Part shown: positions 1-64,000 of the stretch, piece by piece
Layout: each line of letters begins with the position of its first letter
Numbering within the stretch: position 1 is the stretch's first letter
From: a virus
Virus record (IMG/VR): IMGVR_UViG_3300003316_000080
Location: 3,483-67,482 of that record
Strand: one strand, 5' to 3'
Length of the DNA stretch: 64,000 nt
The notes under the pieces: model-generated
Databases searched by the model: none
What the model was told of the DNA's origin: nothing
What the model saw: the letters and a program-made list of their open reading frames with translations, nothing else
Program-made: the position numbers and the translations under genes

Positions 1-794
1 TGCACCGCGCTGCAGCAATCCACAAAGACCTTCAGTACGAGGGCACGTACACAGGTGGCCTGTTCGGACTCATGGGCACACTCGCTAAGCAGATACGCGA
101 GATCAACGCGACGCACGTGGTCATGTGCACGGATCAGCCGCCGTATGAGCGCTCGCGCGAGTACCCGCAGTACAAGATGGTTCGCAAGAAGGCGGCCGAT
201 CCTGAACTGAAGGAACGCGTGAGGCTGTCTAAGCCATTGGCTGAGGAGTTCTGCCGGACGGTGGGGATTCCCATCGTGGGTGTGCAGGGCTTTGAAGCTG
301 ACGACTGCTCGGGGATGATCGTCAAGATGCACCGGGCCCGCTTCGACGAAATTTACCTGGGTGCCAAGGACTCTGATCTGTACCAACTGCTTGTGCACTC
401 GAATGTTCGAGTGATGAAGGGTTCTGAGCGTGAAGACATCGTCACGCGTGAAAGCCTCGCTGTGGGCAAGTTGGGCATGACGCCTGATGAATACGTGTTG
501 TCGCAATGCCTTCAGGGCACGCACAACGACGTGGAAGGCATTGATGGTGTTGGACCGGTGTCGGCCTACAAGGCTGTGAAACAGCCGGGCTACATGGCAG
601 CACTACGCGCCAAGCATGCTGACCTGATCGACAGGAACTTGGCTCTGTCAAAGCTGCCACACACCAAGATGCCGTATCTGCCACTCCCTGAGCGCGGCCA
701 CTTCGATGCACGGGCTCTGTATAGATTCGCGGGAGCGCTGGGCATCGAGGTCACGATCTCCGTGCTGGACGCGCTCAAGCAGATCTCGAAATAA
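1..794 (+). CDS. 5'-3' exonuclease / flap endonuclease (FEN-like), 5' end outside window
   Basis: Frame open from position 3 to stop at 794; GFEADD acidic nuclease motif and GIDGVGPVSA helix-hairpin-helix motif typical of Pol I-type 5' nucleases. Confidence 0.75.
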   Translation, partial: HRAAAIHKDLQYEGTYTGGLFGLMGTLAKQIREINATHVVMCTDQPPYERSREYPQYKMVRKKAADPELKERVRLSKPLAEEFCRTVGIPIVGVQGFEADDCSGMIVKMHRARFDEIYLGAKDSDLYQLLVHSNVRVMKGSEREDIVTRESLAVGKLGMTPDEYVLSQCLQGTHNDVEGIDGVGPVSAYKAVKQPGYMAALRAKHADLIDRNLALSKLPHTKMPYLPLPERGHFDARALYRFAGALGIEVTISVLDALKQISK

Positions 795-803
795 GGACAC
801 GTT

Positions 804-2255
804 GTGGAGATTCAAACCACGCTAGACGCAAGTCTGGCTGAGAACCTGTTGACGCTTCTGTGCTTTGACGACGAGCACTGCAAGCTGATCCGGTATGGGC
901 TGACGCCGCAGATGTTTGAATCGGCGGTGCTCAAGCAGATTGCCGGCGTCGCAATCGACTTCATCGATCAGTTTGGTGTCGCGGTCAAGGAGCACTTGCC
1001 CGACCACCTAGAAGACATCCTGAACGGTGAAGACCAGCGCAAGGCGAAGTCGTATCGGATGGTGCTGGAAAAGCTGTATGACTCGAAGGACGCGGTGAAT
1101 GCCGAGTTCGTCATGTCGCAGTTGCATGCATTCGTTCGCGCAGCCACGCTGAAGAGCGGACTGATGGACGCCGTTGCTCACATGGAGTCGGGCCGGATCG
1201 CGGAGTGCGAAACAGCCATGACGACAGCCTTGAGCCGTCAGGTGATTTCGTTCGAAGTGGGCACGCGACTGGACAATGCAGACAGCTTGTCGGAAGCGCT
1301 GACCAATCTGGAAGAACCGGGCTTCAACCTCGACATTGACGCTTTCGATCGCGTTGGTGCGATTCCACGCCGCAAGCAGCTGTCTGTGTTCTTGGCAGCA
1401 CGTGGCCGTGGTAAGTCATGGTGGTCGATCTACATGGGCAAGCAGGCGCTGCTGCAGCGCTGGTCCGTGCTGATTGTCACGTTGGAGTTGTCTGAGGCGT
1501 ACTACACGAAGCGCTTTCTGCAGTCGTTCTTCTCAATCTCGGACCGACAAGCCAAGGTGCTGGTGTCGGAGTTCAAGCGCGGACGTGATGGCTCGATCGT
1601 GGACGTCGTTCAGTCGGAACTGCACCGACGCACACTGCGTGACGATGACTCCTTGGAGTACATCGCAGCGCGAGCACGGCGCGAGTTCAAGCAACGCCCC
1701 CCGCTGATCATCAAGAACTTTCCTACAGCGACACTGACAGCTGAGACGCTGGAAGCGTATCTGGACGGTCTGCAGCGCCATCAGAACTTCACACCGGACC
1801 TGATCCTTGTCGACTATCCAGGCTTGATGAAGCTCGATCCCAAGAACAAGCGCATTGAGCTGGGATCGGCGGTGGAGCGTCTACGCGGCATTGCCGTAGC
1901 CCGCAACGCCCACATGGGGATCATGGCTCAGGGCAATCGTGAGTCGGAGACGGCACACACGGTCACGGCGGACATGACCGCCGAGGACATCTCGCTGTTG
2001 GCTACGGCTGACTTGTTCTTCACCTACAGCCAGACCAAGCTGGAGGAAAAGCTTAACCTCGCCCGCATCTTGTGTGAGAAGAACCGTAATGGTGTGGACG
2101 GCTTCGGGGCTCTGATCACACAAAGCTATGAGATCGGCCAGTTCTGCCTGGACTCCAGTCCGCTAGAAACTTCTTACTGGGAACTGGACGTGCACGAGCA
2201 GGAAGACGAGGACCGGCCGCGCCGCAAGAAGCGTCGCAACGAGGACGAAGAATGA
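804..2255 (+). CDS. DnaB-like replicative DNA helicase
   Basis: GTG start after AAGGA RBS; Walker A RGRGKS, DnaB-like Walker B LILVDYPGLM, MAQGNRE (H3-like). Confidence 0.7.
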   Translation: MEIQTTLDASLAENLLTLLCFDDEHCKLIRYGLTPQMFESAVLKQIAGVAIDFIDQFGVAVKEHLPDHLEDILNGEDQRKAKSYRMVLEKLYDSKDAVNAEFVMSQLHAFVRAATLKSGLMDAVAHMESGRIAECETAMTTALSRQVISFEVGTRLDNADSLSEALTNLEEPGFNLDIDAFDRVGAIPRRKQLSVFLAARGRGKSWWSIYMGKQALLQRWSVLIVTLELSEAYYTKRFLQSFFSISDRQAKVLVSEFKRGRDGSIVDVVQSELHRRTLRDDDSLEYIAARARREFKQRPPLIIKNFPTATLTAETLEAYLDGLQRHQNFTPDLILVDYPGLMKLDPKNKRIELGSAVERLRGIAVARNAHMGIMAQGNRESETAHTVTADMTAEDISLLATADLFFTYSQTKLEEKLNLARILCEKNRNGVDGFGALITQSYEIGQFCLDSSPLETSYWELDVHEQEDEDRPRRKKRRNEDEE

Positions 2256-3832
2256 TTCTGGTGTCGCGCCATGCCATCACACGCTACCTTGACCGAGAGC
2301 TAGAAACACACAAGTGGGTCAAGAAGCTGACAGAGCGTCAGCTGTGGCAGGAACTGAAGCAGCTGCGCACTGTCCCTCAGTTCAAGACTGACCCATGGCT
2401 GCACCAACTGGCGTGCTTCTATCTGGGCCTGCACTACCTGCGCTTCCTGTTCATCCTAGACATGGGGCTGGGCAAGTCGAAGTTGGTGATTGACCTGATC
2501 GAGCACCGTTTTCGGCAGAAGCGTCTCAGCATGCGCCGCGACGGACGCACAGCGCTGGTGATCGTTCCAGGCGTGCTGAATACGGTTGGATGGGGTGAGG
2601 ACATCGAGCGCCATTCACTCATGGAACCGCACCTGATCACGTGCGAGAACATTGAGCAGAAGCGCTATGAACTGCTGCACCCACAAGGTGAAGTGACCGT
2701 GATCGACATGCCGTCGCTTGCCCTAGCACTGTCCACCAAGAAGAAAGGCAAGGGTCGTGGCAAGTTGCTGGCAGACAAGCAGGCGATTGCACGCGCTCAG
2801 CAGTTGTACGGTTTCATTGGCGTTGATGAGACGCACAAGTACAAGAACCACGAAACCCTGTGGTACGACGTGCTCGATCCTCTGTGTGCAGCAGCCGACG
2901 AGGTGAAGGGGCTGACTGGAACCATCTTCAGTGCAAGTCCGATCGAGATGTGGCCGCAGTTTAATCTCGTCGACCGAGGTGAGACGTTCGAGAACCGTGG
3001 ACTCTTCCAGGCGGCCTTCTTCGACTCGAAGTCAGATCATGTGAAGGGGACTGTGTACACCTTCAGGCCTGAGAGGACACGTACTCTCAACAGGATGATG
3101 CAGCACCGCTCGATTCAGTATGACGAATCGGAGGTGCACGAACTTCCAGAGCGCGTCTATCGTCCGATCAGGATGGAACTGGCAGGCGAAGCGGACGAGC
3201 ATTACCGTCGCGCTCTGGAAGGTGTCATTAATGTTGGCGCCGCCGAGAGTAGCAAGCTAGATGGAGGCTGGGTGCGCATGCGCCAGATCTGCGGTGGCTA
3301 CCTGAAGTGGTCTGATGCACACGGAGCGCACAAGCTCATCTTTGCACAGAACCCGAAGTTGGACATGCTGATGCGCCTGCTGGAGGACATCGGAAGTAAG
3401 AAGGCTGTTGTGTGCCATGACTACACCGACAGCGCGGAACTGATCGAAGCGCGGTTTAAGAAGGAGGGCATCAAGTACGCCACGTGCTCAGGGCGGACGA
3501 AGGACAAACCGGCAGAACGCGCTCGCTTTCTCGATGATCCAACCTGCCGCGTCTTCTTGATGCAGAACGCGGCTGGGGGAACAGGCACTGACGGCCTGCA
3601 GAAGGTGTCCAACTACATGATCTTCTTTGAGTCGCCAGCCTCCCCGGGTCTGCGCAAGCAAGTAGAAAAGCGCATACATCGTCCAGGTCAGACACAGAGG
3701 GCGTTCTACTACGATTTGACATATGGGCGCACCGTCGATAGCGGCATCCGTGAAGCACACAAGCAGGGTTTTGACCTATACGAAGCCGTGATGTCTGGAC
3801 GCTCTTCGACCTTGAGAGGGCTCATGAGTTGA
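2252..3832 (+). CDS. SF2 helicase, SNF2/DEAH-like
   Basis: Motif I LDMGLGKS, motif II GVDETHKYKN, C-terminal helicase domain with GGTGTDG and HRPGQTQ. Confidence 0.7.
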   Translation: MILVSRHAITRYLDRELETHKWVKKLTERQLWQELKQLRTVPQFKTDPWLHQLACFYLGLHYLRFLFILDMGLGKSKLVIDLIEHRFRQKRLSMRRDGRTALVIVPGVLNTVGWGEDIERHSLMEPHLITCENIEQKRYELLHPQGEVTVIDMPSLALALSTKKKGKGRGKLLADKQAIARAQQLYGFIGVDETHKYKNHETLWYDVLDPLCAAADEVKGLTGTIFSASPIEMWPQFNLVDRGETFENRGLFQAAFFDSKSDHVKGTVYTFRPERTRTLNRMMQHRSIQYDESEVHELPERVYRPIRMELAGEADEHYRRALEGVINVGAAESSKLDGGWVRMRQICGGYLKWSDAHGAHKLIFAQNPKLDMLMRLLEDIGSKKAVVCHDYTDSAELIEARFKKEGIKYATCSGRTKDKPAERARFLDDPTCRVFLMQNAAGGTGTDGLQKVSNYMIFFESPASPGLRKQVEKRIHRPGQTQRAFYYDLTYGRTVDSGIREAHKQGFDLYEAVMSGRSSTLRGLMS

Positions 3833-3871
3833 TATACAATCTGCTGCAAGATAAACAAGAAGGCGGCAAAC

Positions 3872-4942
3872 ATGACTGGGCGGGTCTTTCGTTGGCGTGA
3901 ACTATTTGACGAACATCACGTTCGTTACATAGAGCGCGGCGCCAACGTGAAGCGCGGGGAGATCAACATCAAGTGTCCGTTCTGTGGCGCAGCTGATCCC
4001 AGCTACCACATGGGCGTCAACCTTGAATCAGGCTTTTGGGCCTGTTGGCGTAATGAGAACCACCGGGGCAAGTCGCCGCTGCGTCTCATCGTCACGCTGC
4101 TCAAGGTGTCGTACTACAGGGCCCGCGAGATCGCTGGCTTTGGTGACGACTACATCGATCCCGAGGGCTTCTCTGCTATGGCTGCACGCGTGCTGGGCCG
4201 CGACGGCCTGCTCGCTGGTGGCCGCACGGTTGACGAGGACCGGCAGCACCTGAAGTTCCCGCGTGACTTCGACACGCCACGCCGTCAGCGTGGATCGCGC
4301 GTGTGGAATTACCTCGCACGTGAACGCGGTTTCGGTGTCTTCACAGATGAGTTGATCGACTACTACAGCATCAAGTGGACTCAAGGCGCTGAAGTCAACG
4401 AGAAAGATCCCGACGCGTGGAAGAAGAAATACGCCTGGACGGATCGCGCCATCATTCCGTATTACCTCGACCACAAGCTGATGACCTGGACAGGCCGCAC
4501 GGTAAACGGTCATGCGATCCGCTACAAGGATCTCTCAGTGGACGAGTCCATCAAGCCCCCCAAACAGACGCTGTTCAACTTTGATCGCACGATCAAGGGC
4601 GGTCGGGTGCTGCTGGCTGTCGAAGGTCCCATTGATGCACTGAAGGTCGATTTCTTCGGTGCAGAGGTCAAAGTGCGCGCTGTGGCGATGAGCACCAACA
4701 GCATGACGGATGAGCAGGTATATATGCTGGCCGACGCTGCCGAACGCTTTGACCGCCTGTTGTTCATGCTCGACAACAAAACGCAATTCGGCATCGTCGA
4801 TTCGATGAAGATCAAAGCCAAGCTGAGCCACATCCCGAACGCGGGTGTGATCAGTGTTCCCTACGGCTTGGGGGATGCTGGGGCGCTCAGTCCCAAACAA
4901 GCAACGGAATGGACGGACAAACTTTCTTCGGGGGAGCTATGA
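3872..4942 (+). CDS. putative DNA primase (zinc-binding N-terminus, TOPRIM-like core)
   Basis: CPFCG...ACWRNENH zinc-binding arrangement; LLAVEGPIDALKV and LFMLDNK acidic motifs; position between helicases and polymerase. Confidence 0.5.
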   Translation: MTGRVFRWRELFDEHHVRYIERGANVKRGEINIKCPFCGAADPSYHMGVNLESGFWACWRNENHRGKSPLRLIVTLLKVSYYRAREIAGFGDDYIDPEGFSAMAARVLGRDGLLAGGRTVDEDRQHLKFPRDFDTPRRQRGSRVWNYLARERGFGVFTDELIDYYSIKWTQGAEVNEKDPDAWKKKYAWTDRAIIPYYLDHKLMTWTGRTVNGHAIRYKDLSVDESIKPPKQTLFNFDRTIKGGRVLLAVEGPIDALKVDFFGAEVKVRAVAMSTNSMTDEQVYMLADAAERFDRLLFMLDNKTQFGIVDSMKIKAKLSHIPNAGVISVPYGLGDAGALSPKQATEWTDKLSSGEL

Positions 4943-5259
4943 GGTTCAATCACGAGATGAACACGCATTTCCGCGACTGCACGTTGATCGCGGAAGCCTA
5001 CGACAGTCACCGCGATCGCCACGTGACGCTGCACATCCTGCCGGGCACTGAAGATTGCGTGGGTGTCACGGACGGCACAGACGCGTGGCTGTGCCCGATC
5101 AGCGTGGATGCGTTCGGCATCAACATCGCCAAGGCGCGCTCAGACGTGCGCGACGGCAAAGACCCCATCCGACGACAGAAACCGGCCGCGCGCCGCAAGC
5201 TGTTGCTGGAGGATCAACCCACCAGCAAGACCCGTCGTGCTTTGCTGGTGGAGGTGTGA
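4939..5259 (+). CDS. hypothetical protein
   Basis: ATG preceded by GGGGAG; overlaps primase stop; stop abuts next start. Confidence 0.35.
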   Translation: MRFNHEMNTHFRDCTLIAEAYDSHRDRHVTLHILPGTEDCVGVTDGTDAWLCPISVDAFGINIAKARSDVRDGKDPIRRQKPAARRKLLLEDQPTSKTRRALLVEV

Positions 5260-5260
5260 A

Positions 5261-5848
5261 ATGCGCAAGCAACTCGTTGCACACAAGGTGGCTCCGTTGC
5301 CGTTCGAGGGCAAGATAGCCGGCTACGTCGTGAACAACCTGGAGATGTGGAAGTACGAACCGCTCTTCACGTACAACGACATGATCCAAGAAGCCACGCT
5401 GGTGTGGCTGAAGTGCGGACAGGAATACCCGCACGTCGTCAGTAAACACTTTATGGCCCTGTTCAAGACGGCGTGGTATCGGCGCTGTGTCGATCTCGCC
5501 TATGAAGCATCGGAGTGCCGCGCACAGATCGCGATCACTTTCGGCGATACATACGGTTCGGATGACGAAACCATTGCGCTGGCTAAAGAACCGATGGGCG
5601 ATGAAGAGAACGCGGGCTACATGCGCACCCTGATCCGTCAGATCACGGAGCAGGCACCGGAAGAAGTCGTCAGCGTGTTCACGCTGATGCTCAATGCGCC
5701 GGTTGAACTGCTTGAACTGGCGTCGAACGCACTGGGACGTCGCAACAAGAACAACTCCAACATGATGGTTGCTCGTTGTCTGGGCCTGCCCGATGACAGC
5801 AAGCCTGTAGACGCAGCAAAAAGTTATGTACGCAGCGCACTGAAATAA
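5261..5848 (+). CDS. hypothetical protein, possible sigma-factor-like regulator
   Basis: ATG with GGAGGTG RBS (track ORF 5063 is an upstream extension); weak resemblance of NDMIQEATLVWLK to sigma region 2. Confidence 0.5.
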   Translation: MRKQLVAHKVAPLPFEGKIAGYVVNNLEMWKYEPLFTYNDMIQEATLVWLKCGQEYPHVVSKHFMALFKTAWYRRCVDLAYEASECRAQIAITFGDTYGSDDETIALAKEPMGDEENAGYMRTLIRQITEQAPEEVVSVFTLMLNAPVELLELASNALGRRNKNNSNMMVARCLGLPDDSKPVDAAKSYVRSALK

Positions 5849-5921
5849 GCAAAGCGCTACGTATACTTGTCCAGCTGCACAGAGCAGCAATTTCCAACCC
5901 CCTCCAAAACAAGGAGTTCCC

Positions 5922-6905
5922 GTGAGCAAGATCCAGAAAGAACTGCAGGACGTGACCGGCGTGAATCCGGCCGAGGACCAGTCGATCATCGACCCGGCCT
6001 ACATGAAGAAGGTCGTCAAGGCCGCTTCGAAGGACATTCCCGAGAAGGACTGGGACAAGCTGTCCGAGGAAGCCAAGGACTGGGTCAACGCGGCTGTGGA
6101 CGCGATGAACGAGCGCGAAGACATCAAGCCGTATCCCGACTACAAGGAACCGGCAAAGGAAGAGAAGAAGTCGACCCGCCGCCGCACCGATGATGACGAA
6201 GGCGACAAGCCGGCCGCTGCCGCCTACGCCGTCGGCGACGAGGTCGAAGTGACCAAGACCAACGGCAAGACCGTGGCCGGCGTCGTCAAGAACCTCGATG
6301 ATGACGGCGACCTCGTCCTCGAAGACGAAGAAGGTGAACTGGCCGTGCAGCTGAGCAAGATCGAGGCGGTCGTCGTGACCAAGGCCGCGAAGCCGGCCAA
6401 GGAGGAGAGCAAGCGTCGCCGCAACGATGACGACGAGGACGATGCGAAGGATGCGGGCCCCGGCGTCGGCGACGAGGTCAAGATCGTCAAGACCAACGAC
6501 CGCACCAACGAGGGTGTGATCACCTCGATCGACGAAGACGACATCGTCATCAAGGACGAAGACGGCGACGAGATCACGATCGCCCGCAGCAAGGTCAAGA
6601 CCGTCGAGATCATCAAGAAGGCGAAGAAGGCGTCTGCCAGCAAGTCCGACGTGAAGGACGACGCCAAGGACGACGAAGGCGACGGCAAGCGCAAGCGCGC
6701 CGGCAAGGGCGAGGATGGCGTGTCCGCCGCGCAGCGCGTCTTCGAGATCATGTGCGAAGACCCGCTGGACCCGCCCTCGCTGGAAGAACTGACCAAGCAG
6801 ATCCAGAAGGAAGGCCGCGACTGCAACGCCAACACGCTGAAGATCAACCACACGACCGCGTCGAAGATCTTCACGCTGCTGAAGGCCGGCAAGCACCTGA
6901 AGTGA
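5922..6905 (+). CDS. highly acidic protein with two tandem KOW-like repeats
   Basis: GTG start after AAGGAG; repeats GDEVEVTKTNGKTVAGVV.. and GDEVKIVKTNDRTNEGVI..; D/E-rich linkers. Confidence 0.6.
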   Translation: MSKIQKELQDVTGVNPAEDQSIIDPAYMKKVVKAASKDIPEKDWDKLSEEAKDWVNAAVDAMNEREDIKPYPDYKEPAKEEKKSTRRRTDDDEGDKPAAAAYAVGDEVEVTKTNGKTVAGVVKNLDDDGDLVLEDEEGELAVQLSKIEAVVVTKAAKPAKEESKRRRNDDDEDDAKDAGPGVGDEVKIVKTNDRTNEGVITSIDEDDIVIKDEDGDEITIARSKVKTVEIIKKAKKASASKSDVKDDAKDDEGDGKRKRAGKGEDGVSAAQRVFEIMCEDPLDPPSLEELTKQIQKEGRDCNANTLKINHTTASKIFTLLKAGKHLK

Positions 6906-6941
6906 TCGCCACACGGCAGCGCCCGCAAGGGCGTTGAACAG

Positions 6942-6977
6942 AGGGGCCCTGTATATTGCGGGGCCCCTTTTCTTTTG
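6942..6977 (+). terminator. rho-independent terminator
   Basis: GGGGCCC/GGGCCCC stem followed by TTTTCTTTT. Confidence 0.6.
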
Positions 6978-6988
6978 TCGGAGAACCC

Positions 6989-8155
6989 ATGACCACAATC
7001 GACAGAAGCTCGATCATGCGAGCGTGCGCCCAGGTGCGCCCCGCAGTGAGCAAACAGCCGTTCATTCCCGCGTTCACGCACTTCTGCTTCAACGAGGGTG
7101 CCGTGTTCGCATACAACGACACGCTGCTGCTCATGATGTCGTTGCCTGACGACGCGGCCGAGATGCCATCTTGCTGCGCGCCTGCCGACGTACTGACAGA
7201 AGCCCTGCGCAGCATGGGCGGCGACACAATGGAGGTGCAGCACGACACTGACTCTCGCGAACTGCACATCAAGGCCGGCCGCTCGAAGTTCAACCTCAAG
7301 ACGCTGCCGACGGAAGACTTCCAGATGCACCTGGAGCTACCCACGGCCGAAGAGAAGAAGCGCGGCTGGAAGTTTGATGCGTCTGCCGACTTCATCGAAG
7401 GCTTGCGGGCCTGCCGTATGGCCGTAGGCAACAACCCCAACCATCCGGCCTCCATGGGCATCACGCTGGGTAGTGTGAGCGGCAATGCGGTGCTGTACGC
7501 AACGGACAACGTGACCATCACGCGCTATGCCGTCGACATGGAACACGATGGAGAAGATGACGCGATCCTGCCCACACCATTCTGCGATGCCCTGCTCAGC
7601 TTCGCAAAGGCCATGCCCAACGACAGGATCGAGATCTCTGTGCTGCGCGGCGTGGTGAGCGCCACATTCCACGATAAGCGGGACAAGCACGGGATCGGCG
7701 GCGTCATCGTCACGAAGACACTGACAGACTTGGCCGCCCTCGACTATGAGCAGATCATGCGCAAGCACGTGGACATGAAGCGCGTGGCGGACATTCTGTC
7801 ACCGCTGCCGGCAGACATGGGTGCTGTGTTCGAGCGTGCCGCCGCAGTCGGCGTGGATGAGCCGCGCACCACACTGCGCCTTGTGTCGGGCTCCGATAAC
7901 GAGGTCAGCGTCAGCGCATCGGGCGTGGGTGCTCAAGCGTCAGACGTGCTCGTGTTCGATGGCAAGCGCTCAGACGAAGCTTTGGCCGCGCTCGACGAAG
8001 AAGCGGAAGACGTCAATGCTGCGCATGTGCTGCGCGCGGTCAAACACACTGACCGACTGGCTTTCGTCAAGAACGCGCTGCTGTTCGGAGACGCTAAAGC
8101 GAAGCTCCTTCACCTCGTGGGGTATATGGCACCCATCAAGAAGTCCAAGAGGTAA
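6989..8155 (+). CDS. DNA polymerase sliding clamp (beta/DnaN-like)
   Basis: ~388 aa; SKFNLKTLPTEDFQ resembles the DnaN RFSLSTLPAADFP segment; adjacent to polymerase and clamp loader. Confidence 0.55.
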   Translation: MTTIDRSSIMRACAQVRPAVSKQPFIPAFTHFCFNEGAVFAYNDTLLLMMSLPDDAAEMPSCCAPADVLTEALRSMGGDTMEVQHDTDSRELHIKAGRSKFNLKTLPTEDFQMHLELPTAEEKKRGWKFDASADFIEGLRACRMAVGNNPNHPASMGITLGSVSGNAVLYATDNVTITRYAVDMEHDGEDDAILPTPFCDALLSFAKAMPNDRIEISVLRGVVSATFHDKRDKHGIGGVIVTKTLTDLAALDYEQIMRKHVDMKRVADILSPLPADMGAVFERAAAVGVDEPRTTLRLVSGSDNEVSVSASGVGAQASDVLVFDGKRSDEALAALDEEAEDVNAAHVLRAVKHTDRLAFVKNALLFGDAKAKLLHLVGYMAPIKKSKR

Positions 8156-8158
8156 GGC

Positions 8159-10792
8159 ATGTCGTTTTTCTTCGCAGAGACAAAGCGCGCCAAGAAGACA
8201 GGCGCTCCGTCGAAGAAGGCCGTGATCCCCATCGCAAGCCTGCAGCGTGCCGGCTGCACTGTATGTCCGCGCAAGGCAGACTGGGACGACGGCATCAAGA
8301 CGCCACAGATGAAACCGGCCGGCCATCAGTCGCCGACGGTGTATCTGCTAGGCACGGCCCCGTCTGAGAAGGAAGACCGACTGGACGAGCCCTTTGTGTC
8401 CACAGCCTATGAAGAGGTGCTGTCGAAGTTGCCGGCGTCTCTGAGGCGGTATAGCCGCGTCGGCTATCTGACGCAGTGCAAGGCCGCCAGTAAAAACTTG
8501 ATGCTGGAGATGTCGCCGGACCACGCGGAGATCGAGTGCTGCCGTCCTCGCGTGATCGCAGACATCGAAGAGACGAAGCCGATTGTCGTGATCGGCATCG
8601 GCGACAAAGCGCTTAATTGGGCCCTCCCCTTCTCATCGGGCGTCACCTCGATCACGCATCGAGGCACCTTGTTTCCGGTGAAGTTCGGGACGCACACGTG
8701 CTGGTTTTACAGCGTCATGTTCCCGGCATATGTGCACCGAGAAAAGCGCAAGTATCCGACTGAGTACGAGATCGCGCTGACGCACGACCTACGCAATCTC
8801 GCTAAGTTGATCAACAACGAAGAGATTGGTGTTCCGAAGATCTACGCAGACAAGTGGGAAGAGGGTATCGAGATCGTGACAGGTCACGATGCCGGAGACT
8901 TCCAGCGTGTGGAGCGCGCACTTGCAGACATGGCAGCGCTGCCCGATGTCGCACTCGACATCGAAACCAATGGCCTGCGGCCCTGGCACTTGAACAAGCC
9001 CAGGTTGTGGACTGCCGCAGTAGGCACATTCGAGCGTGTGATCGCCTTCCCGATTGATCATCCTGACGGCTGGGGCGCTGACGCGCGCATCCGCAAGATG
9101 CACGGTCTGTTCGCTGAGTGGCTGTGGCAATCGCGCCGGAAGTGGGCACATAACCTTGCAATGGAACTGGAGTGGTTTAACTGGTTCTACAGTCCGCACG
9201 CGATCATGGGCAATGAGTGGGGCGACACGATGGCCCTTGCCCATGTACTCGACGAGCGCAAGGGCACGAAGTCATTGGAGGTGCAGACGATCATTGGCGC
9301 CGGCTTCAACCTGAAGTCCATGAGTCCAGTTGATCCGTCGTTGCCTGACTGGATCAGTAAGTACCCGATTAAGACGGTGCTGAAGTACAACGGTGGAGAC
9401 TCGAAATGGACGGACTTCCGTCGCCGCCAGCTGCAGCCGATCGTGGAGGCCGACGAAAAGCTCCATGACGTCTATCAGCACAAGATTCGAATGGCGCCGG
9501 CTTTGATCCTCACAGAGGCCAAGGGCCTACCGGTGTCTGTGCCGCGTGCTGAGAAGATGAATCGCGCACTGACGGAGCAACTGCACAAGATTGAAGACAA
9601 GCTGCGGGCTGATGTGGCTGTGCGCCGCCATACAACGCAGTTCGGCCAGTTCAGCCCGACGAACTCCGATCATGTGCTCGCGCTGATGGAAAAGACCCTC
9701 AAGCGCGATGAGATCTACATCATTGAGAAAGACGGGTCTGAGTCGAAGTCAGTCGCTGAAGAAGTGCTGGCGCTGATGCCTGAAGATGAGGTGCCATCAG
9801 CGAAGTTGATCCTGGAGCACCGGGGCATCTCCAAGCTGAAGTCGACGTATCTGGAGCCAGTGATCAAGGGCACGATGATCAGCGTCGATGGCTATGTGCA
9901 CTCGAAGTACAGCAGTCTGTTCGCCGCGACCCACCGCCTGAACTCTGAAGATCCCAACGCGCAGAACTGGCCTAAGCGCAAGCACAAGGAAGTTCGCTCG
10001 ATCTTCTACGCGGAAGATGATGAAGAGATTCTGGCGTGCGACTACGGCCAGATCGAGTTCCGCGTCGTGGGCATGTGCTCGGAGGACGACAACCTGTGCC
10101 GGGCCGTGTGGACCGGGTACGACGTGCACTTGCACTGGGCAGAGCGGATCGTCGCCCTGTATCCCAAGATCAAGGACTGGATCAGATCAGAGTTCGAGGT
10201 GGACTGGGATGAGAAGGGCATCAAGACGCTGCGCCAGGAGGCCAAGAACAAGTGGGTGTTTCCGCAGTTCTTCGGTGCCTCGATCAAGTCGTGTGCAGCC
10301 TCTCTGCACTTGCCTGAAGAGGTCGCGCAGGATCTGGCTGATGAACTATGGGATGAGTTCCGAGGCGTCAAGCGCTGGCAAGACAAGTTGATGGAGTCGT
10401 TTGCGCGCAAGCTCTACGTGGAGACGCTGGACGGTGCGCGCCGTCGTGGGCCCATGACCAAAAACGAGATCATCAACATGCCGATCCAGGGCACAGCGGC
10501 CCGCATCGTGCAGACCGCGCATGCAGCTTTGGCTGAACGCGGCTTCATCATGGATCGCGGCGTGTATATCCCATCGCTGAACGTACATGATGACCTCTCA
10601 ACCTGGAGCAAGAAGGCAGAGCGGGAGGCCAACGTGAAGATCATCGTCGAAGAGATGTGCAAGCACCGATTTGACTGGATCAACGTGCCGCTGCTGGTGG
10701 AAGTGTCGGCCGGGCCTGACTGGTCCGACCTGACCGAGATCGGCAAGTACAGCAGCCATGAGCTGTTCAACATCAGGAACCCTTACCAATGA
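8159..10792 (+). CDS. DNA polymerase, family A, with N-terminal uracil-DNA glycosylase (family 4-like) domain
   Basis: N-term GTAPSEKEDRLDEPFV (UDG family 4 motif); exo DIETNG; pol motifs DYGQIEFRV, QGTAARIV, NVHDDL. Confidence 0.85.
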   Translation: MSFFFAETKRAKKTGAPSKKAVIPIASLQRAGCTVCPRKADWDDGIKTPQMKPAGHQSPTVYLLGTAPSEKEDRLDEPFVSTAYEEVLSKLPASLRRYSRVGYLTQCKAASKNLMLEMSPDHAEIECCRPRVIADIEETKPIVVIGIGDKALNWALPFSSGVTSITHRGTLFPVKFGTHTCWFYSVMFPAYVHREKRKYPTEYEIALTHDLRNLAKLINNEEIGVPKIYADKWEEGIEIVTGHDAGDFQRVERALADMAALPDVALDIETNGLRPWHLNKPRLWTAAVGTFERVIAFPIDHPDGWGADARIRKMHGLFAEWLWQSRRKWAHNLAMELEWFNWFYSPHAIMGNEWGDTMALAHVLDERKGTKSLEVQTIIGAGFNLKSMSPVDPSLPDWISKYPIKTVLKYNGGDSKWTDFRRRQLQPIVEADEKLHDVYQHKIRMAPALILTEAKGLPVSVPRAEKMNRALTEQLHKIEDKLRADVAVRRHTTQFGQFSPTNSDHVLALMEKTLKRDEIYIIEKDGSESKSVAEEVLALMPEDEVPSAKLILEHRGISKLKSTYLEPVIKGTMISVDGYVHSKYSSLFAATHRLNSEDPNAQNWPKRKHKEVRSIFYAEDDEEILACDYGQIEFRVVGMCSEDDNLCRAVWTGYDVHLHWAERIVALYPKIKDWIRSEFEVDWDEKGIKTLRQEAKNKWVFPQFFGASIKSCAASLHLPEEVAQDLADELWDEFRGVKRWQDKLMESFARKLYVETLDGARRRGPMTKNEIINMPIQGTAARIVQTAHAALAERGFIMDRGVYIPSLNVHDDLSTWSKKAEREANVKIIVEEMCKHRFDWINVPLLVEVSAGPDWSDLTEIGKYSSHELFNIRNPYQ

Positions 10793-11754
10793 CACGACGC
10801 AAACTGGCCGATGAAGTCACGCACGGTAAAGACCTCGCGCAGCGCTGGCGACCTCGCAATCTGGGTGAGGTGGTCGGACAAAGCGCAGTGGTTCGCTCGC
10901 TCGAAGCGATGCTGAAGCGCGAGACGCGTCCGCACTGCTTCATCTTCACTGGACCCTCGGGCGTGGGCAAGACCACACTGGCGCGGATCGTCGCTCAGGA
11001 GTTGGGGGCACAGCACAACATTGTGGAGATCGACGCTGCGACCAACACGGGCGTTGACGCAATGCGTGATGTGCTGGCAGGCACGATCTACAGCGGCTTT
11101 GGCAGCAACTCCAAGTTCTATCTGATCGACGAGGCACACATGCTCTCGAAGGCAGCGTGGAACTCGATGTTGAAGACGCTGGAGGAACCACCCGACCACG
11201 TTTACTTCGCGATCTGCACGACGGAGCCAGAGAAGCTGCCGGCAACGATCAGCACACGCGGTCCTGTCTATGCACTGAAGTCTGTGCCGCGCAAGGACAT
11301 CAGCAACCACCTGATCCTGATTGCTGAAGAAGAGAGCCTGGAAGTCACAGATGAGGGGCTGGATAGGATCGCAGAGGCTGCTGGCGGCTCGCTGCGCGCT
11401 GCGATCAACATGATGGTTGCAGCAGACGGTGTGAGGGGTGATGACCTGGATGACATCATCGAACGTGCAGATGCGGGCGGCAACAAGCAGGTCATTGATC
11501 TGGCCCGCGCATTGGTCAACGACCAACTGACGTGGACGAAGCTGACGGGCATCCTGAAGGATCTGGAGGGCCAGAGCGCGGAGGGCGTCCGCATTGTTGT
11601 GGTCAACTTCACAGCTGCGTGCTTGATGAAGGCCACATCAGACAAGCAGATCGCACGGCTGTTGAACGTGCTGCACGCCTTCTCCACCCCATACACCACA
11701 GCCGACAAGATGGCACCCTTGCTCCTCTCGTTCGGCAACCTTCTGTATAAGTGA
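10789..11754 (+). CDS. AAA+ clamp-loader subunit (DnaX/RFC-like)
   Basis: Walker A GPSGVGKTT, Walker B YLIDEAHML, sensor TRGP. Confidence 0.7.
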   Translation: MTRRKLADEVTHGKDLAQRWRPRNLGEVVGQSAVVRSLEAMLKRETRPHCFIFTGPSGVGKTTLARIVAQELGAQHNIVEIDAATNTGVDAMRDVLAGTIYSGFGSNSKFYLIDEAHMLSKAAWNSMLKTLEEPPDHVYFAICTTEPEKLPATISTRGPVYALKSVPRKDISNHLILIAEEESLEVTDEGLDRIAEAAGGSLRAAINMMVAADGVRGDDLDDIIERADAGGNKQVIDLARALVNDQLTWTKLTGILKDLEGQSAEGVRIVVVNFTAACLMKATSDKQIARLLNVLHAFSTPYTTADKMAPLLLSFGNLLYK

Positions 11755-12257
11755 TCATGGACATCGCCTATTTCCGCTCGCGCATCAAGGTCAGCCAGCA
11801 CACGCTGGCGGAAGATCTGGAGATCCATGCTGACCATATGGAGAAGATCGGCCGTAAGTCAGCAGCAGCAGCCCGGGCAGAGGCCAAGGCCAAGCAGGCG
11901 CGCGACGAGACAGAGGCGAGGTTGATAAAAGATTTACTGGAGGACAACGAGCGCATGGCGCTCAACAAGGCGCAGGCGACTGCCAAGGCGTCGCGCGAGT
12001 ATCAGCAGGCCCAGTCCGTATATCTCGACGCACAGAACGAACTTGCCGAATGGCAAGAGGTGGAGAAGGCGTGGTATCAGCGTGGCTTCGATCTGCGGGC
12101 GCTCGTCGAGTTGTTCTCGGCCCAGTACTTCCAGATCGATCCCACTGCCGGCGCAGGCCGGGCTGAATCGCGCCGCTCCGTGTCTGAATACATGAGCAAT
12201 CGAGACAAGGGCGAAGAGAAGCGCAACCGCCAACGACGGAGCTTGAACGATGAGTGA
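11751..12257 (+). CDS. hypothetical coiled-coil protein
   Basis: Start overlaps clamp-loader stop; charged alpha-helical composition. Confidence 0.45.
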   Translation: MIMDIAYFRSRIKVSQHTLAEDLEIHADHMEKIGRKSAAAARAEAKAKQARDETEARLIKDLLEDNERMALNKAQATAKASREYQQAQSVYLDAQNELAEWQEVEKAWYQRGFDLRALVELFSAQYFQIDPTAGAGRAESRRSVSEYMSNRDKGEEKRNRQRRSLNDE

Positions 12258-12375
12258 ATTTTTGGCATTGGTAGTGGGCGCAGTCGGCGGCGTGCTGGCG
12301 GTCTACATCTGTGTGCGGGTCGCCTCAGCCGCATATTTCAAGTCACTGAGGCAACACAATGAGGAAACCAAATGA
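12250..12375 (+). CDS. small hydrophobic protein (41 aa)
   Basis: ATG..TGA ORF MSEFLALVVGAVGGVLAVYICVRVASAAYFKSLRQHNEETK, one predicted TM helix; too short for the ORF track. Confidence 0.3.
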   Translation: MSEFLALVVGAVGGVLAVYICVRVASAAYFKSLRQHNEETK

Positions 12376-13601
12376 GAAACCGTGACGATGATGACCGTGG
12401 TTCGCGCCGTGGTCGCGATGATGACGATGACCGCCGCAGCAGCCGTGGCCGTGACAGCGGTTCGAGCCGTGGCGGTTTCGTCTACAAGCAGCGCAGCGCC
12501 GAAGAGAACCGCAAGCGCGCCGAGAACACCGGACGAGACTTCGAGTCGATTTACAAGGACGGTGTCAACCTATACAAGGTCAAGGACGGCGACAACAGCG
12601 TCCGTGTGCTGCCGCCGACGTTCAAGGGCGCCCAGCACTACGGACTCGACATCCAGGTCCACTTCGGCATCGGGCCCGACCGCGCGACGTACCTGTGCCT
12701 CAACAAGATGCTGGACAAGCCGTGCCCGATCTGCGAGGCACGCCAAGAAGCGCAGCGTGACGGGGACGACGAACTGGCGAAGGAACTGGCACCCAAGCAG
12801 CGTGTTCTCGTCGCCCTGATCGATCGTGATGATGAGAAGGCCGGTGTGCAGATCTGGGGCATGCCCTGGACCGTCGACCGTGACCTGGCCCAGGTTGCCG
12901 TCGATCGCAAGACCAAGGAAGTGCTGCCGATCGACCATCCTGAAGAAGGGTATGACGTCTTCTTCACGAAGACGGGCAAAGAGCGCAACACGAAGTACGG
13001 CGGCATCTCTGTGGACCGGCAGCCGTCAGAACTCGGCCGGCGCGGCGACGAGTGGCTGGACTGGATTCAGGAACACCCGCTGGACACGCTGCTGAACTAC
13101 GCCAGTTACGATGACATCGCCAAGGCGTTCAACGGCGGCGGCTCTGGTGGCGGTTCGCGTCGTCGCGATCGCAGCGATGACGACGATGACCGCTCTTCGC
13201 GTCGTGGCCGTGATCGTGACGATGACCGCAAGAAGGACGATGTCCTGTCGTGGGATGACGTTCACGGCATGAAGCCGCGCGAACTCGAAGACCTCGCAGC
13301 TGAGCACGGCATTAAGTCGTCCAAGTACGACGATGACGAAGAACTGGCTGACGCGATCTGTGAAAAGCTGGACATCAGCAAGCCCAAGCCGCGACGCTCG
13401 CCTGGACGTGATGGCGATGACGACGATGACCGCTCTTCGCGTCGTGGCCGTGATCGTGATGACGATTCCAATGAGAAGACGGCGCGTCGTCGGTCCAATG
13501 ATGACGACGAGGACGACACCCCGCGCACCCGTCGCCGTGAGGCCAATGACGACGATGACGCGGAAGAAGGTCTGCGCAAGATGCGCCGCCGCGCGGAGTG
13601 A
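12372..13601 (+). CDS. gp32-like single-stranded DNA-binding protein with Arg/Asp-rich repeat termini
   Basis: H-x12-C-x8-C-x2-C (HFGIGPDRATYLCLNKMLDKPCPIC) matches the T4 gp32 zinc-site pattern; located between clamp loader and RecA-like gene. Confidence 0.55.
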   Translation: MRNRDDDDRGSRRGRDDDDDRRSSRGRDSGSSRGGFVYKQRSAEENRKRAENTGRDFESIYKDGVNLYKVKDGDNSVRVLPPTFKGAQHYGLDIQVHFGIGPDRATYLCLNKMLDKPCPICEARQEAQRDGDDELAKELAPKQRVLVALIDRDDEKAGVQIWGMPWTVDRDLAQVAVDRKTKEVLPIDHPEEGYDVFFTKTGKERNTKYGGISVDRQPSELGRRGDEWLDWIQEHPLDTLLNYASYDDIAKAFNGGGSGGGSRRRDRSDDDDDRSSRRGRDRDDDRKKDDVLSWDDVHGMKPRELEDLAAEHGIKSSKYDDDEELADAICEKLDISKPKPRRSPGRDGDDDDDRSSRRGRDRDDDSNEKTARRRSNDDDEDDTPRTRRREANDDDDAEEGLRKMRRRAE

Positions 13602-14707
13602 TCATGGCAGCACGCAAAACGACCAAGCCTGCGGTGAAGCAGGCAGCGCCCAAGTCGGTCGCGGCTCGCAAGCGTGCTGTTCTCCGTGATGTGGATGAGG
13701 GCTCTGACGAGTTCGTCGAGCCCTCCTACTTCTCTGCGGGGGACAGCAAAACCAACATCGAGTTCATCTCAACTGGATGCACGATCCTGGACGAGGCGCT
13801 GGGTGGGGGTGTCGCTGAAGGACGTGTGCTGAATGTCGTCGGTGACTCGTCCACGGGCAAGACACTGCTGGCAATGGAGATCGCGGCCAACTTCGCGCTG
13901 AAGCATGCGGAAGGACTCGTCCGTTACGCTGAAGCAGAACTGGCCTTCGACGATGATTATGCGGAAGCGATGGGCATGGACCTGTCGCGTGTCGAGCGCA
14001 ACAGCGGCTCGCGCCTCGTGGGCACCGTCGAGCAGTGGCACGATGATCTCGTCGACTTCATGAAGAGGCTGAAGGGTCGTCCTGGCCTGTACATCCTCGA
14101 CAGCCTCGACGCGATCTCCGATGACGATGAGGTGAAGGCCGAGTTCGGTGAAGCCAGCTACGGCGGCAAGAAGCCCAAGCTGATCTCCCAGCTGTTCAGG
14201 CGCACGATCAATGATCTGCATGCGGCCAACGTGACGCTGATGATCGTCTCGCAGACGCGAGACAAGATCGGTGTGACCTTCGGGCCGACGAAGACGCGAT
14301 CAGGCGGCAAGGCGCTGGAGTTCTATTCGTCACAGATCGTTTGGCTGGCGCATGTCGGCAAGATGGACAAGACGATCGATGGCATCAAGCGCGTGATCGG
14401 TCATGAGGTCCGCGCCAAGGTCAGCAAGAACAAGTGCGGACTGGCGCACCGGACTGTCGACTATCCCGTGCTGTATGGCTACGGAATCGACGACATGATG
14501 GCGGGCGTGACGTGGCTGATCGAGAACAAGTGCGATGAAGCTCTGGAAGAACTCGAACTGACCAAGGCCGGTGCGAAGACTTCAGTGGCGGCCATGCGCA
14601 ACAAGCCGGAGCGCGCTCGCGAGTTTCGTCCGAAGATGCGCAAGATCGTGCGTAGGGAATGGGCGCGCATCGAAAACCTGTTCTTGCCTAAGGCCCGTAA
14701 ATACTGA
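13598..14707 (+). CDS. RecA/UvsX-like recombinase
   Basis: FISTGCTILDEALGGGVAEGRVLNVVGDSSTGKTLLA matches the RecA N-terminal/Walker A region. Confidence 0.8.
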   Translation: MIMAARKTTKPAVKQAAPKSVAARKRAVLRDVDEGSDEFVEPSYFSAGDSKTNIEFISTGCTILDEALGGGVAEGRVLNVVGDSSTGKTLLAMEIAANFALKHAEGLVRYAEAELAFDDDYAEAMGMDLSRVERNSGSRLVGTVEQWHDDLVDFMKRLKGRPGLYILDSLDAISDDDEVKAEFGEASYGGKKPKLISQLFRRTINDLHAANVTLMIVSQTRDKIGVTFGPTKTRSGGKALEFYSSQIVWLAHVGKMDKTIDGIKRVIGHEVRAKVSKNKCGLAHRTVDYPVLYGYGIDDMMAGVTWLIENKCDEALEELELTKAGAKTSVAAMRNKPERAREFRPKMRKIVRREWARIENLFLPKARKY

Positions 14708-14817
14708 CGATGTGAAACGCCATGCGGTCTTGACCTACAAGACAACGTGGCGTTCACCTACTGTCTGTTACCGCAGGTCGTGGCAAAAGGTCTATACCGT
14801 CGGACAAAGGAGTCTCT

Positions 14818-14988
14818 ATGCAAACCCGTCACGCACACACAAGCCTGTCTCTGAAGGAACTGATTACCAAGCACACCCAGCCTTGCTGGAAGTTTTGGCA
14901 CCCAGGCTCCGGCCTCGTCGGTGGCCTGATCACCTCAGTCCTTCTGCTGGTGATCGTGCCTGCACTGTGGCAAACCTTCTTCAAGTGA
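14818..14988 (+). CDS. small membrane protein (56 aa)
   Basis: AAGGAG RBS then ATG; C-terminal hydrophobic helix LVGGLITSVLLLVIVPAL. Confidence 0.35.
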   Translation: MQTRHAHTSLSLKELITKHTQPCWKFWHPGSGLVGGLITSVLLLVIVPALWQTFFK

Positions 14989-14989
14989 C

Positions 14990-15589
14990 ATGACCAGTAA
15001 AAAGTTACTGTGTGGAATCGATCCGGGCGCCAAGGGCGCCTTGGTCGTTTTGGATGAAGACGGCACGGTGATCGCGTGGTTGCTGATGCCCATGATCAAG
15101 CAGGGAACTCAGGAGCGTGTGAACGCTGCGGCTGTGGCGGCATTCCTGAAGCCCTATGCCGCCAACATCACAGCGAATCTCGAACTGGTCGGAGCAATGC
15201 CGGGTCAGGGCGTCGCCAGCATGTTCAGCTTTGGTCACTCGGCCGGCGTAGTTACTGGGGTACTGGGCGCACTGGAGATCCCTGTCACGCTGATCACGCC
15301 TCAGAAGTGGACGAAGCACTTCAACCTGGGTTCGAAGACAAAGAGCCCAGACCAAGCACGCGGCCTCGCAGCACGCTTCTGGCCCGCGTGGCGTGAACTT
15401 GACTTCAAGGGCAAAGGCGGTGCACTGGCAGACGCGGCGTTGATCGCGCGCTACAGCCTCGGACTCAATCGGGAAGCCATCGCGTATAACTCGGCACCGC
15501 GCAAGACGCGTCATGTGCTGAAAGAACTCGATGAAACTCCCCGCACTGCTGGTCGCCGACCTGCACCTGACGGCAAGCCCAGCCGATGA
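14990..15589 (+). CDS. RuvC-like Holliday junction resolvase
   Basis: N-terminal GIDPG, C-terminal ADAALIARY; RuvC-like size and layout. Confidence 0.7.
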   Translation: MTSKKLLCGIDPGAKGALVVLDEDGTVIAWLLMPMIKQGTQERVNAAAVAAFLKPYAANITANLELVGAMPGQGVASMFSFGHSAGVVTGVLGALEIPVTLITPQKWTKHFNLGSKTKSPDQARGLAARFWPAWRELDFKGKGGALADAALIARYSLGLNREAIAYNSAPRKTRHVLKELDETPRTAGRRPAPDGKPSR

Positions 15590-16526
15590 GTACCGGTGGG
15601 ATCTTTTCCCCTGGCTGCTTCACACGCTGCAGCAAGAGCGTGTAGCAACACTGAACATCCTTGGCGACATCACTGACGCCAAGGACTACCACCCGGCCAA
15701 GTTGGCAAACAGGCTGGTGGGTGAAGTCCAAAAGTTGTCCCAGGTGGTGCCCGATGTGCGCATCCTGATGGGCAATCACGATTACCTGAAGCGCCAGGAG
15801 GCGTACTTTTCTTTCCTGTCCTATCTGCCCGGCGTGCGCTACATCGATACGGCCTGGGAGGACACACTAGACGACGGCCCGTCTGTCTACTACCAGCCCC
15901 ACACGAAAGACCCTGTGAAGGATCTGGCTGGCGACTTCACTCATTACGACTACCTGTTTATGCATCAGACAGTGAAAGGGTCTGTTGCATCGAACGGTCA
16001 GGAGATGCCGGGCTACGGAGACAGTCGCATCAAGGCGCTGAAGATCTACAGTGGTGACATCCACGTGCCCCAGATCATCAATGGCGTCGAGTACGTCGGC
16101 TCGCCCTACCACGTTCACTTCGGCGATGACTTCAAGCCACGTGCAGTGCTGCTCGACAAGAAAGGTCGCGCCCATGATCTGCACTTTGACTCACCACGGC
16201 GCGTGATGCTTAAGGTGGGATCGCTGAAGCAGTTGCGTGCTCTCCAACTGGACAAGGGTGATCACGTCAAGGTCACGTTCAACCTGGAACCGTCTGATGC
16301 GGCGGATTGGTCGCAGATTCGCCGTGCTGCTGCACGCGTGCTGGGCGACAGAGGTGTGATCACGCATGAACTCAAGATGTCCATGAACAAATCGGATCGC
16401 CGTATATCGAGCCAGCAGGCCACGCAGATGGCGCTGCTGCGGCCGGAGGACATCATGACGCGCTGGGTTGAGCGCGAAGAACTGGGCGGCGAGGCCCTTG
16501 AGATCGGATTGGAGCTACTGAAATGA
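15531..16526 (+). CDS. SbcD/Mre11-like nuclease (calcineurin-like phosphoesterase)
   Basis: ADLHL, GDITD, GNHD metallophosphoesterase motifs. Confidence 0.8.
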   Translation: MKLPALLVADLHLTASPADEYRWDLFPWLLHTLQQERVATLNILGDITDAKDYHPAKLANRLVGEVQKLSQVVPDVRILMGNHDYLKRQEAYFSFLSYLPGVRYIDTAWEDTLDDGPSVYYQPHTKDPVKDLAGDFTHYDYLFMHQTVKGSVASNGQEMPGYGDSRIKALKIYSGDIHVPQIINGVEYVGSPYHVHFGDDFKPRAVLLDKKGRAHDLHFDSPRRVMLKVGSLKQLRALQLDKGDHVKVTFNLEPSDAADWSQIRRAAARVLGDRGVITHELKMSMNKSDRRISSQQATQMALLRPEDIMTRWVEREELGGEALEIGLELLK

Positions 16527-16840
16527 GGCAACCGCCGAAGCGCTTCCAGAAGATGGGAGGGGGTCACACGCGCAAGTACGTGGTGCAAGGCGTGTGCGCC
16601 AACGGTGAAACGCACGCTGTAGCTGTCTTCACCTATGCCATCGACGCAGAGGCGTTCTCACTCGTCTGCTATGCCGCCCAGATTGAGGCGCCAGTGCCCA
16701 GTGACAAGCTGCCGGCGAACAGTGATGCATACCGGCGTGCTGTGCAGACGTGGCGAGGAAAGCACCCTCTCGGCCGCACCGCCAACCCTCGACATGACCA
16801 CTTCGAGGTGCATCCAGCGCCTCTGATGATTGGGTACTGA
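16523..16840 (+). CDS. hypothetical protein
   Basis: ATGA overlap with SbcD stop. Confidence 0.4.
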   Translation: MRQPPKRFQKMGGGHTRKYVVQGVCANGETHAVAVFTYAIDAEAFSLVCYAAQIEAPVPSDKLPANSDAYRRAVQTWRGKHPLGRTANPRHDHFEVHPAPLMIGY

Positions 16841-16841
16841 T

Positions 16842-17033
16842 ATGCAAGACTCTCGGCGCCGAATGCCCTCATACATCAAGCCTCACATCTTCCTTCACCA
16901 CAACGGCTTTTGGTACGTGACGAAGTGCCGCACGCCATTTCGGAGGCGCACGGATTCACAAGTGAAGATGTGGGACGCTGCTTATCGTGCCGTGATGGCT
17001 TTGAACGCCGGCAGAAAGATCCCACGAGAATGA
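16842..17033 (+). CDS. hypothetical small protein
   Basis: ATG 2 nt after upstream stop; stop overlaps SbcC start (ATGA). Confidence 0.3.
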   Translation: MQDSRRRMPSYIKPHIFLHHNGFWYVTKCRTPFRRRTDSQVKMWDAAYRAVMALNAGRKIPRE

Positions 17034-18997
17034 TCCCGCTGTCCATCACCATCAAGGATTGGGGCCCGTTCGTGGGCTCCCACACCTTCAAGTTCTCTGA
17101 GGCACCGGGCCTCTATTTCCTGTGGGGAGAGAACCGCGCAGAACCGCGCCTAGGCTCCAACGGCGCCGGCAAATCTCGCCTGTGGCAGGCGCTCACGTGG
17201 GTCTTTCATGGCAAGGATCTCGACGGCAAGAAGGCTGGTGACGTCGCGAACTGGAAGGTGGGTAAAGGCGCCTCCGTCGAGTTCTGCTACAGCATGGGTG
17301 GTGAGCAGTGGGTGATCGTCCGCCGCTGGTCGCCGAACGCATGGGAACTGCTGAGCGAGCACGGAGAGGTGTTTGACCTAGCAAAGGACAACACCAATTT
17401 GGCGCTGGTTCACGTCAAGTTGTCCTTTACGGCTTGGAAGCAGACCGTCATGCTCGGACAGGACCAAGACCTGTTCCTGGATCTCGGCGCTGAGCAGAAG
17501 GCAGCACTCTTCGCCGAGTTGATGAACCTCGATCATTGGCTGGATCTGGCCGCCAAGGCGTCGAAGAAGTCGACGGAAGAGGATGGACGGGCCCGCACGC
17601 TAGAAGCGCACATGGGTCGCTTGGAAGGGCAGTTGCAGCAACTGGATAACGACACGGGCGCGGAAGCCTCGCGTATCTGGGAGGAAGACCGCCAGAAGCG
17701 CCTGGGCGTCTACACACACGAGTTCGAGGCTGGAGCAACACGCCAAGCAAAGATGAAGGACGGTCTGAAGGCTGTGGAGGCCCAGGCAAATGAAATGCGC
17801 GAGCGGGCACGCAAGGCGCGTGAGCAGGAAGACAGCATTAGGCTCATGTACACGGAGTTGGACAAGACAGAGCCTGATGCGCGAGCAGAGGTGACTTTGC
17901 TTCAGTCACAGCTGGATGCGCTGATCAAGCACGAAGCAATGCTGGATGAGATGGACGACTGCCCAACGTGTGGTCAGACGATCGACACCAAGCACAAGCG
18001 CAAGGAACAAGAGGCCGTGTCCAAACAGGTCTTCGCCCTTGATCGTGATTTGGCAGCGGCCAAGCGCCACCACTCTGACGTCAAGGCCAAGGCGCGCGAA
18101 TGGGAAGACGCCTTTAACAAGGCAGTAGAGGAAACAGAGAAGCTAACTCAGCGCGTGCGTGAGCTTGAGCAGGACATCAAGGACCGCACACGCTCGATCA
18201 CACTGATGGATCGGGACCTGGACGATATCGAGATGCGCGTAGAGCGTCTGGAAGCACAGACGAACCCTCACGCTGCCGCAGACACCAAGCGTGCTGAAGA
18301 GCGTGAGCGTTTGACAGAAGCTGTACGAGCGACAAGGCGCCACCTCGACCAAGCCTCGAACCGCGCTGCGTACTTCAGCTACTGGGCACGCTGGTGCAAA
18401 GACATCCGCCTGATGTTGATCTCTGAGGCGCTGGCCCAGCTGGAGATCGAGGTCAATAACGAGTTGCACGCGGCCGGCCTCGATGAGGGGTGGGCCCTGC
18501 AGTTTGCTGTGGATCGCGAGACGAACGCCGGCACGGTGAAGCGCGGGTTCAACGTGCTTGTGCTATCGCCACACAACGATCGTGCAGTGCCCTGGGAGAT
18601 GTGGTCAGGTGGAGAGGCTCAGCGACTGCGTGTTGCAACTCAATGCGGCCTTGCCAACCTCGCCCGGGCACAGACAGGGGCATCCATCAACCTAGAGGTG
18701 TGGGATGAACCCACCAACGGGCTGTCGGAACAGGGCATCAACGATTTACTGACGATGCTCGCGCGTCGGGCAGAAGACGAGCAACGTGCGATCTGGGTTA
18801 TCGACCATCGATCGCACAGCTTCGGCGGTTTCGCCGGATCGTCTGGCGTGATCAAGACAGACGCCAGTTCTTCGTTTGACCAGACCGGTCTGTATAACGG
18901 AGGGGGCAATGTCGAAGTACATGAACAGCCCGTATCTGAGGCAAGCAATCGTGCGGCACATGATGTCCGCCGAATCGGACGCAAGGAACTCACATGA
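17030..18997 (+). CDS. SbcC/Rad50-like ATPase
   Basis: Walker A GSNGAGKS, long coiled coil with CPTCGQ zinc hook, signature SGGE, Walker B WVIDH. Confidence 0.8.
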   Translation: MIPLSITIKDWGPFVGSHTFKFSEAPGLYFLWGENRAEPRLGSNGAGKSRLWQALTWVFHGKDLDGKKAGDVANWKVGKGASVEFCYSMGGEQWVIVRRWSPNAWELLSEHGEVFDLAKDNTNLALVHVKLSFTAWKQTVMLGQDQDLFLDLGAEQKAALFAELMNLDHWLDLAAKASKKSTEEDGRARTLEAHMGRLEGQLQQLDNDTGAEASRIWEEDRQKRLGVYTHEFEAGATRQAKMKDGLKAVEAQANEMRERARKAREQEDSIRLMYTELDKTEPDARAEVTLLQSQLDALIKHEAMLDEMDDCPTCGQTIDTKHKRKEQEAVSKQVFALDRDLAAAKRHHSDVKAKAREWEDAFNKAVEETEKLTQRVRELEQDIKDRTRSITLMDRDLDDIEMRVERLEAQTNPHAAADTKRAEERERLTEAVRATRRHLDQASNRAAYFSYWARWCKDIRLMLISEALAQLEIEVNNELHAAGLDEGWALQFAVDRETNAGTVKRGFNVLVLSPHNDRAVPWEMWSGGEAQRLRVATQCGLANLARAQTGASINLEVWDEPTNGLSEQGINDLLTMLARRAEDEQRAIWVIDHRSHSFGGFAGSSGVIKTDASSSFDQTGLYNGGGNVEVHEQPVSEASNRAAHDVRRIGRKELT

Positions 18998-19347
18998 AAG
19001 ACCAGAAGCAAGAGCCGATGTTTCCGGAGATCGACTTGGAGAACATCGACGCGGGGGATCTGATCGGCGTGACCGATTGGCAGTTTCCACGAGGTGGGGA
19101 GATCCCGACGCAGAACGGTTGGTATGAGGTCAATGACTTCAACAGCGCTGTGGGATCACCTGAAGAGGTGGAGCGGCGCCAACTTGCACAGCGTGCTTTC
19201 TGGTCCGACGGAACCTGGATGTTTCCCAGTGAGAAGTATGCGGTCACCGGTTTTCAACTGCTCCAGGCCGGCCAGCCCTACGGCCACATCACTGTGGCGA
19301 ACATCGTCTGGCGTGGCCTGAAGGCACCGTGGCCGACGCAGGAATGA
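18994..19347 (+). CDS. hypothetical protein (GWYEV-motif family)
   Basis: ATGA overlap with SbcC stop; shares PGWYEV...W..DG.W pattern with the next ORF and with 26718..26960. Confidence 0.45.
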   Translation: MKDQKQEPMFPEIDLENIDAGDLIGVTDWQFPRGGEIPTQNGWYEVNDFNSAVGSPEEVERRQLAQRAFWSDGTWMFPSEKYAVTGFQLLQAGQPYGHITVANIVWRGLKAPWPTQE

Positions 19348-19697
19348 AGCCGCTGCCGGAGGGGATGTCAGACTGGTTCCCCTTCCCTCCTACGCTGCCC
19401 GGTTGGTACGAGGTGCTGCCACTCTTGTCTGTGGGATGGACGCCGGCACACGGCGCTCGCTGGAAGAAGCTCTACGGCTACACGCCAAGGCTGCAGACGA
19501 TCGCACAGCGCCACTGGGATGGGTCAAGCTGGTCAGACCCTGTCGAGCCTGATGCAACGCACCAGCAGCGCGTCCAGGCGTGCCAGCGTCGACGTCTGCC
19601 AAGACAACTGAACACCAGCACGCTATGGCGCGGTCGGTTGCAAGATGGCTGGCCTCCGCGTCCCCTGATCATTAGGGAGGTTCTACGCGATGCGTAG
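19344..19697 (+). CDS. hypothetical protein (GWYEV-motif family)
   Basis: ATGA overlap; paralogous motif to the preceding ORF. Confidence 0.45.
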   Translation: MKPLPEGMSDWFPFPPTLPGWYEVLPLLSVGWTPAHGARWKKLYGYTPRLQTIAQRHWDGSSWSDPVEPDATHQQRVQACQRRRLPRQLNTSTLWRGRLQDGWPPRPLIIREVLRDA

Positions 19698-19709
19698 ACA
19701 ATCCACGTC

Positions 19710-20651
19710 ATGACTGTCTATTACAACGAGTTCAATCTGCACGCAGCCAAGTGGATTAGCAATCTGATCAAGGCAGGTTTGATAGCACCCGGGATTGTCG
19801 ACACAAGGAGCATTGAGGATGTCAGACCGCGAGACTTGCGAGGGTTCAAGCAGTGTCATTTCTTCGCCGGAGTGGGCGTGTGGAGCTATGCACTCCGACA
19901 AGCGGGATGGGCAGATGACAGAGAGGTCTGGACAGGTAGTTGCCCCTGCCAACCTTTCAGCTCGGCAGGCGCAAAAGCTGGGTTTGATGACGAGCGGCAC
20001 TTGTGGCCCCACTTCCACTGGCTCATCGGCGAGTGCCGACCTACAGTCATTTATGGAGAGCAGGTTGCAAGCAAGAACGCGGACCCTTGGATCGACCTTG
20101 TATGTTCTGACCTGGAAGCCTTGGGTTACGCCTTCGGGGCGGTCCCGTTTGCGTCAGCGGGCGTCGGCGCCCCGCACGCGCGAGAGCGTACGTACTGGAT
20201 GGCCCACACCAACAACAAGGGACTGGAAGGACGGCAAGGGTTGCGACAACGTACCGGCGAACGCGCTGCTGGGGCGTGTGGTGTGGCTGGCCGGTTGGGC
20301 AACGCCGACTACGTTGCACAACAAGCGGACGGAGGCTTTCGCGGCGGGCCGCACTCCGACGCCTTCGGAAGTGCTGCCGACCTGCCAGCCGGCCCGACTA
20401 ACGGCTACTGGAAAACTGCTGACTGGCTCTTCTGCCGGGATGAGCAGTGGAGGCCCGTTGAACCCGGCACATTCCCGTTGGCTGATGGCGCTGTTGCCAG
20501 AATGGGACGCGTGCGCGCCTATGGAAACGCTATCAATGCTGAGCAAGCCCGAATCTTTATTGAAGTGGGCATGGAAGCCTTGCACGCCCAGACACAAGCT
20601 GAGAACACCTCGGCATCAACTGCGCGGAAGCAACTGAGAGGCCCTACGTGA
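19710..20651 (+). CDS. DNA (cytosine-5)-methyltransferase
   Basis: Motif I FFAGVGVW, motif IV GSCPCQPFSSAG, ENV-like YGEQV, motif VIII LEALGYAFGAVPFASAGVGAPHARERTYWMA, motif X-like RAYGNAINAEQA. Confidence 0.7.
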   Translation: MTVYYNEFNLHAAKWISNLIKAGLIAPGIVDTRSIEDVRPRDLRGFKQCHFFAGVGVWSYALRQAGWADDREVWTGSCPCQPFSSAGAKAGFDDERHLWPHFHWLIGECRPTVIYGEQVASKNADPWIDLVCSDLEALGYAFGAVPFASAGVGAPHARERTYWMAHTNNKGLEGRQGLRQRTGERAAGACGVAGRLGNADYVAQQADGGFRGGPHSDAFGSAADLPAGPTNGYWKTADWLFCRDEQWRPVEPGTFPLADGAVARMGRVRAYGNAINAEQARIFIEVGMEALHAQTQAENTSASTARKQLRGPT

Positions 20652-20881
20652 AGATCACTGACGTGTCCAACAAGAAGACAGTGGTGTGTGGCTTCACATG
20701 CTGGCATTGCCGCCGCGTGGTGTTATCTGGTGGCGCCGCTGAAGTCGTCGAGATCTCGATCAAGTTGCGGCCGGGCGCTGACAGACGTGAGCGTGCAAAC
20801 CGCCTGAGAATGGCCCGTGCTGAACTGCGCCATGCCCTTGCTATATTCCGCGCCAACAAAGAACTTGAGGACCTCGCATGA
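20648..20881 (+). CDS. small zinc-ribbon protein
   Basis: GTGA overlap upstream, ATGA overlap downstream; CGFTCWHC cysteine cluster. Confidence 0.4.
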   Translation: MKITDVSNKKTVVCGFTCWHCRRVVLSGGAAEVVEISIKLRPGADRRERANRLRMARAELRHALAIFRANKELEDLA

Positions 20882-23370
20882 GTGTGCGTTGTGTTGACTG
20901 CCTTGTGGGCCTGCGCCAGCTTCCAGATGCATCCGTTGATGCCATCGTCACGGATCCGCCCTACGGCCTGAGCGAGCAGAAGCCAGCGGAACTCGCTGCT
21001 TGCATCGCTGCATGGCTGGCCGGCGAGGTCTACCAGCCGAAGGGCAAGGGCTTCATGGGCAAGTCCTGGGACGCCTGGGTGCCTGGGCCCGAAGTCTGGC
21101 GCGAGTGCTTCCGCGTTCTCAAGCCGGGCGGACACATCCTGGCCTTCGCCGGCACGCGCACGCAGCACTTGATGGCGCTGTCGATGGCCCTGGCTGGATT
21201 CGAAATCAGGGACATGATCGCCTGGGTGTATGGCTCCGGGTTTCCGAAGTCGCTGGACGTGTCGAAGGCGGTCGACAAGGCAGGCGGAGCCTCGCCCGTC
21301 GAGCAGGCTGAACTGCTGCGCCGCAAGCGCGTGGCGGCCGGCCTGACGCGAGAGCAGGTCGCGGAACACTGCGGGTGCACTCCATCGAGCGTTCGAGACT
21401 GGGAAGAAGGCCGAGCGCGCGCCGTCGGTGCCGCCGTTGAGTTCATCGTCCCGAGCGACGAGTACCGCACCAAGCTGGCCGACTTGCTCGGTTACAGCGT
21501 GGACGAGCGCAAGCTGATTGGAACCTCGGCTGACCGGCGCGGCGATGGCACCGTCTACGGGGTGGGCCACAGCGGAGAGTTGCGCGCTGGCGGCAACACC
21601 GACGCTGCCCGCCAGTGGGAAGGCTGGGGCACCGCCCTGAAGCCGGCCCTTGAAACGGTTACTTTCGCTTCAAAGCCGTATACCGAAGAGCAGGAACGGA
21701 GTATAATTCAATCGAACCTAATTCGATTGGAGGCCCGTTTATGGTTGCTGTCGTCTGCGAGTGCTGCGGAAAAGAGTTCAACGTCAAGCCAAAGCGAGTA
21801 CGGCGCGGCGTGCGCTATTGCTCAATGGAGTGCCGACGAAATCACCAGTACACGGGCCGCTTTGTGCGGTCAGATGGATACGTCGCTGTTCGAGTGGGCA
21901 GCGACTACCAGCTTGAGCATCGTGTCGTCATGGAGGCGCACATTGGTCGAAAGCTGGAGCGATGGGAGCACGTCCACCACCGAAACGAAGTCAAACACGA
22001 CAACCGACTCGAGAACCTTGAAATTCTCACTGTCGCAGATCACGCCGAGCACCATCATCAAGGCCTGCAGCCTTCCCGGTGGGTTCAATGCGAATGCCTC
22101 CACTGCGGAAAGCCACTTCAACGCCTCGCTGTTGTTGTTGCAAAGCATCCGCACACTTTCTGCGACCGAGCCTGCTATATCGCAGGCGCAGCACGAACAC
22201 CTGGGCGCGGGCGTAAAGCCGAACCTTGATCCATGCATCATGGCGCGCAAGCCGCTGGTCGGAACGGTCGCGGCCAACGTTCTGGAGCACGGGACGGGGG
22301 CGCTGAATATCGACGGGTGCCGCGTGGGCGATGAGGAGCGGGTGAACGGCGCCGGATCTGTGACCTCGCTTCAGCGTCAATCACGGGTCGCGGCGGGATA
22401 CCGCGATGATGCTGGCGTTGGCCCAGGCTCTGACGCGAAGACCGTTGTTGGCCGTTGGCCCGCCAACCTGATCCACGACGGCAGCGACGAGGTGCTGGCG
22501 GCGTTCCCGAACGCGCCTGGTCAACTCGCGACGGCGAGCACCAGCGACACGCAGCGCTCCGGACAGAACACCTACGGTGCGATGACCCGTGGCAGCACGG
22601 GACAAGAACCGCGCGACGAGCTCGACAAGAGCGCCGCCCGATTTTTCAAGGAGTGTGCATGGGACGAACCTCGATCTGTTGCGAGCACTGCCGCGCAGCC
22701 TTTGTGCCTGCAAAACCAAGTCGCCGATTCTGTTCAGAGCGCTGCAGCAACTTGGGCCAGCCTCGCGGGAATACTCTCAAACGATTCGAAGGAACGTTCT
22801 ATGAACGTAACTCCGATCGAGTCAAGAGCGATCGCAGAAACCGTTATCACTGCGACGACGAGTATCGCAAGCGGGTTCTCGCTCGAGTCGCAGCACGAAA
22901 GGCTCACCCCGTGCCGCAGCCTTGTGAAGACTGTGGTGCGCCGAACGCCGATCGGCATCACGACGATTACGACAAGCCTCTCTCGATCCGATGGAAGTGC
23001 CGGAGCTGCCACGTTCACCATCACGCCGACGAGCTTGGATCGTGGGGATCTGGGCTCGCGGTTTGAGTACTGCGCCAAGGCTAGCAAGAAGGATCGCGGC
23101 GAGGGTAACAACCACCCTACTGTCAAGCCGACCGCGCTGATGCGGTATCTCGTCCGCCTTGTTACCCCTCCGGGTGGCACTGTACTTGATCCTTACACGG
23201 GCTCTGGTTCAACAGGAGTGGCCGCGCAAGCGGAAGGCTTCAAGTTCATCGGATTTGAGAATGACCCTGCTTCTTGTGCGATTGCAAACAGGCGAATGGG
23301 ACTCACGGGCCTGCTTGCTGTGAACAAAGAGCGCCGCCAGCTGCGTCTTCGCAAGCAGTTGATTGAGTGA
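20878..23370 (+). CDS. N6-adenine/N4-cytosine DNA methyltransferase (DPPY class), open frame interrupted by two HNH-gene inserts
   Basis: N-term VTDPPYGL; embedded XRE-like HTH; GWGTALKPA../..ARKPLVGTVAANVLEHGTGALNIDGCR; C-term HPTVKP and VLDPYTGSGSTG; 830-aa frame with no stop. Confidence 0.7.
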   Translation: MSVRCVDCLVGLRQLPDASVDAIVTDPPYGLSEQKPAELAACIAAWLAGEVYQPKGKGFMGKSWDAWVPGPEVWRECFRVLKPGGHILAFAGTRTQHLMALSMALAGFEIRDMIAWVYGSGFPKSLDVSKAVDKAGGASPVEQAELLRRKRVAAGLTREQVAEHCGCTPSSVRDWEEGRARAVGAAVEFIVPSDEYRTKLADLLGYSVDERKLIGTSADRRGDGTVYGVGHSGELRAGGNTDAARQWEGWGTALKPALETVTFASKPYTEEQERSIIQSNLIRLEARLWLLSSASAAEKSSTSSQSEYGAACAIAQWSADEITSTRAALCGQMDTSLFEWAATTSLSIVSSWRRTLVESWSDGSTSTTETKSNTTTDSRTLKFSLSQITPSTIIKACSLPGGFNANASTAESHFNASLLLLQSIRTLSATEPAISQAQHEHLGAGVKPNLDPCIMARKPLVGTVAANVLEHGTGALNIDGCRVGDEERVNGAGSVTSLQRQSRVAAGYRDDAGVGPGSDAKTVVGRWPANLIHDGSDEVLAAFPNAPGQLATASTSDTQRSGQNTYGAMTRGSTGQEPRDELDKSAARFFKECAWDEPRSVASTAAQPLCLQNQVADSVQSAAATWASLAGILSNDSKERSMNVTPIESRAIAETVITATTSIASGFSLESQHERLTPCRSLVKTVVRRTPIGITTITTSLSRSDGSAGAATFTITPTSLDRGDLGSRFEYCAKASKKDRGEGNNHPTVKPTALMRYLVRLVTPPGGTVLDPYTGSGSTGVAAQAEGFKFIGFENDPASCAIANRRMGLTGLLAVNKERRQLRLRKQLIE
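21741..22229 (+). CDS. HNH homing endonuclease nested in MTase gene
   Basis: Own GGAGG RBS; CxxC clusters; EHVHHRNEVKHDNRLENLEILTVADHAEHHH; +2 frame relative to MTase. Confidence 0.8.
   Translation: MVAVVCECCGKEFNVKPKRVRRGVRYCSMECRRNHQYTGRFVRSDGYVAVRVGSDYQLEHRVVMEAHIGRKLERWEHVHHRNEVKHDNRLENLEILTVADHAEHHHQGLQPSRWVQCECLHCGKPLQRLAVVVAKHPHTFCDRACYIAGAARTPGRGRKAEP
22659..23066 (+). CDS. HNH homing endonuclease nested in MTase gene
   Basis: AAGGAG RBS; CEDCGAPNADRHHDDYDKPLSIRWKCRSCHVHHH; +2 frame relative to MTase. Confidence 0.75.
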   Translation: MGRTSICCEHCRAAFVPAKPSRRFCSERCSNLGQPRGNTLKRFEGTFYERNSDRVKSDRRNRYHCDDEYRKRVLARVAARKAHPVPQPCEDCGAPNADRHHDDYDKPLSIRWKCRSCHVHHHADELGSWGSGLAV

Positions 23371-23484
23371 CACAATGAACACTCTTTCGTGACCTCTCGA
23401 TGGAACAGATCAACCGACCGGAAAGGATGGGTAGGCGCATGCGTTGAAGCGAACAGGACACGCCCACGTGGGCATTTAGGCAAA

Positions 23485-23520
23485 AGGCCCCTGACTCAAC
23501 ATCAGGGGCCTTTATGCTTT
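23485..23520 (+). terminator. rho-independent terminator hairpin between convergent units
   Basis: AGGCCCCTG...CAGGGGCCT stem followed by TTATGCTTT. Confidence 0.5.
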
Positions 23521-23538
23521 CGAGCGGAGGGGAGGGTG

Positions 23539-23961
23539 TCAGAACGTGACACCCATGCGCTTCAATTTCACCTTGATCTCATCCACCGTGTGGATCACCT
23601 CGGGTCGAGAGAACAAACCCCAGCGATCTTTGTGCACCATGCACGACACGTCGTCGACGATCAGTGACGCATTGGCAACGAGGGCAAACGGCAGGTCCAT
23701 CACCTTGGTGTTGGTTGCGAAGGCTGCTGTCTGTCCGTTGAGGCAGAACAGCAACCGTGTGAGTTGTGGTTGCTCAGAGCGACGCTTGCGCTCGTCCACA
23801 TCACGCTTGACCGCGCGCAGCAGATGGTGGACGACGGCCACAGCACGGCGCTGATCAGGTGTGCTCTGGCGAGCCACCATACAGTCAAGCTCATGCACCC
23901 ACCACTGGCCCTCTTGGAAGTCCTCCAGTGGACTTGTCCCGTCACACTTGTCATTGCTCAT
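23539..23961 (-). CDS. hypothetical protein
   Basis: Last gene of leftward operon; start overlaps upstream gene stop. Confidence 0.45.
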   Translation of the reverse strand: MSNDKCDGTSPLEDFQEGQWWVHELDCMVARQSTPDQRRAVAVVHHLLRAVKRDVDERKRRSEQPQLTRLLFCLNGQTAAFATNTKVMDLPFALVANASLIVDDVSCMVHKDRWGLFSRPEVIHTVDEIKVKLKRMGVTF

Positions 23962-24151
23962 CGCTTTTCTCCTTTGATGCTGCGAAGCTCTTGGTGTCCG
24001 CAGGAATGTCGTCCATGAGTGGACCCAGACCGAATGCGTCTGCTATCACCCGAGTGAATGGCTGAACCGGGCAGTGCACGTACCAGTGACCGCGCTGGCC
24101 GCAAGTGACGCACTCGCGCTCCGGGTTGAGTTGTTGTGGATCAGCTGGCAT
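23951..24151 (-). CDS. CCHC zinc-knuckle protein
   Basis: GGAGG RBS then ATG (MPADPQQ); C-x2-C-x4-H-x4-C in CVTCGQRGHWYVHC. Confidence 0.45.
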   Translation of the reverse strand: MPADPQQLNPERECVTCGQRGHWYVHCPVQPFTRVIADAFGLGPLMDDIPADTKSFAASKEKSDEQ

Positions 24152-24290
24152 TGGTGCCTCCGATGAAGTCCGCTGGATCAGGCCGGCGCTCGTCGAACTC
24201 ACGGCCGTCGCGGGCGGCTGCGAACATGCGCGCGTACCATGACTCCAGCGCTGCTCGATAGCGCATCAGCGCGCGGAACTCGGCGCTCAC
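24141..24290 (-). CDS. hypothetical small protein (49 aa)
   Basis: GGAGG RBS then GTG; overlaps neighbours by 4-11 nt. Confidence 0.3.
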   Translation of the reverse strand: MSAEFRALMRYRAALESWYARMFAAARDGREFDERRPDPADFIGGTNAS

Positions 24291-24409
24291 GATCCGCCTC
24301 CCTGGGACAGCGCGGCACTATCGGTTTCAGCCATGTAGCGATGCGCTGCGGATTGCGCTTTCAAGCGTTCGATCAGCGCTTCCAGCGCCTGGGTGCGTGA
24401 GGTGGTCAT
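24287..24409 (-). CDS. hypothetical small protein (40 aa)
   Basis: AAGGA RBS then ATG; translationally coupled to next gene. Confidence 0.3.
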   Translation of the reverse strand: MTTSRTQALEALIERLKAQSAAHRYMAETDSAALSQGGGS

Positions 24410-24458
24410 GGGTGTCCTTGGTGCGGGAATGTGGAATGTGGATAGGACTTAAGCCGTG

Positions 24459-24746
24459 TCAGGCGGGTCGAACAGCGTCAGGTGACACCGTGGCGAAGCG
24501 GCTCCGAGGGCTTTTGTAGTAGTCCATTTCAACGCGAAGTTGAATGCTGGCAGTCGTGCCGCTGCCAAAGTTCCAAGTGTGTACGGTGCAGCCCCAGATA
24601 GTGGCCGGTGACGGATTGACTTGGCGGCTGCTGAGTAGCACCCCGACACGTGTTCCAACTGGATAGAGGTCTGCGGCCAGGGCGAGTGCGTCGTCATGGG
24701 CTTTACCAACGGCGCCCAGTAGTTGGTTCAGGGCCTTTTCGTTCAT
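24459..24746 (-). CDS. hypothetical protein
   Basis: AAGGAGA RBS lying inside the C-terminus of the upstream gene. Confidence 0.5.
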   Translation of the reverse strand: MNEKALNQLLGAVGKAHDDALALAADLYPVGTRVGVLLSSRQVNPSPATIWGCTVHTWNFGSGTTASIQLRVEMDYYKSPRSRFATVSPDAVRPA

Positions 24747-24747
24747 G

Positions 24748-24981
24748 TCAGTTCTCCTTCACGATAGATTGCTTCAGTTGGGGATACTTTTCCTCCAAGT
24801 CGTCCAGCTGCTCGCGGGCGTGTTCACGTGTTTTCTCAAACACGGAGGTGAGCATGCTGGTCCATAGTGCATGACGCCGGCACGCCGACTCCCACATGCG
24901 CTGGTCGAAGGATTGGGCGAAGTCTTTGGGCACGGTGGTCCTGTCAGCGCGCTCTGATGCGCACCAGTATTCCCAAGCCAC
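24748..24981 (-). CDS. hypothetical protein, start uncertain
   Basis: C-terminal part looks coding and carries the RBS for the next gene; N-terminal limit unresolved (possible GTG at 24981). Confidence 0.3.
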   Translation of the reverse strand: MAWEYWCASERADRTTVPKDFAQSFDQRMWESACRRHALWTSMLTSVFEKTREHAREQLDDLEEKYPQLKQSIVKEN

Positions 24982-25270
24982 TGCCGCAGTACGTTGCGTG
25001 CACGCGGCATGCCTCTTCCAACGAGGCGCATTGCTGCAGGCGCGACCACGGGTGAAACCTGGACACACGCACTTGGACCTCCCAAGGAAACTGAAAGATG
25101 TGTTGCCGCTTGCGTTCAGCTTCACGATGCAATCGCTCCACAGCCTCAGTGGAGGATGGAAACCAGTCCTCCCACGAGGTGGGCTTGTGTGACGTGCCCC
25201 ATGCACCAGAGATCAGTGTCTGGATGTCCGCCAGGATTTGGTCACGCGATTTTTCGTCCCAGGTGGTCAT
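24944..25270 (-). CDS. hypothetical protein
   Basis: First gene downstream of the leftward promoter element at ~25300. Confidence 0.4.
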   Translation of the reverse strand: MTTWDEKSRDQILADIQTLISGAWGTSHKPTSWEDWFPSSTEAVERLHREAERKRQHIFQFPWEVQVRVSRFHPWSRLQQCASLEEACRVHATYCGSGLGILVRIRAR

Positions 25271-25296
25271 GTCTTGTTTCAGTGCGCTGTAGATGT

Positions 25297-25356
25297 GGAG
25301 ATTGTATATAAACTTCAAGCCAGAACGCAAGCACTTTCTTAGAAACTTTTTACTGC
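25297..25356 (-). promoter_or_regulatory. conserved ~60-bp leftward promoter element (copy 1 of 3)
   Basis: Minus strand reads CAGTAAAAAGTTTCT, then TTGCGT-N18-TACAAT; near-identical elements at 59170-59217 and 62156-62213. Confidence 0.5.
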
Positions 25357-25526
25357 CCTCTACAATGAGCCACCTGACCTGCTGCGCGTGGCGGTCTGGG
25401 GTGGAAGGTGATCCAGCATCAGGCTGGTGACTACAGGGGCGCCAGCTTCTAACGAACTTCCACGCTCACGTGTGCCCGGCGGTGGGTTGCCGTCGGGCTC
25501 TTTTACACAGAATCGTTGGGGGTTGT

Positions 25527-25940
25527 ATGCACCACATCAAGGGGAACTTGTACGCGGCGCGTCTCAACGAACGAGGCGACGTCCGCTTGGTCAAACTGAC
25601 CAGTCAGGCGGGTACGCGGGAGGTGGACTTTGACAAGCCCCTGCCTCCGCAGATCGTCGCGGTAGACACCATCCTAGACGCTGGCACATTCGCGGCCTTG
25701 GTAGTTGCTGTCAGCGCCCGTGGTGATGATTACAAACATACGCACTACCATCAGGTTCTTGCGAACCACCAGAAGCCGCAGTCAGCCGCTAGGCGCTACC
25801 TTGATGCCATCGTGTCGGCGTATAACGTAGCGGGTGAGTACGCTAAGGCGCGCGCAGTGGAGAGCATGGGAGAAGGTGATCTGCACCGTGCGATCGACAT
25901 GCTGCTTGCTGACTATGTGAACCGCCAGGAGTCAACATGA
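25527..25940 (+). CDS. hypothetical protein
   Basis: ATG MHHIKG; divergent from the leftward operon. Confidence 0.5.
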   Translation: MHHIKGNLYAARLNERGDVRLVKLTSQAGTREVDFDKPLPPQIVAVDTILDAGTFAALVVAVSARGDDYKHTHYHQVLANHQKPQSAARRYLDAIVSAYNVAGEYAKARAVESMGEGDLHRAIDMLLADYVNRQEST

Positions 25941-26149
25941 ACGAATACAACGCACTGGAGCGCCGGTGCCGCGAGGTGAACCAGTTGCCGGCATCGCCGG
26001 AGCGGGACAGGCTGGCGCGCGAACTCCAGATTGATCTGGGCGCAGCTTACTGCGAGATGGAAGCGCGACGCATCCGCACGACGAATCGAGTGCTCGTTCT
26101 GATCATCGCTGCTGTGATGGCAGCGGTGTACATCCTCCTGGAGGGCTGA
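25937..26149 (+). CDS. small membrane protein
   Basis: ATGA overlap; C-terminal TM helix VLVLIIAAVMAAVYILL. Confidence 0.45.
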   Translation: MNEYNALERRCREVNQLPASPERDRLARELQIDLGAAYCEMEARRIRTTNRVLVLIIAAVMAAVYILLEG

Positions 26150-26150
26150 C

Positions 26151-26297
26151 ATGCTTCTACGCCACTACACCAAGGTGTCTGACAACCCGGAGCGCTGGGA
26201 ATACCAGTGGATCACGCTGGAGGAATTCCAGCAGCGTGTGCAGCAACGAGTGGAGCAATCTGTACAGGAGGTGCCAAATGATCAAGTGGATCGGTGA
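26151..26297 (+). CDS. hypothetical small protein (48 aa)
   Basis: ATG 1 nt after upstream stop. Confidence 0.3.
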   Translation: MLLRHYTKVSDNPERWEYQWITLEEFQQRVQQRVEQSVQEVPNDQVDR

Positions 26298-26385
26298 CGT
26301 GTTCGAACTCGTGTGCACCTTCCTGATGGCAGTCGTCACTGTCTGCATCGGTGGAGACGAATATGACGACGAAGAGGATCTGTGA
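26278..26385 (+). CDS. small membrane peptide (35 aa)
   Basis: AGGAGG RBS; hydrophobic core then acidic tail. Confidence 0.25.
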   Translation: MIKWIGDVFELVCTFLMAVVTVCIGGDEYDDEEDL

Positions 26386-26563
26386 GTGCGCGGTGTGCAT
26401 TGCAGTGGACCTGCAGTACCAGCGCGAATGTGCACGCAACGAAGCGCGCCCGGCCGCCGTGCTGACTGATGCTGAGCGTGAACACGTCAGCTTCGAGGGC
26501 ATGGACGACATGGCTGAGTACCAGCGTCTGGAACTGCAGATCAAGAAAGAACTGGGGTGGTGA
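26363..26563 (+). CDS. hypothetical cysteine-containing small protein
   Basis: GGTGGAG RBS then ATG; CECAVC cluster. Confidence 0.4.
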   Translation: MTTKRICECAVCIAVDLQYQRECARNEARPAAVLTDAEREHVSFEGMDDMAEYQRLELQIKKELGW

Positions 26564-26721
26564 CCAGAACCAAGAGAACACCAAAGTCACCTCACACAGG
26601 GTGGCCGCCTGGACTTCTGCAAGACGATTGCCGCGAACTCTCGATCTGGTTCGCAAGCAAACCTGAAGCCCGCTACCTAGTTAGACAGGTCGCAGCAGAG
26701 ATCAAACGGAGCAAACAATGA
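26560..26721 (+). CDS. hypothetical small protein (53 aa)
   Basis: GTGA overlap upstream, ATGA overlap downstream. Confidence 0.3.
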   Translation: MTRTKRTPKSPHTGWPPGLLQDDCRELSIWFASKPEARYLVRQVAAEIKRSKQ

Positions 26722-26960
26722 GCAAGAAGGCAAAGAAGTTCAAGGCCAAAGAGTCGAAGTTGACACCTTGGTTTTCCGCACACGAATTCCCCAGCCGTCC
26801 TGGGTACTACCAGCGTGAGTACGAAAGCGGGCGGCACACGGAAGAGGCACCAGACTACTGGGACGGTCAGTGCTGGATCCTGTGCGACTTCTTTGGAAAC
26901 TTCTTGCATGAGTCTAGTGTCTGGCGCCGTTGGCGCGGCTACACCACACGTCAGGAGTGA
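26718..26960 (+). CDS. hypothetical protein (distant GWYEV-family paralog)
   Basis: PGYYQREY...YWDGQCW resembles the 18994 and 19344 proteins. Confidence 0.5.
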   Translation: MSKKAKKFKAKESKLTPWFSAHEFPSRPGYYQREYESGRHTEEAPDYWDGQCWILCDFFGNFLHESSVWRRWRGYTTRQE

Positions 26961-26962
26961 AC

Positions 26963-27181
26963 ATGATCGACAGACGCACGCTGAGGCAAAGTGACCCCAA
27001 CAGTCTGGCGTCGCGTATCTGTGCCTTCTTCTCCAACAATCCCGACGAGATGCTCACGTACAGCGACATTGCTGTGAAGTTTGACTGTACGGTTGAACAA
27101 GCTCGCAATGCTGTGAATGATCTACGCAAGAGGAAGAAGGGCGTAGACACCAGTCACATCGTACACAGAGCGGGTCAGTAA
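26963..27181 (+). CDS. hypothetical protein, possible winged-helix DNA-binding
   Basis: AGGAGTG RBS; helix-turn-helix-like LTYSDIAVKFDCTVEQARNAVNDL. Confidence 0.4.
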   Translation: MIDRRTLRQSDPNSLASRICAFFSNNPDEMLTYSDIAVKFDCTVEQARNAVNDLRKRKKGVDTSHIVHRAGQ

Positions 27182-27192
27182 AAACTTTCTGG
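27176..27192 (+). promoter_or_regulatory. palindromic CAGTAAA..TTTCTG motif
   Basis: CAGTAAAAACTTTCTGG overlapping the stop of 26963..27181. Confidence 0.4.
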
Positions 27193-27199
27193 AGCAGAC

Positions 27200-27409
27200 A
27201 TGGCAGAACAACTCACACACGAGCAGTTGGAGCAACTGGCAGACAAGATCACAGCACTGAGCGAGCAGCGTCTAGTTGCAGTCCGTGAACGTAACTGGAA
27301 GGCAGCACGCGATATGACAGAGCAGATGAAGGACTTGCACAAGCAGTATCTGGAGCAGTTTGACATGCTGTCTGCACAGGCACGTGTACTGCGTGTACTG
27401 AACAAGTAG
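27200..27409 (+). CDS. hypothetical protein
   Basis: Helical, charged; RBS GGAGCA. Confidence 0.5.
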   Translation: MAEQLTHEQLEQLADKITALSEQRLVAVRERNWKAARDMTEQMKDLHKQYLEQFDMLSAQARVLRVLNK

Positions 27410-27501
27410 CAAGACACTCGCACTGAACAACAAGTAAAAACCCAACAGACAAACACCACACTGATCAGGAGGCCCCTAGCAAACCTACATGAGATTTTGA
27501 T

Positions 27502-27921
27502 ATGGACGAAAAACGCAAACGTGGTCGGCCGGCTGGAGCAATGAACAAGCTCAGTCAGGAGGCTGTCAACCTCGCAAAGCAGACAGGTAAGTTGCCCCAT
27601 GAGATCTTGCTAGAGATCGCACGGGGCAATCCCATTTGTGTGCTGAGTATGGAAGAAGGCGTTCTGAAGCCTGTCTATGTCATGACAGATCCTGCACAGG
27701 TGCTTGATGCAGCAAAGGCAGCAGCACCGTACTTCGCGCCGAAGATTTCTACAGTTGAAGTGATTGCAGGGGTATCTGACCATGAACTTGATCGCATCAT
27801 TGCGCTCGCTGCCGCCGAAGCAGGCATTAGCCTTGGCGCTAGCGGAGAAGGCGAAGAGACAGAGGAAGAGGAACCAACTGAGCGAAGCAGCCGAAAGGGC
27901 CGTAGACAGCTACGCGAGTGA
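27502..27921 (+). CDS. terminase small subunit
   Basis: N-terminal KRKRGRPAG DNA-binding-type motif, PYFAPK motif, acidic tail; directly upstream of large terminase. Confidence 0.6.
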   Translation: MDEKRKRGRPAGAMNKLSQEAVNLAKQTGKLPHEILLEIARGNPICVLSMEEGVLKPVYVMTDPAQVLDAAKAAAPYFAPKISTVEVIAGVSDHELDRIIALAAAEAGISLGASGEGEETEEEEPTERSSRKGRRQLRE

Positions 27922-29629
27922 AGCAGAGGGGCCTCCTGTCCCTCTGCAGGTTTCCTCAGTCGTACTAGACGACACGCACGTAATCAGCCAACTGCTTACA
28001 ACAGGCAAGTTGTGTGCGGGTCCGTCTGCACAGCACATCCGCTACAAGATCTACTGGGGCGGTCGTGGTGCTGTGAAGTCGTGGGGCATGGCAGAAGCAC
28101 TAGTACGTCTGGCAGCTGCCAAGCCTCTACGCATACTGTGCTGCCGTGAGTTTCAGAACTCGATCAAGGACAGTGCACACAAACTGCTGAAAGACACGAT
28201 CGAGAGACTTGGTCTGTCTACGTGGTTCACTGTCACTGCCGACAGCATCAAGTCTCGTGTCGGTGCAGAGTTCATGTTCAAAGGCCTGCACAACAACGAG
28301 AACGGCATCAGGTCGACTGAAGGCGTAGATATCTGCTGGGTGGAAGAAGCACACAGCGTTACTGCACTTAGCTGGCAGAGCCTACTGCCCACGATCCGTG
28401 GTGACGAGTCAGAGATCTGGATCTCGTTCAACATGGTCGAAGAGAGTGATGCTACGTACCAGATGTTCGTAGCAAATGAACGCCCTCACTCGATCGTTCA
28501 CCACATCAATTACGACAGCAATCCGTTCCTACCGAAAGTGCTCCGTGATGAAATGGAGCACGACAAGAAGACGGACTACGCGCTGTACGAGCACATCTGG
28601 CTGGGCAAGCCTCGCAAGCGTAGTAACGCAATCGTCCTCAACGGCAAGTACCGCATTGAGGAATTCCCAGATGATCTGTACGAACACGCAGATAGGTTGT
28701 TCTTCGGTGCTGACTGGGGCTATGCAGAAGATCCGTCCACGCTGGTGCGTTGCTTCATCCTGAACAACAAGCTGTACATCGAGTACGAGGCATACGGCAA
28801 GCACATCGAACTGAACGACTACGCTGCGTTCTATGACCAAGTGCCCGGGTCACGTGACTGGCCTATCTATGCCGACAGCGCGTTGCCAGCAACGATCTCG
28901 CATGTGCGCGGTCTGGGCTTTGCGATCGATGCGGCAGAGAAGTGGCCGGGCAGTGTCGAAGACGGCATCAAGCATCTGCGGGGGTACGACGAGATCATCA
29001 TTCACCCGCGCTGCAAGATGGCGGCCGACGAGGCTTACAAGTGGCGGTACAAGGTCGACAAGAAGGTGCTGGATGCCAACATGCAGCCACTCGTACTGCC
29101 CACGCTGGTAGACGCACACAATCACTGCATTCCGGCTGGCGTGCTTGTGTCTACTGCGTGTGGCGATGTGCCTATTGAGCAAGTACAAGTAGGCGACCTC
29201 GTGTGGACGCGTGTTGGTCTGCGTCCTGTGTTGTGGGCAGGTGCCACAGACACGAACCGTGAAGTGCTGGAGATCACGTTGTCATCTGGTCATGTAGTGC
29301 GCTGCACTCCTGACCACGAAGTCTTCGTGAATGGTGAGTTCATTCGTGCAGACGCTGCTCAGGTGTCTGACAACATGAACACACTCGACAGCACGGCACA
29401 TGGCAGGCGAATTGGCACTGCGTCTGTAGTCTCTATCACTCGCATCGCGGAAAAGGCTGATGTTGTCTATGACGTAACGGTCGATGGACAACACGAGTTC
29501 TTCGCGAATGGTGTGCTGGTTCACAACTGCTGGGACGCGGTCCGGTACGCCCTACATGGCTACATCCCCAGATCGGGTGAGATGGGCGTGTGGAACAGAC
29601 TAGGCGCCCAAGCTCTGGGACAATCCTGA
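27782..29629 (+). CDS. terminase large subunit, intein-containing
   Basis: Walker A-like YWGGRGAVKS, C-terminal nuclease domain; start uncertain (first in-frame ATG overlaps TerS by ~140 nt). Confidence 0.8.
   Translation: MNLIASLRSLPPKQALALALAEKAKRQRKRNQLSEAAERAVDSYASEAEGPPVPLQVSSVVLDDTHVISQLLTTGKLCAGPSAQHIRYKIYWGGRGAVKSWGMAEALVRLAAAKPLRILCCREFQNSIKDSAHKLLKDTIERLGLSTWFTVTADSIKSRVGAEFMFKGLHNNENGIRSTEGVDICWVEEAHSVTALSWQSLLPTIRGDESEIWISFNMVEESDATYQMFVANERPHSIVHHINYDSNPFLPKVLRDEMEHDKKTDYALYEHIWLGKPRKRSNAIVLNGKYRIEEFPDDLYEHADRLFFGADWGYAEDPSTLVRCFILNNKLYIEYEAYGKHIELNDYAAFYDQVPGSRDWPIYADSALPATISHVRGLGFAIDAAEKWPGSVEDGIKHLRGYDEIIIHPRCKMAADEAYKWRYKVDKKVLDANMQPLVLPTLVDAHNHCIPAGVLVSTACGDVPIEQVQVGDLVWTRVGLRPVLWAGATDTNREVLEITLSSGHVVRCTPDHEVFVNGEFIRADAAQVSDNMNTLDSTAHGRRIGTASVVSITRIAEKADVVYDVTVDGQHEFFANGVLVHNCWDAVRYALHGYIPRSGEMGVWNRLGAQALGQS
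29126..29527 (+). mobile_element. mini-intein within terminase large subunit (134 aa)
   Basis: Begins CIPAGVLV (block A), TPDH (block B), ends GVLVHN followed by +1 Cys; no endonuclease domain. Confidence 0.7.
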
Positions 29630-29654
29630 ATGTTTTCAACGAAGGGGAACTGAA

Positions 29655-31892
29655 ATGCCACGTGTCTTGACACCATCGCCTCTCACCGCCGAACTGCGTG
29701 CGGCAGGGTTTCCATGGGCAGATGATTCCGGTGTACTGCGCGCTGCCGATGGCACTGTCATCAGTAGCGGTGGGGGTGCGTCGACCTTCACTGCGCTGAC
29801 GGATAGTGCGAGTGCAGACATTCCTGCCACCAATGCACCGACAGCAGCAGCACTCGCTCTGAAGGCTAGTCTGGTGAATGGCGGTGTACCGACATCGCAA
29901 CTGCCGCGATCCACTGCAGCCGTGACGCTCTCTGCAACGACGAGTGCAACTCCCACAGACGGCACCTTTGCTGCGCTGCCGGCGCAGGCGTGTACGGAAC
30001 TGGAGGTATTCAACGACAGCCAAGTGCCCGTCGAGTACCGCCGTAATGGCGCCGGCAACGTCGTCACACTCCTGGCGAATCAGCGTCGCCGCATCCTCGG
30101 CATCACCGACGCCAGCCAGATCGCATTCCGGCGCTCTGACTACGCAGTGGCCGGCCGGACGCAGCCGACGACGATCTCTGTCCGTGCTCGCACGAACACG
30201 GACACGTACACGCTTGCCGGCACGCTGTCGATGGTGCTCAGTGGTGGTTCGTACACGGCGTTTAGCAGCCTCGCGTGTACGTCCATGGAGATCTTCAACA
30301 ACTGCAACCACGACATCCTCTTCACGATCGACAGCGGCACGGCGTACAAGCTGCGTCACGGTGAGTCGGCTGTGATTCTGGGCATCGCCAACGCCAACCA
30401 AGTGCGTGTCAAGACCTATGATTCGATCGCTCGTCAATCTCGCAATCTCGAGGCCGAGTGCTGGACGGTAGGTCTGGGTCGGGAGACGCTGAGTCCGTAC
30501 CGTGCAGACGCCATCACGGCTGAAGCCGACATTCTCAACGGCGAGCCCAACTATCCGAACCTTCAGCCAATCGGCGCGGTCCTGACGCTGGGCAACCTGC
30601 GTCCTGTGCCGCGTCTGCGCAAGAAGCCGGTGGAGTTGGCGAAGTGGGATCTGGCGGCCAATGTGGTCACCAACCGTGCGGCTGACTTCGCTGACATCAC
30701 ACCGGCCGCTGTGGGCAAGGACGAGATTACCTTCGGCACCACGATCGTCGAGTACACGCAGTCTCAGACGGCGGAAGTACTGATCGCTCCTGCTGGTGTG
30801 CAGTCCACACCGGTCGACGTCTCCAATGGCTCGATCCACTTCACGCATGTGTGGCCGGACAACGCCGGCAACAACTACGGCGTGAACGGGCCTTCCAGCT
30901 TCATCATCGAACTGCACAGCGCGGGCTCGCCGTCAGCGCCCACGGCCAACTACCACACCAGTGGCGTACTGAACTCGCTGAATGCGGGCTTCATGGGCGC
31001 GTCCACGCTGGGCTATAACCTGCAGCGCTGCTTCTCTCTGCCGATCAACGCATTCACTGCGGCTGGCACGGGTGCTACGCTGACGGCGATCACCTGGGCC
31101 CGCATTCGCATCACGGGCCCGTCGGCGTCCAACGGCTGCAAGTTGCGCCCTGTCCGCCTCGACTTCGTGCCCAACGCGTTGACGAAGGGGACGGTGATCT
31201 TCACCTTCGACGACCTGCACGCGGGCGCCTGGACCAACGCGCTGCCGATCATGTCGAAGTACTCGTACCCGGGCGTCCTGTGCATGGACACCACGGTCAA
31301 GATGGGCCAGTCAGGCTTCCTGACACCCGAGCAGATCATTCAGATGCACCAGACGTACGGCTGGGAGGTCGGCTATCAGGTCTATCAGAACGAAACGGGG
31401 TTCAACCTCAACTCCGAATCCTGGATGCGCCAGGTCGGCAAGTGGGTGCTGGAGATGAACCGTCTGGGCATCCACGAGACGTACAACGGCTCGTACGGCT
31501 CGGGCACTGTGACGAACGTCGACGAAGAACGGCTGATGGCTGCTCGCCGTGCACTGTCGACGATGCGTCGCTTCACCAGTGGCACGAACACGTCCCCGCC
31601 CTTCAAGAACCCGGAGACGGTGCCCTACGGCGACCCGTACAACCTGCGGTGCCTCAACATGAGCAGTGGCTTCACGGCCGGCACGATCTACGATCGCTGG
31701 AAGGATCACGTCGATCAGGCCGTTGCTGCAAAGGGCGTGGCGATCTTCGCGTGTCACAGTGAATTCAACGGCGCCGGTGAAGCGCTGACGGCACTCGGTA
31801 CGCTCTGCGCGTACATCCGCACGCTGGAACTGGCCGGCAACTGCCAAGTGACCACCTTCGCCGGTCTGAACAAGCAGGCTTACGGGGTCTGA
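29655..31892 (+). CDS. large protein with C-terminal polysaccharide deacetylase (CE4/NodB-like) domain
   Basis: AAGGGGA RBS; C-terminal VIFTFDDLHAGAWTNALPIMSKYSYPGVLCMDTTV matches the NodB motif-1 region; N-terminal ~450 aa Ser/Thr/Ala-rich. Confidence 0.55.
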   Translation: MPRVLTPSPLTAELRAAGFPWADDSGVLRAADGTVISSGGGASTFTALTDSASADIPATNAPTAAALALKASLVNGGVPTSQLPRSTAAVTLSATTSATPTDGTFAALPAQACTELEVFNDSQVPVEYRRNGAGNVVTLLANQRRRILGITDASQIAFRRSDYAVAGRTQPTTISVRARTNTDTYTLAGTLSMVLSGGSYTAFSSLACTSMEIFNNCNHDILFTIDSGTAYKLRHGESAVILGIANANQVRVKTYDSIARQSRNLEAECWTVGLGRETLSPYRADAITAEADILNGEPNYPNLQPIGAVLTLGNLRPVPRLRKKPVELAKWDLAANVVTNRAADFADITPAAVGKDEITFGTTIVEYTQSQTAEVLIAPAGVQSTPVDVSNGSIHFTHVWPDNAGNNYGVNGPSSFIIELHSAGSPSAPTANYHTSGVLNSLNAGFMGASTLGYNLQRCFSLPINAFTAAGTGATLTAITWARIRITGPSASNGCKLRPVRLDFVPNALTKGTVIFTFDDLHAGAWTNALPIMSKYSYPGVLCMDTTVKMGQSGFLTPEQIIQMHQTYGWEVGYQVYQNETGFNLNSESWMRQVGKWVLEMNRLGIHETYNGSYGSGTVTNVDEERLMAARRALSTMRRFTSGTNTSPPFKNPETVPYGDPYNLRCLNMSSGFTAGTIYDRWKDHVDQAVAAKGVAIFACHSEFNGAGEALTALGTLCAYIRTLELAGNCQVTTFAGLNKQAYGV

Positions 31893-31897
31893 TCGCC

Positions 31898-32239
31898 ATG
31901 GCAACAACACCCACTCCAGCAGCACGCACTCTTGTGGTGGGCCCGAGTGCTTTCCGCGTCATCGACTTCGGCAAGCAGGCTCAACTCGATCTGTGCTTTG
32001 ACTGGTCGCAGACGACGTGGCTGACTGCGATCACGTCGTACACGCTGTCAGTTCCTTCTGGGCTCACCATCGAAGCAGAGAGCTTTGCCGACAAGAAGGT
32101 GACGGTCACACTGAAGTTCACTGATCCCACTGCGCTGTACGAAGGGCAGCTGTTCGATGTGGAGTGCGAGGTGATCACGAACGACACCCCTCCCCTGTCT
32201 GACACACGCAGCATCACCGTGCGTGCAGTCAGTCGCTAG
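31898..32239 (+). CDS. hypothetical protein
   Basis: Immediately follows the 745-aa gene. Confidence 0.45.
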   Translation: MATTPTPAARTLVVGPSAFRVIDFGKQAQLDLCFDWSQTTWLTAITSYTLSVPSGLTIEAESFADKKVTVTLKFTDPTALYEGQLFDVECEVITNDTPPLSDTRSITVRAVSR

Positions 32240-32461
32240 CGTGCGTATACTGGGAGCGGGCGGACCGGAACGCCGCCCCTCCTAGTCTTGTCTCCTCCTG
32301 CGATATAGAGCAAAGGGCTCCTCCTCACGGTGGGGCCCTTTCAATTTGTGCGTCTGACAGTTCGCCACTCCCCCAAAAGGGGGATGTAATGTCTTACAGG
32401 TTGACGCCGGACAATTCTCACGTTCCTTCAACGAACGTGCTCTATGAACAGGAGAACTGCC

Positions 32462-32572
32462 ATGAAATGGATGTACCGCTTCGGCCTCGCGGCCGTGCTC
32501 GCCTTCGTCTCTTCCCTCGGGCATGTCCAGGCCACGGACGCACACCCACAAGCACAGACAGCGCGGCAGTAA
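32462..32572 (+). CDS. small secreted peptide (36 aa) with signal peptide
   Basis: AGGAGA RBS; MKWMYRFGLAAVLAFVSSLGHVQA then TDAHPQAQTARQ; too short for the ORF track. Confidence 0.35.
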   Translation: MKWMYRFGLAAVLAFVSSLGHVQATDAHPQAQTARQ

Positions 32573-32584
32573 ACAGTTTCTGCC
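32565..32584 (+). promoter_or_regulatory. palindromic CAGTAAA..TTTCTG motif
   Basis: GGCAGTAAACAGTTTCTGCC followed by TATATAGGG. Confidence 0.4.
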
Positions 32585-32633
32585 GTATATAGGGCGCGGG
32601 AGCGATCTTGCGCCCTTTCCTTTTGGAGAACTC

Positions 32634-33239
32634 ATGAGCTACTCATTCACCAAGCGTGCTGCGACACGCTCAGCCTTGCTGGCGCTGGTCTGCCGTGAAC
32701 TCGATGTGATCGCGAAGCAGCAACCCCTGCATGAACACGATTTCGACCAGATCCTGAGCAACTTCGCCAATGCCGCGTCACTGGTGGCGCCGGACAAGGA
32801 TCGTCCCTACTCCGGCCACATGCTGCAAGCCGCGCTGAACGGATATGTGTCGTGGCGCAGCCGCAAGCATGAAGGTATCGAAGAGCCCGAGATCGTCGGC
32901 GTCAACATCTCGTGCAGCGTGTCGTGGTGCCAGATGACGCAAGCCGAACTGGCGGACGAGGCTGCGACGCGTGTGAGCGACCCCAGCGTGTACGGCTCCG
33001 GCGAGGGTGCGAATCCCCAAGTGGGCAATCCGCCTTACGGACAGGAAGAAGGCAGCGCTTACACGCCGCCGATCAACACGCAGATGTCGGCCATGGAAGC
33101 TGCCATCACCCGTTCTGGCCCGGCGCACCAGCCCCGTGATGAAGGCCCCTGCGGCATCACGAACTGCGATGCTTCGTGTGACAACCACAAGGGCTGCAGT
33201 GGCCTGACTGACACCGGCACCGGCCTGGGCACGGACTGA
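32634..33239 (+). CDS. hypothetical protein
   Basis: TGGAGA RBS then ATG (MSYSFTKRAA). Confidence 0.5.
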   Translation: MSYSFTKRAATRSALLALVCRELDVIAKQQPLHEHDFDQILSNFANAASLVAPDKDRPYSGHMLQAALNGYVSWRSRKHEGIEEPEIVGVNISCSVSWCQMTQAELADEAATRVSDPSVYGSGEGANPQVGNPPYGQEEGSAYTPPINTQMSAMEAAITRSGPAHQPRDEGPCGITNCDASCDNHKGCSGLTDTGTGLGTD

Positions 33240-33241
33240 CC

Positions 33242-33625
33242 ATGGTCACTGGTGAGTACCCAGTGCCTGGGACGGGCACCAAGGCGGCTGGTGTGGACGT
33301 CGGCGCCATCGTGCAGTCGCGTGACGCTCAGTACGGCGGCTTCGCGAACGTGGCGCGTGTCACGCAGACGATCAAGCACATCATTCGCGAGGAAGCGGAA
33401 GGCAGTCGTTTCCGTGCGATGACTGCCGACCAGCAAGAAGCCCTCGATATGATCGCTCACAAGATGGCGCGGATCATCTGTGGTGACGCTAACTGCATCG
33501 ACTCGTGGGCTGACATCGCCGGCTATGCGAAGCTGGTGGCTGATCGTCTGCAGTCAAGCGACAAGCCGGCCTGCGGCAGCGCAAGGCCGATGACGCGTCC
33601 TCACGACATCGGCACCGACCACTGA
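33242..33625 (+). CDS. hypothetical protein
   Basis: ATG 3 nt after upstream stop. Confidence 0.5.
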   Translation: MVTGEYPVPGTGTKAAGVDVGAIVQSRDAQYGGFANVARVTQTIKHIIREEAEGSRFRAMTADQQEALDMIAHKMARIICGDANCIDSWADIAGYAKLVADRLQSSDKPACGSARPMTRPHDIGTDH

Positions 33626-33642
33626 TCGACACTTGACCACCG

Positions 33643-33672
33643 AGGGCCCGTATACCTGCGGGCCCTTTTCAT
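33643..33672 (+). terminator. rho-independent terminator
   Basis: GGGCCCG...CGGGCCC stem followed by TTTTCATTT; same hairpin family as 6942-6977. Confidence 0.6.
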
Positions 33673-33685
33673 TTGGAGAAACAAG

Positions 33686-33889
33686 ATGAACGAGAGGCTC
33701 ACGGGACGGATACGACATCGACTCGGGTATGAAAGTGCCGGAGGGTTTCGGCCGCCACGCGCTGTGTTGGTCCTGCAAGTTGAAGTGTCACGTGAGGACG
33801 GGCCGCCCGATGGACAGGGCATGCCTGCATATCTGGCTGCTGTCTATTGGCGTGATGCCCGTGTCGAAGACATGCACCTGATCACATGA
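33686..33889 (+). CDS. hypothetical small protein
   Basis: GGAGA RBS. Confidence 0.4.
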   Translation: MNERLTGRIRHRLGYESAGGFRPPRAVLVLQVEVSREDGPPDGQGMPAYLAAVYWRDARVEDMHLIT

Positions 33890-34177
33890 ACATGCCAACC
33901 TGGGCTGACGTGGCGACCCTCGTCGCCTTCATCATTGCGGTTGCTGTCGTGGACCGCTTACTAGACTGGATGGACGAATGAACACACATGCTGCGGAAGG
34001 GCGCGCTCTTCAGTTGCGCTGCGCGTGTGAAGGCTGCGCAGAGGTTGCTGCCACACGGCGCCAACTGACTGCATATCATAACGACGATAGCAACTGGAAC
34101 TAGTTGTGCTTGTGGCACCAAGCTGAAGCCGATGCGTACTGGCAGGAACGCTGGGCTGACTACTATGGAGGTCTGCT

Positions 34178-34372
34178 ATGACTGAACTGACACGTGTCCG
34201 CAACGAAGAACGATGCAAGGCTGTGCCGGGCGCGTACATCACTGATGACGGACACGTGCTTGTGGACAGCACCAACGCAACGTCACCACTTGAAGTGCTG
34301 TGCGCGATCGCAGTGCTGGTGACTGCAAGGACAATGCGTCGGATGAAACACCCGCCCGTGCCGACACGATGA
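34178..34372 (+). CDS. hypothetical small protein
   Basis: GGAGG RBS; ATGA overlap with downstream HNH gene. Confidence 0.35.
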   Translation: MTELTRVRNEERCKAVPGAYITDDGHVLVDSTNATSPLEVLCAIAVLVTARTMRRMKHPPVPTR

Positions 34373-34824
34373 AGCTCACCAAGAAACAACGTGAAGCCCT
34401 TAAACAGAAGTTCGGGGGCTTTTGTGCATATTGCGGCTGCAAACTTGGTGAGCGCTGGCAGGCGGATCACATACAGGCCGTTCAGCGCAGTGTGCAGGGA
34501 CATTGGGTGCGCCAAGACCCTAGCAAGCGCTGGTCGCCGATGGTGTTCAAGCGCACCGGCGTCACTGTGGGTCGGCCGGAACTGGACATCCTTGACAATC
34601 TTGCACCAGCGTGCGGACCTTGCAACGGCGATAAGTCCGATATGGACCTAGAGACGTGGCGCCATCGCCTCTCTCAAACATTGACCGTGCTGGGCAACAA
34701 CTACGGTCGGTACAAAGACGCCCTGCGCTTCGGGTTGATCGTCGAAACCCCCAAGCCCATAGAATTCCACTTCGAGCGGTGGCAACGGACCCCGCGCCGC
34801 CAACTGAAAGAGGACACCCTATGA
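34369..34824 (+). CDS. HNH endonuclease (packaging-associated position)
   Basis: CAYCGCKLGERWQADHIQAV...NLAPACGPCNGDK; immediately upstream of portal. Confidence 0.75.
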   Translation: MKLTKKQREALKQKFGGFCAYCGCKLGERWQADHIQAVQRSVQGHWVRQDPSKRWSPMVFKRTGVTVGRPELDILDNLAPACGPCNGDKSDMDLETWRHRLSQTLTVLGNNYGRYKDALRFGLIVETPKPIEFHFERWQRTPRRQLKEDTL

Positions 34825-36383
34825 GCAACAAGGTATCCGTGCGCGCTGCCAAGCAAGCTGCCGTCCGGGAGGACACGCGGGCCCGTAAACAACTTACTGG
34901 TGATGCTCAGCCACAGCTAGGTGCAGTCACCACGATCGACAGCTTCCAGAACCTCGCTCATCGTCTGGGCGTCGGTGCGGATAACGTGCTGTCCTACGGC
35001 TCATATGCCTTCAACCCCCTCACACGCAACCGCGTGCTGCTGGAGTGGATCCACCGGGGCTCGTGGATCGGCGGGCAGGCGATCGACATCATCCCGGAGG
35101 ACATGACGAAGAACGGGATTGAGATCGAAGGCGAGATGGACCCGGCTGATGTGCAGCACATCGAGCGCATCGCCACTGCAACTGATGTGTGGGGGCAGAT
35201 CAACGAAACGCTGCAGTGGGGACGCCTGTACGGTGGCGCTATCTGTGTGGCGCTGATCGACGGACAGGATCTGCGCACGCCCCTCAATCTCGATACCGTC
35301 GGCACTGGGCAGTTCAAGGGCCTGCTGACGCTGGACCGGTGGATGGTGGAACCTACACTGGAAGACCTCGTGACGGAGATGGGCCCTCATCTGGGTCTGC
35401 CGAAGTACTACCGCGTCAACGACAGTGCCCCGGCCCTGCGTGGCCGTGTCGTGCACTACACGCGTGTGATGGTGCGGCATACGGGCATCAAGTTGCCGTA
35501 CCAGCAGCGCCTGCAAGAGAACCTGTGGGGCATCTCGGAACTGGAGCGCCTGTATGACCGCATGCTGGCCTTCGACACAGCCACCATGGGCGCAGCACAA
35601 CTCGTGTCCAAGGCGTTCTTGCGCACGCTGTCGGTGGAGAACCTGCGCGATGTGGTCGCTGCTGGTGGCAAGCCTCAAGCAGGTCTGTACAGCTACGTCG
35701 AGATGATGAGGCGCTTCCAGGGCGTAGAAGGCATCACGCTGATCGACGCCAAAGACAAGTTCGAGGCACAGGCAGGCGCCCTCACCGGCATGACGGGCAT
35801 CAAGGAAGTGCTGCTGAGCCTTGCTGAGCAACTCGGCGGCGCGCTGCAGATGCCACTGACGCGATTGCTGGGCCAGTCGCCTGGTGGCCTGAACAGTGAC
35901 GGCGACGGCGAGATGCAGACGTACTACAGCGGCATCAAGCGGCGCCAGGAAAGAGATCTGCGCTTCGGCGTCAACACGATTTATCACCTGATCGCACGCT
36001 CGATCGGCATCAAGATTTCTGACGACGTCAACATCAGTTTCTGCGATCTGTTCGAGCAGTCTGACGACAAGAAGTCGGATATCGCCACGAAGACGGCGAC
36101 GGCAGTCACGGAAGCCTATGACGCCGGCTTGATCAATCAGCAGGTCGCTATGAAGGAACTGCGTCAGTCCTCGCGCCGTACTGGTCTCTTCTCCAATATC
36201 ACCGCCGAGATGATCGAGAACGCAGACGAAGAGATCCAGGCGCCCGGCATCGAGGAACTGCAAGCGGCCATGAAGGCTGGAGGTACGGAAGATGGCAACA
36301 ACACCCCGCCGAATGGGCAGCAGCAAGAGAAGCCGGTGGGAGCCGAAAAGACACCTCGCAAACAGCTACTACAAGCAACTTGA
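34821..36383 (+). CDS. portal protein
   Basis: AAGAGGA RBS; ~520 aa acidic protein between packaging and head-morphogenesis genes. Confidence 0.65.
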   Translation: MSNKVSVRAAKQAAVREDTRARKQLTGDAQPQLGAVTTIDSFQNLAHRLGVGADNVLSYGSYAFNPLTRNRVLLEWIHRGSWIGGQAIDIIPEDMTKNGIEIEGEMDPADVQHIERIATATDVWGQINETLQWGRLYGGAICVALIDGQDLRTPLNLDTVGTGQFKGLLTLDRWMVEPTLEDLVTEMGPHLGLPKYYRVNDSAPALRGRVVHYTRVMVRHTGIKLPYQQRLQENLWGISELERLYDRMLAFDTATMGAAQLVSKAFLRTLSVENLRDVVAAGGKPQAGLYSYVEMMRRFQGVEGITLIDAKDKFEAQAGALTGMTGIKEVLLSLAEQLGGALQMPLTRLLGQSPGGLNSDGDGEMQTYYSGIKRRQERDLRFGVNTIYHLIARSIGIKISDDVNISFCDLFEQSDDKKSDIATKTATAVTEAYDAGLINQQVAMKELRQSSRRTGLFSNITAEMIENADEEIQAPGIEELQAAMKAGGTEDGNNTPPNGQQQEKPVGAEKTPRKQLLQAT

Positions 36384-37065
36384 GCAGATCGTCAGGGTCG
36401 TGCGCCAGTTGATCACTGGCATCGATCCTGACGGCGATCTGAGGCTTGCTGGTGAGGTGTCGCGGGCGCTGACCACCTACGCTCAGGTGCTCACGCCCTG
36501 GGCAGAGGCTGTGGCCGGCCAGATGATTGCTCAGGTCGCACAGTCCAACTGGAACCAATGGGACCAGTGGATGAACCACAGTCGTGACATCAGCCGGGCC
36601 CTGAAGCACGAAATCGAGTTCGCTCCTACGGGTGTCACGCTGCGTGCGCTGCAGGCTGAGCAGGTCAAACTGATCAAGTCCCTGCCCCTCGATGCAGCAG
36701 AGCGTGTACAGGATCTCGCACTGGGCAATCTGTACTCTGGTGAGCGCGCAGACGTGCTGCGTAAGCATTTACTGGAGACATCAGAGATCACAGAGAACCG
36801 GGCCAAGTTGATCGCTCGCACGGAGACATCTCGTGTGCACACCAATCTGATCAAGGCACGTGCTGAATACGCGGGGTCAGTGGGCTTTATCTGGCGCACC
36901 AGTCGTGACGGCGATGTGAGGCACTCTCACAAGGAGCAAGAAGGCAAGTTCTTCCAGTGGGATAACCCGCCCAAAACCGATGCTGGATTGGCCCCATACG
37001 TTGCAGGCGCAGGTCCGAACTGCAGATGCTGGCCTCAGCCAGTGTGGCCTGACGACGATGACTGA
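36292..37065 (+). CDS. head morphogenesis protein (Mu gpF / SPP1 gp7-like)
   Basis: C-terminal RTETSR...GFIWRTSRDGDVRHSH...PNCRCW motif; start uncertain. Confidence 0.65.
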   Translation: MATTPRRMGSSKRSRWEPKRHLANSYYKQLEQIVRVVRQLITGIDPDGDLRLAGEVSRALTTYAQVLTPWAEAVAGQMIAQVAQSNWNQWDQWMNHSRDISRALKHEIEFAPTGVTLRALQAEQVKLIKSLPLDAAERVQDLALGNLYSGERADVLRKHLLETSEITENRAKLIARTETSRVHTNLIKARAEYAGSVGFIWRTSRDGDVRHSHKEQEGKFFQWDNPPKTDAGLAPYVAGAGPNCRCWPQPVWPDDDD

Positions 37066-37139
37066 TACACTGGCGGCGCCTGCGGTGGTCTGAACAGCGC
37101 CGCAGGCTGTTTGTCTCCAATGTGGCTAATCACCACTTC

Positions 37140-37170
37140 AGCCCGGTGCAACACACCGGGCTTTTTCTTT
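37140..37170 (+). terminator. rho-independent terminator
   Basis: AGCCCGGTG...CACCGGGCT stem followed by TTTTTCTTT. Confidence 0.5.
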
Positions 37171-37255
37171 GCTACGATGCTTACGCTTTCACGAGCAGAC
37201 TCCGAGAGAAGGGGAATAGACGTGAACCGGGGCCGATACCGGTGATCGTCGGCTA

Positions 37256-37342
37256 GGGCCGGTTGACACGTGGGGTCACCGGCCCTTGTTTTATGTTCTC
37301 GCGGGATATCTATAATCCCTGCCACCAGTAAAAAGATTCAGG
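37256..37342 (+). promoter_or_regulatory. hairpin plus promoter-like region upstream of head genes
   Basis: GGGCCGGT/ACCGGCCC hairpin containing TTGACA, then TATAAT (37311-37316), then CCAGTAAAAAGATTCAGG (37325-37342). Confidence 0.4.
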
Positions 37343-37353
37343 AAGCTCCCTAC

Positions 37354-38853
37354 ATGAAGCTCTTGGTCAAATCCTCTTGGTGGAGGTCACTTGTGACACG
37401 AAAACGAGTTCGCACCATTGACCGCGCTGCCGGGGATTTCCACACTCCCCTGCAACTAGGCCCGAAGCGCCGTATGACGCCGGAAGGCTTCCTACTCTGT
37501 GAAGACGTCCCCATTGGACGCACAGGTGAACTGCTCTATGCAGCTGGTGAAGTTCCGGTGGAACCTGACCGGCGCGGTCTCATCACCATCACCCGGGATG
37601 CCGCCGCCCTCTTCCACCCCGACACGATCGCCAGTTTCAACGGCAAGCCGGTTACCGACAATCACCCGCCCGGTATGGAGGTAAGCCCGGACAACTACCT
37701 GATGTACGGCAAAGGCTTCACGGTGAATGCCCGCCGTGGTGAAGGTGAGTACAGCGACTGCATCGTGGCAGACCTACTCATCATGGATAAGCACACCATC
37801 GCGAAGATCATCGCGGGGAAGGTCGAAGTCTCGTCGGGATACAAGGCAGACTACGAAGACAACGGCGGCGGCTTCGGCCGTCAAATCGCCATCCTGGGCA
37901 ATCATGTAGCGCTGGTCGATAAAGGTCGCTGTGGCCCGCGCTGTGCTATCGGCGACCATGACACCACTGAAGGAGAAGAGGAAATGCCAACACCGAACGC
38001 CAAACCGGCGAACAAGGGTCAGCGTGCGCAACTGCTCGCACACGCGCTCAAGGCTGCTCTGACCGCCGACGAGGCGGGCGAGTTGGCCGATCAACTGGCC
38101 GGCGACAACGCGGGTGATCCCGTCGACGGCGCCACCCACATCCATTTCCACAGCAGCGGCGCCACGCTGAGCCCCACGGGCGCTGACGGCGGCGCTGCCT
38201 CGAAGACCGGCACCACGACCGGCGACGAGCGCATGGACAAGCTGGAGAAGATCGTCGGCGACATGGGCACCACGCTCAAGACTGTCGGCGATTCCGTCGC
38301 TGAACTCATGAAGAAGTTCGGCGGCCCCGGTGGCGACAGCGCCGCGACGACCGAAGAAGACGGCAAGAAGACGGGCGACGAAGGCTCCGGCGAGGATGAC
38401 AAGTCCAAGACGGGCGATTCCGCCGCTCTGGCGACCAGCTATGCCAAGCTGGCCCAGGACTGCGAGATTCTCGTGCCGGGCTTCAAGCCGCCGACGCTGG
38501 ACACCAAGGCCAAGCGCAGCGCTACCGTGGACAGCATGTGCGCGATCCGTCGCAACGCGCTGGGCCACTTCGCGATGGCTCCCGGTGCCGCCCAGGTGAT
38601 CCAGGCCGCGTCGGGTGATGCCCAGTTCAACGTGGCAACCGCCGACTGCGCCACCGTCGCTGAGGTGTTCAGCGCCTCGGTGATGGCGAAGCGGATGGCG
38701 AACAACCAAGCCGCCACCGGTGACGCTGCCAAGATCCCGGCGCTGCTCAAGCCTGTCGGTGTCTCGTCGTCTGGCGCTCCGGCGTCCCTGAGCCCTGCTG
38801 ACCTCAACAAGCAGTACTCGGACTTCTGGGCCAAGCAGAACCGCATGAACTGA
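37354..38853 (+). CDS. prohead protease / scaffold-like protein
   Basis: AGGAAG RBS; N-terminal EGFLLCEDVPIGRTGELLY resembles phage prohead protease (XkdF/DUF2213-like); Gly/Asp/Thr-rich C-terminus. Confidence 0.5.
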   Translation: MKLLVKSSWWRSLVTRKRVRTIDRAAGDFHTPLQLGPKRRMTPEGFLLCEDVPIGRTGELLYAAGEVPVEPDRRGLITITRDAAALFHPDTIASFNGKPVTDNHPPGMEVSPDNYLMYGKGFTVNARRGEGEYSDCIVADLLIMDKHTIAKIIAGKVEVSSGYKADYEDNGGGFGRQIAILGNHVALVDKGRCGPRCAIGDHDTTEGEEEMPTPNAKPANKGQRAQLLAHALKAALTADEAGELADQLAGDNAGDPVDGATHIHFHSSGATLSPTGADGGAASKTGTTTGDERMDKLEKIVGDMGTTLKTVGDSVAELMKKFGGPGGDSAATTEEDGKKTGDEGSGEDDKSKTGDSAALATSYAKLAQDCEILVPGFKPPTLDTKAKRSATVDSMCAIRRNALGHFAMAPGAAQVIQAASGDAQFNVATADCATVAEVFSASVMAKRMANNQAATGDAAKIPALLKPVGVSSSGAPASLSPADLNKQYSDFWAKQNRMN

Positions 38854-38854
38854 A

Positions 38855-38872
38855 GCAGTAAACAGTTACTGC
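38855..38872 (+). promoter_or_regulatory. perfect palindrome GCAGTAAACAGTTACTGC
   Basis: Sits 1 nt after the protease/scaffold stop and upstream of 38899. Confidence 0.45.
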
Positions 38873-38898
38873 AACACCTTCAACTCCAAGGAACCGAA

Positions 38899-39594
38899 AT
38901 GAAAAACGTGCTCAAGCGCTTCGACGCGATCCTGCTGGTGGGTCTGGCCGCCGTCGTTGCGACCATTTCCACCGTTGTGCAGACGGTGGCCGGCTTCGCT
39001 GCCTACGTCGTCCACACCCTGAAGGAAACCGGCCTGCGCATCGTGTGCGGCCCGCAAGTCTCCCTGACCCCGACTGGCGATGTCGCCATCACCTACCGCA
39101 TGGGTGGCGGCACCCCCGGTGACGTGAACCGCACTCATCCGTTCTCTGTGCTGCCCTGCCTGATGGACGCGGCCAACCCGGTGCTGTTCTACGGTGATGC
39201 TGTCTTCGTCGGCACTGCCTCGAACGTGCGTCGTGTGGCGACCACCGACGGTTCTGCGACGGCTGGTCCGCTGTACGGTGTGGCGGCCCGTCCGTACCCG
39301 ATCCAGCAGACCAGCGGCGGCATGTCGTCGTCGTTTGGCGTGGCCCCTGTGTCGTCCAATCAACCGCTCGACGTGGTGCGCCAAGGCTTCGTGATCGTGA
39401 AGCTGCCTGCTGGCGCTGTCGTCAAGAAGGGTGATCCGGTGCAAGTGTGGGCGGCTGCTTCGGCGGGTGCCAACGTGCAAGGTCAGTTCGTCGCTGCGGC
39501 GTCGGGCACCAACACTTTCACCGCGACCAACGCGAAGTACAACGGCCCGGCCGATGCCGACGGCAACGTCGAAATCGAAATCTGGGCCGCCTGA
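38899..39594 (+). CDS. hypothetical head protein
   Basis: AAGGAA RBS; between protease/scaffold and major capsid. Confidence 0.45.
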   Translation: MKNVLKRFDAILLVGLAAVVATISTVVQTVAGFAAYVVHTLKETGLRIVCGPQVSLTPTGDVAITYRMGGGTPGDVNRTHPFSVLPCLMDAANPVLFYGDAVFVGTASNVRRVATTDGSATAGPLYGVAARPYPIQQTSGGMSSSFGVAPVSSNQPLDVVRQGFVIVKLPAGAVVKKGDPVQVWAAASAGANVQGQFVAAASGTNTFTATNAKYNGPADADGNVEIEIWAA

Positions 39595-39635
39595 TCCGCC
39601 TCGGCGTCACCTCAGCAACTACCAAGGAATCCATC

Positions 39636-40856
39636 ATGAAATTCCCGAAGATCTTCACGCCGAAGCGCTCCATCGTGCGCGTGGTGCGTGGTCACATGAC
39701 TGGCGACAACGGCAGCGCCCTTGCGGCACTGCTGGCCGGCGCCGGTCACAACACCTTCGACGCCAACGCGGTCGGCGCGCTGCTGGCCGCTCCGACGGCC
39801 TCGATCGATCTGTACGGCAACCAGCGCGGCCACACCCTGCAACACCCGGTGCAGATCAAGACCGCTGACGGCCAGATGCGCACGGTCGACTCGACCGGCG
39901 CCTTCATGGTCGGTGAGCTGGAGCGCCTCGACCCGACCATGAACATGCCGCTGGTCGACGTGTCATGGTCGCGTGACATCGACCTGCGCGAAGACGTGTC
40001 GCTGGCCGACGAACTGTCGTCGTACACGCTGAGCCAGATCGCGGCGGCTGGTGGCCTCGCTGCCGGCGCCGGCATCCGCAACGGTAAGGCGTGGATCGGT
40101 AAGGTGTCCAACCAGATCGGCGGCGTGTCCGTCGACATCTCGAAGATCACCAACCCGCTGACGCTCTGGGGCATGGAAGTCAAGTACTCCATCCCGGAAC
40201 TGGAGAGCGCCGCGCGCGCCGGTCGTCCGATCGATGAACAGAAGCTGGAGGGCCTGCGCCTGAAGCAGCAGATGGACGTCGACGAGCAGGTCTACGTGGG
40301 TGACGCCCAGATCAACGTGGGCGGCCTGTGCAACCACTCGCTGGTCACCAACGTCGCCAACCTGCCCAACGGTGCGGGCGGCTCGCCGCGCTGGTCCCTG
40401 AAGACGGCCGATGAGATCCTGACGGACGTCAACGCGATCCTGACCTCCGCGTGGCGCGCGTCAGGCTACGCGCAGATCCCCAACCGCCTGCTGCTGCCGC
40501 CCACCGTGTTCGGCATGCTGACGACCCGGATCGTGTCGTCTGCCGGCTCCGTCTCGATCCTGCGGTACCTGCTGGAGAACAACATTCTTACCAAGCAGGG
40601 CAAGGGTGATCTGGAGATCTTCCCGGTCAAGTGGCTGGTCGGCTGCGGCGTCGGCGGCACCATCGGCACGGAAGGCGGTGTCGACCGCATGGTGGCGTAC
40701 CGCAAGGACAAGCGTCTGGTGCGCTTCCCCATGACCGGCCTGCAGCGCACCCCGGTGCAGTTCTCGTCGATCTACCACAGCACGACGTACTTCAACCGCC
40801 TCGGCGTCGTCGAGTTCGTCTACCCGGAGACGGCGGCCTACAGAGACGGTCTCTAA
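39636..40856 (+). CDS. major capsid protein
   Basis: AAGGAA RBS; ~406 aa; follows protease/scaffold as in XkdF/XkdG-type head modules. Confidence 0.6.
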   Translation: MKFPKIFTPKRSIVRVVRGHMTGDNGSALAALLAGAGHNTFDANAVGALLAAPTASIDLYGNQRGHTLQHPVQIKTADGQMRTVDSTGAFMVGELERLDPTMNMPLVDVSWSRDIDLREDVSLADELSSYTLSQIAAAGGLAAGAGIRNGKAWIGKVSNQIGGVSVDISKITNPLTLWGMEVKYSIPELESAARAGRPIDEQKLEGLRLKQQMDVDEQVYVGDAQINVGGLCNHSLVTNVANLPNGAGGSPRWSLKTADEILTDVNAILTSAWRASGYAQIPNRLLLPPTVFGMLTTRIVSSAGSVSILRYLLENNILTKQGKGDLEIFPVKWLVGCGVGGTIGTEGGVDRMVAYRKDKRLVRFPMTGLQRTPVQFSSIYHSTTYFNRLGVVEFVYPETAAYRDGL

Positions 40857-40877
40857 TGTGAATTCATAGTGTACCAT

Positions 40878-40903
40878 GGGGACCTTTTCACAAGGAGGTC
40901 CCC
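40878..40903 (+). promoter_or_regulatory. hairpin sequestering the RBS of the GIY-YIG gene
   Basis: GGGGACC...GGTCCCC stem; 3' arm contains the AAGGAGG RBS, ends at the ATG. Confidence 0.45.
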
Positions 40904-41569
40904 ATGGACACAAGAGTTCGCAAGGTTTACGCGTTGATGGACCCACGTGGGGCTGTAACCAGCGTCCGATATGTCGGGTGCACGCTTCAGAAGATTCTGA
41001 ACAGGTTGCAGTCCCACATTTACGAAGCAGAGACGAGTCCTGATGTCACACCAAAGCTTGTGTGGTTGCGAGCGCTGGCCGACGCGGGTTTAAAGCCTCT
41101 GATCGTGCACTTGGAAACAGTGGCACCTGAAGACGACTGGCAAGAGCGTGAGAAGTACTGGATCGCGAAATACAGCGGACCTGAATTGCTCAACACAACG
41201 ACAGGTGGTATCGGGGCACAGGGTTTAGCCCAAGATGTTCGTGATCGAATTTCGGAAGCGCTGCGCGGTCGTAGCCTGAGTGAAGAGCACAAAGCAAAGC
41301 TACGGAAGAACGCAGCAGAGAACCCATACAAGCACACAGAAGAAGCGAAGCGCGCTATCTCGGAGTCCAAGAAAGGTCTGAAGTTAGGACCCTTGTCCAA
41401 CGAAGCCAAGCAGAAACTGCGTGATGCCATGGGCTCTCTGGTGTGGATCACCAACGGGCGGGAAAACCGACGTGTGAAAGCAGATGCCATTCCGGCTGGG
41501 TGGCAGAAGGGGCGAGCCCCAAAGGACCAGCCAAAGCAATCACGCCGCGTACTTCGCGACGACCTTTAA
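40904..41569 (+). CDS. GIY-YIG homing endonuclease with NUMOD3-like repeats
   Basis: KVYALMDPRGAVTSVRYVGCT (GIY-YIG); C-terminal repeats HKAKLRK, EEAKRAISESKKG, NEAKQKLRDAMG. Confidence 0.8.
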   Translation: MDTRVRKVYALMDPRGAVTSVRYVGCTLQKILNRLQSHIYEAETSPDVTPKLVWLRALADAGLKPLIVHLETVAPEDDWQEREKYWIAKYSGPELLNTTTGGIGAQGLAQDVRDRISEALRGRSLSEEHKAKLRKNAAENPYKHTEEAKRAISESKKGLKLGPLSNEAKQKLRDAMGSLVWITNGRENRRVKADAIPAGWQKGRAPKDQPKQSRRVLRDDL

Positions 41570-41585
41570 CCCAAGGAGAGCCGAA

Positions 41586-41873
41586 ATGGCAAAAGCCCCG
41601 ACGAACACCAACAAGTCGACGAAGTCCACGGCGCGCAACACGCTGCTGACCACGGACAAGTCGCCGATTCCGCAGCCGGAAGGCCATGGCCCGACGGAGA
41701 CGGAGAAGCTGGCCGCTGAAGACAAGGTGCGTGTCTTCGTGCCCAAGGCGTTCAAGATCACGCTGGACGATGGCGACATGGTCGACATCGCGGCCGGTGA
41801 ACAGAAGATGCCCAAGTCGCTCGCCGAGCACTGGTACTCCAAGGTCAACGGCGTCGAGATCGCTGAAGACTGA
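41586..41873 (+). CDS. hypothetical head protein
   Basis: AAGGAGA RBS. Confidence 0.45.
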   Translation: MAKAPTNTNKSTKSTARNTLLTTDKSPIPQPEGHGPTETEKLAAEDKVRVFVPKAFKITLDDGDMVDIAAGEQKMPKSLAEHWYSKVNGVEIAED

Positions 41874-41902
41874 GGACACGTCGCACTGCTGCAGGAGATC
41901 GT

Positions 41903-42373
41903 ATGGACTGCTCTACCTCGGATGTGGTTGTCACGGTGACGGGCTTTCGGGAGACGTTTCCCGAGTTCGTCAACGACGTGGCGTACCCGGCGTACATGAT
42001 CGAGCCGCTGCTGACACTGAACAAGCAGCTGGTGAACCAAGCGCGCTTCGGGGATCTGACGGCCTACATGATCTACCTGCGCACTGCGCACATGCTGGTG
42101 ATCCAGAAGCAAAGCATGAACGCGGCGGCACGCGGGGGTGTGCCGGGGATGTCGGTCGGACCCATGAGCAGCAAAGGCGCTGAAGGCATGTCGGCTTCGT
42201 ATGAGGTCGGTGCCGTCATGGAAGACGGTGCGGGATGGTGGAATGGCACCGTCTACGGCCGTATGTGGTGGTCGTACAAGAACCTGTTTGGCGCAGGTCC
42301 CATGCAGGTCGGTGGCCCCGGTCCTGCTGTGCTGACGGCGTGGCCGGGCCCAGGTGGTTTCTTCCCTGTGTGA
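41903..42373 (+). CDS. hypothetical head-tail joining protein
   Basis: GCAGGAG RBS; position between capsid and tail genes. Confidence 0.45.
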   Translation: MDCSTSDVVVTVTGFRETFPEFVNDVAYPAYMIEPLLTLNKQLVNQARFGDLTAYMIYLRTAHMLVIQKQSMNAAARGGVPGMSVGPMSSKGAEGMSASYEVGAVMEDGAGWWNGTVYGRMWWSYKNLFGAGPMQVGGPGPAVLTAWPGPGGFFPV

Positions 42374-42379
42374 GGCCAC

Positions 42380-42979
42380 ATGGCAAACAGCAAACGCGAT
42401 GTGCCCAAGGAGTTACCCTCGTCCCTGAGTGTCACCAAAGACAACATGGCGGCGCTCTTCAGTGGACTCTCGCGTCTGGTGAGCCGTGAGGTGCTGGTGG
42501 GCTTTCCCGAGGGGGAAGACAACGAGCGCAAGCCTGAGCCTGGTGAGCCCGAAGGTCTGACCAACGCGGCACTGGGCTACATCCACGACAACGGATCTGA
42601 AGACGCACATATCCCTGCGCGTCCGTTCATGGTGCCCGGTCTGGAGTCTGTGAAGGAAGAGACTTCCAGCGCACTGGGCGGCGCTGCACGTGTAGCTCTG
42701 TCGGCGCGCGGGGGTGATGCTGTCGAGCAGCGTCTGCACCGTGCCGGCAGCATCGCAGCCAACGGTATCAAGGCCAAGGTCAATGAAGGTGTGCCCCCTC
42801 CACTTGCAGACGCCACCGTGCGTGCACGTGCTCGTCGCGGCCGCAAGGGCGCCAAGGAGGAATTGGAGCGCCGCAGTCAAGGTGAAGCCCCCGGCACTGA
42901 TCTCGCGAAGCCCTTGGTCGACACAGCCCAGATGCGCAACGCGATCACCTACGCAATCCGCAACAGGGAGGCCGAATAA
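42380..42979 (+). CDS. hypothetical neck protein
   Basis: Tightly packed, position. Confidence 0.45.
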   Translation: MANSKRDVPKELPSSLSVTKDNMAALFSGLSRLVSREVLVGFPEGEDNERKPEPGEPEGLTNAALGYIHDNGSEDAHIPARPFMVPGLESVKEETSSALGGAARVALSARGGDAVEQRLHRAGSIAANGIKAKVNEGVPPPLADATVRARARRGRKGAKEELERRSQGEAPGTDLAKPLVDTAQMRNAITYAIRNREAE

Positions 42980-43389
42980 TGGGCACCTTGGACATGACCG
43001 ACGTGTTTATGTCGGAAGAGTTCTGCGATGACGCGGGCTTCTACGTCATTCAGCGCTTCGAGACGATCAACGACAAGGGACGCAGTGTCGTCAACGAAGT
43101 GCGCACGGGGCCTCACTTCGGAACGTGTGTCTACGGCAAGATGCCAACCAGCCGGGCTGAAGATCACCAATCGACGTGGGCACCTCTGATCATCATCACG
43201 CAGTTCCAGCTGAATGGCGCGTCTGAGGGCCGCCAGCCTGATCAAGTCGAATACAACGGGCGTCTGCACACGCTGATCGAGGTCAAGCCCTACGACCGCT
43301 TCGGGCAGGGCTTCTGCCGCGCAATCTTGGTGGTGCAGCAGTCCAACACACCGCCCACACAACAGCCAGGGGAAGATGATGGCGAGTGA
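42979..43389 (+). CDS. hypothetical neck protein
   Basis: ATG overlaps upstream stop. Confidence 0.45.
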   Translation: MGTLDMTDVFMSEEFCDDAGFYVIQRFETINDKGRSVVNEVRTGPHFGTCVYGKMPTSRAEDHQSTWAPLIIITQFQLNGASEGRQPDQVEYNGRLHTLIEVKPYDRFGQGFCRAILVVQQSNTPPTQQPGEDDGE

Positions 43390-43966
43390 TTCGTCAGTGG
43401 CCGGCTACCTGCCGTTTACGACCGACAACGGTCTGTATGACGACGCGCTGGAGGACTTCTATCACGACGTGCTGGTGGGGCTAACTGGTCTGCCCAACAA
43501 CCTCGTGCGTCCGAAGTTCATTCAGGAGCCCTCGCAGCAACCTGGGTTCGAGGTCAACTGGATGACGTTCTCCTTGCTGCAGACGTCCGCAGACTCGCAG
43601 CATTACGAGGGTCATGATCCTGAAGACGAGGGCACCACCACGATCGAGCGCGATCGCATCATCACGGCGCGGCACACCTTCTACGGGCCCAACATGACGC
43701 AGTACGCAGAGCGCCTGCGCACGATGCTCAGCCTGAGCCAAAATCGCGACCAACTGATTGGCGCGGGCTTCGGCTGGATCTCGACAGGTGACCTGATCCC
43801 ACTGCCGGCGCTGATCAAGGAACGCTGGGTACACAAGTGCGAGATCCTTGTGCGCTACCGGTTCCGTGCCGCTACTCTCTTCCGTGTTCTCAACCTTCTG
43901 TCGGCACAAGCGACAATCAACACAGACGAGCCGCCGCGCTCAGTCAGCATCGAAGTCAACCCGTAA
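43376..43966 (+). CDS. hypothetical tail completion protein
   Basis: Position upstream of sheath. Confidence 0.45.
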   Translation: MMASDSSVAGYLPFTTDNGLYDDALEDFYHDVLVGLTGLPNNLVRPKFIQEPSQQPGFEVNWMTFSLLQTSADSQHYEGHDPEDEGTTTIERDRIITARHTFYGPNMTQYAERLRTMLSLSQNRDQLIGAGFGWISTGDLIPLPALIKERWVHKCEILVRYRFRAATLFRVLNLLSAQATINTDEPPRSVSIEVNP

Positions 43967-43975
43967 GGAGCCAAC

Positions 43976-45481
43976 ATGGCAACCACGCCCGTTCAATTAC
44001 CGCTGTCTCGTCTGATCAACGTCGCTGTTGTTCTGACCGCAGCAGCTGCTCAAGCGCAGAACCTGTCGACCCTGCTCATCCTGGGCACGTCATCTGTGAT
44101 CGACACCGTGACGCGCCAGCGCGATTACGAATCCCTCACCGATGTCGGCGCCGATTTCGGCAGCAGCGCACCTGAATATCTGGCCGCCCAGATCTACTTC
44201 GCGCAGTCGCCTCAGCCCACCACGCTGAAGATCGGCCGCTGGTTCCTGACGGCCGCTGCGGGCTCGCTGGTGGGTAAGACACTGAGCGCGGCTGAACAGA
44301 CACTGGCGAACTTCACTGCCGTGACCTCGGGTGGTTTCACCTACACCAAGAACGGCGGCGCTCCGACCAACGTGACGGGCATCAATCTGTCCACGGCAAC
44401 CAACCTCAACGCGGTTGCCTCGCTGATCACGGCGGCGCTCACGGGTGCCACGATGGTCTGGAATGCGCAGTACCAGCGCTTCGAACTGACTTCGGCCGCC
44501 ACCGGCGCGACTTCAGCGATCAGCTTTCTGACGGCGCCGGGCTCTGGCACCGACATCAGTGCACTGCTGGGCATGACGGCCGCATCGTCGGGTGCCTACC
44601 AAGCGCCCGGTGCTGACGCAGAAACGCCGATCGCCGCAGTAACGTTGTTCGAGCAGAACTGGGGCCAGACGTGGTACGGCCTGCAGATGCTGGGTATCAG
44701 CGGTGGCGGCGCAACTGCTGACCATCTCGCTGTCGCTCAGTTCATCGAAGGCACGAACACGAAGCACGTGTACGGCATCACGACTCAGGATGCAGCGGCC
44801 CTCGTGCAGGGCAACACCACCAACGTCGGTGCGGTCATGAAGGCCAACGGCCTAGACAAGACGATGGTGCGCTATTCGTCGAAGTCGCCGTATGCGGTCG
44901 CAACTGACTTCGGCCGCATGCTGACGGTGAATTACAACGGCGAAAACACCGTCATCACGATGATGTACAAGCAGACGCCGGGGCTGGAGGCTGAGGCCAT
45001 CAACAGCACGCAGGCGAACGCGCTGCAGTCCAACAACATCAACGTGTCGGCGGGCTACTCGAACGGCACCGCAATCACGCAGTACGGCGTCATGTCGTCG
45101 GGTGAATACATCGACACGATCTTTGGCATCGACTGGCTCGCGGTGACCGTGCAGACGAATCTGTACAACGCCCTGTACACGACGACCACGAAGATCCCCC
45201 AGACCGACGCCGGTCAGAACCTCCTGAACACCAAGGTGGAAGAGGTCTGCCAACAGGGTGTGACCAACGGTCTGCTGGCACCGGGCGTGTGGAACGCAAC
45301 AGGCTTCGGCACGCTGAAGCAAGGCGACTACATGGAGAAGGGCTACTACGTGTACAGCGCTCCGATGCGCACGCAGAACCAGTCCGATAGGCAAGCACGC
45401 AAGTCGATGCCGATCCAGGCCGCTGCCAAGCTCGCTGGTGCGATCCACACGGTGCAACTGACCGTTACCGTCAACCAGTAA
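43976..45481 (+). CDS. tail sheath protein
   Basis: ~500 aa Thr/Ala/Gly-rich protein immediately upstream of tube and chaperone genes. Confidence 0.6.
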   Translation: MATTPVQLPLSRLINVAVVLTAAAAQAQNLSTLLILGTSSVIDTVTRQRDYESLTDVGADFGSSAPEYLAAQIYFAQSPQPTTLKIGRWFLTAAAGSLVGKTLSAAEQTLANFTAVTSGGFTYTKNGGAPTNVTGINLSTATNLNAVASLITAALTGATMVWNAQYQRFELTSAATGATSAISFLTAPGSGTDISALLGMTAASSGAYQAPGADAETPIAAVTLFEQNWGQTWYGLQMLGISGGGATADHLAVAQFIEGTNTKHVYGITTQDAAALVQGNTTNVGAVMKANGLDKTMVRYSSKSPYAVATDFGRMLTVNYNGENTVITMMYKQTPGLEAEAINSTQANALQSNNINVSAGYSNGTAITQYGVMSSGEYIDTIFGIDWLAVTVQTNLYNALYTTTTKIPQTDAGQNLLNTKVEEVCQQGVTNGLLAPGVWNATGFGTLKQGDYMEKGYYVYSAPMRTQNQSDRQARKSMPIQAAAKLAGAIHTVQLTVTVNQ

Positions 45482-45507
45482 GAACTTTCATCTGAAGGAG
45501 AGCCACC

Positions 45508-45951
45508 ATGGCTGCAAAAACCTACTCGTTCGCGGATGTGGTTGCCGCGCTGTCGGGCCCCGGTGGCTTGATCAACGTCGGCGCCGGCGCGGGCCCGTCG
45601 AAGGAAGGTGTGACCGTCACCCCGGGCGCGGACGCCAACATCATGCAGATCGGCGCTGACGGCGGCGGCCAGCACAGCATGACGTCCGATTTCTCCGGCA
45701 CGATCACGATCCGTCTTCTGAAGACGTCGCCTACTAACGCACTGCTGGCGGCGATGCTGAGCTTCCAGCGCGCGTCGGCGGCCAACTGGGGTCAGAACAC
45801 CTTCAGCCTCGCGGACAAGAACCGCAACGACATCGTGACGGCCTCGCAAGTCGCTTTCAAGAAGTGGCCTGACCTGACCTTCGCGGAAGAAGCCGGCGTC
45901 AACGAATGGGTGTTCGACGCCGTGCGTATCTCGATGGCACTCGGCGCCTGA
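45508..45951 (+). CDS. tail tube protein
   Basis: 147 aa; between sheath and chaperone. Confidence 0.55.
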   Translation: MAAKTYSFADVVAALSGPGGLINVGAGAGPSKEGVTVTPGADANIMQIGADGGGQHSMTSDFSGTITIRLLKTSPTNALLAAMLSFQRASAANWGQNTFSLADKNRNDIVTASQVAFKKWPDLTFAEEAGVNEWVFDAVRISMALGA

Positions 45952-45986
45952 TCCACCTCCCCTTCTCTCCCTGTCAAAGCAAAATC

Positions 45987-46472
45987 ATGAGCAACATCGT
46001 AGAAGTCCAAGGTCAGAGGTACTCCATCGGAAGACTCGACGTGTTTGTGCAGATGCACATTGCACGTCGAGTCGGTACCGTCATCAACGAGATCGAAGCG
46101 GCCAAGTACGAGATGTACCAAGACGGCACGCTGGCAGAACTGATCGAAGGCGAAGATCCGGTGCTGAGGGCCTCGCGAATCATGCATGGCATGGTAAAGG
46201 CAGGCTGGCGCGCAATGGGCGCCATGGCACAAGATGACGCCGACTACGTGATGTTCGAGTGCCTGAAGGTCGTCCAGCGCGAGCAGCAAGGTGGCGACTG
46301 GGCCAAGGTCGTCACGGGCAAGCAAGCACTTTTCGCGGACATGACGGGACAGGTGCTGATGCGTCTGGTCGTCGAAGTCTGCAAGGAGAATCTGGCCGAT
46401 TTTTTTCCTTTGCTGAGCGGCATGCAAGATTCCTCGGAGAGTGCCGACACATCGTCGGCGACGGGGGCGTGA
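45987..46472 (+). CDS. tail assembly chaperone (zero-frame product)
   Basis: Between tube and tape measure; contains T7 slippery run near its 3' end. Confidence 0.55.
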   Translation: MSNIVEVQGQRYSIGRLDVFVQMHIARRVGTVINEIEAAKYEMYQDGTLAELIEGEDPVLRASRIMHGMVKAGWRAMGAMAQDDADYVMFECLKVVQREQQGGDWAKVVTGKQALFADMTGQVLMRLVVEVCKENLADFFPLLSGMQDSSESADTSSATGA

Positions 46473-46657
46473 CGCTCATAGGGCTGGAAGGAGGTGAGCA
46501 GTTCCTTCTCCAGCCCGTGCACGCAGGGATGTGCACATATCTGGATCTGAAGAACGGTTCTCTGTCCCTCTATGACGTGGCTCTGCTCAATGAGTACCTG
46601 GAAATGGAGGCAGAGAACAGAGCCCGCCTAGAAGCGGCACGACCAACAAGGAGTTGA
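46400..46657 (+). CDS. tail assembly chaperone -1 frameshift extension
   Basis: Heptamer T-TTT-TTT at 46400-46406 (codons gat ttt ttt); -1 frame stays open to 46657, 1 nt before tape-measure start. Confidence 0.5.
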   Translation, partial: FFSFAERHARFLGECRHIVGDGGVTLIGLEGGEQFLLQPVHAGMCTYLDLKNGSLSLYDVALLNEYLEMEAENRARLEAARPTRS

Positions 46658-46658
46658 C

Positions 46659-48104
46659 ATGGCAGCTGGTTCCTCTGAAGTCCTGCGCGAGTATCTGATT
46701 CGTCTGGGCTTCCAGATCGACCAGCGCGGCCAACGCAACTTCGACACGGCAACGGTCAACATCCAGAAACGCGTGATGGGAATCGCGCAGGCTGTGACCG
46801 CCGTGACGGGTGCTGCAACCGCAATGGTTGTCTCGTACACCCGCGACATGGAGAAGATGTATTACGCCTCCCGTAAAGCGGAGGCGCCTGTCGCAGCGCT
46901 GAACAACCTCGCATACGGATACCGTCAGATCGGACTGGATGGTAAACAGGCGATTGCCACAGTCGAAGGCATTGCACGCAGCATGCGCAGCAACCCGGGC
47001 TTGACGGCATTGCTGAAGGACCTGGGAGTGCCCGTGCAGGGCCGCACCAAAGATCAGGTACTGCTGGACCTCGTCGGTGCCTTGCGCAAGATGCCTGAGC
47101 ACATCGCCATCCAGTACGGCAACCTGTTTGGGATCGACCCTGATCAGCTGAAACTTCTTACTGAAGGCTATGACAAGTTGCTGGCTGCTGAGAAGCAGCG
47201 CCAGATGATGACGCAGGGTCTGAACATCGATACAGAGGCAGCGGCAAAGGCTGCTGTCGAATATGCGAATGCACTCGACAAGGTGACGGAGCGCGCCAAG
47301 ATCCTGTTTAGCGTCATTTCCGTTGGCATGCTGCCTTACTTCAAGCAGATGACGTCCAATCTGGACGAGATGCTGAAGAGCATGACACGCGTCGCTGCTT
47401 TTGCTCAAAAGGCCACGCCTGCTGAATTCTGGGCAGAGACGAAGAATCAGGCCCGGCTGCTGTGGGAGACGCTGTCGGGCAGTCGCGGCAGTGTGACGCT
47501 GAGCCCGCGAGCCCAGGCGCAGAAGGACACAGCAGGCTTGTCGGGCCTCCCCGCCCTCCCACCAGGGCCGCCAGCGCCAGCTGGCAATTTGCCCCTAGGC
47601 CTGCGGAACAACAATCCTGGCAACTTGCGCGCCGGCTTGGGTCAGACGGGCATGAACCGGGGGTTCGCAACTTTCGACACGCCGGAGCAGGGCCTTGCTG
47701 CAATGGCGCGGCAGCTACTGCTGTACCAGAACCGCGACGGCCTCAAGAACATCTCGCAGATCATCAAGAAGTACGCACCGGCCAGCGAGAACAACACACA
47801 GGCATACATCGACGCAGTAACGAAGGCGACAGGCTTCAACTCTCAGGAGTACATTGACCTCAACGCGACAGGCAATCTGGCCGCGATCATGGAGGCCATG
47901 GTCAAGCACGAGAATGGGCGCAATCCGTTCTCGTCTGCCCAGTTTGAGACAGCGGCACGTCAGGGTGCCGCCTTCCAGCAGCAGACCAATATCACCGTCT
48001 ATGGCGCCACAGACCCCACAGCAACGGCAAATGCCATCGGCGGTCAGCAGCGCTCTGTCAACTCCGATCTGATGCGTCAGATGGGCACACGCAAGGTGGA
48101 ATAA
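46659..48104 (+). CDS. tail tape measure protein
   Basis: AAGGAG RBS; long helical protein following chaperone pair. Confidence 0.55.
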   Translation: MAAGSSEVLREYLIRLGFQIDQRGQRNFDTATVNIQKRVMGIAQAVTAVTGAATAMVVSYTRDMEKMYYASRKAEAPVAALNNLAYGYRQIGLDGKQAIATVEGIARSMRSNPGLTALLKDLGVPVQGRTKDQVLLDLVGALRKMPEHIAIQYGNLFGIDPDQLKLLTEGYDKLLAAEKQRQMMTQGLNIDTEAAAKAAVEYANALDKVTERAKILFSVISVGMLPYFKQMTSNLDEMLKSMTRVAAFAQKATPAEFWAETKNQARLLWETLSGSRGSVTLSPRAQAQKDTAGLSGLPALPPGPPAPAGNLPLGLRNNNPGNLRAGLGQTGMNRGFATFDTPEQGLAAMARQLLLYQNRDGLKNISQIIKKYAPASENNTQAYIDAVTKATGFNSQEYIDLNATGNLAAIMEAMVKHENGRNPFSSAQFETAARQGAAFQQQTNITVYGATDPTATANAIGGQQRSVNSDLMRQMGTRKVE

Positions 48105-48740
48105 ATGTCAGGTGTCGGCATCATCGCAGCGGGGGCCCAACTGGGCCTCCAGTCCATTGTGGTTAAGCCCCGCCGCTCCATCGGCACACTAAGTCCACAG
48201 GTGACGATCTCTGAACTGCACACGGATGAACTCGACATCACGGACCATCCTGTCGAGCGTGGTTCTGTGATCACCGATCATTCGTACAAGCGACCGGCCG
48301 AGGTGGTCATTGAGTGCGGGTGGAGCAACTCGCCGTCGGAAACGGGCTACTTCAATGGGCTGCTCTCGGGCCTTGCCGGCACTGTGACTGGCGTTCAGTC
48401 ACTGCTGTCAGGCAACTCGGCGAGTCAGGTGCGCGAGTGGTACACGAAGTTGCTCAAACTGCAGGCCGATCGCGAGCCCTTCGATGTGTACACGGGCAAG
48501 CGCGTGTACAAGAACATGCTGATTCGTCAGATCATCACCCGCACCGATAAGAACACAGAAAACGTGTTGATGGTCACGGTGACTCTGCGTGAGGTGCTGC
48601 TGGTCAGCACCAAGGTGGTCACGCTGGCTGCTGACAAGAGCGCACAGAAGACACCGGACAAGACGCAGCCCACATCTGATCGCGGCACACAGGCCCTGGG
48701 TCCCGGATCGAGCTACACGACCCCAGGCCCGTCTAACTGA
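48105..48740 (+). CDS. tail/baseplate protein
   Basis: Position after tape measure. Confidence 0.45.
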   Translation: MSGVGIIAAGAQLGLQSIVVKPRRSIGTLSPQVTISELHTDELDITDHPVERGSVITDHSYKRPAEVVIECGWSNSPSETGYFNGLLSGLAGTVTGVQSLLSGNSASQVREWYTKLLKLQADREPFDVYTGKRVYKNMLIRQIITRTDKNTENVLMVTVTLREVLLVSTKVVTLAADKSAQKTPDKTQPTSDRGTQALGPGSSYTTPGPSN

Positions 48741-48747
48741 GGTGGCT

Positions 48748-49056
48748 ATGACTCCCTACGAAATTCCGTTGGTCAACGATCCGCAGACGCTGCAGATCCC
48801 GCTGGGCGGCGTCGTGTACACGCTCACGGTGCAATTCAACAGCATTGCCGGTTCGTGGACCCTCGACATCGCTGATGCGCAGCGCGTTCCTATCGTGTCT
48901 GGAATTCCACTGGTCACAGGTGTGGATCTGCTGGAACAGTACGAGTACCTGGGCATCGGCGGCCGGCTGGAGGTGCAGTCGGACGGTGATGTGACGGCTG
49001 TGCCCCAGTTCAACGACCTGGGAGTCACCGGTCGCCTCTTCTTCGTGGTGGAGTGA
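48748..49056 (+). CDS. small tail protein
   Basis: GAGGTGG RBS. Confidence 0.45.
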   Translation: MTPYEIPLVNDPQTLQIPLGGVVYTLTVQFNSIAGSWTLDIADAQRVPIVSGIPLVTGVDLLEQYEYLGIGGRLEVQSDGDVTAVPQFNDLGVTGRLFFVVE

Positions 49057-49997
49057 TGGCGAACTCTGATCTTCAGTACAAGCGCAAGTGCACCTTGGTC
49101 GTGACCGAGGGTGAGAAAGGTCTGGACCTTTCTGAACTGCGCATTACCTTCGCCACGCAGCAGCAGGACGTGGAAAGCCCTTCCAATGTGCTGATCCGCG
49201 TGTACAACCTCGCAGACGACACGGAGAAGCGCATCCGGGGCGAGTTCTCACGTGTGACGCTACAAGCTGGCTATGACGCTGCGTTTGGCGTCATCTTCCA
49301 AGGCCAGATCAAGCAATTTGGCATGGGCCGTGTCGATGCCAAGAACAAGTATCTGGACCTGCTTTGCGCGGATGGCGATGAGGCATACAACTTCGCTTAC
49401 GTCAACAAGACGTTGGCGGCAGGATCGAATGCGCGCGATGAGGTCAACGCGGCAGGTGCTGCCATGAAGCCCCACGGCATTGATATGGGCTACATCGCTG
49501 ATGCGACGGGCGGTGTGCTGCCGCGCGGCAAAGTGCTGTTCGGCCTCGCACGTGCGTCCATGCGCCGGGCAGCGCGCAACATGGGCACAAGCTGGACGAT
49601 CAATAACGGTCAGGTGAACGTGGTGCCGCTTGACGGCTACCTGCCTGGGGAAGCTGTCGCACTGAACTCGCAGACCGGCATGATCGGTGTGCCCCAGCAG
49701 ACGGAAAACGGACTGATCGTCACGTGCCTACTGAACCCAAAGATTGTGGTGGGTGGCCTCATCCAGATCAACGAGCGGGACATCAATCGCGTGATTGGTG
49801 CTCCTGGCAACACGGCTAACGTCGCTTACAACACGTACACAGGCGTGCAGCGCTTTGCGACCACGACCTTCGACGGCTTCTATCGTGTGATCGTTGCGGA
49901 ACACCGAGGCGACACGCGCGGCCAAGAGTGGTACACGACAATGACCTGCCTCGCAGTCAACCGTGACACGCTGAAGATTGCACCGGAGACGACATGA
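49053..49997 (+). CDS. baseplate hub-like protein
   Basis: ATGA overlap; position. Confidence 0.45.
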   Translation: MMANSDLQYKRKCTLVVTEGEKGLDLSELRITFATQQQDVESPSNVLIRVYNLADDTEKRIRGEFSRVTLQAGYDAAFGVIFQGQIKQFGMGRVDAKNKYLDLLCADGDEAYNFAYVNKTLAAGSNARDEVNAAGAAMKPHGIDMGYIADATGGVLPRGKVLFGLARASMRRAARNMGTSWTINNGQVNVVPLDGYLPGEAVALNSQTGMIGVPQQTENGLIVTCLLNPKIVVGGLIQINERDINRVIGAPGNTANVAYNTYTGVQRFATTTFDGFYRVIVAEHRGDTRGQEWYTTMTCLAVNRDTLKIAPETT

Positions 49998-50734
49998 GCG
50001 ACCGCCGCGAACGCATTGACGATCTGCCCACTGTCATGCAGGGCATGCTGGAGCAGTTCCAGTCCACCCTGTGGACGGCCATGCCGGCGCGGATCGTCAG
50101 CATCACCTCGATGCGAGACAAGATCATCGTGGATTGCCAGCCAACCCTGCGCTGCAAGTTCAACAACAAGGATGGTGGCTTTGAGTGGGTCGACATGCCA
50201 GTGCTCGCAGACGTGCCAGTTGTCTTTCCGTCAGGTGGTGGCTTCATGCTGGCCTTTCCACTGAAGATCGACGATGAGGTGCTGGTTGTCTTCGCCAATC
50301 GATGCATTGATGCTTGGTGGCAGAGCGGTGGTGTTCAGAACCAGATCGAGTTCCGTACCCACGACCTTTCTGATGGCTTCGCACTGCCGGGTCCTTTCTC
50401 ACAGCCACGTGTGCCCCCTCAACCACTGAACAGCAACAATGTGCAGTTGAGGAACATGGAAGGTGACACTTTCGTGGAGATCACACCAAGCGGAACGGTG
50501 CGCATCAAGGCGACAGAGAGCTTGGAAGTACAGACACCGGTGGTGACTATCGCTGCTACTGACCATATCCTTCTGAGCGCGCCGACGATCCAGATCAGCG
50601 GCGACGTCCAACAACTTGGCGGTGATGTGTCCTTCGCTGGCGGCACCCTCACCCACCAAGGTGTCAATGTGGGCAGTACCCACAAGCACAGTGGTGTGGC
50701 GCCGGGCAGCAGCAACACAGGAAACCCAGTATGA
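49994..50734 (+). CDS. baseplate spike protein (gpV-like)
   Basis: C-terminal GVNVGSTHKHSGVAPGSSNTGNP resembles the gpV/gp5-type spike tip. Confidence 0.6.
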   Translation: MSDRRERIDDLPTVMQGMLEQFQSTLWTAMPARIVSITSMRDKIIVDCQPTLRCKFNNKDGGFEWVDMPVLADVPVVFPSGGGFMLAFPLKIDDEVLVVFANRCIDAWWQSGGVQNQIEFRTHDLSDGFALPGPFSQPRVPPQPLNSNNVQLRNMEGDTFVEITPSGTVRIKATESLEVQTPVVTIAATDHILLSAPTIQISGDVQQLGGDVSFAGGTLTHQGVNVGSTHKHSGVAPGSSNTGNPV

Positions 50735-51087
50735 AGTACCGCAAACAAGATGCTGACGGCGACTACATCTTTGGGCGTGGTGACGCCCAGTTGTTTGTCG
50801 ATTCACCTGAAGGCGTTGCCCAGGCCATCAAGACGCGGCTACTGCTCGCCACTGGTGAGTGGTTCTTGGACGTCGACGCTGGCACGCCCTACAAGGAAAG
50901 CATTCTGGGCTACGGCACGCAGGGTTCGCGGGATCTCGCCGTCAAGGCGCGCATCCTCGAAACACCCGGAGTGTCTGAGATCCTAGAATACTCATCGGAC
51001 GTGACGAACCGTCAATTCACTGTGTCTGCCCGGGTGCAGACGATCTACAGCACCACGGTTCTGCCCACGATCAACGTGACCTTTTAA
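50731..51087 (+). CDS. baseplate protein W (gp25-like)
   Basis: 118 aa, GxW-type composition, between V-like and J-like genes. Confidence 0.55.
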   Translation: MKYRKQDADGDYIFGRGDAQLFVDSPEGVAQAIKTRLLLATGEWFLDVDAGTPYKESILGYGTQGSRDLAVKARILETPGVSEILEYSSDVTNRQFTVSARVQTIYSTTVLPTINVTF

Positions 51088-51096
51088 GAGGGCCGC

Positions 51097-52287
51097 ATGG
51101 CAACCTACCCGCTTTCCACGCTCGCCGCACAGGTCACAGCGACCGGCATCTCCGCTCCGTCCTATGCCGACATCTTCGAGTCGCTGAAGGCGTCGGCGCG
51201 CAACATCTTCGGACCGGATCTGTATCTCGAAGAGGACAGCCAGGACGGCCAACTGCTGGCTGTGTTTGCCTTGGCGATTCACGATGCCAACCAGACGGCG
51301 ATCAAGGTGTACAACGGCTTTAGTCCGCAGACGGCCCAGGGTGTGGGCCTGTCCAACGTGGTCAAGATCAATCACATCAAGCGAGCCCCTGCCTCAAATT
51401 CACAAGTTCTGCTAGAACTGACAGGCGTCGCCGGCACGACTATCAACACTGGTGTGGTGTCGGATGTCTTCGGCAATAAGTGGAACCTGCCAGGGGTTGT
51501 GGTGATTCCACCAGCCGGCACTATCACCGTGACGGCCGCGGCACAAGAGGTCGGCGCACTCAGTACCGGAATCGGCACGATTACTCAGATCGTCACTCCC
51601 GTCGCTGGCTGGCAGACAGTGACGAACCCAGCAGTACCCTCGCCGGGTCAGGCTGTCGAGTCTGATGCCGAGTTGCGCGCCCGTCAAGAGATCGCACCGG
51701 CACTGAACTCGTACACAGTATTGGATGGCCTTACCTCCAACCTGGAGGCGCTCACTGGTGTTGACTACGTGCGTGTGTACGAGAACGACACCAACGCGAC
51801 CGATTCCATGGGACTGCCAGCACACTCGATCGCTGCCGTGGTGCGCGGTGGTGACCTGCAAGACATTGTGGAGACGATCTACAAGTTGAAGGGACCCGGC
51901 GTCTATACGCATGGCACTACCAGTGGCACCGTGACTGACGTGAGCGGCACCGTCCACACGATCAGATACTTCGAGCCCACTGAAGAACCAATCAAGGCGG
52001 TGATCAACATCACGGCACTGACCAACTACACCAGTGTGACGGGCGACCGCATCAAGCAGGCGTTGGTTGACTATGTGAACGGCATGGACGTGGGTGAAGA
52101 CCTCGTGGTTAACCGCCTGTACACGCCAGCACTCCTGAATGGCGACCAGATCAACGAGACGTACAAGATCACGTCTCTGACAGCCTCGTTGTCTTCTGGA
52201 ACGCCTGGTACTGCCGACGTGCCCATCGCCTTCAATGAAAAGGCCATCTCTGATCTGTCTCAGATCACCCTTAACGTGACGGTCTGA
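51097..52287 (+). CDS. baseplate protein J-like
   Basis: ~396 aa following W-like gene. Confidence 0.55.
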   Translation: MATYPLSTLAAQVTATGISAPSYADIFESLKASARNIFGPDLYLEEDSQDGQLLAVFALAIHDANQTAIKVYNGFSPQTAQGVGLSNVVKINHIKRAPASNSQVLLELTGVAGTTINTGVVSDVFGNKWNLPGVVVIPPAGTITVTAAAQEVGALSTGIGTITQIVTPVAGWQTVTNPAVPSPGQAVESDAELRARQEIAPALNSYTVLDGLTSNLEALTGVDYVRVYENDTNATDSMGLPAHSIAAVVRGGDLQDIVETIYKLKGPGVYTHGTTSGTVTDVSGTVHTIRYFEPTEEPIKAVINITALTNYTSVTGDRIKQALVDYVNGMDVGEDLVVNRLYTPALLNGDQINETYKITSLTASLSSGTPGTADVPIAFNEKAISDLSQITLNVTV

Positions 52288-52289
52288 TC

Positions 52290-52931
52290 ATGTTCAATTA
52301 CACGAGTCTGATCACGAGCGAGCACCAGAAGCCGAAATTTACGGCGTGGGTGGAGGCGCTGACACAGCCATTCAACGACATCAACACCACGCAGGAAAAG
52401 ATTCAGGCCGGCTTTGACGTTGACGTGGCTGTGGGCGAACAACTGGACATGGTCGGCCTCTGGGTGGGCCTCAGCCGCGTTCAACAGGTGCCAATCGACG
52501 GCGTCTTCTTCACCTGGGACGATGCAGACCTGGGCTGGAACTTTGCTGTGTGGAAAGGCCCATTTGAGCCGACTCAAGGTGTTGTGTCGCTCGATGATGA
52601 GTCCTACCGCGCCGCAATTCTGGGCAAGATCGCCAGTAACTATTTTCTGGGCACCATCCAATCTGCAAACGAAATCGCGATGAACAGCTTCACGCTTTTT
52701 GGCGTGAATTACTTTTTCATCGATCACCAAGACATGAGCATTGACATCTACATCGCTGGTGGTGCATCGGCGGTGTTGATTGAAATGATCAGGCGTGGTG
52801 ACATCATCCCTAAGACGGCTGGTGTGCGCATCAATAGCATCACAGTTGCTCCGGGCCCGTTCTTTGCCCTCGATGCGCCCACAACACCTTTCAGCGCTGG
52901 CCTCGACGTTGGCGTCTTCAGCACCACCTAA
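52290..52931 (+). CDS. tail protein I-like
   Basis: Position between J-like gene and tail fibre. Confidence 0.5.
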   Translation: MFNYTSLITSEHQKPKFTAWVEALTQPFNDINTTQEKIQAGFDVDVAVGEQLDMVGLWVGLSRVQQVPIDGVFFTWDDADLGWNFAVWKGPFEPTQGVVSLDDESYRAAILGKIASNYFLGTIQSANEIAMNSFTLFGVNYFFIDHQDMSIDIYIAGGASAVLIEMIRRGDIIPKTAGVRINSITVAPGPFFALDAPTTPFSAGLDVGVFSTT

Positions 52932-52940
52932 GAGGAAACT

Positions 52941-53651
52941 ATGGCTACCACTGAGTATGTACCTTTCGCTAATGATCCGGCCGCGAATACACAGACGCCG
53001 GCTACATACACCGCAGACAGTCAGCGCACGATCGGCAACCAGCCCGGTATTGCTCGCAGTGAGTTCGTCAATACATCCTTGCGACAAGCATGCACAGGTG
53101 TGGCTGGCGTGGCTCAGTTTGCCGTCACAGAAGGCACGTTGGATCTGCCAGATGACGGTGATCCTGCCACTTTTGCGGCGGCGCTGAAGAATGCTATTCA
53201 GGCCCTCATCACCGGTGCGCAGTTCTGGAAGCCCGGTGATGTGAAAGCCACGATGGATTCAGGTGCGCAAACTGGTTGGCTCGAACTGAACGGCCAATTC
53301 ATCTTGCAAACGTCCTATCCAGCGCTGTATGCCATTGGTGTTGCGAATGGTTGGGCCACTACCGGCACTGGCCCGACAGCTGCTGTGCAGCTTCCTGATG
53401 GCCGCGCTGAATTCCTGCGTGGTGCTGATCTAGGTCGTAATGTGGATCCTGGGAGAACGTTGGGCAGTGCTCAAGGCTTTGCTATCCAGTCGCATACCCA
53501 CCAGATCATCGGTCTGCGTGATGCTGGGTCGGGTGGCCTTGACATCAACGGAGGCACTGGCCCTGTTGACGCTACTGGCAACACACAGGCCACTGGTGGC
53601 AGCGAAACGCGCCCCCGCAACATCACCGTCCGTTATCTGATCAAGACTTAA
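52941..53651 (+). CDS. tail fibre protein with collar domain
   Basis: AEFLRGADLGRNVDPGRTLGSAQGFAIQSHTHQ...ETRPRNI matches tail-collar motif; N-terminus similar to the next gene. Confidence 0.6.
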   Translation: MATTEYVPFANDPAANTQTPATYTADSQRTIGNQPGIARSEFVNTSLRQACTGVAGVAQFAVTEGTLDLPDDGDPATFAAALKNAIQALITGAQFWKPGDVKATMDSGAQTGWLELNGQFILQTSYPALYAIGVANGWATTGTGPTAAVQLPDGRAEFLRGADLGRNVDPGRTLGSAQGFAIQSHTHQIIGLRDAGSGGLDINGGTGPVDATGNTQATGGSETRPRNITVRYLIKT

Positions 53652-53660
53652 GGAGCCGTT

Positions 53661-55745
53661 ATGGCGACCAATGAATTTCTGCCCTTTGCCACAGACGCTG
53701 GCGCCGAGGTTGATACTCAGGCTGTGTGGGCTTCTCCTAGTGGTTACCGCCCGGTAGGTTATGGACCTGGGATTCTGACGAAAGAAAAGCTGAACAAGGC
53801 TCTTCGTCAGAGCACCTCTATCGCCTCTGCCGTCGCTCAATTGATGGCAGAGAACCTGCCCAGTGAAGACATCCTGGATAACGGTGACATCAACACGTTG
53901 GTGGACCAACTCTCGCGGGCTGTGATCACCGGTACATTCCTGAGTGGCACTGCCAGCACGCAGGGCTCGAACGCCGTTGGCACGCGTCAGAACTTGGCAG
54001 GGGCTGTCGATCGCACACAACATGAAAAGAACGCCGACTTCATCAGCGTGAAGGATTTCGGTGCTGTTGGTGACGGTGTGCACGATGACACGACGGCTTG
54101 CGTGGCCGCAGCCACGGCCGCTCTTGCAGTTGGAGCGGGTCTGTATTTTCCAGACGGCCGCTATTACATCAACGGACTTTTCAGTGTCCCGAACAAAGTA
54201 TCTTTGTATGGGTCTGGTAAGACTACCAGCGAGATCCAGTTCGGTTCCTCTGGAAGCCTTCGTGTGGTCGGCACATCACCCAGCTACGTGGGGCGTTTGT
54301 CTATCAGTCGACTAGGCTTGACCAATCAGGGCGCGGGTTCCCCCTTCGGCATTCAGTTCACGTATGCGACTCGCATCACGATGTACGACTGTGTCGTCTA
54401 TAACACCAGCATTCAACTGTCTGCGTTCTCGTACATCACCTTTGAAAACTGTGACCTGTTTGGTGGCAGCATTCAAGGCGACCACCCCACAGTCAACGAG
54501 ATCAGTGAAGCACTGAAGATCATCGGCTGCAACGGCAGCAACTTTGCGATTAACGTGAAGGACACTGCCGACGTTCTCGTGTCACGTACACATCTGCTTG
54601 GGCCCACCTCACAGATCATGATCCAGCGTGGCGAGCAAAACAGCGCGTTTTACCCACCTGTACAGATTGCCAATTGCATTGTGGATTCTGGTGATGATGA
54701 AGGCATTTATCTGATTGGCGTTGCGCCAAGAATTTCGGATACCTTCGTCAGCAGTGGTCGCACCAACCTGAAGTCAGGTGTGCGCTTGAATGATTGCATT
54801 GAAGGCAGCTTGATCGGTGTTACGGCGCGCTTTTGCGGCAATCATGGTCTGCATGTTGGCTTCAGCAAGCAGATCAAGGTTTTGGGGGGCCATTTTGACG
54901 ACAACAAGGTGTCGGGTGTGCGTATCGGTGATTCGTCAGATCTGACTTTCATCGGCAATACGATGATGAACCAGCCATCGTGGTTCGGTGGTAGCTACCC
55001 ACAGGTAAACGGCATCACGGATGAGCCCTCGAACTGCACGAACATCACATGCATCGGAAATCAGACGGTGGGCAACACGAGTGCTCAGGTGTACCTGCCG
55101 TCTGCTACCAACATCATCCACAGCAACGTCGGATACAACGAAGGTCGCCTGACCTGTGATAGCTGGCGCAACAACACGGACAATGCGGCGTCTCTTGGGA
55201 CTGCCGGCGCTAGATACACCGTGGTGCATGCGGTCAGTGGCACCATCAACACGTCAGATGCCAATGAAAAGCAGGATATCGAAGATATTCCTGTGGAGTG
55301 GTTAGAGGCATGGTCCTCCGTAAGGCGTGTGCGCTTCAAATGGAAGGACGCTGTGCAGAAGAAAGGCACCGGTGCCCGTTGGCACATCGGTCTGATTGCA
55401 CAAGAGATCTGGGAGGCTTTCGCCGCTCGCGGTATCGACGCGTTCGAGATTGGTCTTCTGTGTTATGACGCGTTCGAAGAAGTACCAGAGCGCACGGTGG
55501 AAGTGCCTGAAATCCCGGCACTCGTCATCGAGCACCCAGAAGTTCCTGAAGTGCTGGATGAAGACGGCCGTGTCATACAAGAATACAAGCCAGGATGGCA
55601 CGAAGTGGTCGAAGAAGCGCAGCCAAGCCGTGTAGTAGTCGTCCAGGAGTACAAGCCTGCTGGTGGTCGCTATGGTGTGCGTTACGAAGAGGCTGAGGCA
55701 CTAGAGGCCGCTTGGGTTCGCTGGAAATTGGAATCTCTTCAGTAA
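53661..55745 (+). CDS. tailspike: pectate-lyase-like beta-helix with C-terminal S74-type intramolecular chaperone
   Basis: KDFGAVGDGVHDDTTA (pectate-lyase-superfamily start), repetitive beta-helix region, C-terminal SDANEKQDIEDI...WHIGLIAQEI. Confidence 0.65.
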   Translation: MATNEFLPFATDAGAEVDTQAVWASPSGYRPVGYGPGILTKEKLNKALRQSTSIASAVAQLMAENLPSEDILDNGDINTLVDQLSRAVITGTFLSGTASTQGSNAVGTRQNLAGAVDRTQHEKNADFISVKDFGAVGDGVHDDTTACVAAATAALAVGAGLYFPDGRYYINGLFSVPNKVSLYGSGKTTSEIQFGSSGSLRVVGTSPSYVGRLSISRLGLTNQGAGSPFGIQFTYATRITMYDCVVYNTSIQLSAFSYITFENCDLFGGSIQGDHPTVNEISEALKIIGCNGSNFAINVKDTADVLVSRTHLLGPTSQIMIQRGEQNSAFYPPVQIANCIVDSGDDEGIYLIGVAPRISDTFVSSGRTNLKSGVRLNDCIEGSLIGVTARFCGNHGLHVGFSKQIKVLGGHFDDNKVSGVRIGDSSDLTFIGNTMMNQPSWFGGSYPQVNGITDEPSNCTNITCIGNQTVGNTSAQVYLPSATNIIHSNVGYNEGRLTCDSWRNNTDNAASLGTAGARYTVVHAVSGTINTSDANEKQDIEDIPVEWLEAWSSVRRVRFKWKDAVQKKGTGARWHIGLIAQEIWEAFAARGIDAFEIGLLCYDAFEEVPERTVEVPEIPALVIEHPEVPEVLDEDGRVIQEYKPGWHEVVEEAQPSRVVVVQEYKPAGGRYGVRYEEAEALEAAWVRWKLESLQ

Positions 55746-55782
55746 ACTTCTTACTGGGCCGCTGAAGTGGCGGCCTTTACAC
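55740..55782 (+). terminator. palindromic motif plus terminator hairpin after late operon
   Basis: CAGTAAACTTCTTACTG overlapping stop codon, then GGCCGC...GCGGCC hairpin and TTTACAC. Confidence 0.45.
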
Positions 55783-55793
55783 AAAGGGCGGAC

Positions 55794-56153
55794 ATGAGCC
55801 ATAACAGCTTGGAGGAGCCTTTCCGTTTGGGCAATGTGCCTGACGGACTGGCTTCTGGGGAGGCCAAGATCCTTGCGCAGATGATCATTGCCGTTGATCG
55901 TCGGTGCGAGCAGACGCACGAGGATCTGCCCGACATGATCTCAACCGCAGTGGCACGGCACCTGGAGGAGCGTGCATTGACGCCGGAGCAGCGGCAGTTC
56001 CTGCTGATGCTGATCAAGCGTGAAGAGCGACGCGATGCCCTGCGCAAGGCAGTGATCGAAAAGACGGTGACGGGTCTAATGTGGTCCCTCGTCGTGGCTG
56101 CAGGCGTCATCCTGCGGGAGTGGTTTCAATCTCACATGGGGAAGACGCCGTGA
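55794..56153 (+). CDS. putative holin
   Basis: Small protein with C-terminal TM helix, directly upstream of lysozyme. Confidence 0.4.
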   Translation: MSHNSLEEPFRLGNVPDGLASGEAKILAQMIIAVDRRCEQTHEDLPDMISTAVARHLEERALTPEQRQFLLMLIKREERRDALRKAVIEKTVTGLMWSLVVAAGVILREWFQSHMGKTP

Positions 56154-56938
56154 GCAAACTCGACGATGCCATCGCGCGACTGAATGCGCGGAACTTCAAC
56201 TGGCCCATTCCCTGGGAGGTCGTCGAGACGATGGCCCGCAAGGAGAACTGCTTTCTGGTCGCGTATCTGTGCCCTGCCGGCGTGTGGACGTGCGGCTGGG
56301 GCGAGACAGAAGGTGTGACGGCTTCGACGCGCTGGACGGCTGATCAAGCTGACCAGCGCTTCTTCGATTCCGTCAGCAAGTTCGCGGCCAAGGTGGAAGC
56401 GCTGTGTGCCGACGCACCTACCACACCGAACCAGCTGGGCGCCATGACCTCACTAGCGTACAACATTGGACTGGCCGGCTTCAGCACCTCGTCTGTGCTG
56501 AAGGCCCACAAGCGTGGAGAGAGTGCTGCTGCGGCCCGCGCCTTCTCCCTGTGGAACAAGATGCGTGTGGGCGGCAAGGGTCCGCTGGTGGAAGCTCGGG
56601 GCCTGACGGCCCGGCGCGCCATGGAAGCGGCGTTGTACCTCAAGCCCGAAGATGAAGCACCGGCCGAACTGACCAGTCAAGCCGTTGCTGACGAGAGCAA
56701 GCTGACAGCCTCGCCGATCAGCCAAGCCGGTGCTGCCACGGCGGCCACAGGTGTCGCGGCGACGCTGGCCTCCGTGAACGATCAGGCATCGACGGTGCAG
56801 ACGCTGACGTCGACGGTTGCCGGTATCGCGACGTCGATCGGTGTCCAGCCTGGGGTGCTGCTGGGCGCGGTGCTGGTGGGTGCCGGCGCTGTCACGTTGT
56901 ACTGGCGCTACCAGCAGCGCAAGGGTGGCTGGGCGTGA
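56150..56938 (+). CDS. endolysin, lysozyme-like with C-terminal membrane anchor
   Basis: GTGA overlap; GVWTCGWGETEGVT lysozyme catalytic motif; C-terminal hydrophobic helix. Confidence 0.7.
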   Translation: MSKLDDAIARLNARNFNWPIPWEVVETMARKENCFLVAYLCPAGVWTCGWGETEGVTASTRWTADQADQRFFDSVSKFAAKVEALCADAPTTPNQLGAMTSLAYNIGLAGFSTSSVLKAHKRGESAAAARAFSLWNKMRVGGKGPLVEARGLTARRAMEAALYLKPEDEAPAELTSQAVADESKLTASPISQAGAATAATGVAATLASVNDQASTVQTLTSTVAGIATSIGVQPGVLLGAVLVGAGAVTLYWRYQQRKGGWA

Positions 56939-57450
56939 TCTCAGCGCTTCTTTGGCTTGGCGGCCGTGCACTGAAGGTGTTGGGAAGCATCCCTGTGTGG
57001 GCGTACGCTGCGGCGGCACTCTTTGCCTGGGGTGCTTACGGCCACCACAAGGCTACGAGCGCCAAGCTGGAGGCCGTTCAGCAGGAAGCGCGGGCCGAAG
57101 CCAAGTTGCGTGAGCAGCAGGAGAGCAACAGAAATGACGAGTGGACACGGAACGAATCGAATCGACTCATCGCTGCCAGTCTGGCAAAAGCAAGGGAGCA
57201 TAGTCGGGCTGTTGAGCGTGATGCTGCTGGCCGGATGCGGGCACTTGCCGCAGCCTGGGCAGCAAGTGCAGCCAGTGCGGGTGCCGCCTCCTGCGCCGCA
57301 GCTGATGGAACCCCCGCCGTCGCAGTCCTTCGTGACGACGTTAGAGAAGTGCTTGTCAGCAACGCGGCCGTCGCGGACGGATTGCGAGATCAAGTGAAGG
57401 GTCTGCAGGACTACGTCACCAACGTATGCCGGCCCGCCAGCGCTCCTTAG
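56935..57450 (+). CDS. i-spanin (Rz-like)
   Basis: N-terminal TM, Ala/Glu/Arg-rich coiled coil; after endolysin. Confidence 0.55.
   Translation: MISALLWLGGRALKVLGSIPVWAYAAAALFAWGAYGHHKATSAKLEAVQQEARAEAKLREQQESNRNDEWTRNESNRLIAASLAKAREHSRAVERDAAGRMRALAAAWAASAASAGAASCAAADGTPAVAVLRDDVREVLVSNAAVADGLRDQVKGLQDYVTNVCRPASAP
57134..57397 (+). CDS. o-spanin (Rz1-like lipoprotein) embedded in i-spanin gene, +1 frame
   Basis: Lipobox LLAGC after hydrophobic segment; Pro-rich mature region; entirely within 56935..57450. Confidence 0.45.
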   Translation: MTSGHGTNRIDSSLPVWQKQGSIVGLLSVMLLAGCGHLPQPGQQVQPVRVPPPAPQLMEPPPSQSFVTTLEKCLSATRPSRTDCEIK

Positions 57451-58061
57451 TACCAGCCCTCCAGGCCGAGTCGAGTTCGCTGCTCACTCGGTAGACGCGC
57501 CTGCCCATCGGTGTAGTCGCGCAGCAGCTCCCGGGCCCGCGACAGATCGACCAGATCCTTTTCCGTGCTCAGGATCTCAGTCTGCTTGCCTTCAATCTTC
57601 TGTTGTATCAGGCCGCCGATCACGTTCTCGCCTGTCTCCTTGAGAAACCGCACAGACGACGCCTTGCGTGTCAGAAACGCGAGATCTTGTTGCAGATGCC
57701 TGATGGCTCGCTGGACCTGCGTGATGCGGTCAGCGATCACGATGTCCGTTGACTCGATCACGTCCATCAGGCCGGGCGCGTTCATGTTGGCCGTCAGCAC
57801 AGCACTGACAGCGTTCAGCATCACCTCGCGAGCATCAGTGTCCTTGTCGACCTGCTCGATGCGCTTTTCTTCATCCCATAGTCGGCGCTTCTCCGCGTCG
57901 AGCAGGATGCGCGCTGCCTCGTTGATCTGAACCATCACGGCCGGGTCGCCGCCGCGATCCGGGTGATTGTCCCAAGCGAACTTGCGCCGGGCCTTCTTGA
58001 TGTCGTCCAGGCTGCAATTCTTGTCGAGTTGCAGGATGCGATAAGGGTCGAAGTTGTCCAT
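57447..58061 (-). CDS. J-domain (DnaJ-like) protein
   Basis: DPYRILQL...ARRKFAWDNHPDRGGD with HPD tripeptide. Confidence 0.75.
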   Translation of the reverse strand: MDNFDPYRILQLDKNCSLDDIKKARRKFAWDNHPDRGGDPAVMVQINEAARILLDAEKRRLWDEEKRIEQVDKDTDAREVMLNAVSAVLTANMNAPGLMDVIESTDIVIADRITQVQRAIRHLQQDLAFLTRKASSVRFLKETGENVIGGLIQQKIEGKQTEILSTEKDLVDLSRARELLRDYTDGQARLPSEQRTRLGLEGWY

Positions 58062-58063
58062 GT

Positions 58064-58480
58064 TCAGCTTCCGTAGTTCTTGATCAGATAGTCACGCAGC
58101 GCTTCATAGCCGGCCATCCACTGGCCGTCCGCGCATGCATCCCGATTGCTCTTCAGGAATTCTTGTGCCGTGGGGATGTGTGCTGGGATCGTCATGGTGC
58201 GCGGCATGTTCTGGGAATAGCCCGTGCCGGACACAGACCCTAGGCCAACTACGGCCTTGCGCATAGGCACGCCCTTGGAGTCTTTGCTGGAGGACCCGTC
58301 TTCGATCATCCAGTGTCCCGTTGCTTTGGGCACGTTGTCGCGGGCCCATTTCCAGCCGTTAAGCCAGGATTGGCGTTGCCCGTCAAAGAAACGATCAAAT
58401 CTTGACGGTGGTGCCTCATGAATGCCCTTGCCAGCCCGATAGGCGTCCACGCCCTGCTGCCACAAACTGATGCTGTTCAT
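58064..58480 (-). CDS. hypothetical protein (paralog pair, long member)
   Basis: Shares WQ.G.DA.R.G.G..AP...W.NGW.WA N-terminal pattern with 58477..58677. Confidence 0.5.
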   Translation of the reverse strand: MNSISLWQQGVDAYRAGKGIHEAPPSRFDRFFDGQRQSWLNGWKWARDNVPKATGHWMIEDGSSSKDSKGVPMRKAVVGLGSVSGTGYSQNMPRTMTIPAHIPTAQEFLKSNRDACADGQWMAGYEALRDYLIKNYGS

Positions 58481-58677
58481 GTCTCTTCCCTCAGTTGCCG
58501 CCGCTCACGCAGTTGATGCCGGCGCTTGCGTGCTTGTTGTGATTCCGCCCACAGCCAGCCGTTGGTCCACGACCAGCTAGGTCGTCCGTCTTGCTCCCGT
58601 GGGGCATCACCACGCCCTTCCCCACGCCGGAAGGCATCACAGCCCTCCTGCCAACGAGAGACGAAACGATTCACCAT
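58477..58677 (-). CDS. hypothetical protein (paralog pair, short member)
   Basis: ATGA overlap; paralogous N-terminal motif. Confidence 0.45.
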   Translation of the reverse strand: MVNRFVSRWQEGCDAFRRGEGRGDAPREQDGRPSWSWTNGWLWAESQQARKRRHQLRERRQLREET

Positions 58678-59141
58678 GACTTCGGCGGCGGGATAGGGGT
58701 GTCGTCGTCCAAGGGCACAAAGAACCTGACCGCCGCTGGATTCGTTGCTTTGTGGAAAGCTGCTGACATTTCTTTCTGAAGTTGATGCTCGAAGTTCTTG
58801 ACCTCGTCATTCGCTTCCCGCGCCACGCTCTCAGGATCGAGCAGCATGCGAAGTTGTTGGTAGTGGCTGGAGTGGCGGATCACAGACGAGTCGTACATCA
58901 GGTCACGGGCACGGTTCAGGCGCGCTTGCAGTTCCACGTTGGCGTGGCGCAGCTTGCCTGATTCATGTGCTTCCGCCAGCCGCAGAGAGCGGCACTCAGC
59001 GTGGTGCGTGCGCTCCGTGTCCAGATCCGCCTGCACGATCGCGACTTGATCCTTCGCACACATCCAGCCTATGAACAGACCCACGATTGCCCCGAAAAGC
59101 ATGAGGGTCACCATCGCTCCACCGATCATCCAGTCCGACAT
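58671..59141 (-). CDS. membrane-anchored coiled-coil protein
   Basis: GGAGCAA RBS; N-terminal TM IGGAMVTLMLFGAIVGLFIGWM then helical region. Confidence 0.5.
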   Translation of the reverse strand: MSDWMIGGAMVTLMLFGAIVGLFIGWMCAKDQVAIVQADLDTERTHHAECRSLRLAEAHESGKLRHANVELQARLNRARDLMYDSSVIRHSSHYQQLRMLLDPESVAREANDEVKNFEHQLQKEMSAAFHKATNPAAVRFFVPLDDDTPIPPPKSW

Positions 59142-59169
59142 GTTGTTGCTCCAATGAGAAAGGGTGCAG

Positions 59170-59217
59170 AGATTATATACAAACCTCTGCACCCTCTACA
59201 AGAAACTTTTTACTGGT
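59170..59217 (-). promoter_or_regulatory. conserved leftward promoter element (copy 2 of 3)
   Basis: Minus strand: CAGTAAAAAGTTTCT, then TTGTAG-N18-TATAAT; overlaps the stop of 59217..59666. Confidence 0.5.
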
Positions 59218-59666
59218 CAGCGCAGGAACAGCACATCTCGTAGATACCTCATGACGTGTTCCTGTATCACATCGTTGTAGCAGTCCAGCACCACGTGTGA
59301 AAAGCGCAGGCCACGCAGCATGGCGAGATCTTCCAGGCGATCGAAGGCGAAGGCCATCATGACGTTGGTCAGGTCGCTCTTCCGAGTCACGATGATCGGG
59401 TTGCTGTTGCGGTTGAAGCTAAAGCCCTCCCCGGCCAGTAGTCCCGTCGCGACCATACGACGCAGGTGCTGCTTGCCTTGGATCAGGAGCAGCATTTGCT
59501 CAGGCTCCGCGTGCCTCTTGGTCTGTTGCTCCAGAGCCTTCGCCGCCCTTTCCAGCGCCTGGGCGGCTGCTTCCTTGTTGCCGACGGCGAGGTCATCGGA
59601 AAGGATGCCGACGGCCAGTGCTCGAACGAGTTCCGCGTCGGTCACTTGGTTCTTCGCTTCAGTCAT
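59217..59666 (-). CDS. hypothetical protein
   Basis: Leftward gene. Confidence 0.5.
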   Translation of the reverse strand: MTEAKNQVTDAELVRALAVGILSDDLAVGNKEAAAQALERAAKALEQQTKRHAEPEQMLLLIQGKQHLRRMVATGLLAGEGFSFNRNSNPIIVTRKSDLTNVMMAFAFDRLEDLAMLRGLRFSHVVLDCYNDVIQEHVMRYLRDVLFLR

Positions 59667-59893
59667 GTCTTGATCTCCATATGATGCAGTTGGTTGTTGA
59701 TGTCCTGAAGCTCTTGCTTGATGCGAGCGATCTTCTCTCTGGTGCGCGTGGCTTCATCAGTAGACCACCCGAGGGTGCGCATGCGATCACACGCCTTCTG
59801 CAGGGCCTGGAGATCCAAGGCCCGGTGAATGTCCGATCGGATGGACGCGTGGCGCTGTAGTTCAAGCGCACTCAGTTGCTGGATCTTGCTCAT
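59663..59893 (-). CDS. hypothetical protein
   Basis: GGAAGGAAA RBS; ATGA overlap downstream. Confidence 0.45.
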   Translation of the reverse strand: MSKIQQLSALELQRHASIRSDIHRALDLQALQKACDRMRTLGWSTDEATRTREKIARIKQELQDINNQLHHMEIKT

Positions 59894-60011
59894 TGCTTTC
59901 CTTCCGATTTGATGATGACCCACAGCACAACGATGCTGCCCAACAGAATCACCCACGACATATAGCTCTCCAGGCGTATGCGAAAGGAGGCGCACAGACC
60001 TCCTTGATGCA

Positions 60012-60812
60012 TCAGCCCATGAACGGCTCCGGCTGCGACATCACCTCCCGATGACGACGCACGTGCTCTTCCAGGACCGCCAGCATGTTGGGAGCGATGT
60101 AGTTCACACCCTTGATCCACTTGCCGTCAGGTGTCTTGTCGATCTTGCCGGTCGCCGGGTTCGCCTTGGAGGCGTTTCCGCGATTGGCTTCGACGAAGGC
60201 TTCGCGCCCAGGCACACCGGCCGCGAGAGAGAAGCCAGCTGTGACCACGGCAACGTCAGCGGCGCCGTCGATGATCTCTTTGAACATGGACAGAGGCGGG
60301 ACCGTACTCCAATGGTCGGACACGCTTTCCAGCAGTTTGCGGATCTTCTTGGATTGATAGCCCATGTTCGATCGAACTTGCTCAATCGAGATCACTGCAT
60401 CTCGCAGGGCCGGTGCTTCGTTTCCACACCTCGACGCCAGGATTGCCACCAGCGCTTCACCCAGTTCACTGGCTTCTTCCAGGATCAGTGCGTAGTACAT
60501 CAGCGCACCCTTGTTGATCTCCGGCAGGTACGGCAGCTTCTGATCGGACGCAGCCATCAGGTGGCGCTGCAGAGCCCAGATGTCGACGCAGCCCAGCTTG
60601 TCGGCCGCCTTGCGCTCTTCCGGCTGCATAGTCTTCTTGGCTTCGTGCCACCAGTAGGCCAGCAGCGCCGTTGCGAACACACTCGCAATCAGAAGCACGG
60701 TCAATTCCGTGTTCCAGCCGTTGGCGTAGGCAGCGTCTAGTCCACGCACGATCTGCGTGACGCTGAACACGATGAGGACCAAGAACAGGTCCGCGAGGTT
60801 GAATCGTTTCAT
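60012..60812 (-). CDS. membrane-anchored protein, possible MazG-like NTP pyrophosphohydrolase domain
   Basis: GGAG RBS; two N-terminal TM helices; YYALILEEASELGEALVAI weakly MazG-like. Confidence 0.4.
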   Translation of the reverse strand: MKRFNLADLFLVLIVFSVTQIVRGLDAAYANGWNTELTVLLIASVFATALLAYWWHEAKKTMQPEERKAADKLGCVDIWALQRHLMAASDQKLPYLPEINKGALMYYALILEEASELGEALVAILASRCGNEAPALRDAVISIEQVRSNMGYQSKKIRKLLESVSDHWSTVPPLSMFKEIIDGAADVAVVTAGFSLAAGVPGREAFVEANRGNASKANPATGKIDKTPDGKWIKGVNYIAPNMLAVLEEHVRRHREVMSQPEPFMG

Positions 60813-60841
60813 GTTTTCTCCAGTGTGGTTCGTGTGGTGGC

Positions 60842-60958
60842 TCAGGTCGGCTGCGTGTGCTTGTACAGCGTCAGTCCGAAGACCTTGACGCGAGTCACGA
60901 GCAGATTCATGTGTGTGGCCGTTGCCGTGCGCTCGTAGGTGGTGACGACGTGGATCAT
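60842..60958 (-). CDS. hypothetical small protein (38 aa)
   Basis: GGAG RBS then ATG. Confidence 0.25.
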   Translation of the reverse strand: MIHVVTTYERTATATHMNLLVTRVKVFGLTLYKHTQPT

Positions 60959-60999
60959 GGAAAACTCCAAAGTGGTTGGGGTGGCGGGAAGATATACAG

Positions 61000-61347
61000 T
61001 CAGCGACGACCAAACGGATTGCGCTCGCGCTTCCACTGGGCCTTCTGTTTGCGCGGCTTGGCAGGTCCGTGGTTGTCCAGTTCTTCCGTATAACCTACGG
61101 ACACAGGCATGGTTTCCATTTGCGCCAGCAGGTGTCTCTCTATGTCGGAATAGTCCACCTCCCCCAATTGAGTTCGCTGCTGTTCACGCGAGGACTCTTG
61201 CCGGCTGCGCATGATCGCGTCCAGAGTGGTGACGACCCGTCCTGTGACCGTCCTCACTACTAGTGTGATTGCTTTTCCTGTTGGAGGCGGTATGTCTCGC
61301 CCAAGGCCAACCGGCGCGTTTCGGCCCTTGTCGTCTTCAGTGTTCAT
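61000..61347 (-). CDS. hypothetical protein
   Basis: Leftward operon member. Confidence 0.4.
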   Translation of the reverse strand: MNTEDDKGRNAPVGLGRDIPPPTGKAITLVVRTVTGRVVTTLDAIMRSRQESSREQQRTQLGEVDYSDIERHLLAQMETMPVSVGYTEELDNHGPAKPRKQKAQWKRERNPFGRR

Positions 61348-61348
61348 G

Positions 61349-61618
61349 TCAGATCCCGTATGCACGCCGGAAGTGCTCCAGGTCCTGGAACTTCTCCCGC
61401 AGGCTGTAGCAGTCGCGCAGATAGGGATCCGGTCCAGCCGATTCCATCGGAACCATGATGTGCACACGAATACGCCCGGAAGAAGACACGCGCACTTCAG
61501 GGCTCAGATAAGCATGCACACAGGGACGTATCACTTCCAGGCTTGCCGGCTCGTAGGGAGCGCCTGAGATGGACTCCGAAATGTCCAGAGCTTCTTCTGC
61601 GGTCAGGATACGTTCCAT
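61349..61618 (-). CDS. hypothetical protein
   Basis: AGAGGA RBS. Confidence 0.4.
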   Translation of the reverse strand: MERILTAEEALDISESISGAPYEPASLEVIRPCVHAYLSPEVRVSSSGRIRVHIMVPMESAGPDPYLRDCYSLREKFQDLEHFRRAYGI

Positions 61619-61677
61619 GTTGTCCTCTTTTGGTAACTCCACTCGCCAGCGCCTCGCGAGGCGCTGCGCGGCTGGGG

Positions 61678-61911
61678 TCAGGCGGCCCGGATGAGGCGGT
61701 AGGCTCGCGCGAAGTCGCCTAGGGTCTCGTATTCCTCGACCGTTCGACCATTGATGCTCACGCCGTAGGTGCCGCCGTCATATGCGGTAAACGACTGGTT
61801 GCCCGGCAGATGGATGGCGTGGTGCAGCCTCGCCTCAACGGCGGCCAGTGCCACCATGGCCTTGTAGATGGCTCGTGCGTCAGACTTTGCTAATGCGGCG
61901 GGCTTGCTCAT
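61678..61911 (-). CDS. hypothetical protein
   Basis: Leftward operon member. Confidence 0.45.
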   Translation of the reverse strand: MSKPAALAKSDARAIYKAMVALAAVEARLHHAIHLPGNQSFTAYDGGTYGVSINGRTVEEYETLGDFARAYRLIRAA

Positions 61912-62114
61912 GCTGCGCGCTCCACGTTGGCATAGCCGCAGGCCTGACGAATCCCGCGAGCGATGGCGCAGGCTTCGCGATAGGTCATGGGGCTTGAAGG
62001 CTTTAGCTCTTCACCGCGATTCCAGGCAGACATGACAACCCAGGAGCGGGGCTTTCCGGTCGAAGCTGCAACAGCGTTGATGAACTGCTGCGCCGTCTTG
62101 TTGGTCTTGCTCAT
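61908..62114 (-). CDS. hypothetical protein
   Basis: AGGAGCAG RBS; first gene after promoter element. Confidence 0.45.
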   Translation of the reverse strand: MSKTNKTAQQFINAVAASTGKPRSWVVMSAWNRGEELKPSSPMTYREACAIARGIRQACGYANVERAA

Positions 62115-62155
62115 GTCGTCTGCTCCTGTTGCTGCGCCGGGGTGGCGCGTCGATG

Positions 62156-62213
62156 CGGAGATTGTATATAAACTCTGCACCGTTGCAAGCACTTTCCAGA
62201 AACTTTTTACTGG
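62156..62213 (-). promoter_or_regulatory. conserved leftward promoter element (copy 3 of 3)
   Basis: Minus strand: CAGTAAAAAGTTTCT, then TTGCAA-N16-TACAAT. Confidence 0.5.
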
Positions 62214-62230
62214 TGAAAACGCACAGACAG

Positions 62231-62270
62231 AAAAAAGCCCCGTGGCGTTGCGGGCACCACGGGGCAAAAC
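62231..62270 (-). terminator. rho-independent terminator for ParB-like gene
   Basis: Minus strand: GCCCCGTGG...CCACGGGGC hairpin followed by TTTTTT. Confidence 0.55.
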
Positions 62271-62312
62271 GACGGGCCAGTGACGGAGGGGAGGTGGGGC
62301 CCGTCGGTCGGA

Positions 62313-63284
62313 TCAAACCGTCAGGGACACTTCATTGCCGGCCGCCCGCTGCAGGCCGGCCAGGGTGCCGAAGGTGAAGGCCAGCGCCATGTCCTCATCG
62401 CCCCGGATGCGGCGCATCAGGTCAGCACCGGGCTTGATGCCCTGCTCTTCCATCAGCTTCGCGAGCGCCTCAGACACTTCCAGGCCCAGCTTGTTCAGTT
62501 CGGCGTCGGTCAGGGCACGCATCTTGGCGACACGGCCGCGCTTGGCTTCCTTCTCCACGCGCTTGCGCTCGACGTCGCGCTTGACCTCGGCCAGTTCGCC
62601 TTTGTCCTTGGCGCTGACGGCGCGGCGCGTCAGTTCCTTCTGGGCTTCCTTGTCGCCCTTGGCCGCCGTGGCGATCTCCTTGGCGAGGGTGGCGCCCATC
62701 TTGCCCTTCTTGACGGCATCCTTGACCTCGTCGTCGGCCGAGATCAGGTTGAGCGTCTTGATGACGTGGGGGCCCGACCGCGACACGACAGCCTTGATGC
62801 CTTCGATCGTCAGGCCCTCTGCTCGCATGTCGGCGTAGAACGCAGCTTCTTCGAGAGGCTCCATGTTCTTGGCGGCGTTGGCCTCAGCCATCTCGATCAG
62901 TTCTTCCAGGCGCGTCATCGGCGGCGACACCAGAGCGCCGATGCCCTCGGGGAAGTTATACGCCAGTTCGTGCTTGGGGTCTTTGGCGTAGTGCTCCAGC
63001 ATCAGGTCGATCGCGGCCATGCGGCGCTTGCCGTCCTTCAGACGGTACTTCTTGCCGTCGATGGGCTCCTTCAGTTCGATCAGGTGCACGTCATGCAGCA
63101 GGCCACCGGCGCGGCCGACGTCGACCGCTTGGTGCTTGATGGAGCGCGCGAGGCCCTCCAGGTCACCGAGGTCGTACCGCTTGTTGTTGGCGTTGTCGGT
63201 GGTGATCTGGTCACGCTTGACCATCATCCGTTCCACCGGATGCACCGGCTTGCTGCTGTCCTTCAGGGTGGCTCGTTTCGTCAT
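62313..63284 (-). CDS. ParB-like protein (partition or nuclease-type)
   Basis: ParB N-terminal-type motifs KRYDLGDLEGLARSIKHQ and YRLKDGKRRMAAIDL; Lys/Glu-rich C-terminus. Confidence 0.6.
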   Translation of the reverse strand: MTKRATLKDSSKPVHPVERMMVKRDQITTDNANNKRYDLGDLEGLARSIKHQAVDVGRAGGLLHDVHLIELKEPIDGKKYRLKDGKRRMAAIDLMLEHYAKDPKHELAYNFPEGIGALVSPPMTRLEELIEMAEANAAKNMEPLEEAAFYADMRAEGLTIEGIKAVVSRSGPHVIKTLNLISADDEVKDAVKKGKMGATLAKEIATAAKGDKEAQKELTRRAVSAKDKGELAEVKRDVERKRVEKEAKRGRVAKMRALTDAELNKLGLEVSEALAKLMEEQGIKPGADLMRRIRGDEDMALAFTFGTLAGLQRAAGNEVSLTV

Positions 63285-63333
63285 GATTTTCTCCAGGGAA
63301 TGTGGTGATGTTGAACAGGGGACCGCGTTTATA

Positions 63334-63669
63334 TCAGCAGAGGTAGAACGCGGAGTAACCGGAAATGGTGTTGGCGTGAAGTGCGACCGTGAGTTGGACG
63401 GTCGGCCCACCACGCATGCGCGCCGCCATGTCCGTCAGCATCTCGATCAGAGAGGTCCGCGTGACCTGCACCGCACATTCGTAGTGCTGCGACTGTTGGC
63501 GCGGCGGCTGGTGGGGAGTGTTCGCTTCCTGACGCACCTTCGCATACACGAAGAACTCCGTCTTCGAGCGCTGCGACCGCACCAGATCAAGGGTCTGGCT
63601 GATCGTCAACGTGTGCGTCTGCTCGCGCTCGATCTTGTCGATCGTCTTGTCCGTGGTTTCAGTGTTCAC
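63334..63669 (-). CDS. hypothetical protein
   Basis: GAGAGGAAG RBS then GTG. Confidence 0.4.
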   Translation of the reverse strand: MNTETTDKTIDKIEREQTHTLTISQTLDLVRSQRSKTEFFVYAKVRQEANTPHQPPRQQSQHYECAVQVTRTSLIEMLTDMAARMRGGPTVQLTVALHANTISGYSAFYLC

Positions 63670-63680
63670 GTGTCTTCCTC

Positions 63681-63911
63681 TCACCTGTGAATTTCGGTAA
63701 CGGTCCACCCGAAAGAGCGCCAGCGCTCCTTGTTGGGCTCTTGATGGGCAGGCATGTCCGCGCCCAGTTGAACTTCACGCTTGCGCCAAGCCGCGTCGCC
63801 ATCTGCGGCGATCTCCCACACGTCTTCGGAACGCATCGGAAAGGATTGGTCAGAACGCAGCATGTCCAAAGGGAATGGCGAGTTTCCAGTGACGGTGTAG
63901 ATGACTCTCAT
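63681..63911 (-). CDS. hypothetical protein
   Basis: AGGAAG RBS then ATG. Confidence 0.4.
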   Translation of the reverse strand: MRVIYTVTGNSPFPLDMLRSDQSFPMRSEDVWEIAADGDAAWRKREVQLGADMPAHQEPNKERWRSFGWTVTEIHR

Positions 63912-64000
63912 GTGTTTGTCTTCCTGTGAACTAACTCTATGCACAAGCGCCCAGCAGGCGCTGTGTGGCTAGGGTCAGCCGGAGCCGTCGCCGTCGCCGT

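Follow-up and report, generated by a model that had tools for sequence, protein, structure and literature searches.

Composite terminator/promoter cassettes, known as PeSL elements, have been described in T4-type phages (Arbiol et al. 2010; Comeau et al. 2014, PMC4122927). The interval described here is a gap of about 395 bases (positions 32240-32633) in a 64,000-nucleotide stretch of viral DNA, hereafter the window. It resembles the PeSL elements in that one genome contains several copies of a short regulatory cassette with a stem-loop, placed at the boundaries of small ORFan genes within plastic regions. The cassettes are also conserved between relatives with different adjoining genes, one of them (the copy at 33642, compared with the relative L002) borders on an indel of a single ORF, and the phage possesses T4-type replication and recombination genes. 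In contrast to PeSL elements, the stem-loops lack a sigma-70 promoter of the -35/N17/-10 type, and the only common AT-rich element is a GTATAY box. Furthermore, with its ~65 kb and structural genes like those of PB1/E217 the phage is not a T4-like myovirus, and the recombination role is suggested here by one indel.

Morons of temperate phages are autonomous promoter-gene-terminator units inserted between phage genes. Similarly, the interval carries one small candidate accessory gene with its own Shine-Dalgarno (SD) sequence between conserved gene blocks, with terminators before and after it. However, no promoter belonging to it was found, the genes seen in the window include none for lysogeny, and the elements that bracket the cassette are repeats and dyads specific to the phage instead of host-type signals. 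Another related group consists of the small membrane or secreted micropeptides of phages and bacteria that are collected in smORF catalogues (PMC11364881; bioRxiv 10.1101/494179). The 36-codon ORF in the interval (ORF36) shares with these a length below 50 amino acids (AA), a single hydrophobic segment, a positive N-terminus, the status of a database orphan and a location in an intergenic gap. It differs from them in having no family, as its own cluster is the only one among 1.84 billion representatives, and in being embedded in an exceptionally conserved non-coding frame.

The pR'-6S RNA-tR' unit of phage lambda shows a comparable order of elements, with a short leader unit and a strong terminator followed by a long morphogenesis and lysis string with more terminators. 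Nevertheless, the lambda 6S RNA is non-coding, and the search here turned up no promoter, no qut-like element and no Q-like antiterminator. KorB of plasmid RK2 and SopB of phage N15 belong to the ParB family and bind palindromes scattered over promoter sites. The present phage likewise encodes a protein with a ParB helix-turn-helix (HTH) and has about eleven dispersed copies of one 16-bp palindrome as candidate binding sites, although copies also lie in coding sequence or at stop codons and a ParA partner was not identified.

Genomic setting and layout of the interval

The phage is novel and myovirus-like and carries a T4-type replication module. Since its relatives are Ralstonia and Burkholderia phages, its host is likely Gram-negative. 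A blastn search against phage records returned a weak match of a Ralstonia phage to the DUF6378 gene as the sole hit, and a search of IMG/VR with the flanking proteins found no relatives. Comparison of the neighbouring proteins with Pfam and PHROG assigned one as Gp77-like and one to DUF6378 and left one without a match. Among 5.8 billion proteins searched, the Gp77-like protein belongs to only one cluster and the 201-AA protein to only three. The Gp77-like adaptor gene ends just 5' of hairpin T1, and the gene 3' of ORF36 is the 201-AA ORFan, which starts with the ATG at 32634. No lysogeny module was detected in the genes scanned.

The best overall explanation takes the interval for a composite control region between genes, in a small, plastic accessory segment (~32.2-34.3 kb), and we regard this explanation as a whole as an even call. 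The segment is flanked by terminase, fibre and adaptor genes on one side and by the portal gene on the other, and in the closest annotated phage there is no comparable gap between terminase and portal. The features that an earlier note had reported from the letters were all recovered, at the same coordinates or a few bases off. As also reported, the plus strand of 32240-32461 contains no long ORF. Apart from ORF36, the gap is non-coding. The features are as follows:

32245-32250, plus strand: GTATAC box, immediately 5' of T1
32249-32286, plus strand: hairpin T1, a GC-rich stem-loop (-25.7 kcal/mol, z -3.2)
32302-32307, plus strand: GATATA box, 5' of T2
32312-32349, plus strand: hairpin T2 (32312-32341) with its tail TTTCAATTTG (-20.1 kcal/mol, z -3.2)
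32367-32387, plus strand: hairpin H3, core CCCCC-AAAA-GGGGG (-12.3 kcal/mol, z -2.2)
32384-32399, no strand assigned: dyad O1, ATGTAATGTCTTACAG, a relaxed copy with core GTAA-N4-TTAC and TTGACG directly after it
32419-32439, plus strand: hairpin H4 in the 5' leader, CACGTTC-N7-GAACGTG (-7.8 kcal/mol, z -4.7)
32450-32456, plus strand: SD sequence AGGAGAA of ORF36, with 7 nt from GGAG to the ATG at 32462
32462-32572, plus strand: ORF36, encoding the predicted 36-AA micropeptide MKWMYRFGLAAVLAFVSSLGHVQATDAHPQAQTARQ, ATG at 32462 and stop codon at 32570-32572
32563-32586: hairpin H5, the RNA form of dyad O2
32567-32582, no strand assigned: dyad O2, CAGTAAACAGTTTCTG, which repeats the 16-bp palindrome in full and contains the stop codon of ORF36
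32585-32590, plus strand: GTATAT box, between O2 and T3
32591-32624, plus strand: hairpin T3 (32591-32616) with the T-run TTCCTTTT (-19.9 kcal/mol, z -3.4)
32625-32636, plus strand: SD sequence GGAGAAC and ATG (32634) of the 201-AA ORFan gene, at the 3' edge of the conserved block

The 36-codon reading frame and its candidate product

A strong ribosome binding site followed by a 36-AA ORF had been described at this locus, and both are present (AGGAGAA and the ATG at 32462). The same layout of GGAGAAC and ATG is found at the genes starting at 6989, 32634 and 24746, the last of these on the minus strand. The proposal that the small ORF is a gene holds within the sequence analysis. Gene finders predict ORF36 in three independent related contigs, and its GC content by codon position (0.72/0.50/0.78, counted by hand) resembles that of the real genes in the window. 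Four of the six substitutions in ORF36 are synonymous and at the third position, while the remaining two, T25M and A31V, fall in the tail, and residues 1-24 show no amino acid change at all. The coding test on these six substitutions in three independent sequences gives a binomial p of ~0.03. Taken together, these data indicate that ORF36 is probably translated and a real gene.

The occurrence of such an ORF by chance was assessed with dinucleotide-preserving shuffles and crude signal criteria. An ORF of 25-70 AA with an SD sequence and signal-like features, on either strand, appeared in 17 of 2000 shuffles of the region. In the whole window, these features were found for 2 of 1469 small-ORF starts, with ~2.5 expected by chance. 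Because this window-wide frequency is at about the chance level, the SD sequence and signal-like features alone are not decisive. Other reading frames were discarded. In a 117-AA ORF on the minus strand that extends across the gap (32282-32635), all four substitutions of L003 are non-synonymous, and an alternative 67-AA frame on the plus strand has lost its ATG in L002.

No match to ORF36 was found in Pfam and PHROG, and searches of 5.8 billion and 1.84 billion proteins returned no homologue other than the cluster of ORF36 itself. Peptide patterns and a 21-mer of the leader hairpin found nothing in JGI metagenomes, the pattern of SD sequence plus start had no match in GTDB genomes, and a 22-mer of the leader had none in IMG/VR. 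The region, the peptide and the dyad are all absent from 80 distant relatives collected by their portal proteins (47-57% identity). ORF36 is thus a lineage-specific orphan, and the type of gene is already familiar. If the peptide is real, an orphan micropeptide targeted to the envelope would join the poorly charted small genes of phages, in a lineage without a cultured relative.

According to a crude rule-based filter, residues 1-24 resemble a Sec-type signal peptide, and residues 25-36 form a hydrophilic tail. The n-region is positively charged by K2 and R6 and has no acidic residues before F7, as is typical of Sec signals. The h-region from F7 to G20 comprises 14 uncharged residues, fewer than in a transmembrane helix, with an 11-residue Kyte-Doolittle mean of up to 2.4. 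The c-region V22-Q23-A24 has small residues at -3 and -1, a helix breaker at -5 (G20) and T25 (M25 in L003) instead of Pro at +1, in agreement with the pattern for signal peptidase I. The micropeptide would be directed to the inner membrane by this signal-like N-terminus, in an N-in/C-out topology, and signal peptidase I may cleave it after VQA24. Since both amino acid changes lie in the tail of 12 residues, the function of the candidate peptide may reside in its hydrophobic segment, which is more likely than the tail to carry it. This invariant segment could then act on a component of the envelope. An argument against membrane targeting is that co-translational targeting needs a longer chain than 36 AA. 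We rejected a connection to the lysis cassette, with the endolysin being distant (56081) and the peptide having no lipobox. A Tat-like RRTAMK motif, which would require an upstream ATG at 32444, was also rejected, since this ATG has no SD sequence and a cargo of 12 AA is implausible.

Alternatively, ORF36 could encode a secreted signalling pro-peptide like AimP of the arbitrium system or the Phr peptides, with cleavage turning all or part of the 12-residue tail into a diffusible or periplasmic signal. The arrangement of a signal peptide and a short hydrophilic tail is consistent with this, as is the restriction of amino acid variation to the tail, where T25M and A31V would be specificity variants, although two substitutions carry no statistical weight. 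However, the Pfam and PHROG matches of the neighbours include no adjacent TPR/AimR/Rap-like receptor gene, and no lysogeny module is among the scanned genes. Moreover, Sec export would end in the periplasm of the likely Gram-negative host. We consider a signalling pro-peptide highly improbable.

Hairpins, repeated cassettes and dyads

All six hairpins in the interval are more stable than shuffled sequence, and the whole 401-nt region folds at -166 kcal/mol, compared to -139.3 +/- 5.5 kcal/mol for shuffles (z -4.9). The region upstream of ORF36 had been described as a structured leader, but for most of its hairpins the better interpretation is that they are intrinsic terminators or insulators, belonging to a family of repeated cassettes. 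The hairpin first noted as GGGCGG...CCGCCC is the core of the larger stem T1. Its tail is poor in U, and the stem is stable without a U-run, so that T1 is either a weak terminator or a hairpin that serves stability or insulation. A single substitution in L003, C32277T, changes a G-C pair of T1 to G-U. T2 has a stable stem and, in its tail TTTCAATTTG, an interrupted U-run. It is intrinsic-terminator-like and could act in both directions because an A-tract stands 5' of the stem. The 3' arm and tail of T2 are kept in L002 and L003. Together, T1 and T2 may terminate or insulate the upstream transcription unit. They are followed by a leader of ~120 nt that carries H3, O1 and H4.

T3 corresponds to the further hairpin that had been placed at the end of the region (32591-32616). 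With 11 pairs (7 GC), a 4-nt loop and TTCCTTTT directly after the stem, it has the form of an intrinsic terminator or attenuator. It is kept in L002 and L003, is fused to the SD sequence of the next gene and begins 18 nt 3' of the ORF36 stop codon. A ribosome at this stop codon would melt H5. Inspection of the sequence and folds revealed no stable, attenuator-type pairing that competes with the T3 core. The GC hairpin CCCCCAAAAGGGGG noted at 32371-32384 lies inside the stem of H3, the 3' arm of which is the 5' edge of the ultra-conserved core common to L002. In L002, H3 reads CCCACTTTTGGGGG, with five changes in or around the loop, and despite these is still predicted to fold as a hairpin with a shifted register. 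H4 is unchanged in all three sequences, and none of 200 shuffles was as stable.

T1, T2 and T3 are members of a five-copy cassette family (6940, 32244, 32300, 32580 and 33642) that combines a GTATAY box, a GC stem-loop and a T-run and is located at gene junctions. The T1 box is part of a 17-nt direct repeat shared with the T3 copy (CGTATACTGGGAGCGGG and CGTATATAGGGCGCGGG, 82% identical), and an architecture like that of T3 is also found at 6940-6991 and 33642-33688. The copy at 33642 is kept in L002, where GTATA remains in the loop and the adjoining bases change. Exactly 3' of this cassette, L002 is without a 67-AA ORF (33686-33889), which is the single indel case. For ORF36 itself, there is no relative with an empty site. 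Repeated cassettes of this kind might double as recombination boundaries for the swapping of small ORFan genes, as PeSL elements do.

A search of 31500-33500 on either strand, requiring 9 of 12 matches, found no sigma-70-like promoter, nor did manual inspection. The GTATAY box was rejected as a -10 element for TTGAAC (6931) or TTGACC (33630), with a spacing of only 12 nt and the hexamer at 33630 lost in L002. Likewise, TTGACG at 32401 has no -10 element at a usable spacing, TGTAAT at 32385 loses T6 in L002, and GACAAT at 32410 was dismissed on spacing or conservation.

The earlier suggestion of an RNA element, in the sense of a distinct RNA family, was not borne out by Rfam, which gave no match at the gathering score in the whole window. 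In a search with a permissive E-value, the best sub-threshold match was BjrC68 with 29.6 bits (gathering score 39), aligned over no more than the generic shape of two hairpins and a terminator. The covariation term of +1.23 provides no support, and the three sequences are near-invariant and thus too uniform to show covariation. These results bear on the possibility that the ~240-nt transcript from H3 to T3 is a dual-function sRNA or a type I toxin mRNA with antisense control. Such an RNA would account for the nucleotide conservation of the UTRs on both strands, and the small, hydrophobic peptide, the long, structured and almost invariant 5' and 3' regions and the BjrC68-like two-hairpin shape of the 3' end are in line with it. 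In addition, an upstream anti-SD segment can sequester the SD sequence of ORF36 in the window sequence (unpaired probability ~0.01). However, this fold-back was rejected since its upstream arm diverges in L002. A scan found no promoter-like site on either strand, and thus no antisense promoter for the antisense or divergent small RNA gene that a type I toxin-antitoxin system would have, and the 14-residue h-region with its V-Q-A site is like a signal peptide and unlike the transmembrane helix of a toxin. This RNA-centred explanation is therefore quite improbable.

The palindromic motif that had been noted after the ORF corresponds to GGCAGTAAACAGTTTCTGCC (32565-32584). The underlying dyad, CAGTAA-N4-TTWCTG, has 11 sites with at most one mismatch genome-wide, compared to 0.10 expected, and two copies of the dyad, O1 and O2, lie in the interval. 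Its core GTAA-N4-TTAC occurs at 4 sites in the window, compared to 0.14 expected. The only change of O1 in L002 is T32390C, in the unspecified centre. Several copies are located in regulatory gaps, one of them lies ~100 nt 3' of the parB-like gene, and several are inside coding sequence or at stop codons. The dyads are putative binding sites of a phage DNA-binding dimer, for which the ParB-HTH protein encoded at 62313-63413 is a candidate. Which protein binds the dyads and what the GTATAY box does are both matters of conjecture. In the composite control region, the dyads and T3 would set the level of transcription that passes from the cassette into the downstream genes. Since terminators and two operator-like dyads bracket ORF36, the earlier description of the peptide as regulated is plausible.

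These findings do not overturn current understanding. Of greater use is the regulatory grammar that emerges for the lineage, consisting of the cassettes, the 11-copy dyad with its candidate ParB-HTH binder and the conserved block, elements that together mark the starts and ends of transcription units and recombination modules.

Conservation of the block and its possible causes

The whole block is almost invariant in the two diverged relatives L002 and L003. Non-coding differences amount to 1 of 365 positions in L003 and 2 of 143 in L002. Changes are more frequent in ORF36 (6 of 222 positions) than outside it (3 of 508; p = 0.026), and in particular at its wobble sites (4 of 52, compared to the same 3 of 508 non-coding positions; Fisher p = 0.002). 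The dS of ORF36 is 0.08, and that of the flanking genes is 0.29-0.74. The non-coding flanks are thus more conserved than the wobble positions of ORF36 and far more conserved than the synonymous sites of the flanking genes.

The higher conservation of the non-coding nucleotides is consistent with a purely cis-regulatory function, in which the block controls the downstream gene string, 25 kb of morphogenesis and lysis genes, and ORF36 is incidental or a translated leader. A short leader RNA would end at T3, and only with the help of an antiterminator or late activator would transcription continue past this terminator and those further on at 33642 and 37140, similar to lambda pR'-tR'. The positions of the hairpins fit this explanation, as T1 and T2 divide two long plus-strand gene strings, T3 directly precedes the next SD sequence and follows any plausible start site by ~130-230 nt, and more strong plus-strand terminators are found downstream. 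Nevertheless, the genes and sequence scanned yielded neither a promoter nor a Q-like protein or late sigma factor, and inspection of the sequence and folds showed no convincing antiterminator pairing with the 5' arm of T3. The coding-type substitutions and gene-like codon periodicity of ORF36 and the missing terminase-portal gap in the nearest annotated phage also count against it, and a block of purely cis-regulatory function appears unlikely. It is improbable that the core at 32380-32656 is a dual RNA/DNA switch, which would serve as the micropeptide mRNA and as master control of the 25-kb late programme. The peptide or its translation would then feed envelope or secretion status to late expression, by analogy with SecM, VemP and MifM.

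The near-identity of the block could partly stem from recent recombination and not from selection. Taken to its extreme, it would be an artefact of mosaicism, in which a recent recombinational exchange produced the near-identity, ORF36 is a chance frame and only ordinary terminators are constrained. Phage genomes are mosaic, identity falls sharply at both ends of the block, the dS of ORF36 is far below that of its neighbours, as for a recently shared segment, and just three sequences are compared. However, the combination of SD sequence, ATG and signal-like sequence is rare by chance, and the changes within the block are not evenly spread and cluster at the wobble sites of ORF36. We therefore regard a mere artefact as distinctly unlikely. 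The outer limits of the block also differ between L002 and L003, yet both retain the same invariant core of ~280 nt (32380-32656).

Gene neighbourhood and hairpins of the gap

An orphan micropeptide gene specific to its lineage, ORF36 (36 codons, ATG at 32462, stop codon at 32570-32572), lies in a composite, unusually conserved terminator/operator region. It adds a new member to kinds of element already known, the small membrane peptides of phages and the PeSL-like or moron-like cassettes. A rough gene map of the window places the 395-nt gap that holds it (32240-32633) among the longest non-coding intervals.

Genes on both sides of the gap
27764-29629, large terminase with Hint/intein domain, upstream
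29655-31892, fibre-like protein of 745 aa, upstream
31898-32239, Gp77-like fibre-tail adaptor, upstream
32634-33239, ORFan of 201 aa, downstream
between the 201-aa ORFan and the portal, DUF6378 protein, small ORFs and HNH endonuclease
34821-36383, portal, downstream

The window is a phage genome with 59% GC whose genes lie almost exclusively on the plus strand. PHROG and Pfam matches reveal a T4-type replication and recombination module (helicases, primase, sliding clamp, DNA polymerase, clamp loader, UvsX-like recombinase, SbcCD-like nuclease). Two DNA methyltransferases, a myovirus-type structural module with sheath, baseplate and fibres, and an endolysin gene at 56081 are also encoded. Among deposited phages, the best portal match is Edwardsiella phage vB_EpM_ZHS at only 54% identity, followed by Burkholderia, Bordetella and Acinetobacter phages; the terminase-portal interval of vB_EpM_ZHS has no comparable gap. 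From these affinities and weak Ralstonia phage matches we infer a Gram-negative, probably betaproteobacterial host.

Several other genes have features of their own. Terminase residues 455-588/621 match Hint/intein-splicing domains (Pfam Intein_splicing 1.4e-12, Hint_2, PT-HINT), and an intein near the C-terminus is likely. The 745-aa protein has a weak polysaccharide-deacetylase match, and the adaptor belongs to a Pfam family from podophage GP4; the tail genes of the phage are myovirus-like. Both genes (29655-32239) lie between terminase and portal, an interval that in the nearest annotated phage contains small genes only. On the minus strand, a 204-aa protein with an N-terminal DnaJ (J) domain (57447-58061, Pfam 3.2e-12) is co-chaperone-like and lies in the early or leftward gene block.

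All features described in the earlier note, the hairpins, ribosome binding site, ORF and palindromic motif, were found on checking the sequence.

Hairpins of the gap, with z-scores of stability against dinucleotide-preserving shuffles
32249-32286, plus strand, terminator-type hairpin T1, -25.7 kcal/mol, z -3.2
32312-32341, plus strand, terminator-type hairpin T2, -20.1 kcal/mol, z -3.2
32367-32387, plus strand, hairpin H3, -12.3 kcal/mol, z -2.2
32419-32439, plus strand, hairpin H4, -7.8 kcal/mol, z -4.7
32563-32586, plus strand, hairpin H5, -11.2 kcal/mol, z -2.7
32591-32616, plus strand, terminator-type hairpin T3, -19.9 kcal/mol, z -3.4

All six exceed the shuffles in stability, and the 401-nt fold overall reaches z -4.9 (plus strand) and z -3.8 (minus strand). 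The earlier note had considered an RNA element, and an element of a known family did not emerge: the Rfam scan returned 0 models at gathering score anywhere in the window. The best sub-threshold match was BjrC68 (29.6 bits vs 39), in which H5 and T3 align with a generic 'hairpin + terminator' small RNA, and RNAalifold gave no covariation support across three near-invariant sequences. No known RNA family applies to the structured leader. A reading centred on the RNA, as a dual-function small RNA or a type I toxin, is considered very improbable.

Conservation and the ORF36 peptide

An exact-sequence look-up of the peptide identified two Logan contigs, L001, which is 100% identical to the window and is the same phage, and L002 (1.7 kb, ~88% identity over the shared part). 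A third contig, L003 (1.3 kb, ENA metagenome), was reached via the 201-aa neighbour, whose protein is 63% identical there at the amino-acid level. In all three contigs, gene finders predicted an ORF of 36 aa at the matching position. No further relatives were found in IMG/VR, JGI metagenomes or GTDB genomes, nor among 5.8 billion proteins or 1.84 billion representatives, the latter exhaustively read, and region, peptide and dyad were all absent from 80 IMG/VR loci with 47-57% identical portals. Therefore, the element is restricted to a narrow, rare lineage.

The conservation pattern is the most informative result. Between L003 and the window, the adaptor gene 3' end is 92% identical with a dS of 0.29 and the 201-aa gene has a dS of 0.74, while the non-coding sequence shows 1 difference in 365 positions, C32277T, which turns a T1 G-C pair into G-U. 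L002 is scrambled between the end of T2 and the loop of H3, has only 4 differences from 32380 to ~32656, and diverges in the 201-aa gene beyond that point (dS 0.58). The interpretation in the earlier note, a regulated secreted peptide or RNA element, gained partial support overall. H3 is retained in L002 in a shifted register despite five changes, which is weak evidence that a hairpin may be wanted at this position, and the H4 sequence does not vary among the compared sequences.

The block has nine substitutions, of which ORF36 holds six: four synonymous changes at third positions (codons 9, 17, 19 and 27) and two replacements, T25M and A31V, both in the tail. The hydrophobic N-terminus (24 residues) is without protein-level change. 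Four synonymous changes out of six have a binomial p of ~0.03 without selection, by our calculation from site counts. Synonymous sites of ORF36 are substituted at 4/52 compared to 3/508 in the surrounding non-coding sequence (Fisher p = 0.002). ORF36 therefore behaves as a translated gene does, and the non-coding parts seem to be under nucleotide-level constraint, more than a recently exchanged segment would be; both conclusions are provisional because they come from three sequences. Recent recombination surely contributes to the near-identity of the block, since ORF36, with a dS of 0.08, is much less diverged than the genes beside it. That the block is a mere product of recombination and the ORF incidental, which this low dS would suit and the concentration of substitutions at wobble positions would not, is quite unlikely. 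Two other frames were rejected: a plus-strand 67-aa frame (ATG 32389) has no start codon in L002, and a minus-strand 117-aa ORF has 4/4 non-synonymous L003 changes.

The peptide, MKWMYRFGLAAVLAFVSSLGHVQA followed by TDAHPQAQTARQ with a candidate cleavage point between them, shows the three regions of a Sec signal peptide: an n-region with K2 and R6, an uncharged h-region of 14 residues, and a c-region with G at -5 and V-Q-A at -3 to -1. It has no lipobox and no Pfam or PHROG match, and its codon-position GC (0.72/0.50/0.78, hand count) is similar to that of the window genes. A Shine-Dalgarno sequence, AGGAGAA, lies 5' of its ATG at 32450-32456. Such a sequence with crude signal-peptide features in a 25-70-aa ORF arose in 17 of 2000 shuffles of the region. 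Since window-wide 2 of 1469 small-ORF starts have the combination, about the frequency expected by chance, it is suggestive, not conclusive; the second case is antisense, inside the sheath gene. The contrast between an invariant hydrophobic segment and a tail with two changes hints at the membrane-embedded part as the functional portion, with numbers too small for a test. A secreted signalling pro-peptide would fit the signal-like regions and place the function in the variable tail; it has the slimmest chance of the readings considered. The lysis genes are distant. A second small hydrophobic ORF (31 aa, MNMPTWADVATLVAFIIAVAVVDRLLDWMDE, 33886-33981) lies 1.3 kb downstream and is kept in L002 as MLTWADIAALAAFIIAVAVVDRLLDWMDE; small membrane peptides thus seem to recur in this accessory segment.

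Dispersed dyads and a ParB-HTH protein

The palindromic motif at 32567-32582, CAGTAAACAGTTTCTG, is a copy of the dyad CAGTAA-N4-TTWCTG, which occurs at 11 sites in the window with at most 1 mismatch (0.10 expected).

Dyad sites (16 nt each, start position)
2164
5440
14995, just past a start codon
25340, next to an AT-rich, inverted-repeat-flanked box, early or divergent region
27176, spans the stop codon of the preceding gene
32567, spans the stop codon of ORF36
38856, within a 45-nt intercistronic gap
47148
52634
59200, setting as for 25340
62197, setting as for 25340

All of the seven best copies are oriented in the local transcription direction. A relaxed dyad with a perfect core, GTAA-N4-TTAC (4 core sites vs 0.14 expected), is located in the ORF36 leader at 32384-32399, and ORF36 is therefore bracketed by two related dyads.

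The simplest reader of the dyads would be a dimeric DNA-binding protein. A candidate binder is the ParB-HTH protein (62313-63413, minus strand, 366 aa; Pfam HTH_ParB 32 bits vs cutoff 22.6, also PHROG ParB-like). The dyad at 62197-62212, ~100 nt beyond its stop codon, recalls parB-parS loci, and the protein together with the dispersed dyads recalls the KorB and SopB regulators. No ParA partner was identified in the window.

Three near-identical minus-strand modules (25293-25357, 59162-59215, 62153-62212) each consist of a dyad, 19-31 nt and a TATATA(C/A)AT box (-10-like TACAAT or TATAAT), flanked in two of the three by the inverted repeat GTGCAGAG...CTCTGCAC. Each is probably an operator-bearing early promoter. 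By offset arithmetic, the same-phage Logan contig begins near the 25.3-kb copy.

Expression of the region and terminator-type cassettes

In the best reading, which we give about an even chance, T1 and T2 would end or insulate the terminase-fibre-adaptor unit, ORF36 would be a genuine small gene with an inner-membrane product, and the dyads and T3 would set the amount of transcription passing into the downstream genes; the cassette family to which these terminators belong would have a second role as recombination boundaries. Its weakest link is the missing promoter, as no sigma-70-like site for ORF36 was found in the region. Over 60 kb, sigma-70-type matches are scarcer than in shuffles (3 vs ~14 expected), which suggests that promoters of a non-canonical type may be in use, or that read-through may supply the expression of ORF36. 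The scanned ORFs include no recognisable late sigma factor or antiterminator. A late-operon leader acting purely in cis, in the style of lambda pR'-tR', is judged unlikely.

More reusable than the micropeptide gene are the genome-wide dyad and the GTATAY stem-loop cassettes. T3 passes a standard terminator scan, with 11 pairs followed by TTCCTTTT, and its T-run adjoins the Shine-Dalgarno sequence of the next gene. The design of GC stem-loop, T-run, GGAGAA and ATG recurs at 6940-6991, before the clamp gene, and at 33642-33688. A GTATAY hexamer is in the loop at 6951 and 33650 and just 5' of the stem at 32585 (T3), with an equivalent box 5' of the stem in T1 (GTATAC, 32245) and T2 (GATATA, 32302). 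T1 and T3 also have a 17-nt repeat in common. In all, the family of GTATAY box, GC-rich stem-loop and T-run has five copies (6940-6991, 32244-32349, 32580-32636, 33642-33688), three of them fused directly to GGAGAA and ATG.

The closest described analogue is the PeSL, a composite terminator/promoter of T4-type phages (PMC4122927). The window cassettes are without its defining sigma-70 promoter, as the TTGAMC hexamers nearby lie at a distance of only 12 nt and are not conserved. Candidate roles of the GTATAY box include a -10-like element for a factor and an RNA-processing site, among others.

In L002, the 33642 cassette keeps its stems, T-run, Shine-Dalgarno sequence and GTATA, while neighbouring loop bases are changed, and the 67-aa ORF right after it (33686-33889) is missing. 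Based on the repeated junction design and the absence of this ORF beside a cassette, the cassettes appear to mark module boundaries. At L002 1270-1279, the next small gene follows the cassette directly, an indel at the cassette boundary.

Follow-up and report, generated by a model that had tools for sequence, protein, structure and literature searches.

Twelve copies of one 16-base motif lie dispersed over the 64,000-nucleotide stretch of DNA analyzed here (the window), which derives from an uncultured ZHS-like tailed-phage genome whose nearest cultured relative, Edwardsiella phage ZHS, shares 30–63% amino-acid identity with it. The copies are non-random, map to defined positions relative to genes and promoters, and are conserved in sister phages. 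Judging from the sequence, we put at about one half the probability that they constitute a family of double-stranded DNA operators through which a single sequence-specific regulator encoded by the phage would act. Binding by a protein, the identity of that protein, and whether it would repress or activate are points we infer, with the products of 26963-27181 and 62313-63284 as candidates.

Copy number, consensus and placement of the motif

A refined 14-mer, CAGTAAAAAGTTTC, matches 12 sites in the window at ≤2 mismatches against 0.10 expected, and none of 100 shuffles reached 12 such sites; a motif scan with shuffled controls thus bears out the claim of the first-pass annotation that the copy number is far above chance. 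CAGTAAA alone occurs 14 times (1.9 expected), and a 16-mer pattern allowing 2 mismatches yields 18 strand-matches (0.34 expected). The motif is also the window’s only non-coding-seeded, AT-rich repeat family. All nine copies listed in that annotation, six on the plus strand and three at leftward promoters, are present as described, but the family has 12 members, the additional ones lying at 45476 on the plus strand and at 2166 and 47150 on the minus strand.

The improved consensus, CAGTAA(A/G)(A/C)AG(T)TT(T/A)CT(G), is a quasi-palindrome with half-sites spaced 10 bp from centre to centre. Its asymmetry resides in the T at position 4, the T rather than A at position 13 and the AAAG centre; the right arm is most often TTTCTG, and the 5′ part, CAGTAAAAAG, is the best-kept portion. 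Perfect CAGTAA/TTACTG arms occur in only three of the 12 copies (14995, 38856 and 55740). The motif had initially been called palindromic, a description that suits these three, but not the consensus as a whole, and the 37326 copy is not palindromic at all. The flanks of the copies contain neither a further conserved element at constant spacing nor a conserved column pattern. The motif has no family match in Rfam, an exact IMG/VR scan for CAGTAAAAAGTTTCT returned only single chance matches in unrelated contigs, a longer promoter-plus-motif pattern returned zero matches, and a conserved 19-mer gave chance matches only, in bacterial and archaeal MAGs.

Ten of the 12 copies map to gene boundaries or non-coding DNA, compared with a background of 14% (binomial P = 1.4 × 10−7), and the stop codon of the upstream gene is 0–6 nt away from seven of them. 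At 27176, 32567, 45476 and 55740 the TAA within the motif is itself that stop codon, and three further copies begin shortly past it (59209, in the copy at 59200..59215, by 1 nt; 38856 by 2 nt; 14995 by 6 nt), so the early impression that most copies overlap or follow a stop codon was correct. The TAA of CAGTAAAAACTTTCTG (27176..27191, plus strand) ends the 72-aa predicted winged-helix gene 26963-27181, and the 3′ end of this copy enters the Shine-Dalgarno (SD) sequence of the next gene. That of CAGTAAACAGTTTCTG (32567..32582, plus strand) ends ORF 32462-32572 and is followed 8 nt later by a terminator hairpin (32591-32616). The palindrome GCAGTAAACAGTTACTGC (38855..38872, plus strand) is perfect, with 7+4+7 symmetry, as first reported; it lies just past the stop of 37354-38853, and the ATG of 38899 follows 27 nt later. 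Likewise as first reported, the copy CAGTAAAAAGTTACTG (14995..15010, plus strand) falls inside the start of the RuvC-like gene 14990-15589, where MTSKKLLCGIDPG occupies codons 2–7. A weaker copy, CAGTAAGAACTTTCAT (45476..45491, plus strand), lies at the sheath-gene stop with the tube-gene ATG 16 nt on; its membership is partly coincidental, because distant relatives conserve its CAGTAA portion as coding sequence (VNQ*). The 17-nt palindrome CAGTAAACTTCTTACTG (55740..55756), which can be assigned to both strands and reads CAGTAAGAAGTTTACTG on the minus strand, coincides with a tail-fibre stop and is directly followed by a GC hairpin. Finally, two intragenic copies of identical sequence, CAGTAAGAAGTTTC, sit antisense and in different reading frames within the helicase gene 804-2255 (2166..2179, minus strand) and within gene 46659-48104 (47150..47163, minus strand).

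Promoter copies and the operator reading

Five copies lie at or beside promoter-like sites, three of them 0–9 bp upstream of the −35 element in near-identical sigma70-like leftward promoters, and the arrangement motif-N8/9-TTGCAA/TTGCGT-N16-18-TACAAT occurs twice. The perfect-consensus copy CAGTAAAAAGTTTCTG (62197..62212, minus strand) stands past the terminator (62237-62265) of the ParB-family gene, about 100 bp downstream of that gene and 8 bp upstream of the −35 of the promoter TTGCAA-N16-TACAAT (62188-62161). In a divergent control region, the copy CAGTAAAAAGTTTCTA (25340..25355, minus strand) is placed 9 bp upstream of the −35 TTGCGT of a leftward TACAAT promoter, while its reverse complement overlaps the −35 and spacer of a rightward promoter-like sequence, TTAGAA-N16-TACAAT (25361-25366). 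The third leftward copy, CAGTAAAAAGTTTCTT (59200..59215, minus strand), which follows the stop of gene 59217-59666, touches or partly covers the −35 (TTGTAG) of its TATAAT promoter; compared with the motif at the other two, it is one helical turn closer. On the plus strand, CAGTAAAAAGATTCAG (37326..37341) begins 9 nt downstream of a conserved TATAAT (37311-37316), at about +1 to +16, and abuts the SD of the head gene 37354-38853. A strong sigma70-like promoter at 3812-3840 carries no copy.

We propose that a regulator would bind, probably as a dimer, to two 6-bp half-sites, CAG(T/A)AA, 10 bp apart around an A/T-rich centre. Promoter copies would set initiation from just upstream of the −35 at the three leftward sigma70-type promoters, across the −35 and spacer of the divergent rightward promoter at 25361, and at the start site of the TATAAT promoter before head gene 37354. 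Intercistronic copies that follow a stop codon, and those within genes, would serve as secondary, distal or roadblock sites, and all copies together could form a genome-wide timing circuit. Since positions relative to promoters are heterogeneous, no single regulatory sign fits all copies. The copy at 25349 (25340..25355) lies outside every predicted mRNA and would therefore act only as DNA, and the presence of two identical antisense copies in different reading frames likewise favours a site read at the DNA level. The motif is also retained whether or not its TAA acts as a stop codon. Against the operator reading, the asymmetric consensus and the co-orientation of nine boundary copies are not required by a symmetric dimer.

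Those two features are instead shared with an unlikely alternative, an orientation-dependent site of the stoperator type, at which an asymmetric and possibly monomeric phage repressor would block initiation at promoters and elongation at intercistronic copies. Nine of the ten boundary copies are oriented with the local genes and their transcription (the tenth is symmetric), seven adjoin stop codons in short intergenic spaces and further copies lie at promoters, features that resemble those of published L5-type sites: cluster A mycobacteriophages (L5 gp71-type) carry more than 20 dispersed 13-mers, asymmetric in sequence, which occupy promoters and the short intergenic spaces by stop codons, with an orientation largely tied to transcription (PMC9283540). 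The sites studied here, in contrast, are 16 bp long and partly palindromic, they number 12, and the two intragenic copies are anti-oriented, giving an overall ratio of 9:2 plus one ambiguous copy. The bias itself is partly forced, because three of the promoters are paralogous and four copies overlap stop codons. The host also differs, being presumably Gram-negative, as the nearest cultured relative infects Edwardsiella. Pfam/PHROGs scans, which covered about 30 small or uncharacterized proteins, revealed neither a repressor family nor a cluster A repressor homolog, PDB sequence searches of four candidates returned no L5 gp71-type repressor (about 180 aa, with an N-terminal HTH and a stoperator domain), and the scanned proteins include no integrase or other sign of lysogeny.

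Dispersed regulatory sites of this kind are already known from other phages and plasmids, and the motif finding alone reveals no new principle. In phage P1, promoters across the genome carry asymmetric 17-bp C1 operators, more than a dozen in total. Lambda Cro, an alpha/beta HTH protein of about 66 aa, acts as a dimer whose targets are 17-bp quasi-palindromes within a region of divergent promoters. Our 72-aa winged-helix candidate, together with the 25349 copy lying between divergent promoters, is reminiscent of Cro and of lambda-type Cro/CI operators, but neither C1 nor Cro has a sequence-similar counterpart, many copies lie away from promoters, and no lysogeny module was seen among the scanned proteins. 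PeSL-type cassettes of T4-like phages carry near-identical early promoters repeated at the borders of variable small-gene clusters. The repeated near-identical promoters described above, and a coincidence with mosaic junctions, recall this arrangement; here, however, only three of the 12 copies belong to the repeated promoter, and the 16-bp motif occurs without a promoter too.

If one phage protein does bind all 12 sites, they would amount to a compact regulatory map (three early leftward promoters, a divergent switch region and a head-gene promoter) for an uncultured phage group. Such a network would take the concept of one regulator with many scattered operators beyond mycobacteriophages, P1 and IncP plasmids, and would include stop-codon and intragenic sites. 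In practical terms, the motif is a lineage marker, absent from the nearest cultured relative, and its copies are a ready probe set for pull-down of the regulator.

Candidate binding proteins and promoter-associated alternatives

Two encoded proteins emerge as candidate binders. The first, a 72-aa basic protein (26963..27181, plus strand), is a predicted winged helix-turn-helix; its model, built from a single sequence, has a pLDDT of 72, and its top fold matches are all DNA-binding domains of transcription factors, with non-significant E-values (≥0.4). This gene and its motif copy move together as a 241-bp module, and ZHS lacks both. The protein had been one of two suggested regulators and stays a candidate on the strength of the predicted fold and of its travelling with a motif copy. 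The other suggestion, 5261..5848, displays no DNA-binding-regulator signal besides an unconfirmed sigma-region-2-like DxxQEA segment. For the 68-aa product of the first early gene, 61908-62114, a structure model gave weak XRE/C-protein-like matches only.

The second candidate, encoded at 62313..63284 (minus strand), is a ParB-family protein with an HTH_ParB domain (PF17762, E = 1.3 × 10−7; phrog_32069 ParB-like, E = 3 × 10−20) and an arginine-patch segment, DGKRRMAA, that is GxxRxxA-like. Residues 138–233 align to the DNA-binding (parS-binding) domain of Caulobacter ParB (6s6h/6t1f), and a Pfam search did not detect the ParBc N-terminal domain. This protein raises a second alternative, which we likewise judge improbable: a loading site of the KorB/ParB type, in which the phage ParB-family, CTPase-like protein would bind the 16-bp sites and silence promoters proximally or distally, possibly with the winged-helix protein in the role of KorA. 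KorB operators (O_B) of plasmid RK2 are 16-bp dyads situated 4–10 bp upstream of the −35, or 45 to more than 1000 bp away (PMC11790492). The window offers a partly similar picture, with two copies 8–9 bp upstream of a −35, one abutting it, the others distal or intragenic, a perfect copy close downstream of the ParB-family gene, and a small HTH protein encoded as well, as with KorB and KorA. Nevertheless, this is a phage and not a plasmid, there is no ParA or partition context, and most copies are imperfect palindromes. ParB homologs are retained by ZHS (37% identity) and by MAR10-like Vibrio phages, which lack this motif and any recurrent motif or palindrome, and in the relative L202 the ParB locus is 86% identical with no copy beside it.

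One broader scenario, which we offer as speculation of low probability, is that a presumably virulent myovirus lineage infecting Gram-negative hosts has its own silencing and timing network. Here a small winged-helix protein, perhaps jointly with the ParB-family protein in the fashion of KorA and KorB, would use 12 oriented 16-bp sites to switch early promoters and to block or gate read-through at cistron boundaries, in a stoperator-like manner outside the actinobacteriophages, and the sites would double as seams for module exchange between sister phages.

More doubtful still is the view that the motif serves by itself as a promoter element (−10-like or extended), recognized by host RNA polymerase with a phage-encoded sigma-like factor or co-activator, so that the genes directly after it would be transcribed in the middle or late phase. 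Co-oriented boundary copies do lie just upstream of the structural genes 27200, 32634, 37354, 38899, 45508 and 55794, and it is the 5′ part of the motif that is best conserved. The protein 5261-5848 could be imagined as the factor, since its family (314 clusters) has a near-invariant D..QE segment like that of sigma region 2.2 and its two best PDB sequence matches are to SigA region 2. These matches have E-values of about 0.5, however, and Pfam, NCBIfam, PDB phmmer, a 65-member profile and hhalign against RpoE did not confirm a sigma factor: only one of 65 members touches Sigma70_r2 (E = 0.0085), and the hhalign probability is 2.5%. ZHS, moreover, carries a 5261 homolog without the motif. The positions of the copies also argue against a promoter element, as the end of the motif is only 8–12 nt from the ATG at 27176 and 37326, the 14995 copy lies within the RuvC coding start, two copies are antisense in genes, three stand upstream of complete sigma70-type promoters, and a conserved TATAAT already precedes the 37326 copy by 9 nt. 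A promoter for a phage RNA polymerase was considered and set aside: the 830-aa protein is a methylase, the 745-aa protein is of unknown type, and no phage RNA polymerase was found. Sigma54, CRP, LexA, IHF, Fis and T4 MotA-box sites, compared by eye through their consensus sequences, misfit in spacing or core bases.

Conservation in relatives, RNA folding and mosaic junctions

Close relatives came from Logan/ENA only, through exact or near-exact protein look-ups; with the DUF2213 protein, MCP and terminase as baits, IMG/VR, JGI metagenomes and GTDB genomes gave relatives of at most 65% amino-acid identity, none of which has the motif. The first-pass annotation had proposed looking for conservation in related phages. 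Sister phages keep the covered copies, every one of them in L207, L208, L210 and L205, while ZHS lacks the motif and has only a CAGTAAG half-site at the counterpart of 38855..38872. Searches of ZHS for an analogous motif of other sequence (AT-rich-seeded, intergenic-seeded and palindrome searches) returned coding-type noise only.

Selective retention is seen against L198 (81% nucleotide identity), where 2 of 32 motif positions changed compared with 74 of 307 in flanking non-coding DNA (P = 0.012), a substitution-based test that comprises two sites in this one sufficiently diverged relative. Both changes are confined to the central spacer: at 38855..38872 the arms are kept and the centre turns from ACAG to GAAG. 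The 37326 copy is conserved at 16 of 16 positions in L198, L207 and L208 while the spacers diverge, and the 45476 copy is identical in L207, L208 and L210.

This pattern also bears on whether the motif acts as RNA, as a hairpin or single-stranded recognition site serving in processing, stability or translational control at cistron boundaries, which we regard as very unlikely. Most copies are transcribed in the sense orientation, those at 27176 and 37326 abut a Shine-Dalgarno sequence, those at 14995, 32567, 38856 and 55740 fold significantly better than shuffles (z −2.8 to −4.4), and the retention of arms around a changing loop in L198 would suit a hairpin. Against this, six of ten copies, all three perfect-consensus ones among them (0 to −3.7 kcal/mol), have no structure beyond that of shuffles, the fully conserved 37326 copy is non-palindromic, the 25349 copy is outside predicted sense transcripts, the 2166 and 47150 copies are antisense, compensatory changes were not seen in the relatives, and Rfam offers no family. 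As a hairpin is possible in only four of ten copies, the property that the copies share is sequence and not structure. Between the two options first put forward, a site for a dimeric DNA-binding protein and an RNA hairpin, the DNA operator is the best fit, in view of the half-site spacing, promoter geometry, the 25349 copy, the antisense copies and conservation, and the hairpin is disfavoured.

Two copies mark mosaic junctions. In L205 the 27176 copy is exact and lies at a gene-insertion junction, a 133-aa gene being inserted straight after motif, SD and ATG, with homology beginning 1 nt before the winged-helix gene; in L207 homology resumes exactly at the 55740 copy, after an unrelated distal module of the tail fibre. 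In L202, another gene replaces the promoter copy past the ParB terminator. That the copies mainly serve as recombination or boundary sequences by which related phages exchange modules, and regulate nothing themselves, is nonetheless the least probable reading, as a 16-bp sequence offers little length for homologous exchange, gene boundaries are where junctions would be expected regardless, the fixed promoter geometry would be left unexplained, and the copies at 37326, 38856, 45476 and 47150 lie in syntenic, unrearranged DNA.

A twelve-copy motif family largely at gene boundaries

The recurrent motif that the first-pass annotation had noted in nine copies proved to be a 16-bp family of 12, with all of the previously listed positions recovered. 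Copies lie at 14995, 27176, 32567, 37326, 38856 and 45476 on the plus strand, and at 2166, 25342, 47150, 55743, 59202 and 62199 on the minus strand; of the latter, those spanning 25340..25355, 59200..59215 and 62197..62212 are referred to as 25349, 59209 and 62206, and copy 55743 is a palindrome whose plus-strand reading starts at 55740. We scanned the window against shuffled controls, and the frequency was indeed far above chance: the 14-mer CAGTAAAAAGTTTC gave 12 matches at two or fewer mismatches versus 0.10 expected, with 0 of 100 shuffles coming near, and CAGTAAA alone occurs 14 times versus 1.9 expected. An unbiased search seeded with all non-coding DNA returned this family as the clear top match, the other families being G+C-rich coding noise. 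Ten of the 12 copies are non-coding or no more than 20 nt from the end of a gene, versus a background of 14% (P = 1.4 × 10−7).

The site at 38855-38872 (copy 38856) is a perfect palindrome with 7+4+7 arms, as had been described, but taken together the copies are no more than quasi-palindromic, with an invariant CAGTAA, a centre of (A/G)(A/C)AG and a right arm that is mostly TTTCTG rather than TTACTG. In copy 37326 (CAGTAAAAAGATTCAG), dyad symmetry is nearly nil. Four weaker intragenic matches, CAGTAAA-N3-TT(T/G)AT(G/C) at 5440 and 8488 (plus) and at 11933 and 18745 (minus), have the left arm in common with the motif and a different right arm, with five extra CAGTAAA versus about 1.9 expected.

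The reported association with stop codons also stood. The upstream gene's stop is the TAA within CAGTAA at 27176, 32567, 45476 and 55740, and the motif starts 2, 1 and 6 nt past a stop at 38856, 59209 and 14995, respectively, copy 14995 forming codons 2-7 of the RuvC-like gene. G+C hairpins directly follow copies 32567 and 55740, the former scoring as a terminator. Distant relatives also conserve CAGTAA at the end of the sheath gene, as part of the VNQ-stop coding sequence, which makes the membership of 45476 partly coincidental. The deep-intragenic copies 2166 and 47150 are identical 14-mers in different reading frames, both antisense to their host genes, a sequence pattern which argues that they were selected as DNA and are no by-product of coding.

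Conservation and mosaic seams

The window, about 59% G+C, is 64 kb of a tailed-phage genome. A rightward replication and recombination module (72-23370; RNase H, helicase, primase, clamp, polymerase, clamp loader, RecA, RuvC-like, SbcCD-like and two DNA methylases) is followed by a short leftward cluster (23539-25270), a long rightward block (25527-57450; small genes, intein-containing terminase, portal, Mu-F, head, sheath, tube, baseplate and fibre) and an early-looking leftward cluster that includes a ParB-family gene (57447-63911). Its closest cultured relative, Edwardsiella phage vB_EpM_ZHS (ZHS), is syntenic at 30-63% amino-acid identity. The same phage was found 100% identical in a Logan assembly (L196, L203 and L204), and no close relative was present in the large contig collections searched. 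Protein look-ups yielded sister phages: L198 and L202 from SRR21418947 (~81% nucleotide identity to the window), L197 from SRR28495859 (93%), L207, L208 and L210 from three further runs (92-97%), and L205, an ENA metagenome scaffold (97% over one module).

All covered copies are retained in these sister phages; ZHS keeps just a CAGTAAG half-site at its ortholog of 38856, and the motif is absent from the distant relatives examined. In L198, CCAGTAAAAAGATTCAGGA is identical at 19/19 positions, the promoter and Shine-Dalgarno spacers have diverged, and a 2-nt indel lies between TATAAT and the motif; at the ortholog of 38856, the arms are intact and the centre alone is altered (ACAG to GAAG). By a strict count, L198 carries 2/32 changes in the motif versus 74/307 in flanking non-coding DNA (Fisher p = 0.012), closer relatives being too alike to add power. 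Comparing the window with L198 at 38856 and with L207 at 55740 shows that the motif persists whether or not its TAA serves as a stop, and thus is no coding by-product. It is a real, selected, lineage-specific 16-bp element.

Mosaic seams fall at two copies. In L205, homology to the window starts 1 nt ahead of a 72-aa gene (26963-27181) and stops at the next ATG, with a different 133-aa gene inserted after it, and the 55740 copy marks the exact junction with an unrelated distal fibre module in L207. At the ParB locus, where L202 is an 86%-identical relative, the junction is at the terminator: directly after the conserved ParB terminator, another gene (L202 1704-2086 versus window 62115-62312) replaces the motif, promoter and 68-aa gene.

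Promoter copies and a predicted operator network

Copies 62206 and 25349 head leftward promoters in which the motif is followed by 8-9 bp, TTGCAA/TTGCGT, 16-18 bp and TACAAT, whereas at 59209 the motif abuts TTGTAG, one helical turn nearer, with TATAAT 18 bp further on. The promoter scan confirmed only 62188-62161; at 25349 and 59209 the hexamers and their spacings were assigned by visual inspection. The reverse complement of copy 25349 covers the −35 and spacer of a rightward promoter-like site at 25361 (TTAGAA-N16-TACAAT), which places this copy in a divergent control region. A ~110-nt leader follows that site, with a strong terminator (25474-25498) just ahead of the gene that opens the long rightward block; the layout of this stretch (25361-25526) is of attenuator or antitermination type. 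Copy 37326 lies 9 nt after a TATAAT (about +1..+16), with a terminator further upstream, and abuts the Shine-Dalgarno of the head gene at 37354. Between the Mu-F-like and head genes, a 110-nt non-coding block (37066-37175) is ~95% conserved in the 81%-identical L198, folds at −47.4 kcal/mol (z −3.8), ends in the terminator 37140-37162 and is a candidate small RNA. A strong sigma70-like promoter within the 3' end of the primase gene (3812-3840; TTGAGA-17-TACAAT) has the TATACAATCT −10 block common to the leftward promoters and no motif copy.

Because sequence is conserved without a conserved fold, at defined distances from promoter hexamers, the motif points to a predicted duplex-DNA recognition site. 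Its half-sites are spaced 10 bp centre to centre, as is usual for a helix-turn-helix dimer. We assign a probability of about 0.5 to a putative DNA-level protein site and a lower one to any individual binder, and the best-supported explanation is a predicted, dispersed operator network for a phage-encoded regulator. Within it, the three early leftward promoters would be under the control of promoter-proximal copies, as would the divergent rightward and head-gene promoters, with a secondary role for the boundary and intragenic copies. By analogy, such a network would be of a kind already known (stoperators, KorB O_B sites, P1 C1 operators) and not new in principle; a stoperator-like or KorAB-like mechanism, if demonstrated in this Gram-negative, apparently virulent phage lineage, would carry greater significance.

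A stoperator-like, orientation-dependent mode is kept alive by the orientation of the boundary copies, nine of which are co-oriented with local genes and one symmetric. This bias is suggestive only, since the co-oriented copies include three paralogous promoters and four tied to stop-codon use (TAA exists in a single orientation), and the two intragenic copies are opposite. As defined in the literature (PMC9283540), stoperators are asymmetric 13-mers, more than 20 of them, found at promoters and in short intergenic spaces in an orientation that follows transcription, and a monomeric repressor with HTH and stoperator domains binds them; that repressor family and lysogeny, both defining there, were not found among the proteins of the window that were scanned.

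That the motif is itself a promoter element is possible but weak. A 195-aa protein (5261-5848) comes from a family of 314 clusters (50% identity) whose near-invariant D40..Q43-E44 resembles sigma region 2.2, and SigA region 2 accounts for the protein's two best sequence matches in PDB (single-sequence, E~0.5). ZHS has a homolog and lacks the motif. We found no phage RNA polymerase and, at a fixed distance from the motif, no second conserved block; several copies lack leader room, with just 8-12 nt from motif to ATG at 27176 and 37326 and copy 14995 being intragenic. Protein 5261-5848 was not confirmed as a sigma factor by a profile of 65 members, by Pfam scans of every member or by hhalign against RpoE.

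The RNA hairpin that the first-pass annotation had offered beside a dimeric protein site is disfavoured: folds beat shuffles only at 14995, 32567, 38856 and 55740 (z −2.8 to −4.4), there is essentially no structure at 27176, 37326, 45476 and the three promoter copies with a perfect consensus, no Rfam family matched, 25349 is outside any predicted sense-orientation transcript, and both intragenic copies are antisense to their genes.

Candidate binders and other gene content

When about 30 small or unknown proteins were scanned with Pfam and PHROGs, just two sequence-specific DNA-binding candidates emerged besides the HTH embedded in the large methylase, and we put forward either one only tentatively as the motif binder. 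One is the ParB-family protein (62313-63284), which has the arginine-patch segment and aligns with chromosomal ParB over the parS-binding domain; some 100 bp downstream of the gene there is a perfect motif copy. The motif matches the proximal O_B geometry described for KorB in its length and in lying 8-9 bp upstream of −35 (PMC11790492). Against this candidate, the gene is conserved in ZHS and MAR10-like Vibrio phages, both of which are without such a motif.

The second candidate, the basic 72-aa protein encoded at 26963-27181, has a clear helix-turn-helix stretch and an H1-β-H2-H3-β model (mean pLDDT 72), whose structural matches, at non-significant E-values, are almost all winged-helix DNA-binding domains of transcription factors. 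Its gene ends within copy 27176, and the two travel as a single 241-bp module, which in L205 stands in other surroundings. Neither ZHS nor any cultured phage has a homolog of the protein, which matches the motif distribution. The rightward promoter overlapped by copy 25349 precedes the operon that includes this gene, an arrangement that would allow autoregulation.

Two methylases at 19710-23370, one a C5 cytosine methylase and the other an 830-aa N6/N4 methylase in which an HTH_31 domain is embedded, have no ZHS counterpart, and the ZHS 7-deazaguanine genes (tgt-like, FolE, QueC) have none in the window. The 615-aa terminase large subunit (27782-29629) has Intein_splicing and Hint matches in the precomputed Pfam table, and the alignment with the ZHS terminase extends over only 385 residues. 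An HNH gene (34300-34824) adjoins the portal gene. Separating the major capsid gene from the one after it is a 221-aa NUMOD3-like gene (40904-41569; faint Pfam match), which is missing from L207 (L207 5996-6079) and present in L208, and is therefore probably a mobile homing-endonuclease gene.

Follow-up and report, generated by a model that had tools for sequence, protein, structure and literature searches.

A free-standing GIY-YIG homing endonuclease gene in place of the post-capsid terminator of an E217/PB1-like phage, with its ribosome-binding site in a conserved hairpin

The window, that is, the whole stretch of 64,000 nucleotides analysed here, represents nearly the entire genome of a phage of ~67 kb and ~65% GC, the structural module of which is E217/PB1-like. 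A megablast search of phage GenBank returned no close cultured relative. The best match, Edwardsiella phage ZHS, is 74% identical in nucleotide sequence and matches in the capsid gene only. The major capsid protein gene has a cement/decoration gene, a DUF2213 scaffold-like gene and a portal gene on its 5' side. On its 3' side lies a homing endonuclease gene (HEG), and beyond this a 95-aa head-module gene and an E217_gp27/DUF4054 gene. The genes at the locus and the parts of the endonuclease are as follows.

39636-40856, + strand: major capsid protein gene, 406 aa (Pfam PF09950 at 7e-76; PHROG 264, major head protein)
40904-41569, + strand: free-standing GIY-YIG HEG, 221 aa (Pfam, PHROG, family profile, AlphaFold (AF2) model)
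HEG residues ~5-97: GIY-YIG catalytic domain (family profile match to I-TevI)
HEG residues ~124-178: NUMOD3-type helices
HEG residues 179-192: C-terminal beta-hairpin
41586-41873, + strand: head-module gene, 95 aa (tblastn on relatives)

The Pfam and PHROG assignments of the capsid gene bear out the initial annotation, which had placed an endonuclease gene immediately after it. The feature had been given as 40878-41569, of which the end is right and the start is not: the reading frame begins at 40904, and 40878 is the first G of the core of an RNA stem. The capsid gene is presumably a highly transcribed late gene, read-through from which enters the endonuclease cassette. The 95-aa head protein is 100% identical to the corresponding protein of the sister contig L010 and 82% identical to that of the close relative L169.

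The endonuclease matches PHROG 314, 'homing endonuclease', at 9e-13, and scores 18.6 bits against the Pfam GIY-YIG family PF01541, which is under the cut-off of 22.6. A profile built from 41 database homologues matches the catalytic domain of I-TevI (1LN0/1MK0) at E = 2e-10 across residues 5-97 and the I-TevI DNA-binding domain (1I3J) weakly, at E = 0.21. A profile made from the five closest HEGs only reached no PDB GIY-YIG entry. Residues Y9, Y23, G25, E83 and N97 are invariant among the 41 homologues, and R34 and H38 are conserved in at least 90% of them. The AF2 model has a pLDDT of 86. Its N-terminal domain has the order beta-beta-alpha-alpha-beta-alpha with pLDDT above 90, and the C-terminal part consists of four helices (residues 110-177) followed by a beta-hairpin. 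The best match of the model in the PDB, found with Foldseek, is the GIY-YIG nuclease 9u75 (probability 1.0, E = 0.013). The N-terminus, previously described as canonical, is of the GIY-YIG type by its profile match to I-TevI, but its motif is a variant, KVYAL...VRYVG. The three NUMOD3-like repeats that had been described fare unequally. The NUMOD3 family PF07460 is matched at 27.6 bits, over the Pfam cut-off; when the repeats are scored singly, one reaches 23.7 bits, one is weak at 13.3 bits, and the third is undetected and visible by eye only.

The GC content of the HEG is 0.53-0.55 versus 0.62-0.70 in its flanks, and its GC3 is 0.59 versus 0.90 in the capsid gene. Exact-sequence look-ups with the window HEG and with the identical protein P0001 found no match on record. 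At this one locus the gene is present in some of the related genomes and absent from others, which is a signature of mobility. By its profile, conserved residues, fold and presence/absence polymorphism, the window gene is a free-standing, I-TevI-like, 'Seg-type' GIY-YIG HEG. A dN/dS of 0.12-0.15 relative to the sister allele in L010 indicates that the protein is under purifying selection, and the gene must therefore be expressed at some point.

The 47 nucleotides between the capsid stop codon and the HEG start codon, the start of the HEG itself and the far end of the gene contain the following elements.

40857-40873, + strand: AT-rich spacer TGTGAATTCATAGTGTA (17-mer), absent from the HEG-less L169
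40867-40872 and 40872-40877, + strand: -10-like hexamers TAGTGT and TACCAT, the second of which runs into the stem; putative promoter element
40874-40888, + strand: hairpin 5' arm CCAUGGGGACCUUUU (RNA folds)
40889-40892, + strand: tetraloop CACA, the last base of which, A40892, is the first base of the AAGGAGG Shine-Dalgarno sequence (RNA folds)
40893-40907, + strand: hairpin 3' arm AGGAGGUCCCCAUGG, with the Shine-Dalgarno sequence AAGGAGG (40892-40898), the spacer and the start codon (40904-40906) (RNA folds)
41561-41579, + strand: second copy of the ribosome-binding site (RBS) segment, GACCTTTAACCCAAGGAGA, used by the downstream gene; it repeats 40881-40898 (GACCTTTTCACAAGGAGG) imperfectly in direct orientation

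The stem has 15 base pairs, and its 3' arm holds AGGAGG (six of the seven Shine-Dalgarno bases), then the spacer, the start codon and the G after it. The initial annotation had noticed a GGGGACC...GGTCCCC stem before the ATG with AAGGAGG in its 3' arm. The core, GGGGACC/GGUCCCC in the RNA, is as described, but the helix is longer and reaches past the AUG, and the first A of the Shine-Dalgarno sequence sits in the loop. The hairpin alone folds at -25.5 kcal/mol (z = -6.0, with none of 200 shuffles as good), an energy far from zero. Two outer helices, 40857-40865/40914-40922 and 40869-40872/40908-40911, extend it to a 69-nt fold of -42 kcal/mol (z = -8.2, again 0 of 200 shuffles), and in a 301-nt context the hairpin persists in both the minimum free energy (MFE) and the centroid structure. 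The RBS hairpin noticed earlier is real and stronger than it had been described.

Among the 75 predicted gene starts of the window, the HEG leader has the lowest MFE. The pairing probability of its positions -13 to +3 is 0.84, tied for the highest of the 75 (mean 0.52, sd 0.16), and its Shine-Dalgarno/anti-Shine-Dalgarno duplex, at -12.1 kcal/mol, is the strongest. A search of Rfam gave no family at its gathering score; the sub-threshold matches, HIV_FS2 (22 bits vs 44) and mir-361 (19.7 vs 70), are chance matches on the minus strand. Since so stable a hairpin encloses the RBS, translation of the HEG off read-through capsid transcripts should be strongly repressed, as judged from established physical chemistry and from T4 precedents.

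Two ways in which a ribosome might open the stem were considered and rejected. An ATG at 40876, in the 5' arm, begins an ORF of 55 aa out of frame with the HEG; this AUG has no Shine-Dalgarno sequence and is present only as the pairing partner of the real start codon. Translational coupling to the capsid stop codon is disfavoured by the distance, as the HEG starts 47 nt past the stop and a terminating ribosome would melt the outer helix at most. In the related locus L011 the inner stem starts ~40 nt downstream of the capsid stop, which also counts against coupling.

Protein searches place the HEG in a small clade, with homologues of 78%, 42%, 37% and 37% protein identity. An HEG occupies the same gap, with the capsid gene before it and the homologue of the 95-aa gene after it, in the window, L010, L011, L012, L013/L014 and L100, one locus having come from a metagenome scan. 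All six of these post-capsid loci have a hairpin whose 3' arm starts at the first G of GGAG and ends with the AU of the start codon. The isolated hairpin of the window, at -25.5 kcal/mol, compares with those of the other loci as follows.

L010: stem GAGGGCUCC/GGAGCCCUC, -23.3 kcal/mol
L011: stem GGUUCGCUCC/GGAGCGAACC, -22.2 kcal/mol
L012: stem GGAGGUUUU/GGAGCCUCC, -13.2 kcal/mol
L100: stem GGUGCUUU/GGAGCACC, -13.4 kcal/mol
L013: a weaker, bulged version of the stem, -5.6 kcal/mol (z = -1.0)

The stems of these five loci have 10-14 bp, and their outer helices are variable. Pairs were counted on arm-only constructs in which the loops were replaced by GAAA; a MAFFT alignment of the full hairpins had put gaps inside the 5' arm. 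In the six-sequence arm alignment, which represents about four independent lineages, 8 of the 12 stem pairs have changed on both sides. The proportion of paired cells is 91.7% versus 65.6% in shuffles (0 of 500), a percentage that is inflated because the arms were aligned by the individual fold of each sequence. For covariation the score is 0.80 versus 0.31 in shuffles (0 of 500) and is at most 0.31 when the partners are slid against each other. The covariation includes the spacer between the Shine-Dalgarno sequence and the AUG. These findings support the view that selection acts on the hairpin structure, which the five homologous loci keep by means of compensatory changes. Several stem pairs, six across the loci, are G-U pairs formed by a U-run with GGAG, which ties the structure to the sense RNA rather than to the DNA or its antisense strand.

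Among 102 GIY-YIG loci surveyed in viral and metagenome scans, those of the post-capsid clade stand at the top for RBS occlusion. A distant clade of 165-aa HEGs in the context of replication genes has no such hairpin. The idea that an RBS hairpin is a general property of GIY-YIG HEGs was rejected, strong occlusion being found in only about ten of the 102 loci, and occlusion like that of the post-capsid clade in no more than a handful of unrelated ones.

The HEG is absent from the post-capsid gap of L001-L006, L008, L009 and the close relative L169. The gap contains a stem-plus-T-run terminator, with the RBS of the next gene exposed, in L001/L002/L009, L004, L005 and L169. The comparison with related phages that had been proposed for this site thus separates two arrangements, the five homologous post-capsid HEGs sharing the hairpin register and the HEG-less alleles having a terminator and an exposed RBS. 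In L007, another relative, an HEG is found at the post-capsid gap in the antisense arrangement.

The closest HEG-less relative is L169, which was found through the protein database; no relatives came up when viral and genome contigs were scanned with the 95-aa protein encoded downstream. The 3' end of the L169 capsid gene is ~90% identical to that of the window. Its gap of 79 nt, ...CCCCCGGC GCCCAU GCCGGGGG CUUUUU CCCAAGGAGAGCCGACAUG, has zero TA dinucleotides, and the terminator in it folds at -23.2 kcal/mol. Homology between the window and L169 ends at the capsid stop codon and restarts directly past the HEG stop codon, at CCCAAGGAGAGCCGA. The 5' arm of the terminator is lost in the window, where the AT-rich 17-mer stands instead, and the RBS segment is present in two copies (40881-40898 and 41561-41579), compared to one in L169. 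A terminator search of the + strand found none in 38800-42500, and thus none in the stretch from the capsid gene to its downstream neighbour. The hairpin itself was rejected as an intrinsic (Rho-independent) terminator, as its stem is followed by ACACAAGAG and not by a T-run. Comparison of the two alleles shows that the HEG cassette replaced the post-capsid intrinsic terminator.

The window leader, CCAUG-GGGGACCUUUUCACAAGGAGGUCC, resembles the CCAUGCCGGGGGCUUUUUCCCAAGGAGAGCC segment of L169, which comprises the loop end, the 3' arm, the T-run and the Shine-Dalgarno sequence. This resemblance suggests that the 5' arm of the window hairpin reuses the 3' half and the T-run of the former terminator, at least in the window lineage. 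As UUUUCACAAGGAG is found in the L011 and L012 cassettes too, part of the resemblance may be a family trait.

A sigma-70 consensus scan found no promoter at the locus. In all six loci a TAnnnT box, with no -35 element, ends at +1 to +4 of the base of the 5' arm, the hexamers being TACCAT, TAGTAT, TATGGT, TATAAT, TATACT and TACAAT. The chance of such a box is 0.07-0.48 per locus, with a product of 8e-6, of which it has to be considered that the final T (and the preceding A if the box ends at +1) is forced by the pairing of the stem base with the AU of the start codon. A TGn extension is found on the hexamer itself in L011 and L013, and in L010 on an alternative TAGTGT ~5 nt upstream. The window box, whether TACCAT or TAGTGT, has neither a TGn extension nor a -35 element and is poor by sigma-70 standards. 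Transcripts that start 6-10 nt downstream of the box are predicted to lose the hairpin, the pairing of positions -13 to +3 falling from 0.59-0.92 to 0.40-0.62, which is about the genome average. If TAGTGT is the window box, the predicted start at ~40879 leaves 10 base pairs of the stem over the Shine-Dalgarno sequence. From this weak motif we infer a candidate internal promoter that would free the RBS after the design of I-TevI; that expression may be confined to transcripts with their start inside the hairpin, as the initial annotation proposed, is a prediction of this kind.

These elements can be joined into one explanation, which is probably correct in its main lines. A mobile cassette of ~40857-41569 carrying the GIY-YIG/NUMOD3 HEG would have taken the place of the intrinsic terminator after the capsid gene. 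Its leader is predicted to fold into the 15-bp hairpin whose 3' arm is made of the Shine-Dalgarno sequence, the spacer and the AUG, so that the HEG would be translationally silent on capsid read-through RNA despite having the strongest Shine-Dalgarno sequence of the 75 starts in the window. Only RNA without the 5' arm would yield the nuclease. The likeliest source of such RNA would be a short transcript starting ~7 nt past the -10-like box that abuts the stem base, as in T4 I-TevI, and processing of the stem by a nuclease would be a less likely one. What has been computed is the identity of the gene, the hairpin with its conserved, covarying pairs, and the replacement of the terminator; the promoter is read from a weak motif.

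Other functions of the hairpin have to be weighed against this explanation. The hairpin may be mainly a 3'-end or stability element of the capsid mRNA, a stand-in for a terminator without the T-run, in which case the RBS would be occluded only incidentally, with the HEG essentially never expressed from this element. The position of the hairpin agrees with such a role: HEG-less relatives have a similarly strong terminator there (-23.2 kcal/mol in L169), the 5' arm seems to share homology, over part of its length, with the 3' arm and T-run of that terminator, and no other terminator on the + strand separates the capsid gene from the next one. A stability element, however, needs no fixed register, yet the 3' arm coincides with the Shine-Dalgarno-to-AUG segment in six of six loci and the spacer covaries. 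The stem is not followed by a T-run in any locus, and an HEG that is never expressed does not fit with the purifying selection on its protein. As the principal function this is unlikely. Stabilisation of the mRNA as an additional function of the hairpin is plausible, the two roles being compatible.

The RBS might also be released by RNA processing, with RNase III or another endonuclease cutting the long helix on read-through RNA and translation following late. Phage genes activated by RNase III cuts in leader hairpins are known from lambda and T7. The window helix, with its outer helices, has 15 + 4 + 9 bp (up to 28 bp) and nears the length of an RNase III substrate, and the weakness of the evidence for an internal promoter speaks in the same direction. 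The five other loci, however, have stems of only 10-14 bp with variable outer helices, short for RNase III, and processing leaves the TAnnnT box of all six loci unexplained; it is improbable as the way in which the RBS is freed. It is still harder to believe that the inverted repeat acts as DNA, be it an operator bound by a protein, a site of recombination or the target of the HEG, rather than as an RNA structure. The repeat is a near-perfect DNA palindrome, its minus strand also folds (-22.2 kcal/mol), the window leader resembles the HEG-less allele, and I-TevI binds, upstream of its own reading frame, an operator similar to its homing site (PMC2988022). Protein-binding sites, however, conserve their sequence, and here the sequence varies while the complementarity is kept. 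Moreover, the six G-U pairs become A-C mismatches on the other strand, and the minus-strand fold loses 3 bp.

The preferred explanation, a terminator-replacing cassette with a hairpin-silenced HEG, can be extended by a comparison with L010, which places one further feature inside the gene.

41240-41265: recombination breakpoint inside the HEG, between its catalytic and DNA-binding halves, relative to L010 (nucleotide identity, dS)

Nucleotide identity to L010 within the HEG is 52-72% upstream of the breakpoint and 87-100% downstream, and dS is 2.75 upstream versus 0.29 downstream. Taken as a whole, the window shares 63% identity with L010 up to ~41250 and 91-98% past it. It is conceivable, though doubtful, that the -10 box, the RBS hairpin and the catalytic domain form a portable 5' module, that HEG lineages recombine in the linker while the DNA-binding half stays with the locus, and that the 5' arm was derived from the destroyed capsid terminator. 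If so, the element would turn a terminator of its host phage into its own translational lock, and the I-TevI type of control would have had an independent, convergent origin in unrelated phages by a path that can be traced.

HEGs need enough expression to spread without harming the phage or disturbing essential neighbours, and the taming of free-standing HEGs has been studied almost only in T4-like phages. The window locus adds a comparative case backed by covariation, in a GC-rich, E217/PB1-like lineage of myoviruses that is unrelated to those phages and has been met mostly in metagenomes. It extends the picture of HEG regulation and does not change it: the control design is known from T4, and the novelty lies in the lineage of the phage, in a location directly behind the capsid gene within a late structural operon, in the displacement of a terminator and in the support from covariation. 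The window and L169 provide matched alleles with and without the HEG, in which homing, terminator loss and RBS occlusion can be studied.

The design in which a hairpin sequesters the RBS is documented for I-TevI, I-TevII, I-TevIII, segB and Aeh1 mobE (PMC2988022, Edgell, Gibb and Belfort 2010), and the parallel with T4 I-TevI drawn in the initial annotation is apt. The RBS hairpin of T4 I-TevI has a late promoter inside it (Gott et al. 1988, as cited in PMC2988022). Both genes are GIY-YIG HEGs with a consensus Shine-Dalgarno sequence ~8-10 nt from the AUG that lies in a very stable hairpin on read-through RNA, and in both a -10-type box, here a candidate, is so placed that the transcript would lack the 5' arm. 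Unlike I-TevI, which is intron-encoded, the window HEG is free-standing, and it resides in an unrelated, E217/PB1-like phage lineage of ~65% GC. Read-through comes from the late capsid gene in the window and from early and middle genes in T4, and the candidate box of the window differs from the T4 late motif TATAAATA.

Aeh1 mobE and T4 segB are free-standing HEGs with RBS hairpins (Gibb and Edgell 2007, 2009, as cited in PMC2988022). As far as they are described there, they share with the window gene a place in an operon of the host phage, co-transcription with essential genes, a sequestered RBS and restricted expression. According to the same account, mobE differs in encoding an HNH enzyme and in belonging to a nucleotide-metabolism operon of the T4-like Aeromonas phage Aeh1. 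Compared to what is reported there for mobE and segB, the evidence for the window is comparative (six loci, covariation) and not experimental. Masking of the RBS on long polycistronic transcripts, with translation from shorter ones, is also known for T4 soc, e, 39, 25 and 26 (PMC2988022); these are ordinary phage genes, whereas the window gene is a mobile nuclease.

T4 segD, a GIY-YIG HEG between gene 23 (major capsid protein) and gene 24, resembles the window gene in lying beside a capsid gene and in that terminators figure in limiting HEG expression (PMC2988022). It differs in being antisense to its neighbours (PMC2988022), while the window HEG is co-oriented with its own and has an occluded RBS. 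The antisense layout of segD matches instead that of the relative L007. The post-capsid gap is a recurrent landing site of HEGs, occupied by a sense cassette in the window and by an antisense one in L007.

The HEG, a free-standing GIY-YIG homing endonuclease gene that directly follows the major capsid gene, appears to be a composite of two parts with different histories. This is seen in the comparison with the sister contig L010, which carries a homologous HEG at the same position, where both the identity and the dS shift within the linker of the gene:

Window 41240-41265, L010:415-440: recombination breakpoint in the HEG linker.

From about 41265 on, the DNA-binding half of the HEG and a further 1.2 kb or more of phage genes are 87-100% identical between the two, whereas upstream of the breakpoint the spacer, the hairpin and the GIY-YIG domain are only 52-72% identical. 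The corresponding dS values are 0.29 downstream and 2.75 upstream. As judged from this alignment, the leader and the catalytic domain of the HEG would have been exchanged together as one module. HEGs located at exchange boundaries have been described (PMC10055350) and provide a comparison case for this breakpoint.

The HEG is flanked on both sides by a short duplication:

Window 40881-40898 (GACCTTTTCACAAGGAGG) and 41561-41579 (GACCTTTAACCCAAGGAGA): RBS segment present as an imperfect direct repeat.

The final HEG codons (…RDDL*) overlap the second copy. L169, the closest HEG-less relative, has a single copy of the segment.

The gap between the major capsid gene and the next gene is a recurrent landing site for HEGs, because a more distant relative, L007, contains another such gene there:

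L007:4933-5850, minus strand: 305-aa GIY-YIG homing endonuclease (GVYLITNT...KVYVGIS), antisense in the gap.

This endonuclease differs from that of the window, yet occupies the same gap. Its antisense layout is reminiscent of T4 segD, between genes 23 and 24.

Hairpins are also found in metagenomes, at a small number of unrelated GIY-YIG HEG loci that are rich in AT:

L152:1280-1335, L153:2268-2320, L135:2450-2503, L042:2418-2470 and L142:1830-1882: perfect hairpins of 9-13 bp.

They cover the start codon, as assigned automatically, or stop just 5' of it. Among free-standing GIY-YIG genes, occlusion of the RBS may thus have evolved repeatedly.

Two other features of the window were noted:

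Window 52941-55745, plus strand: tail-collar and tailspike genes (Collar, pectate-lyase/beta-helix and Peptidase_S74 chaperone domains).
Window ~6940-6975, plus strand: very strong terminator-like hairpin, GGGGCCCCUG...CGGGGCCCC then UUUUCUUU, at a predicted gene boundary.

The tail genes bear no relation to the HEG; their GC3 is also low (0.54-0.61), consistent with host-range modules exchanged horizontally. The hairpin, with a leader MFE of -41.7 kcal/mol, is the sole one among the window leaders to match the stability of the HEG leader, and probably represents an intrinsic terminator that overlaps a start called in error.
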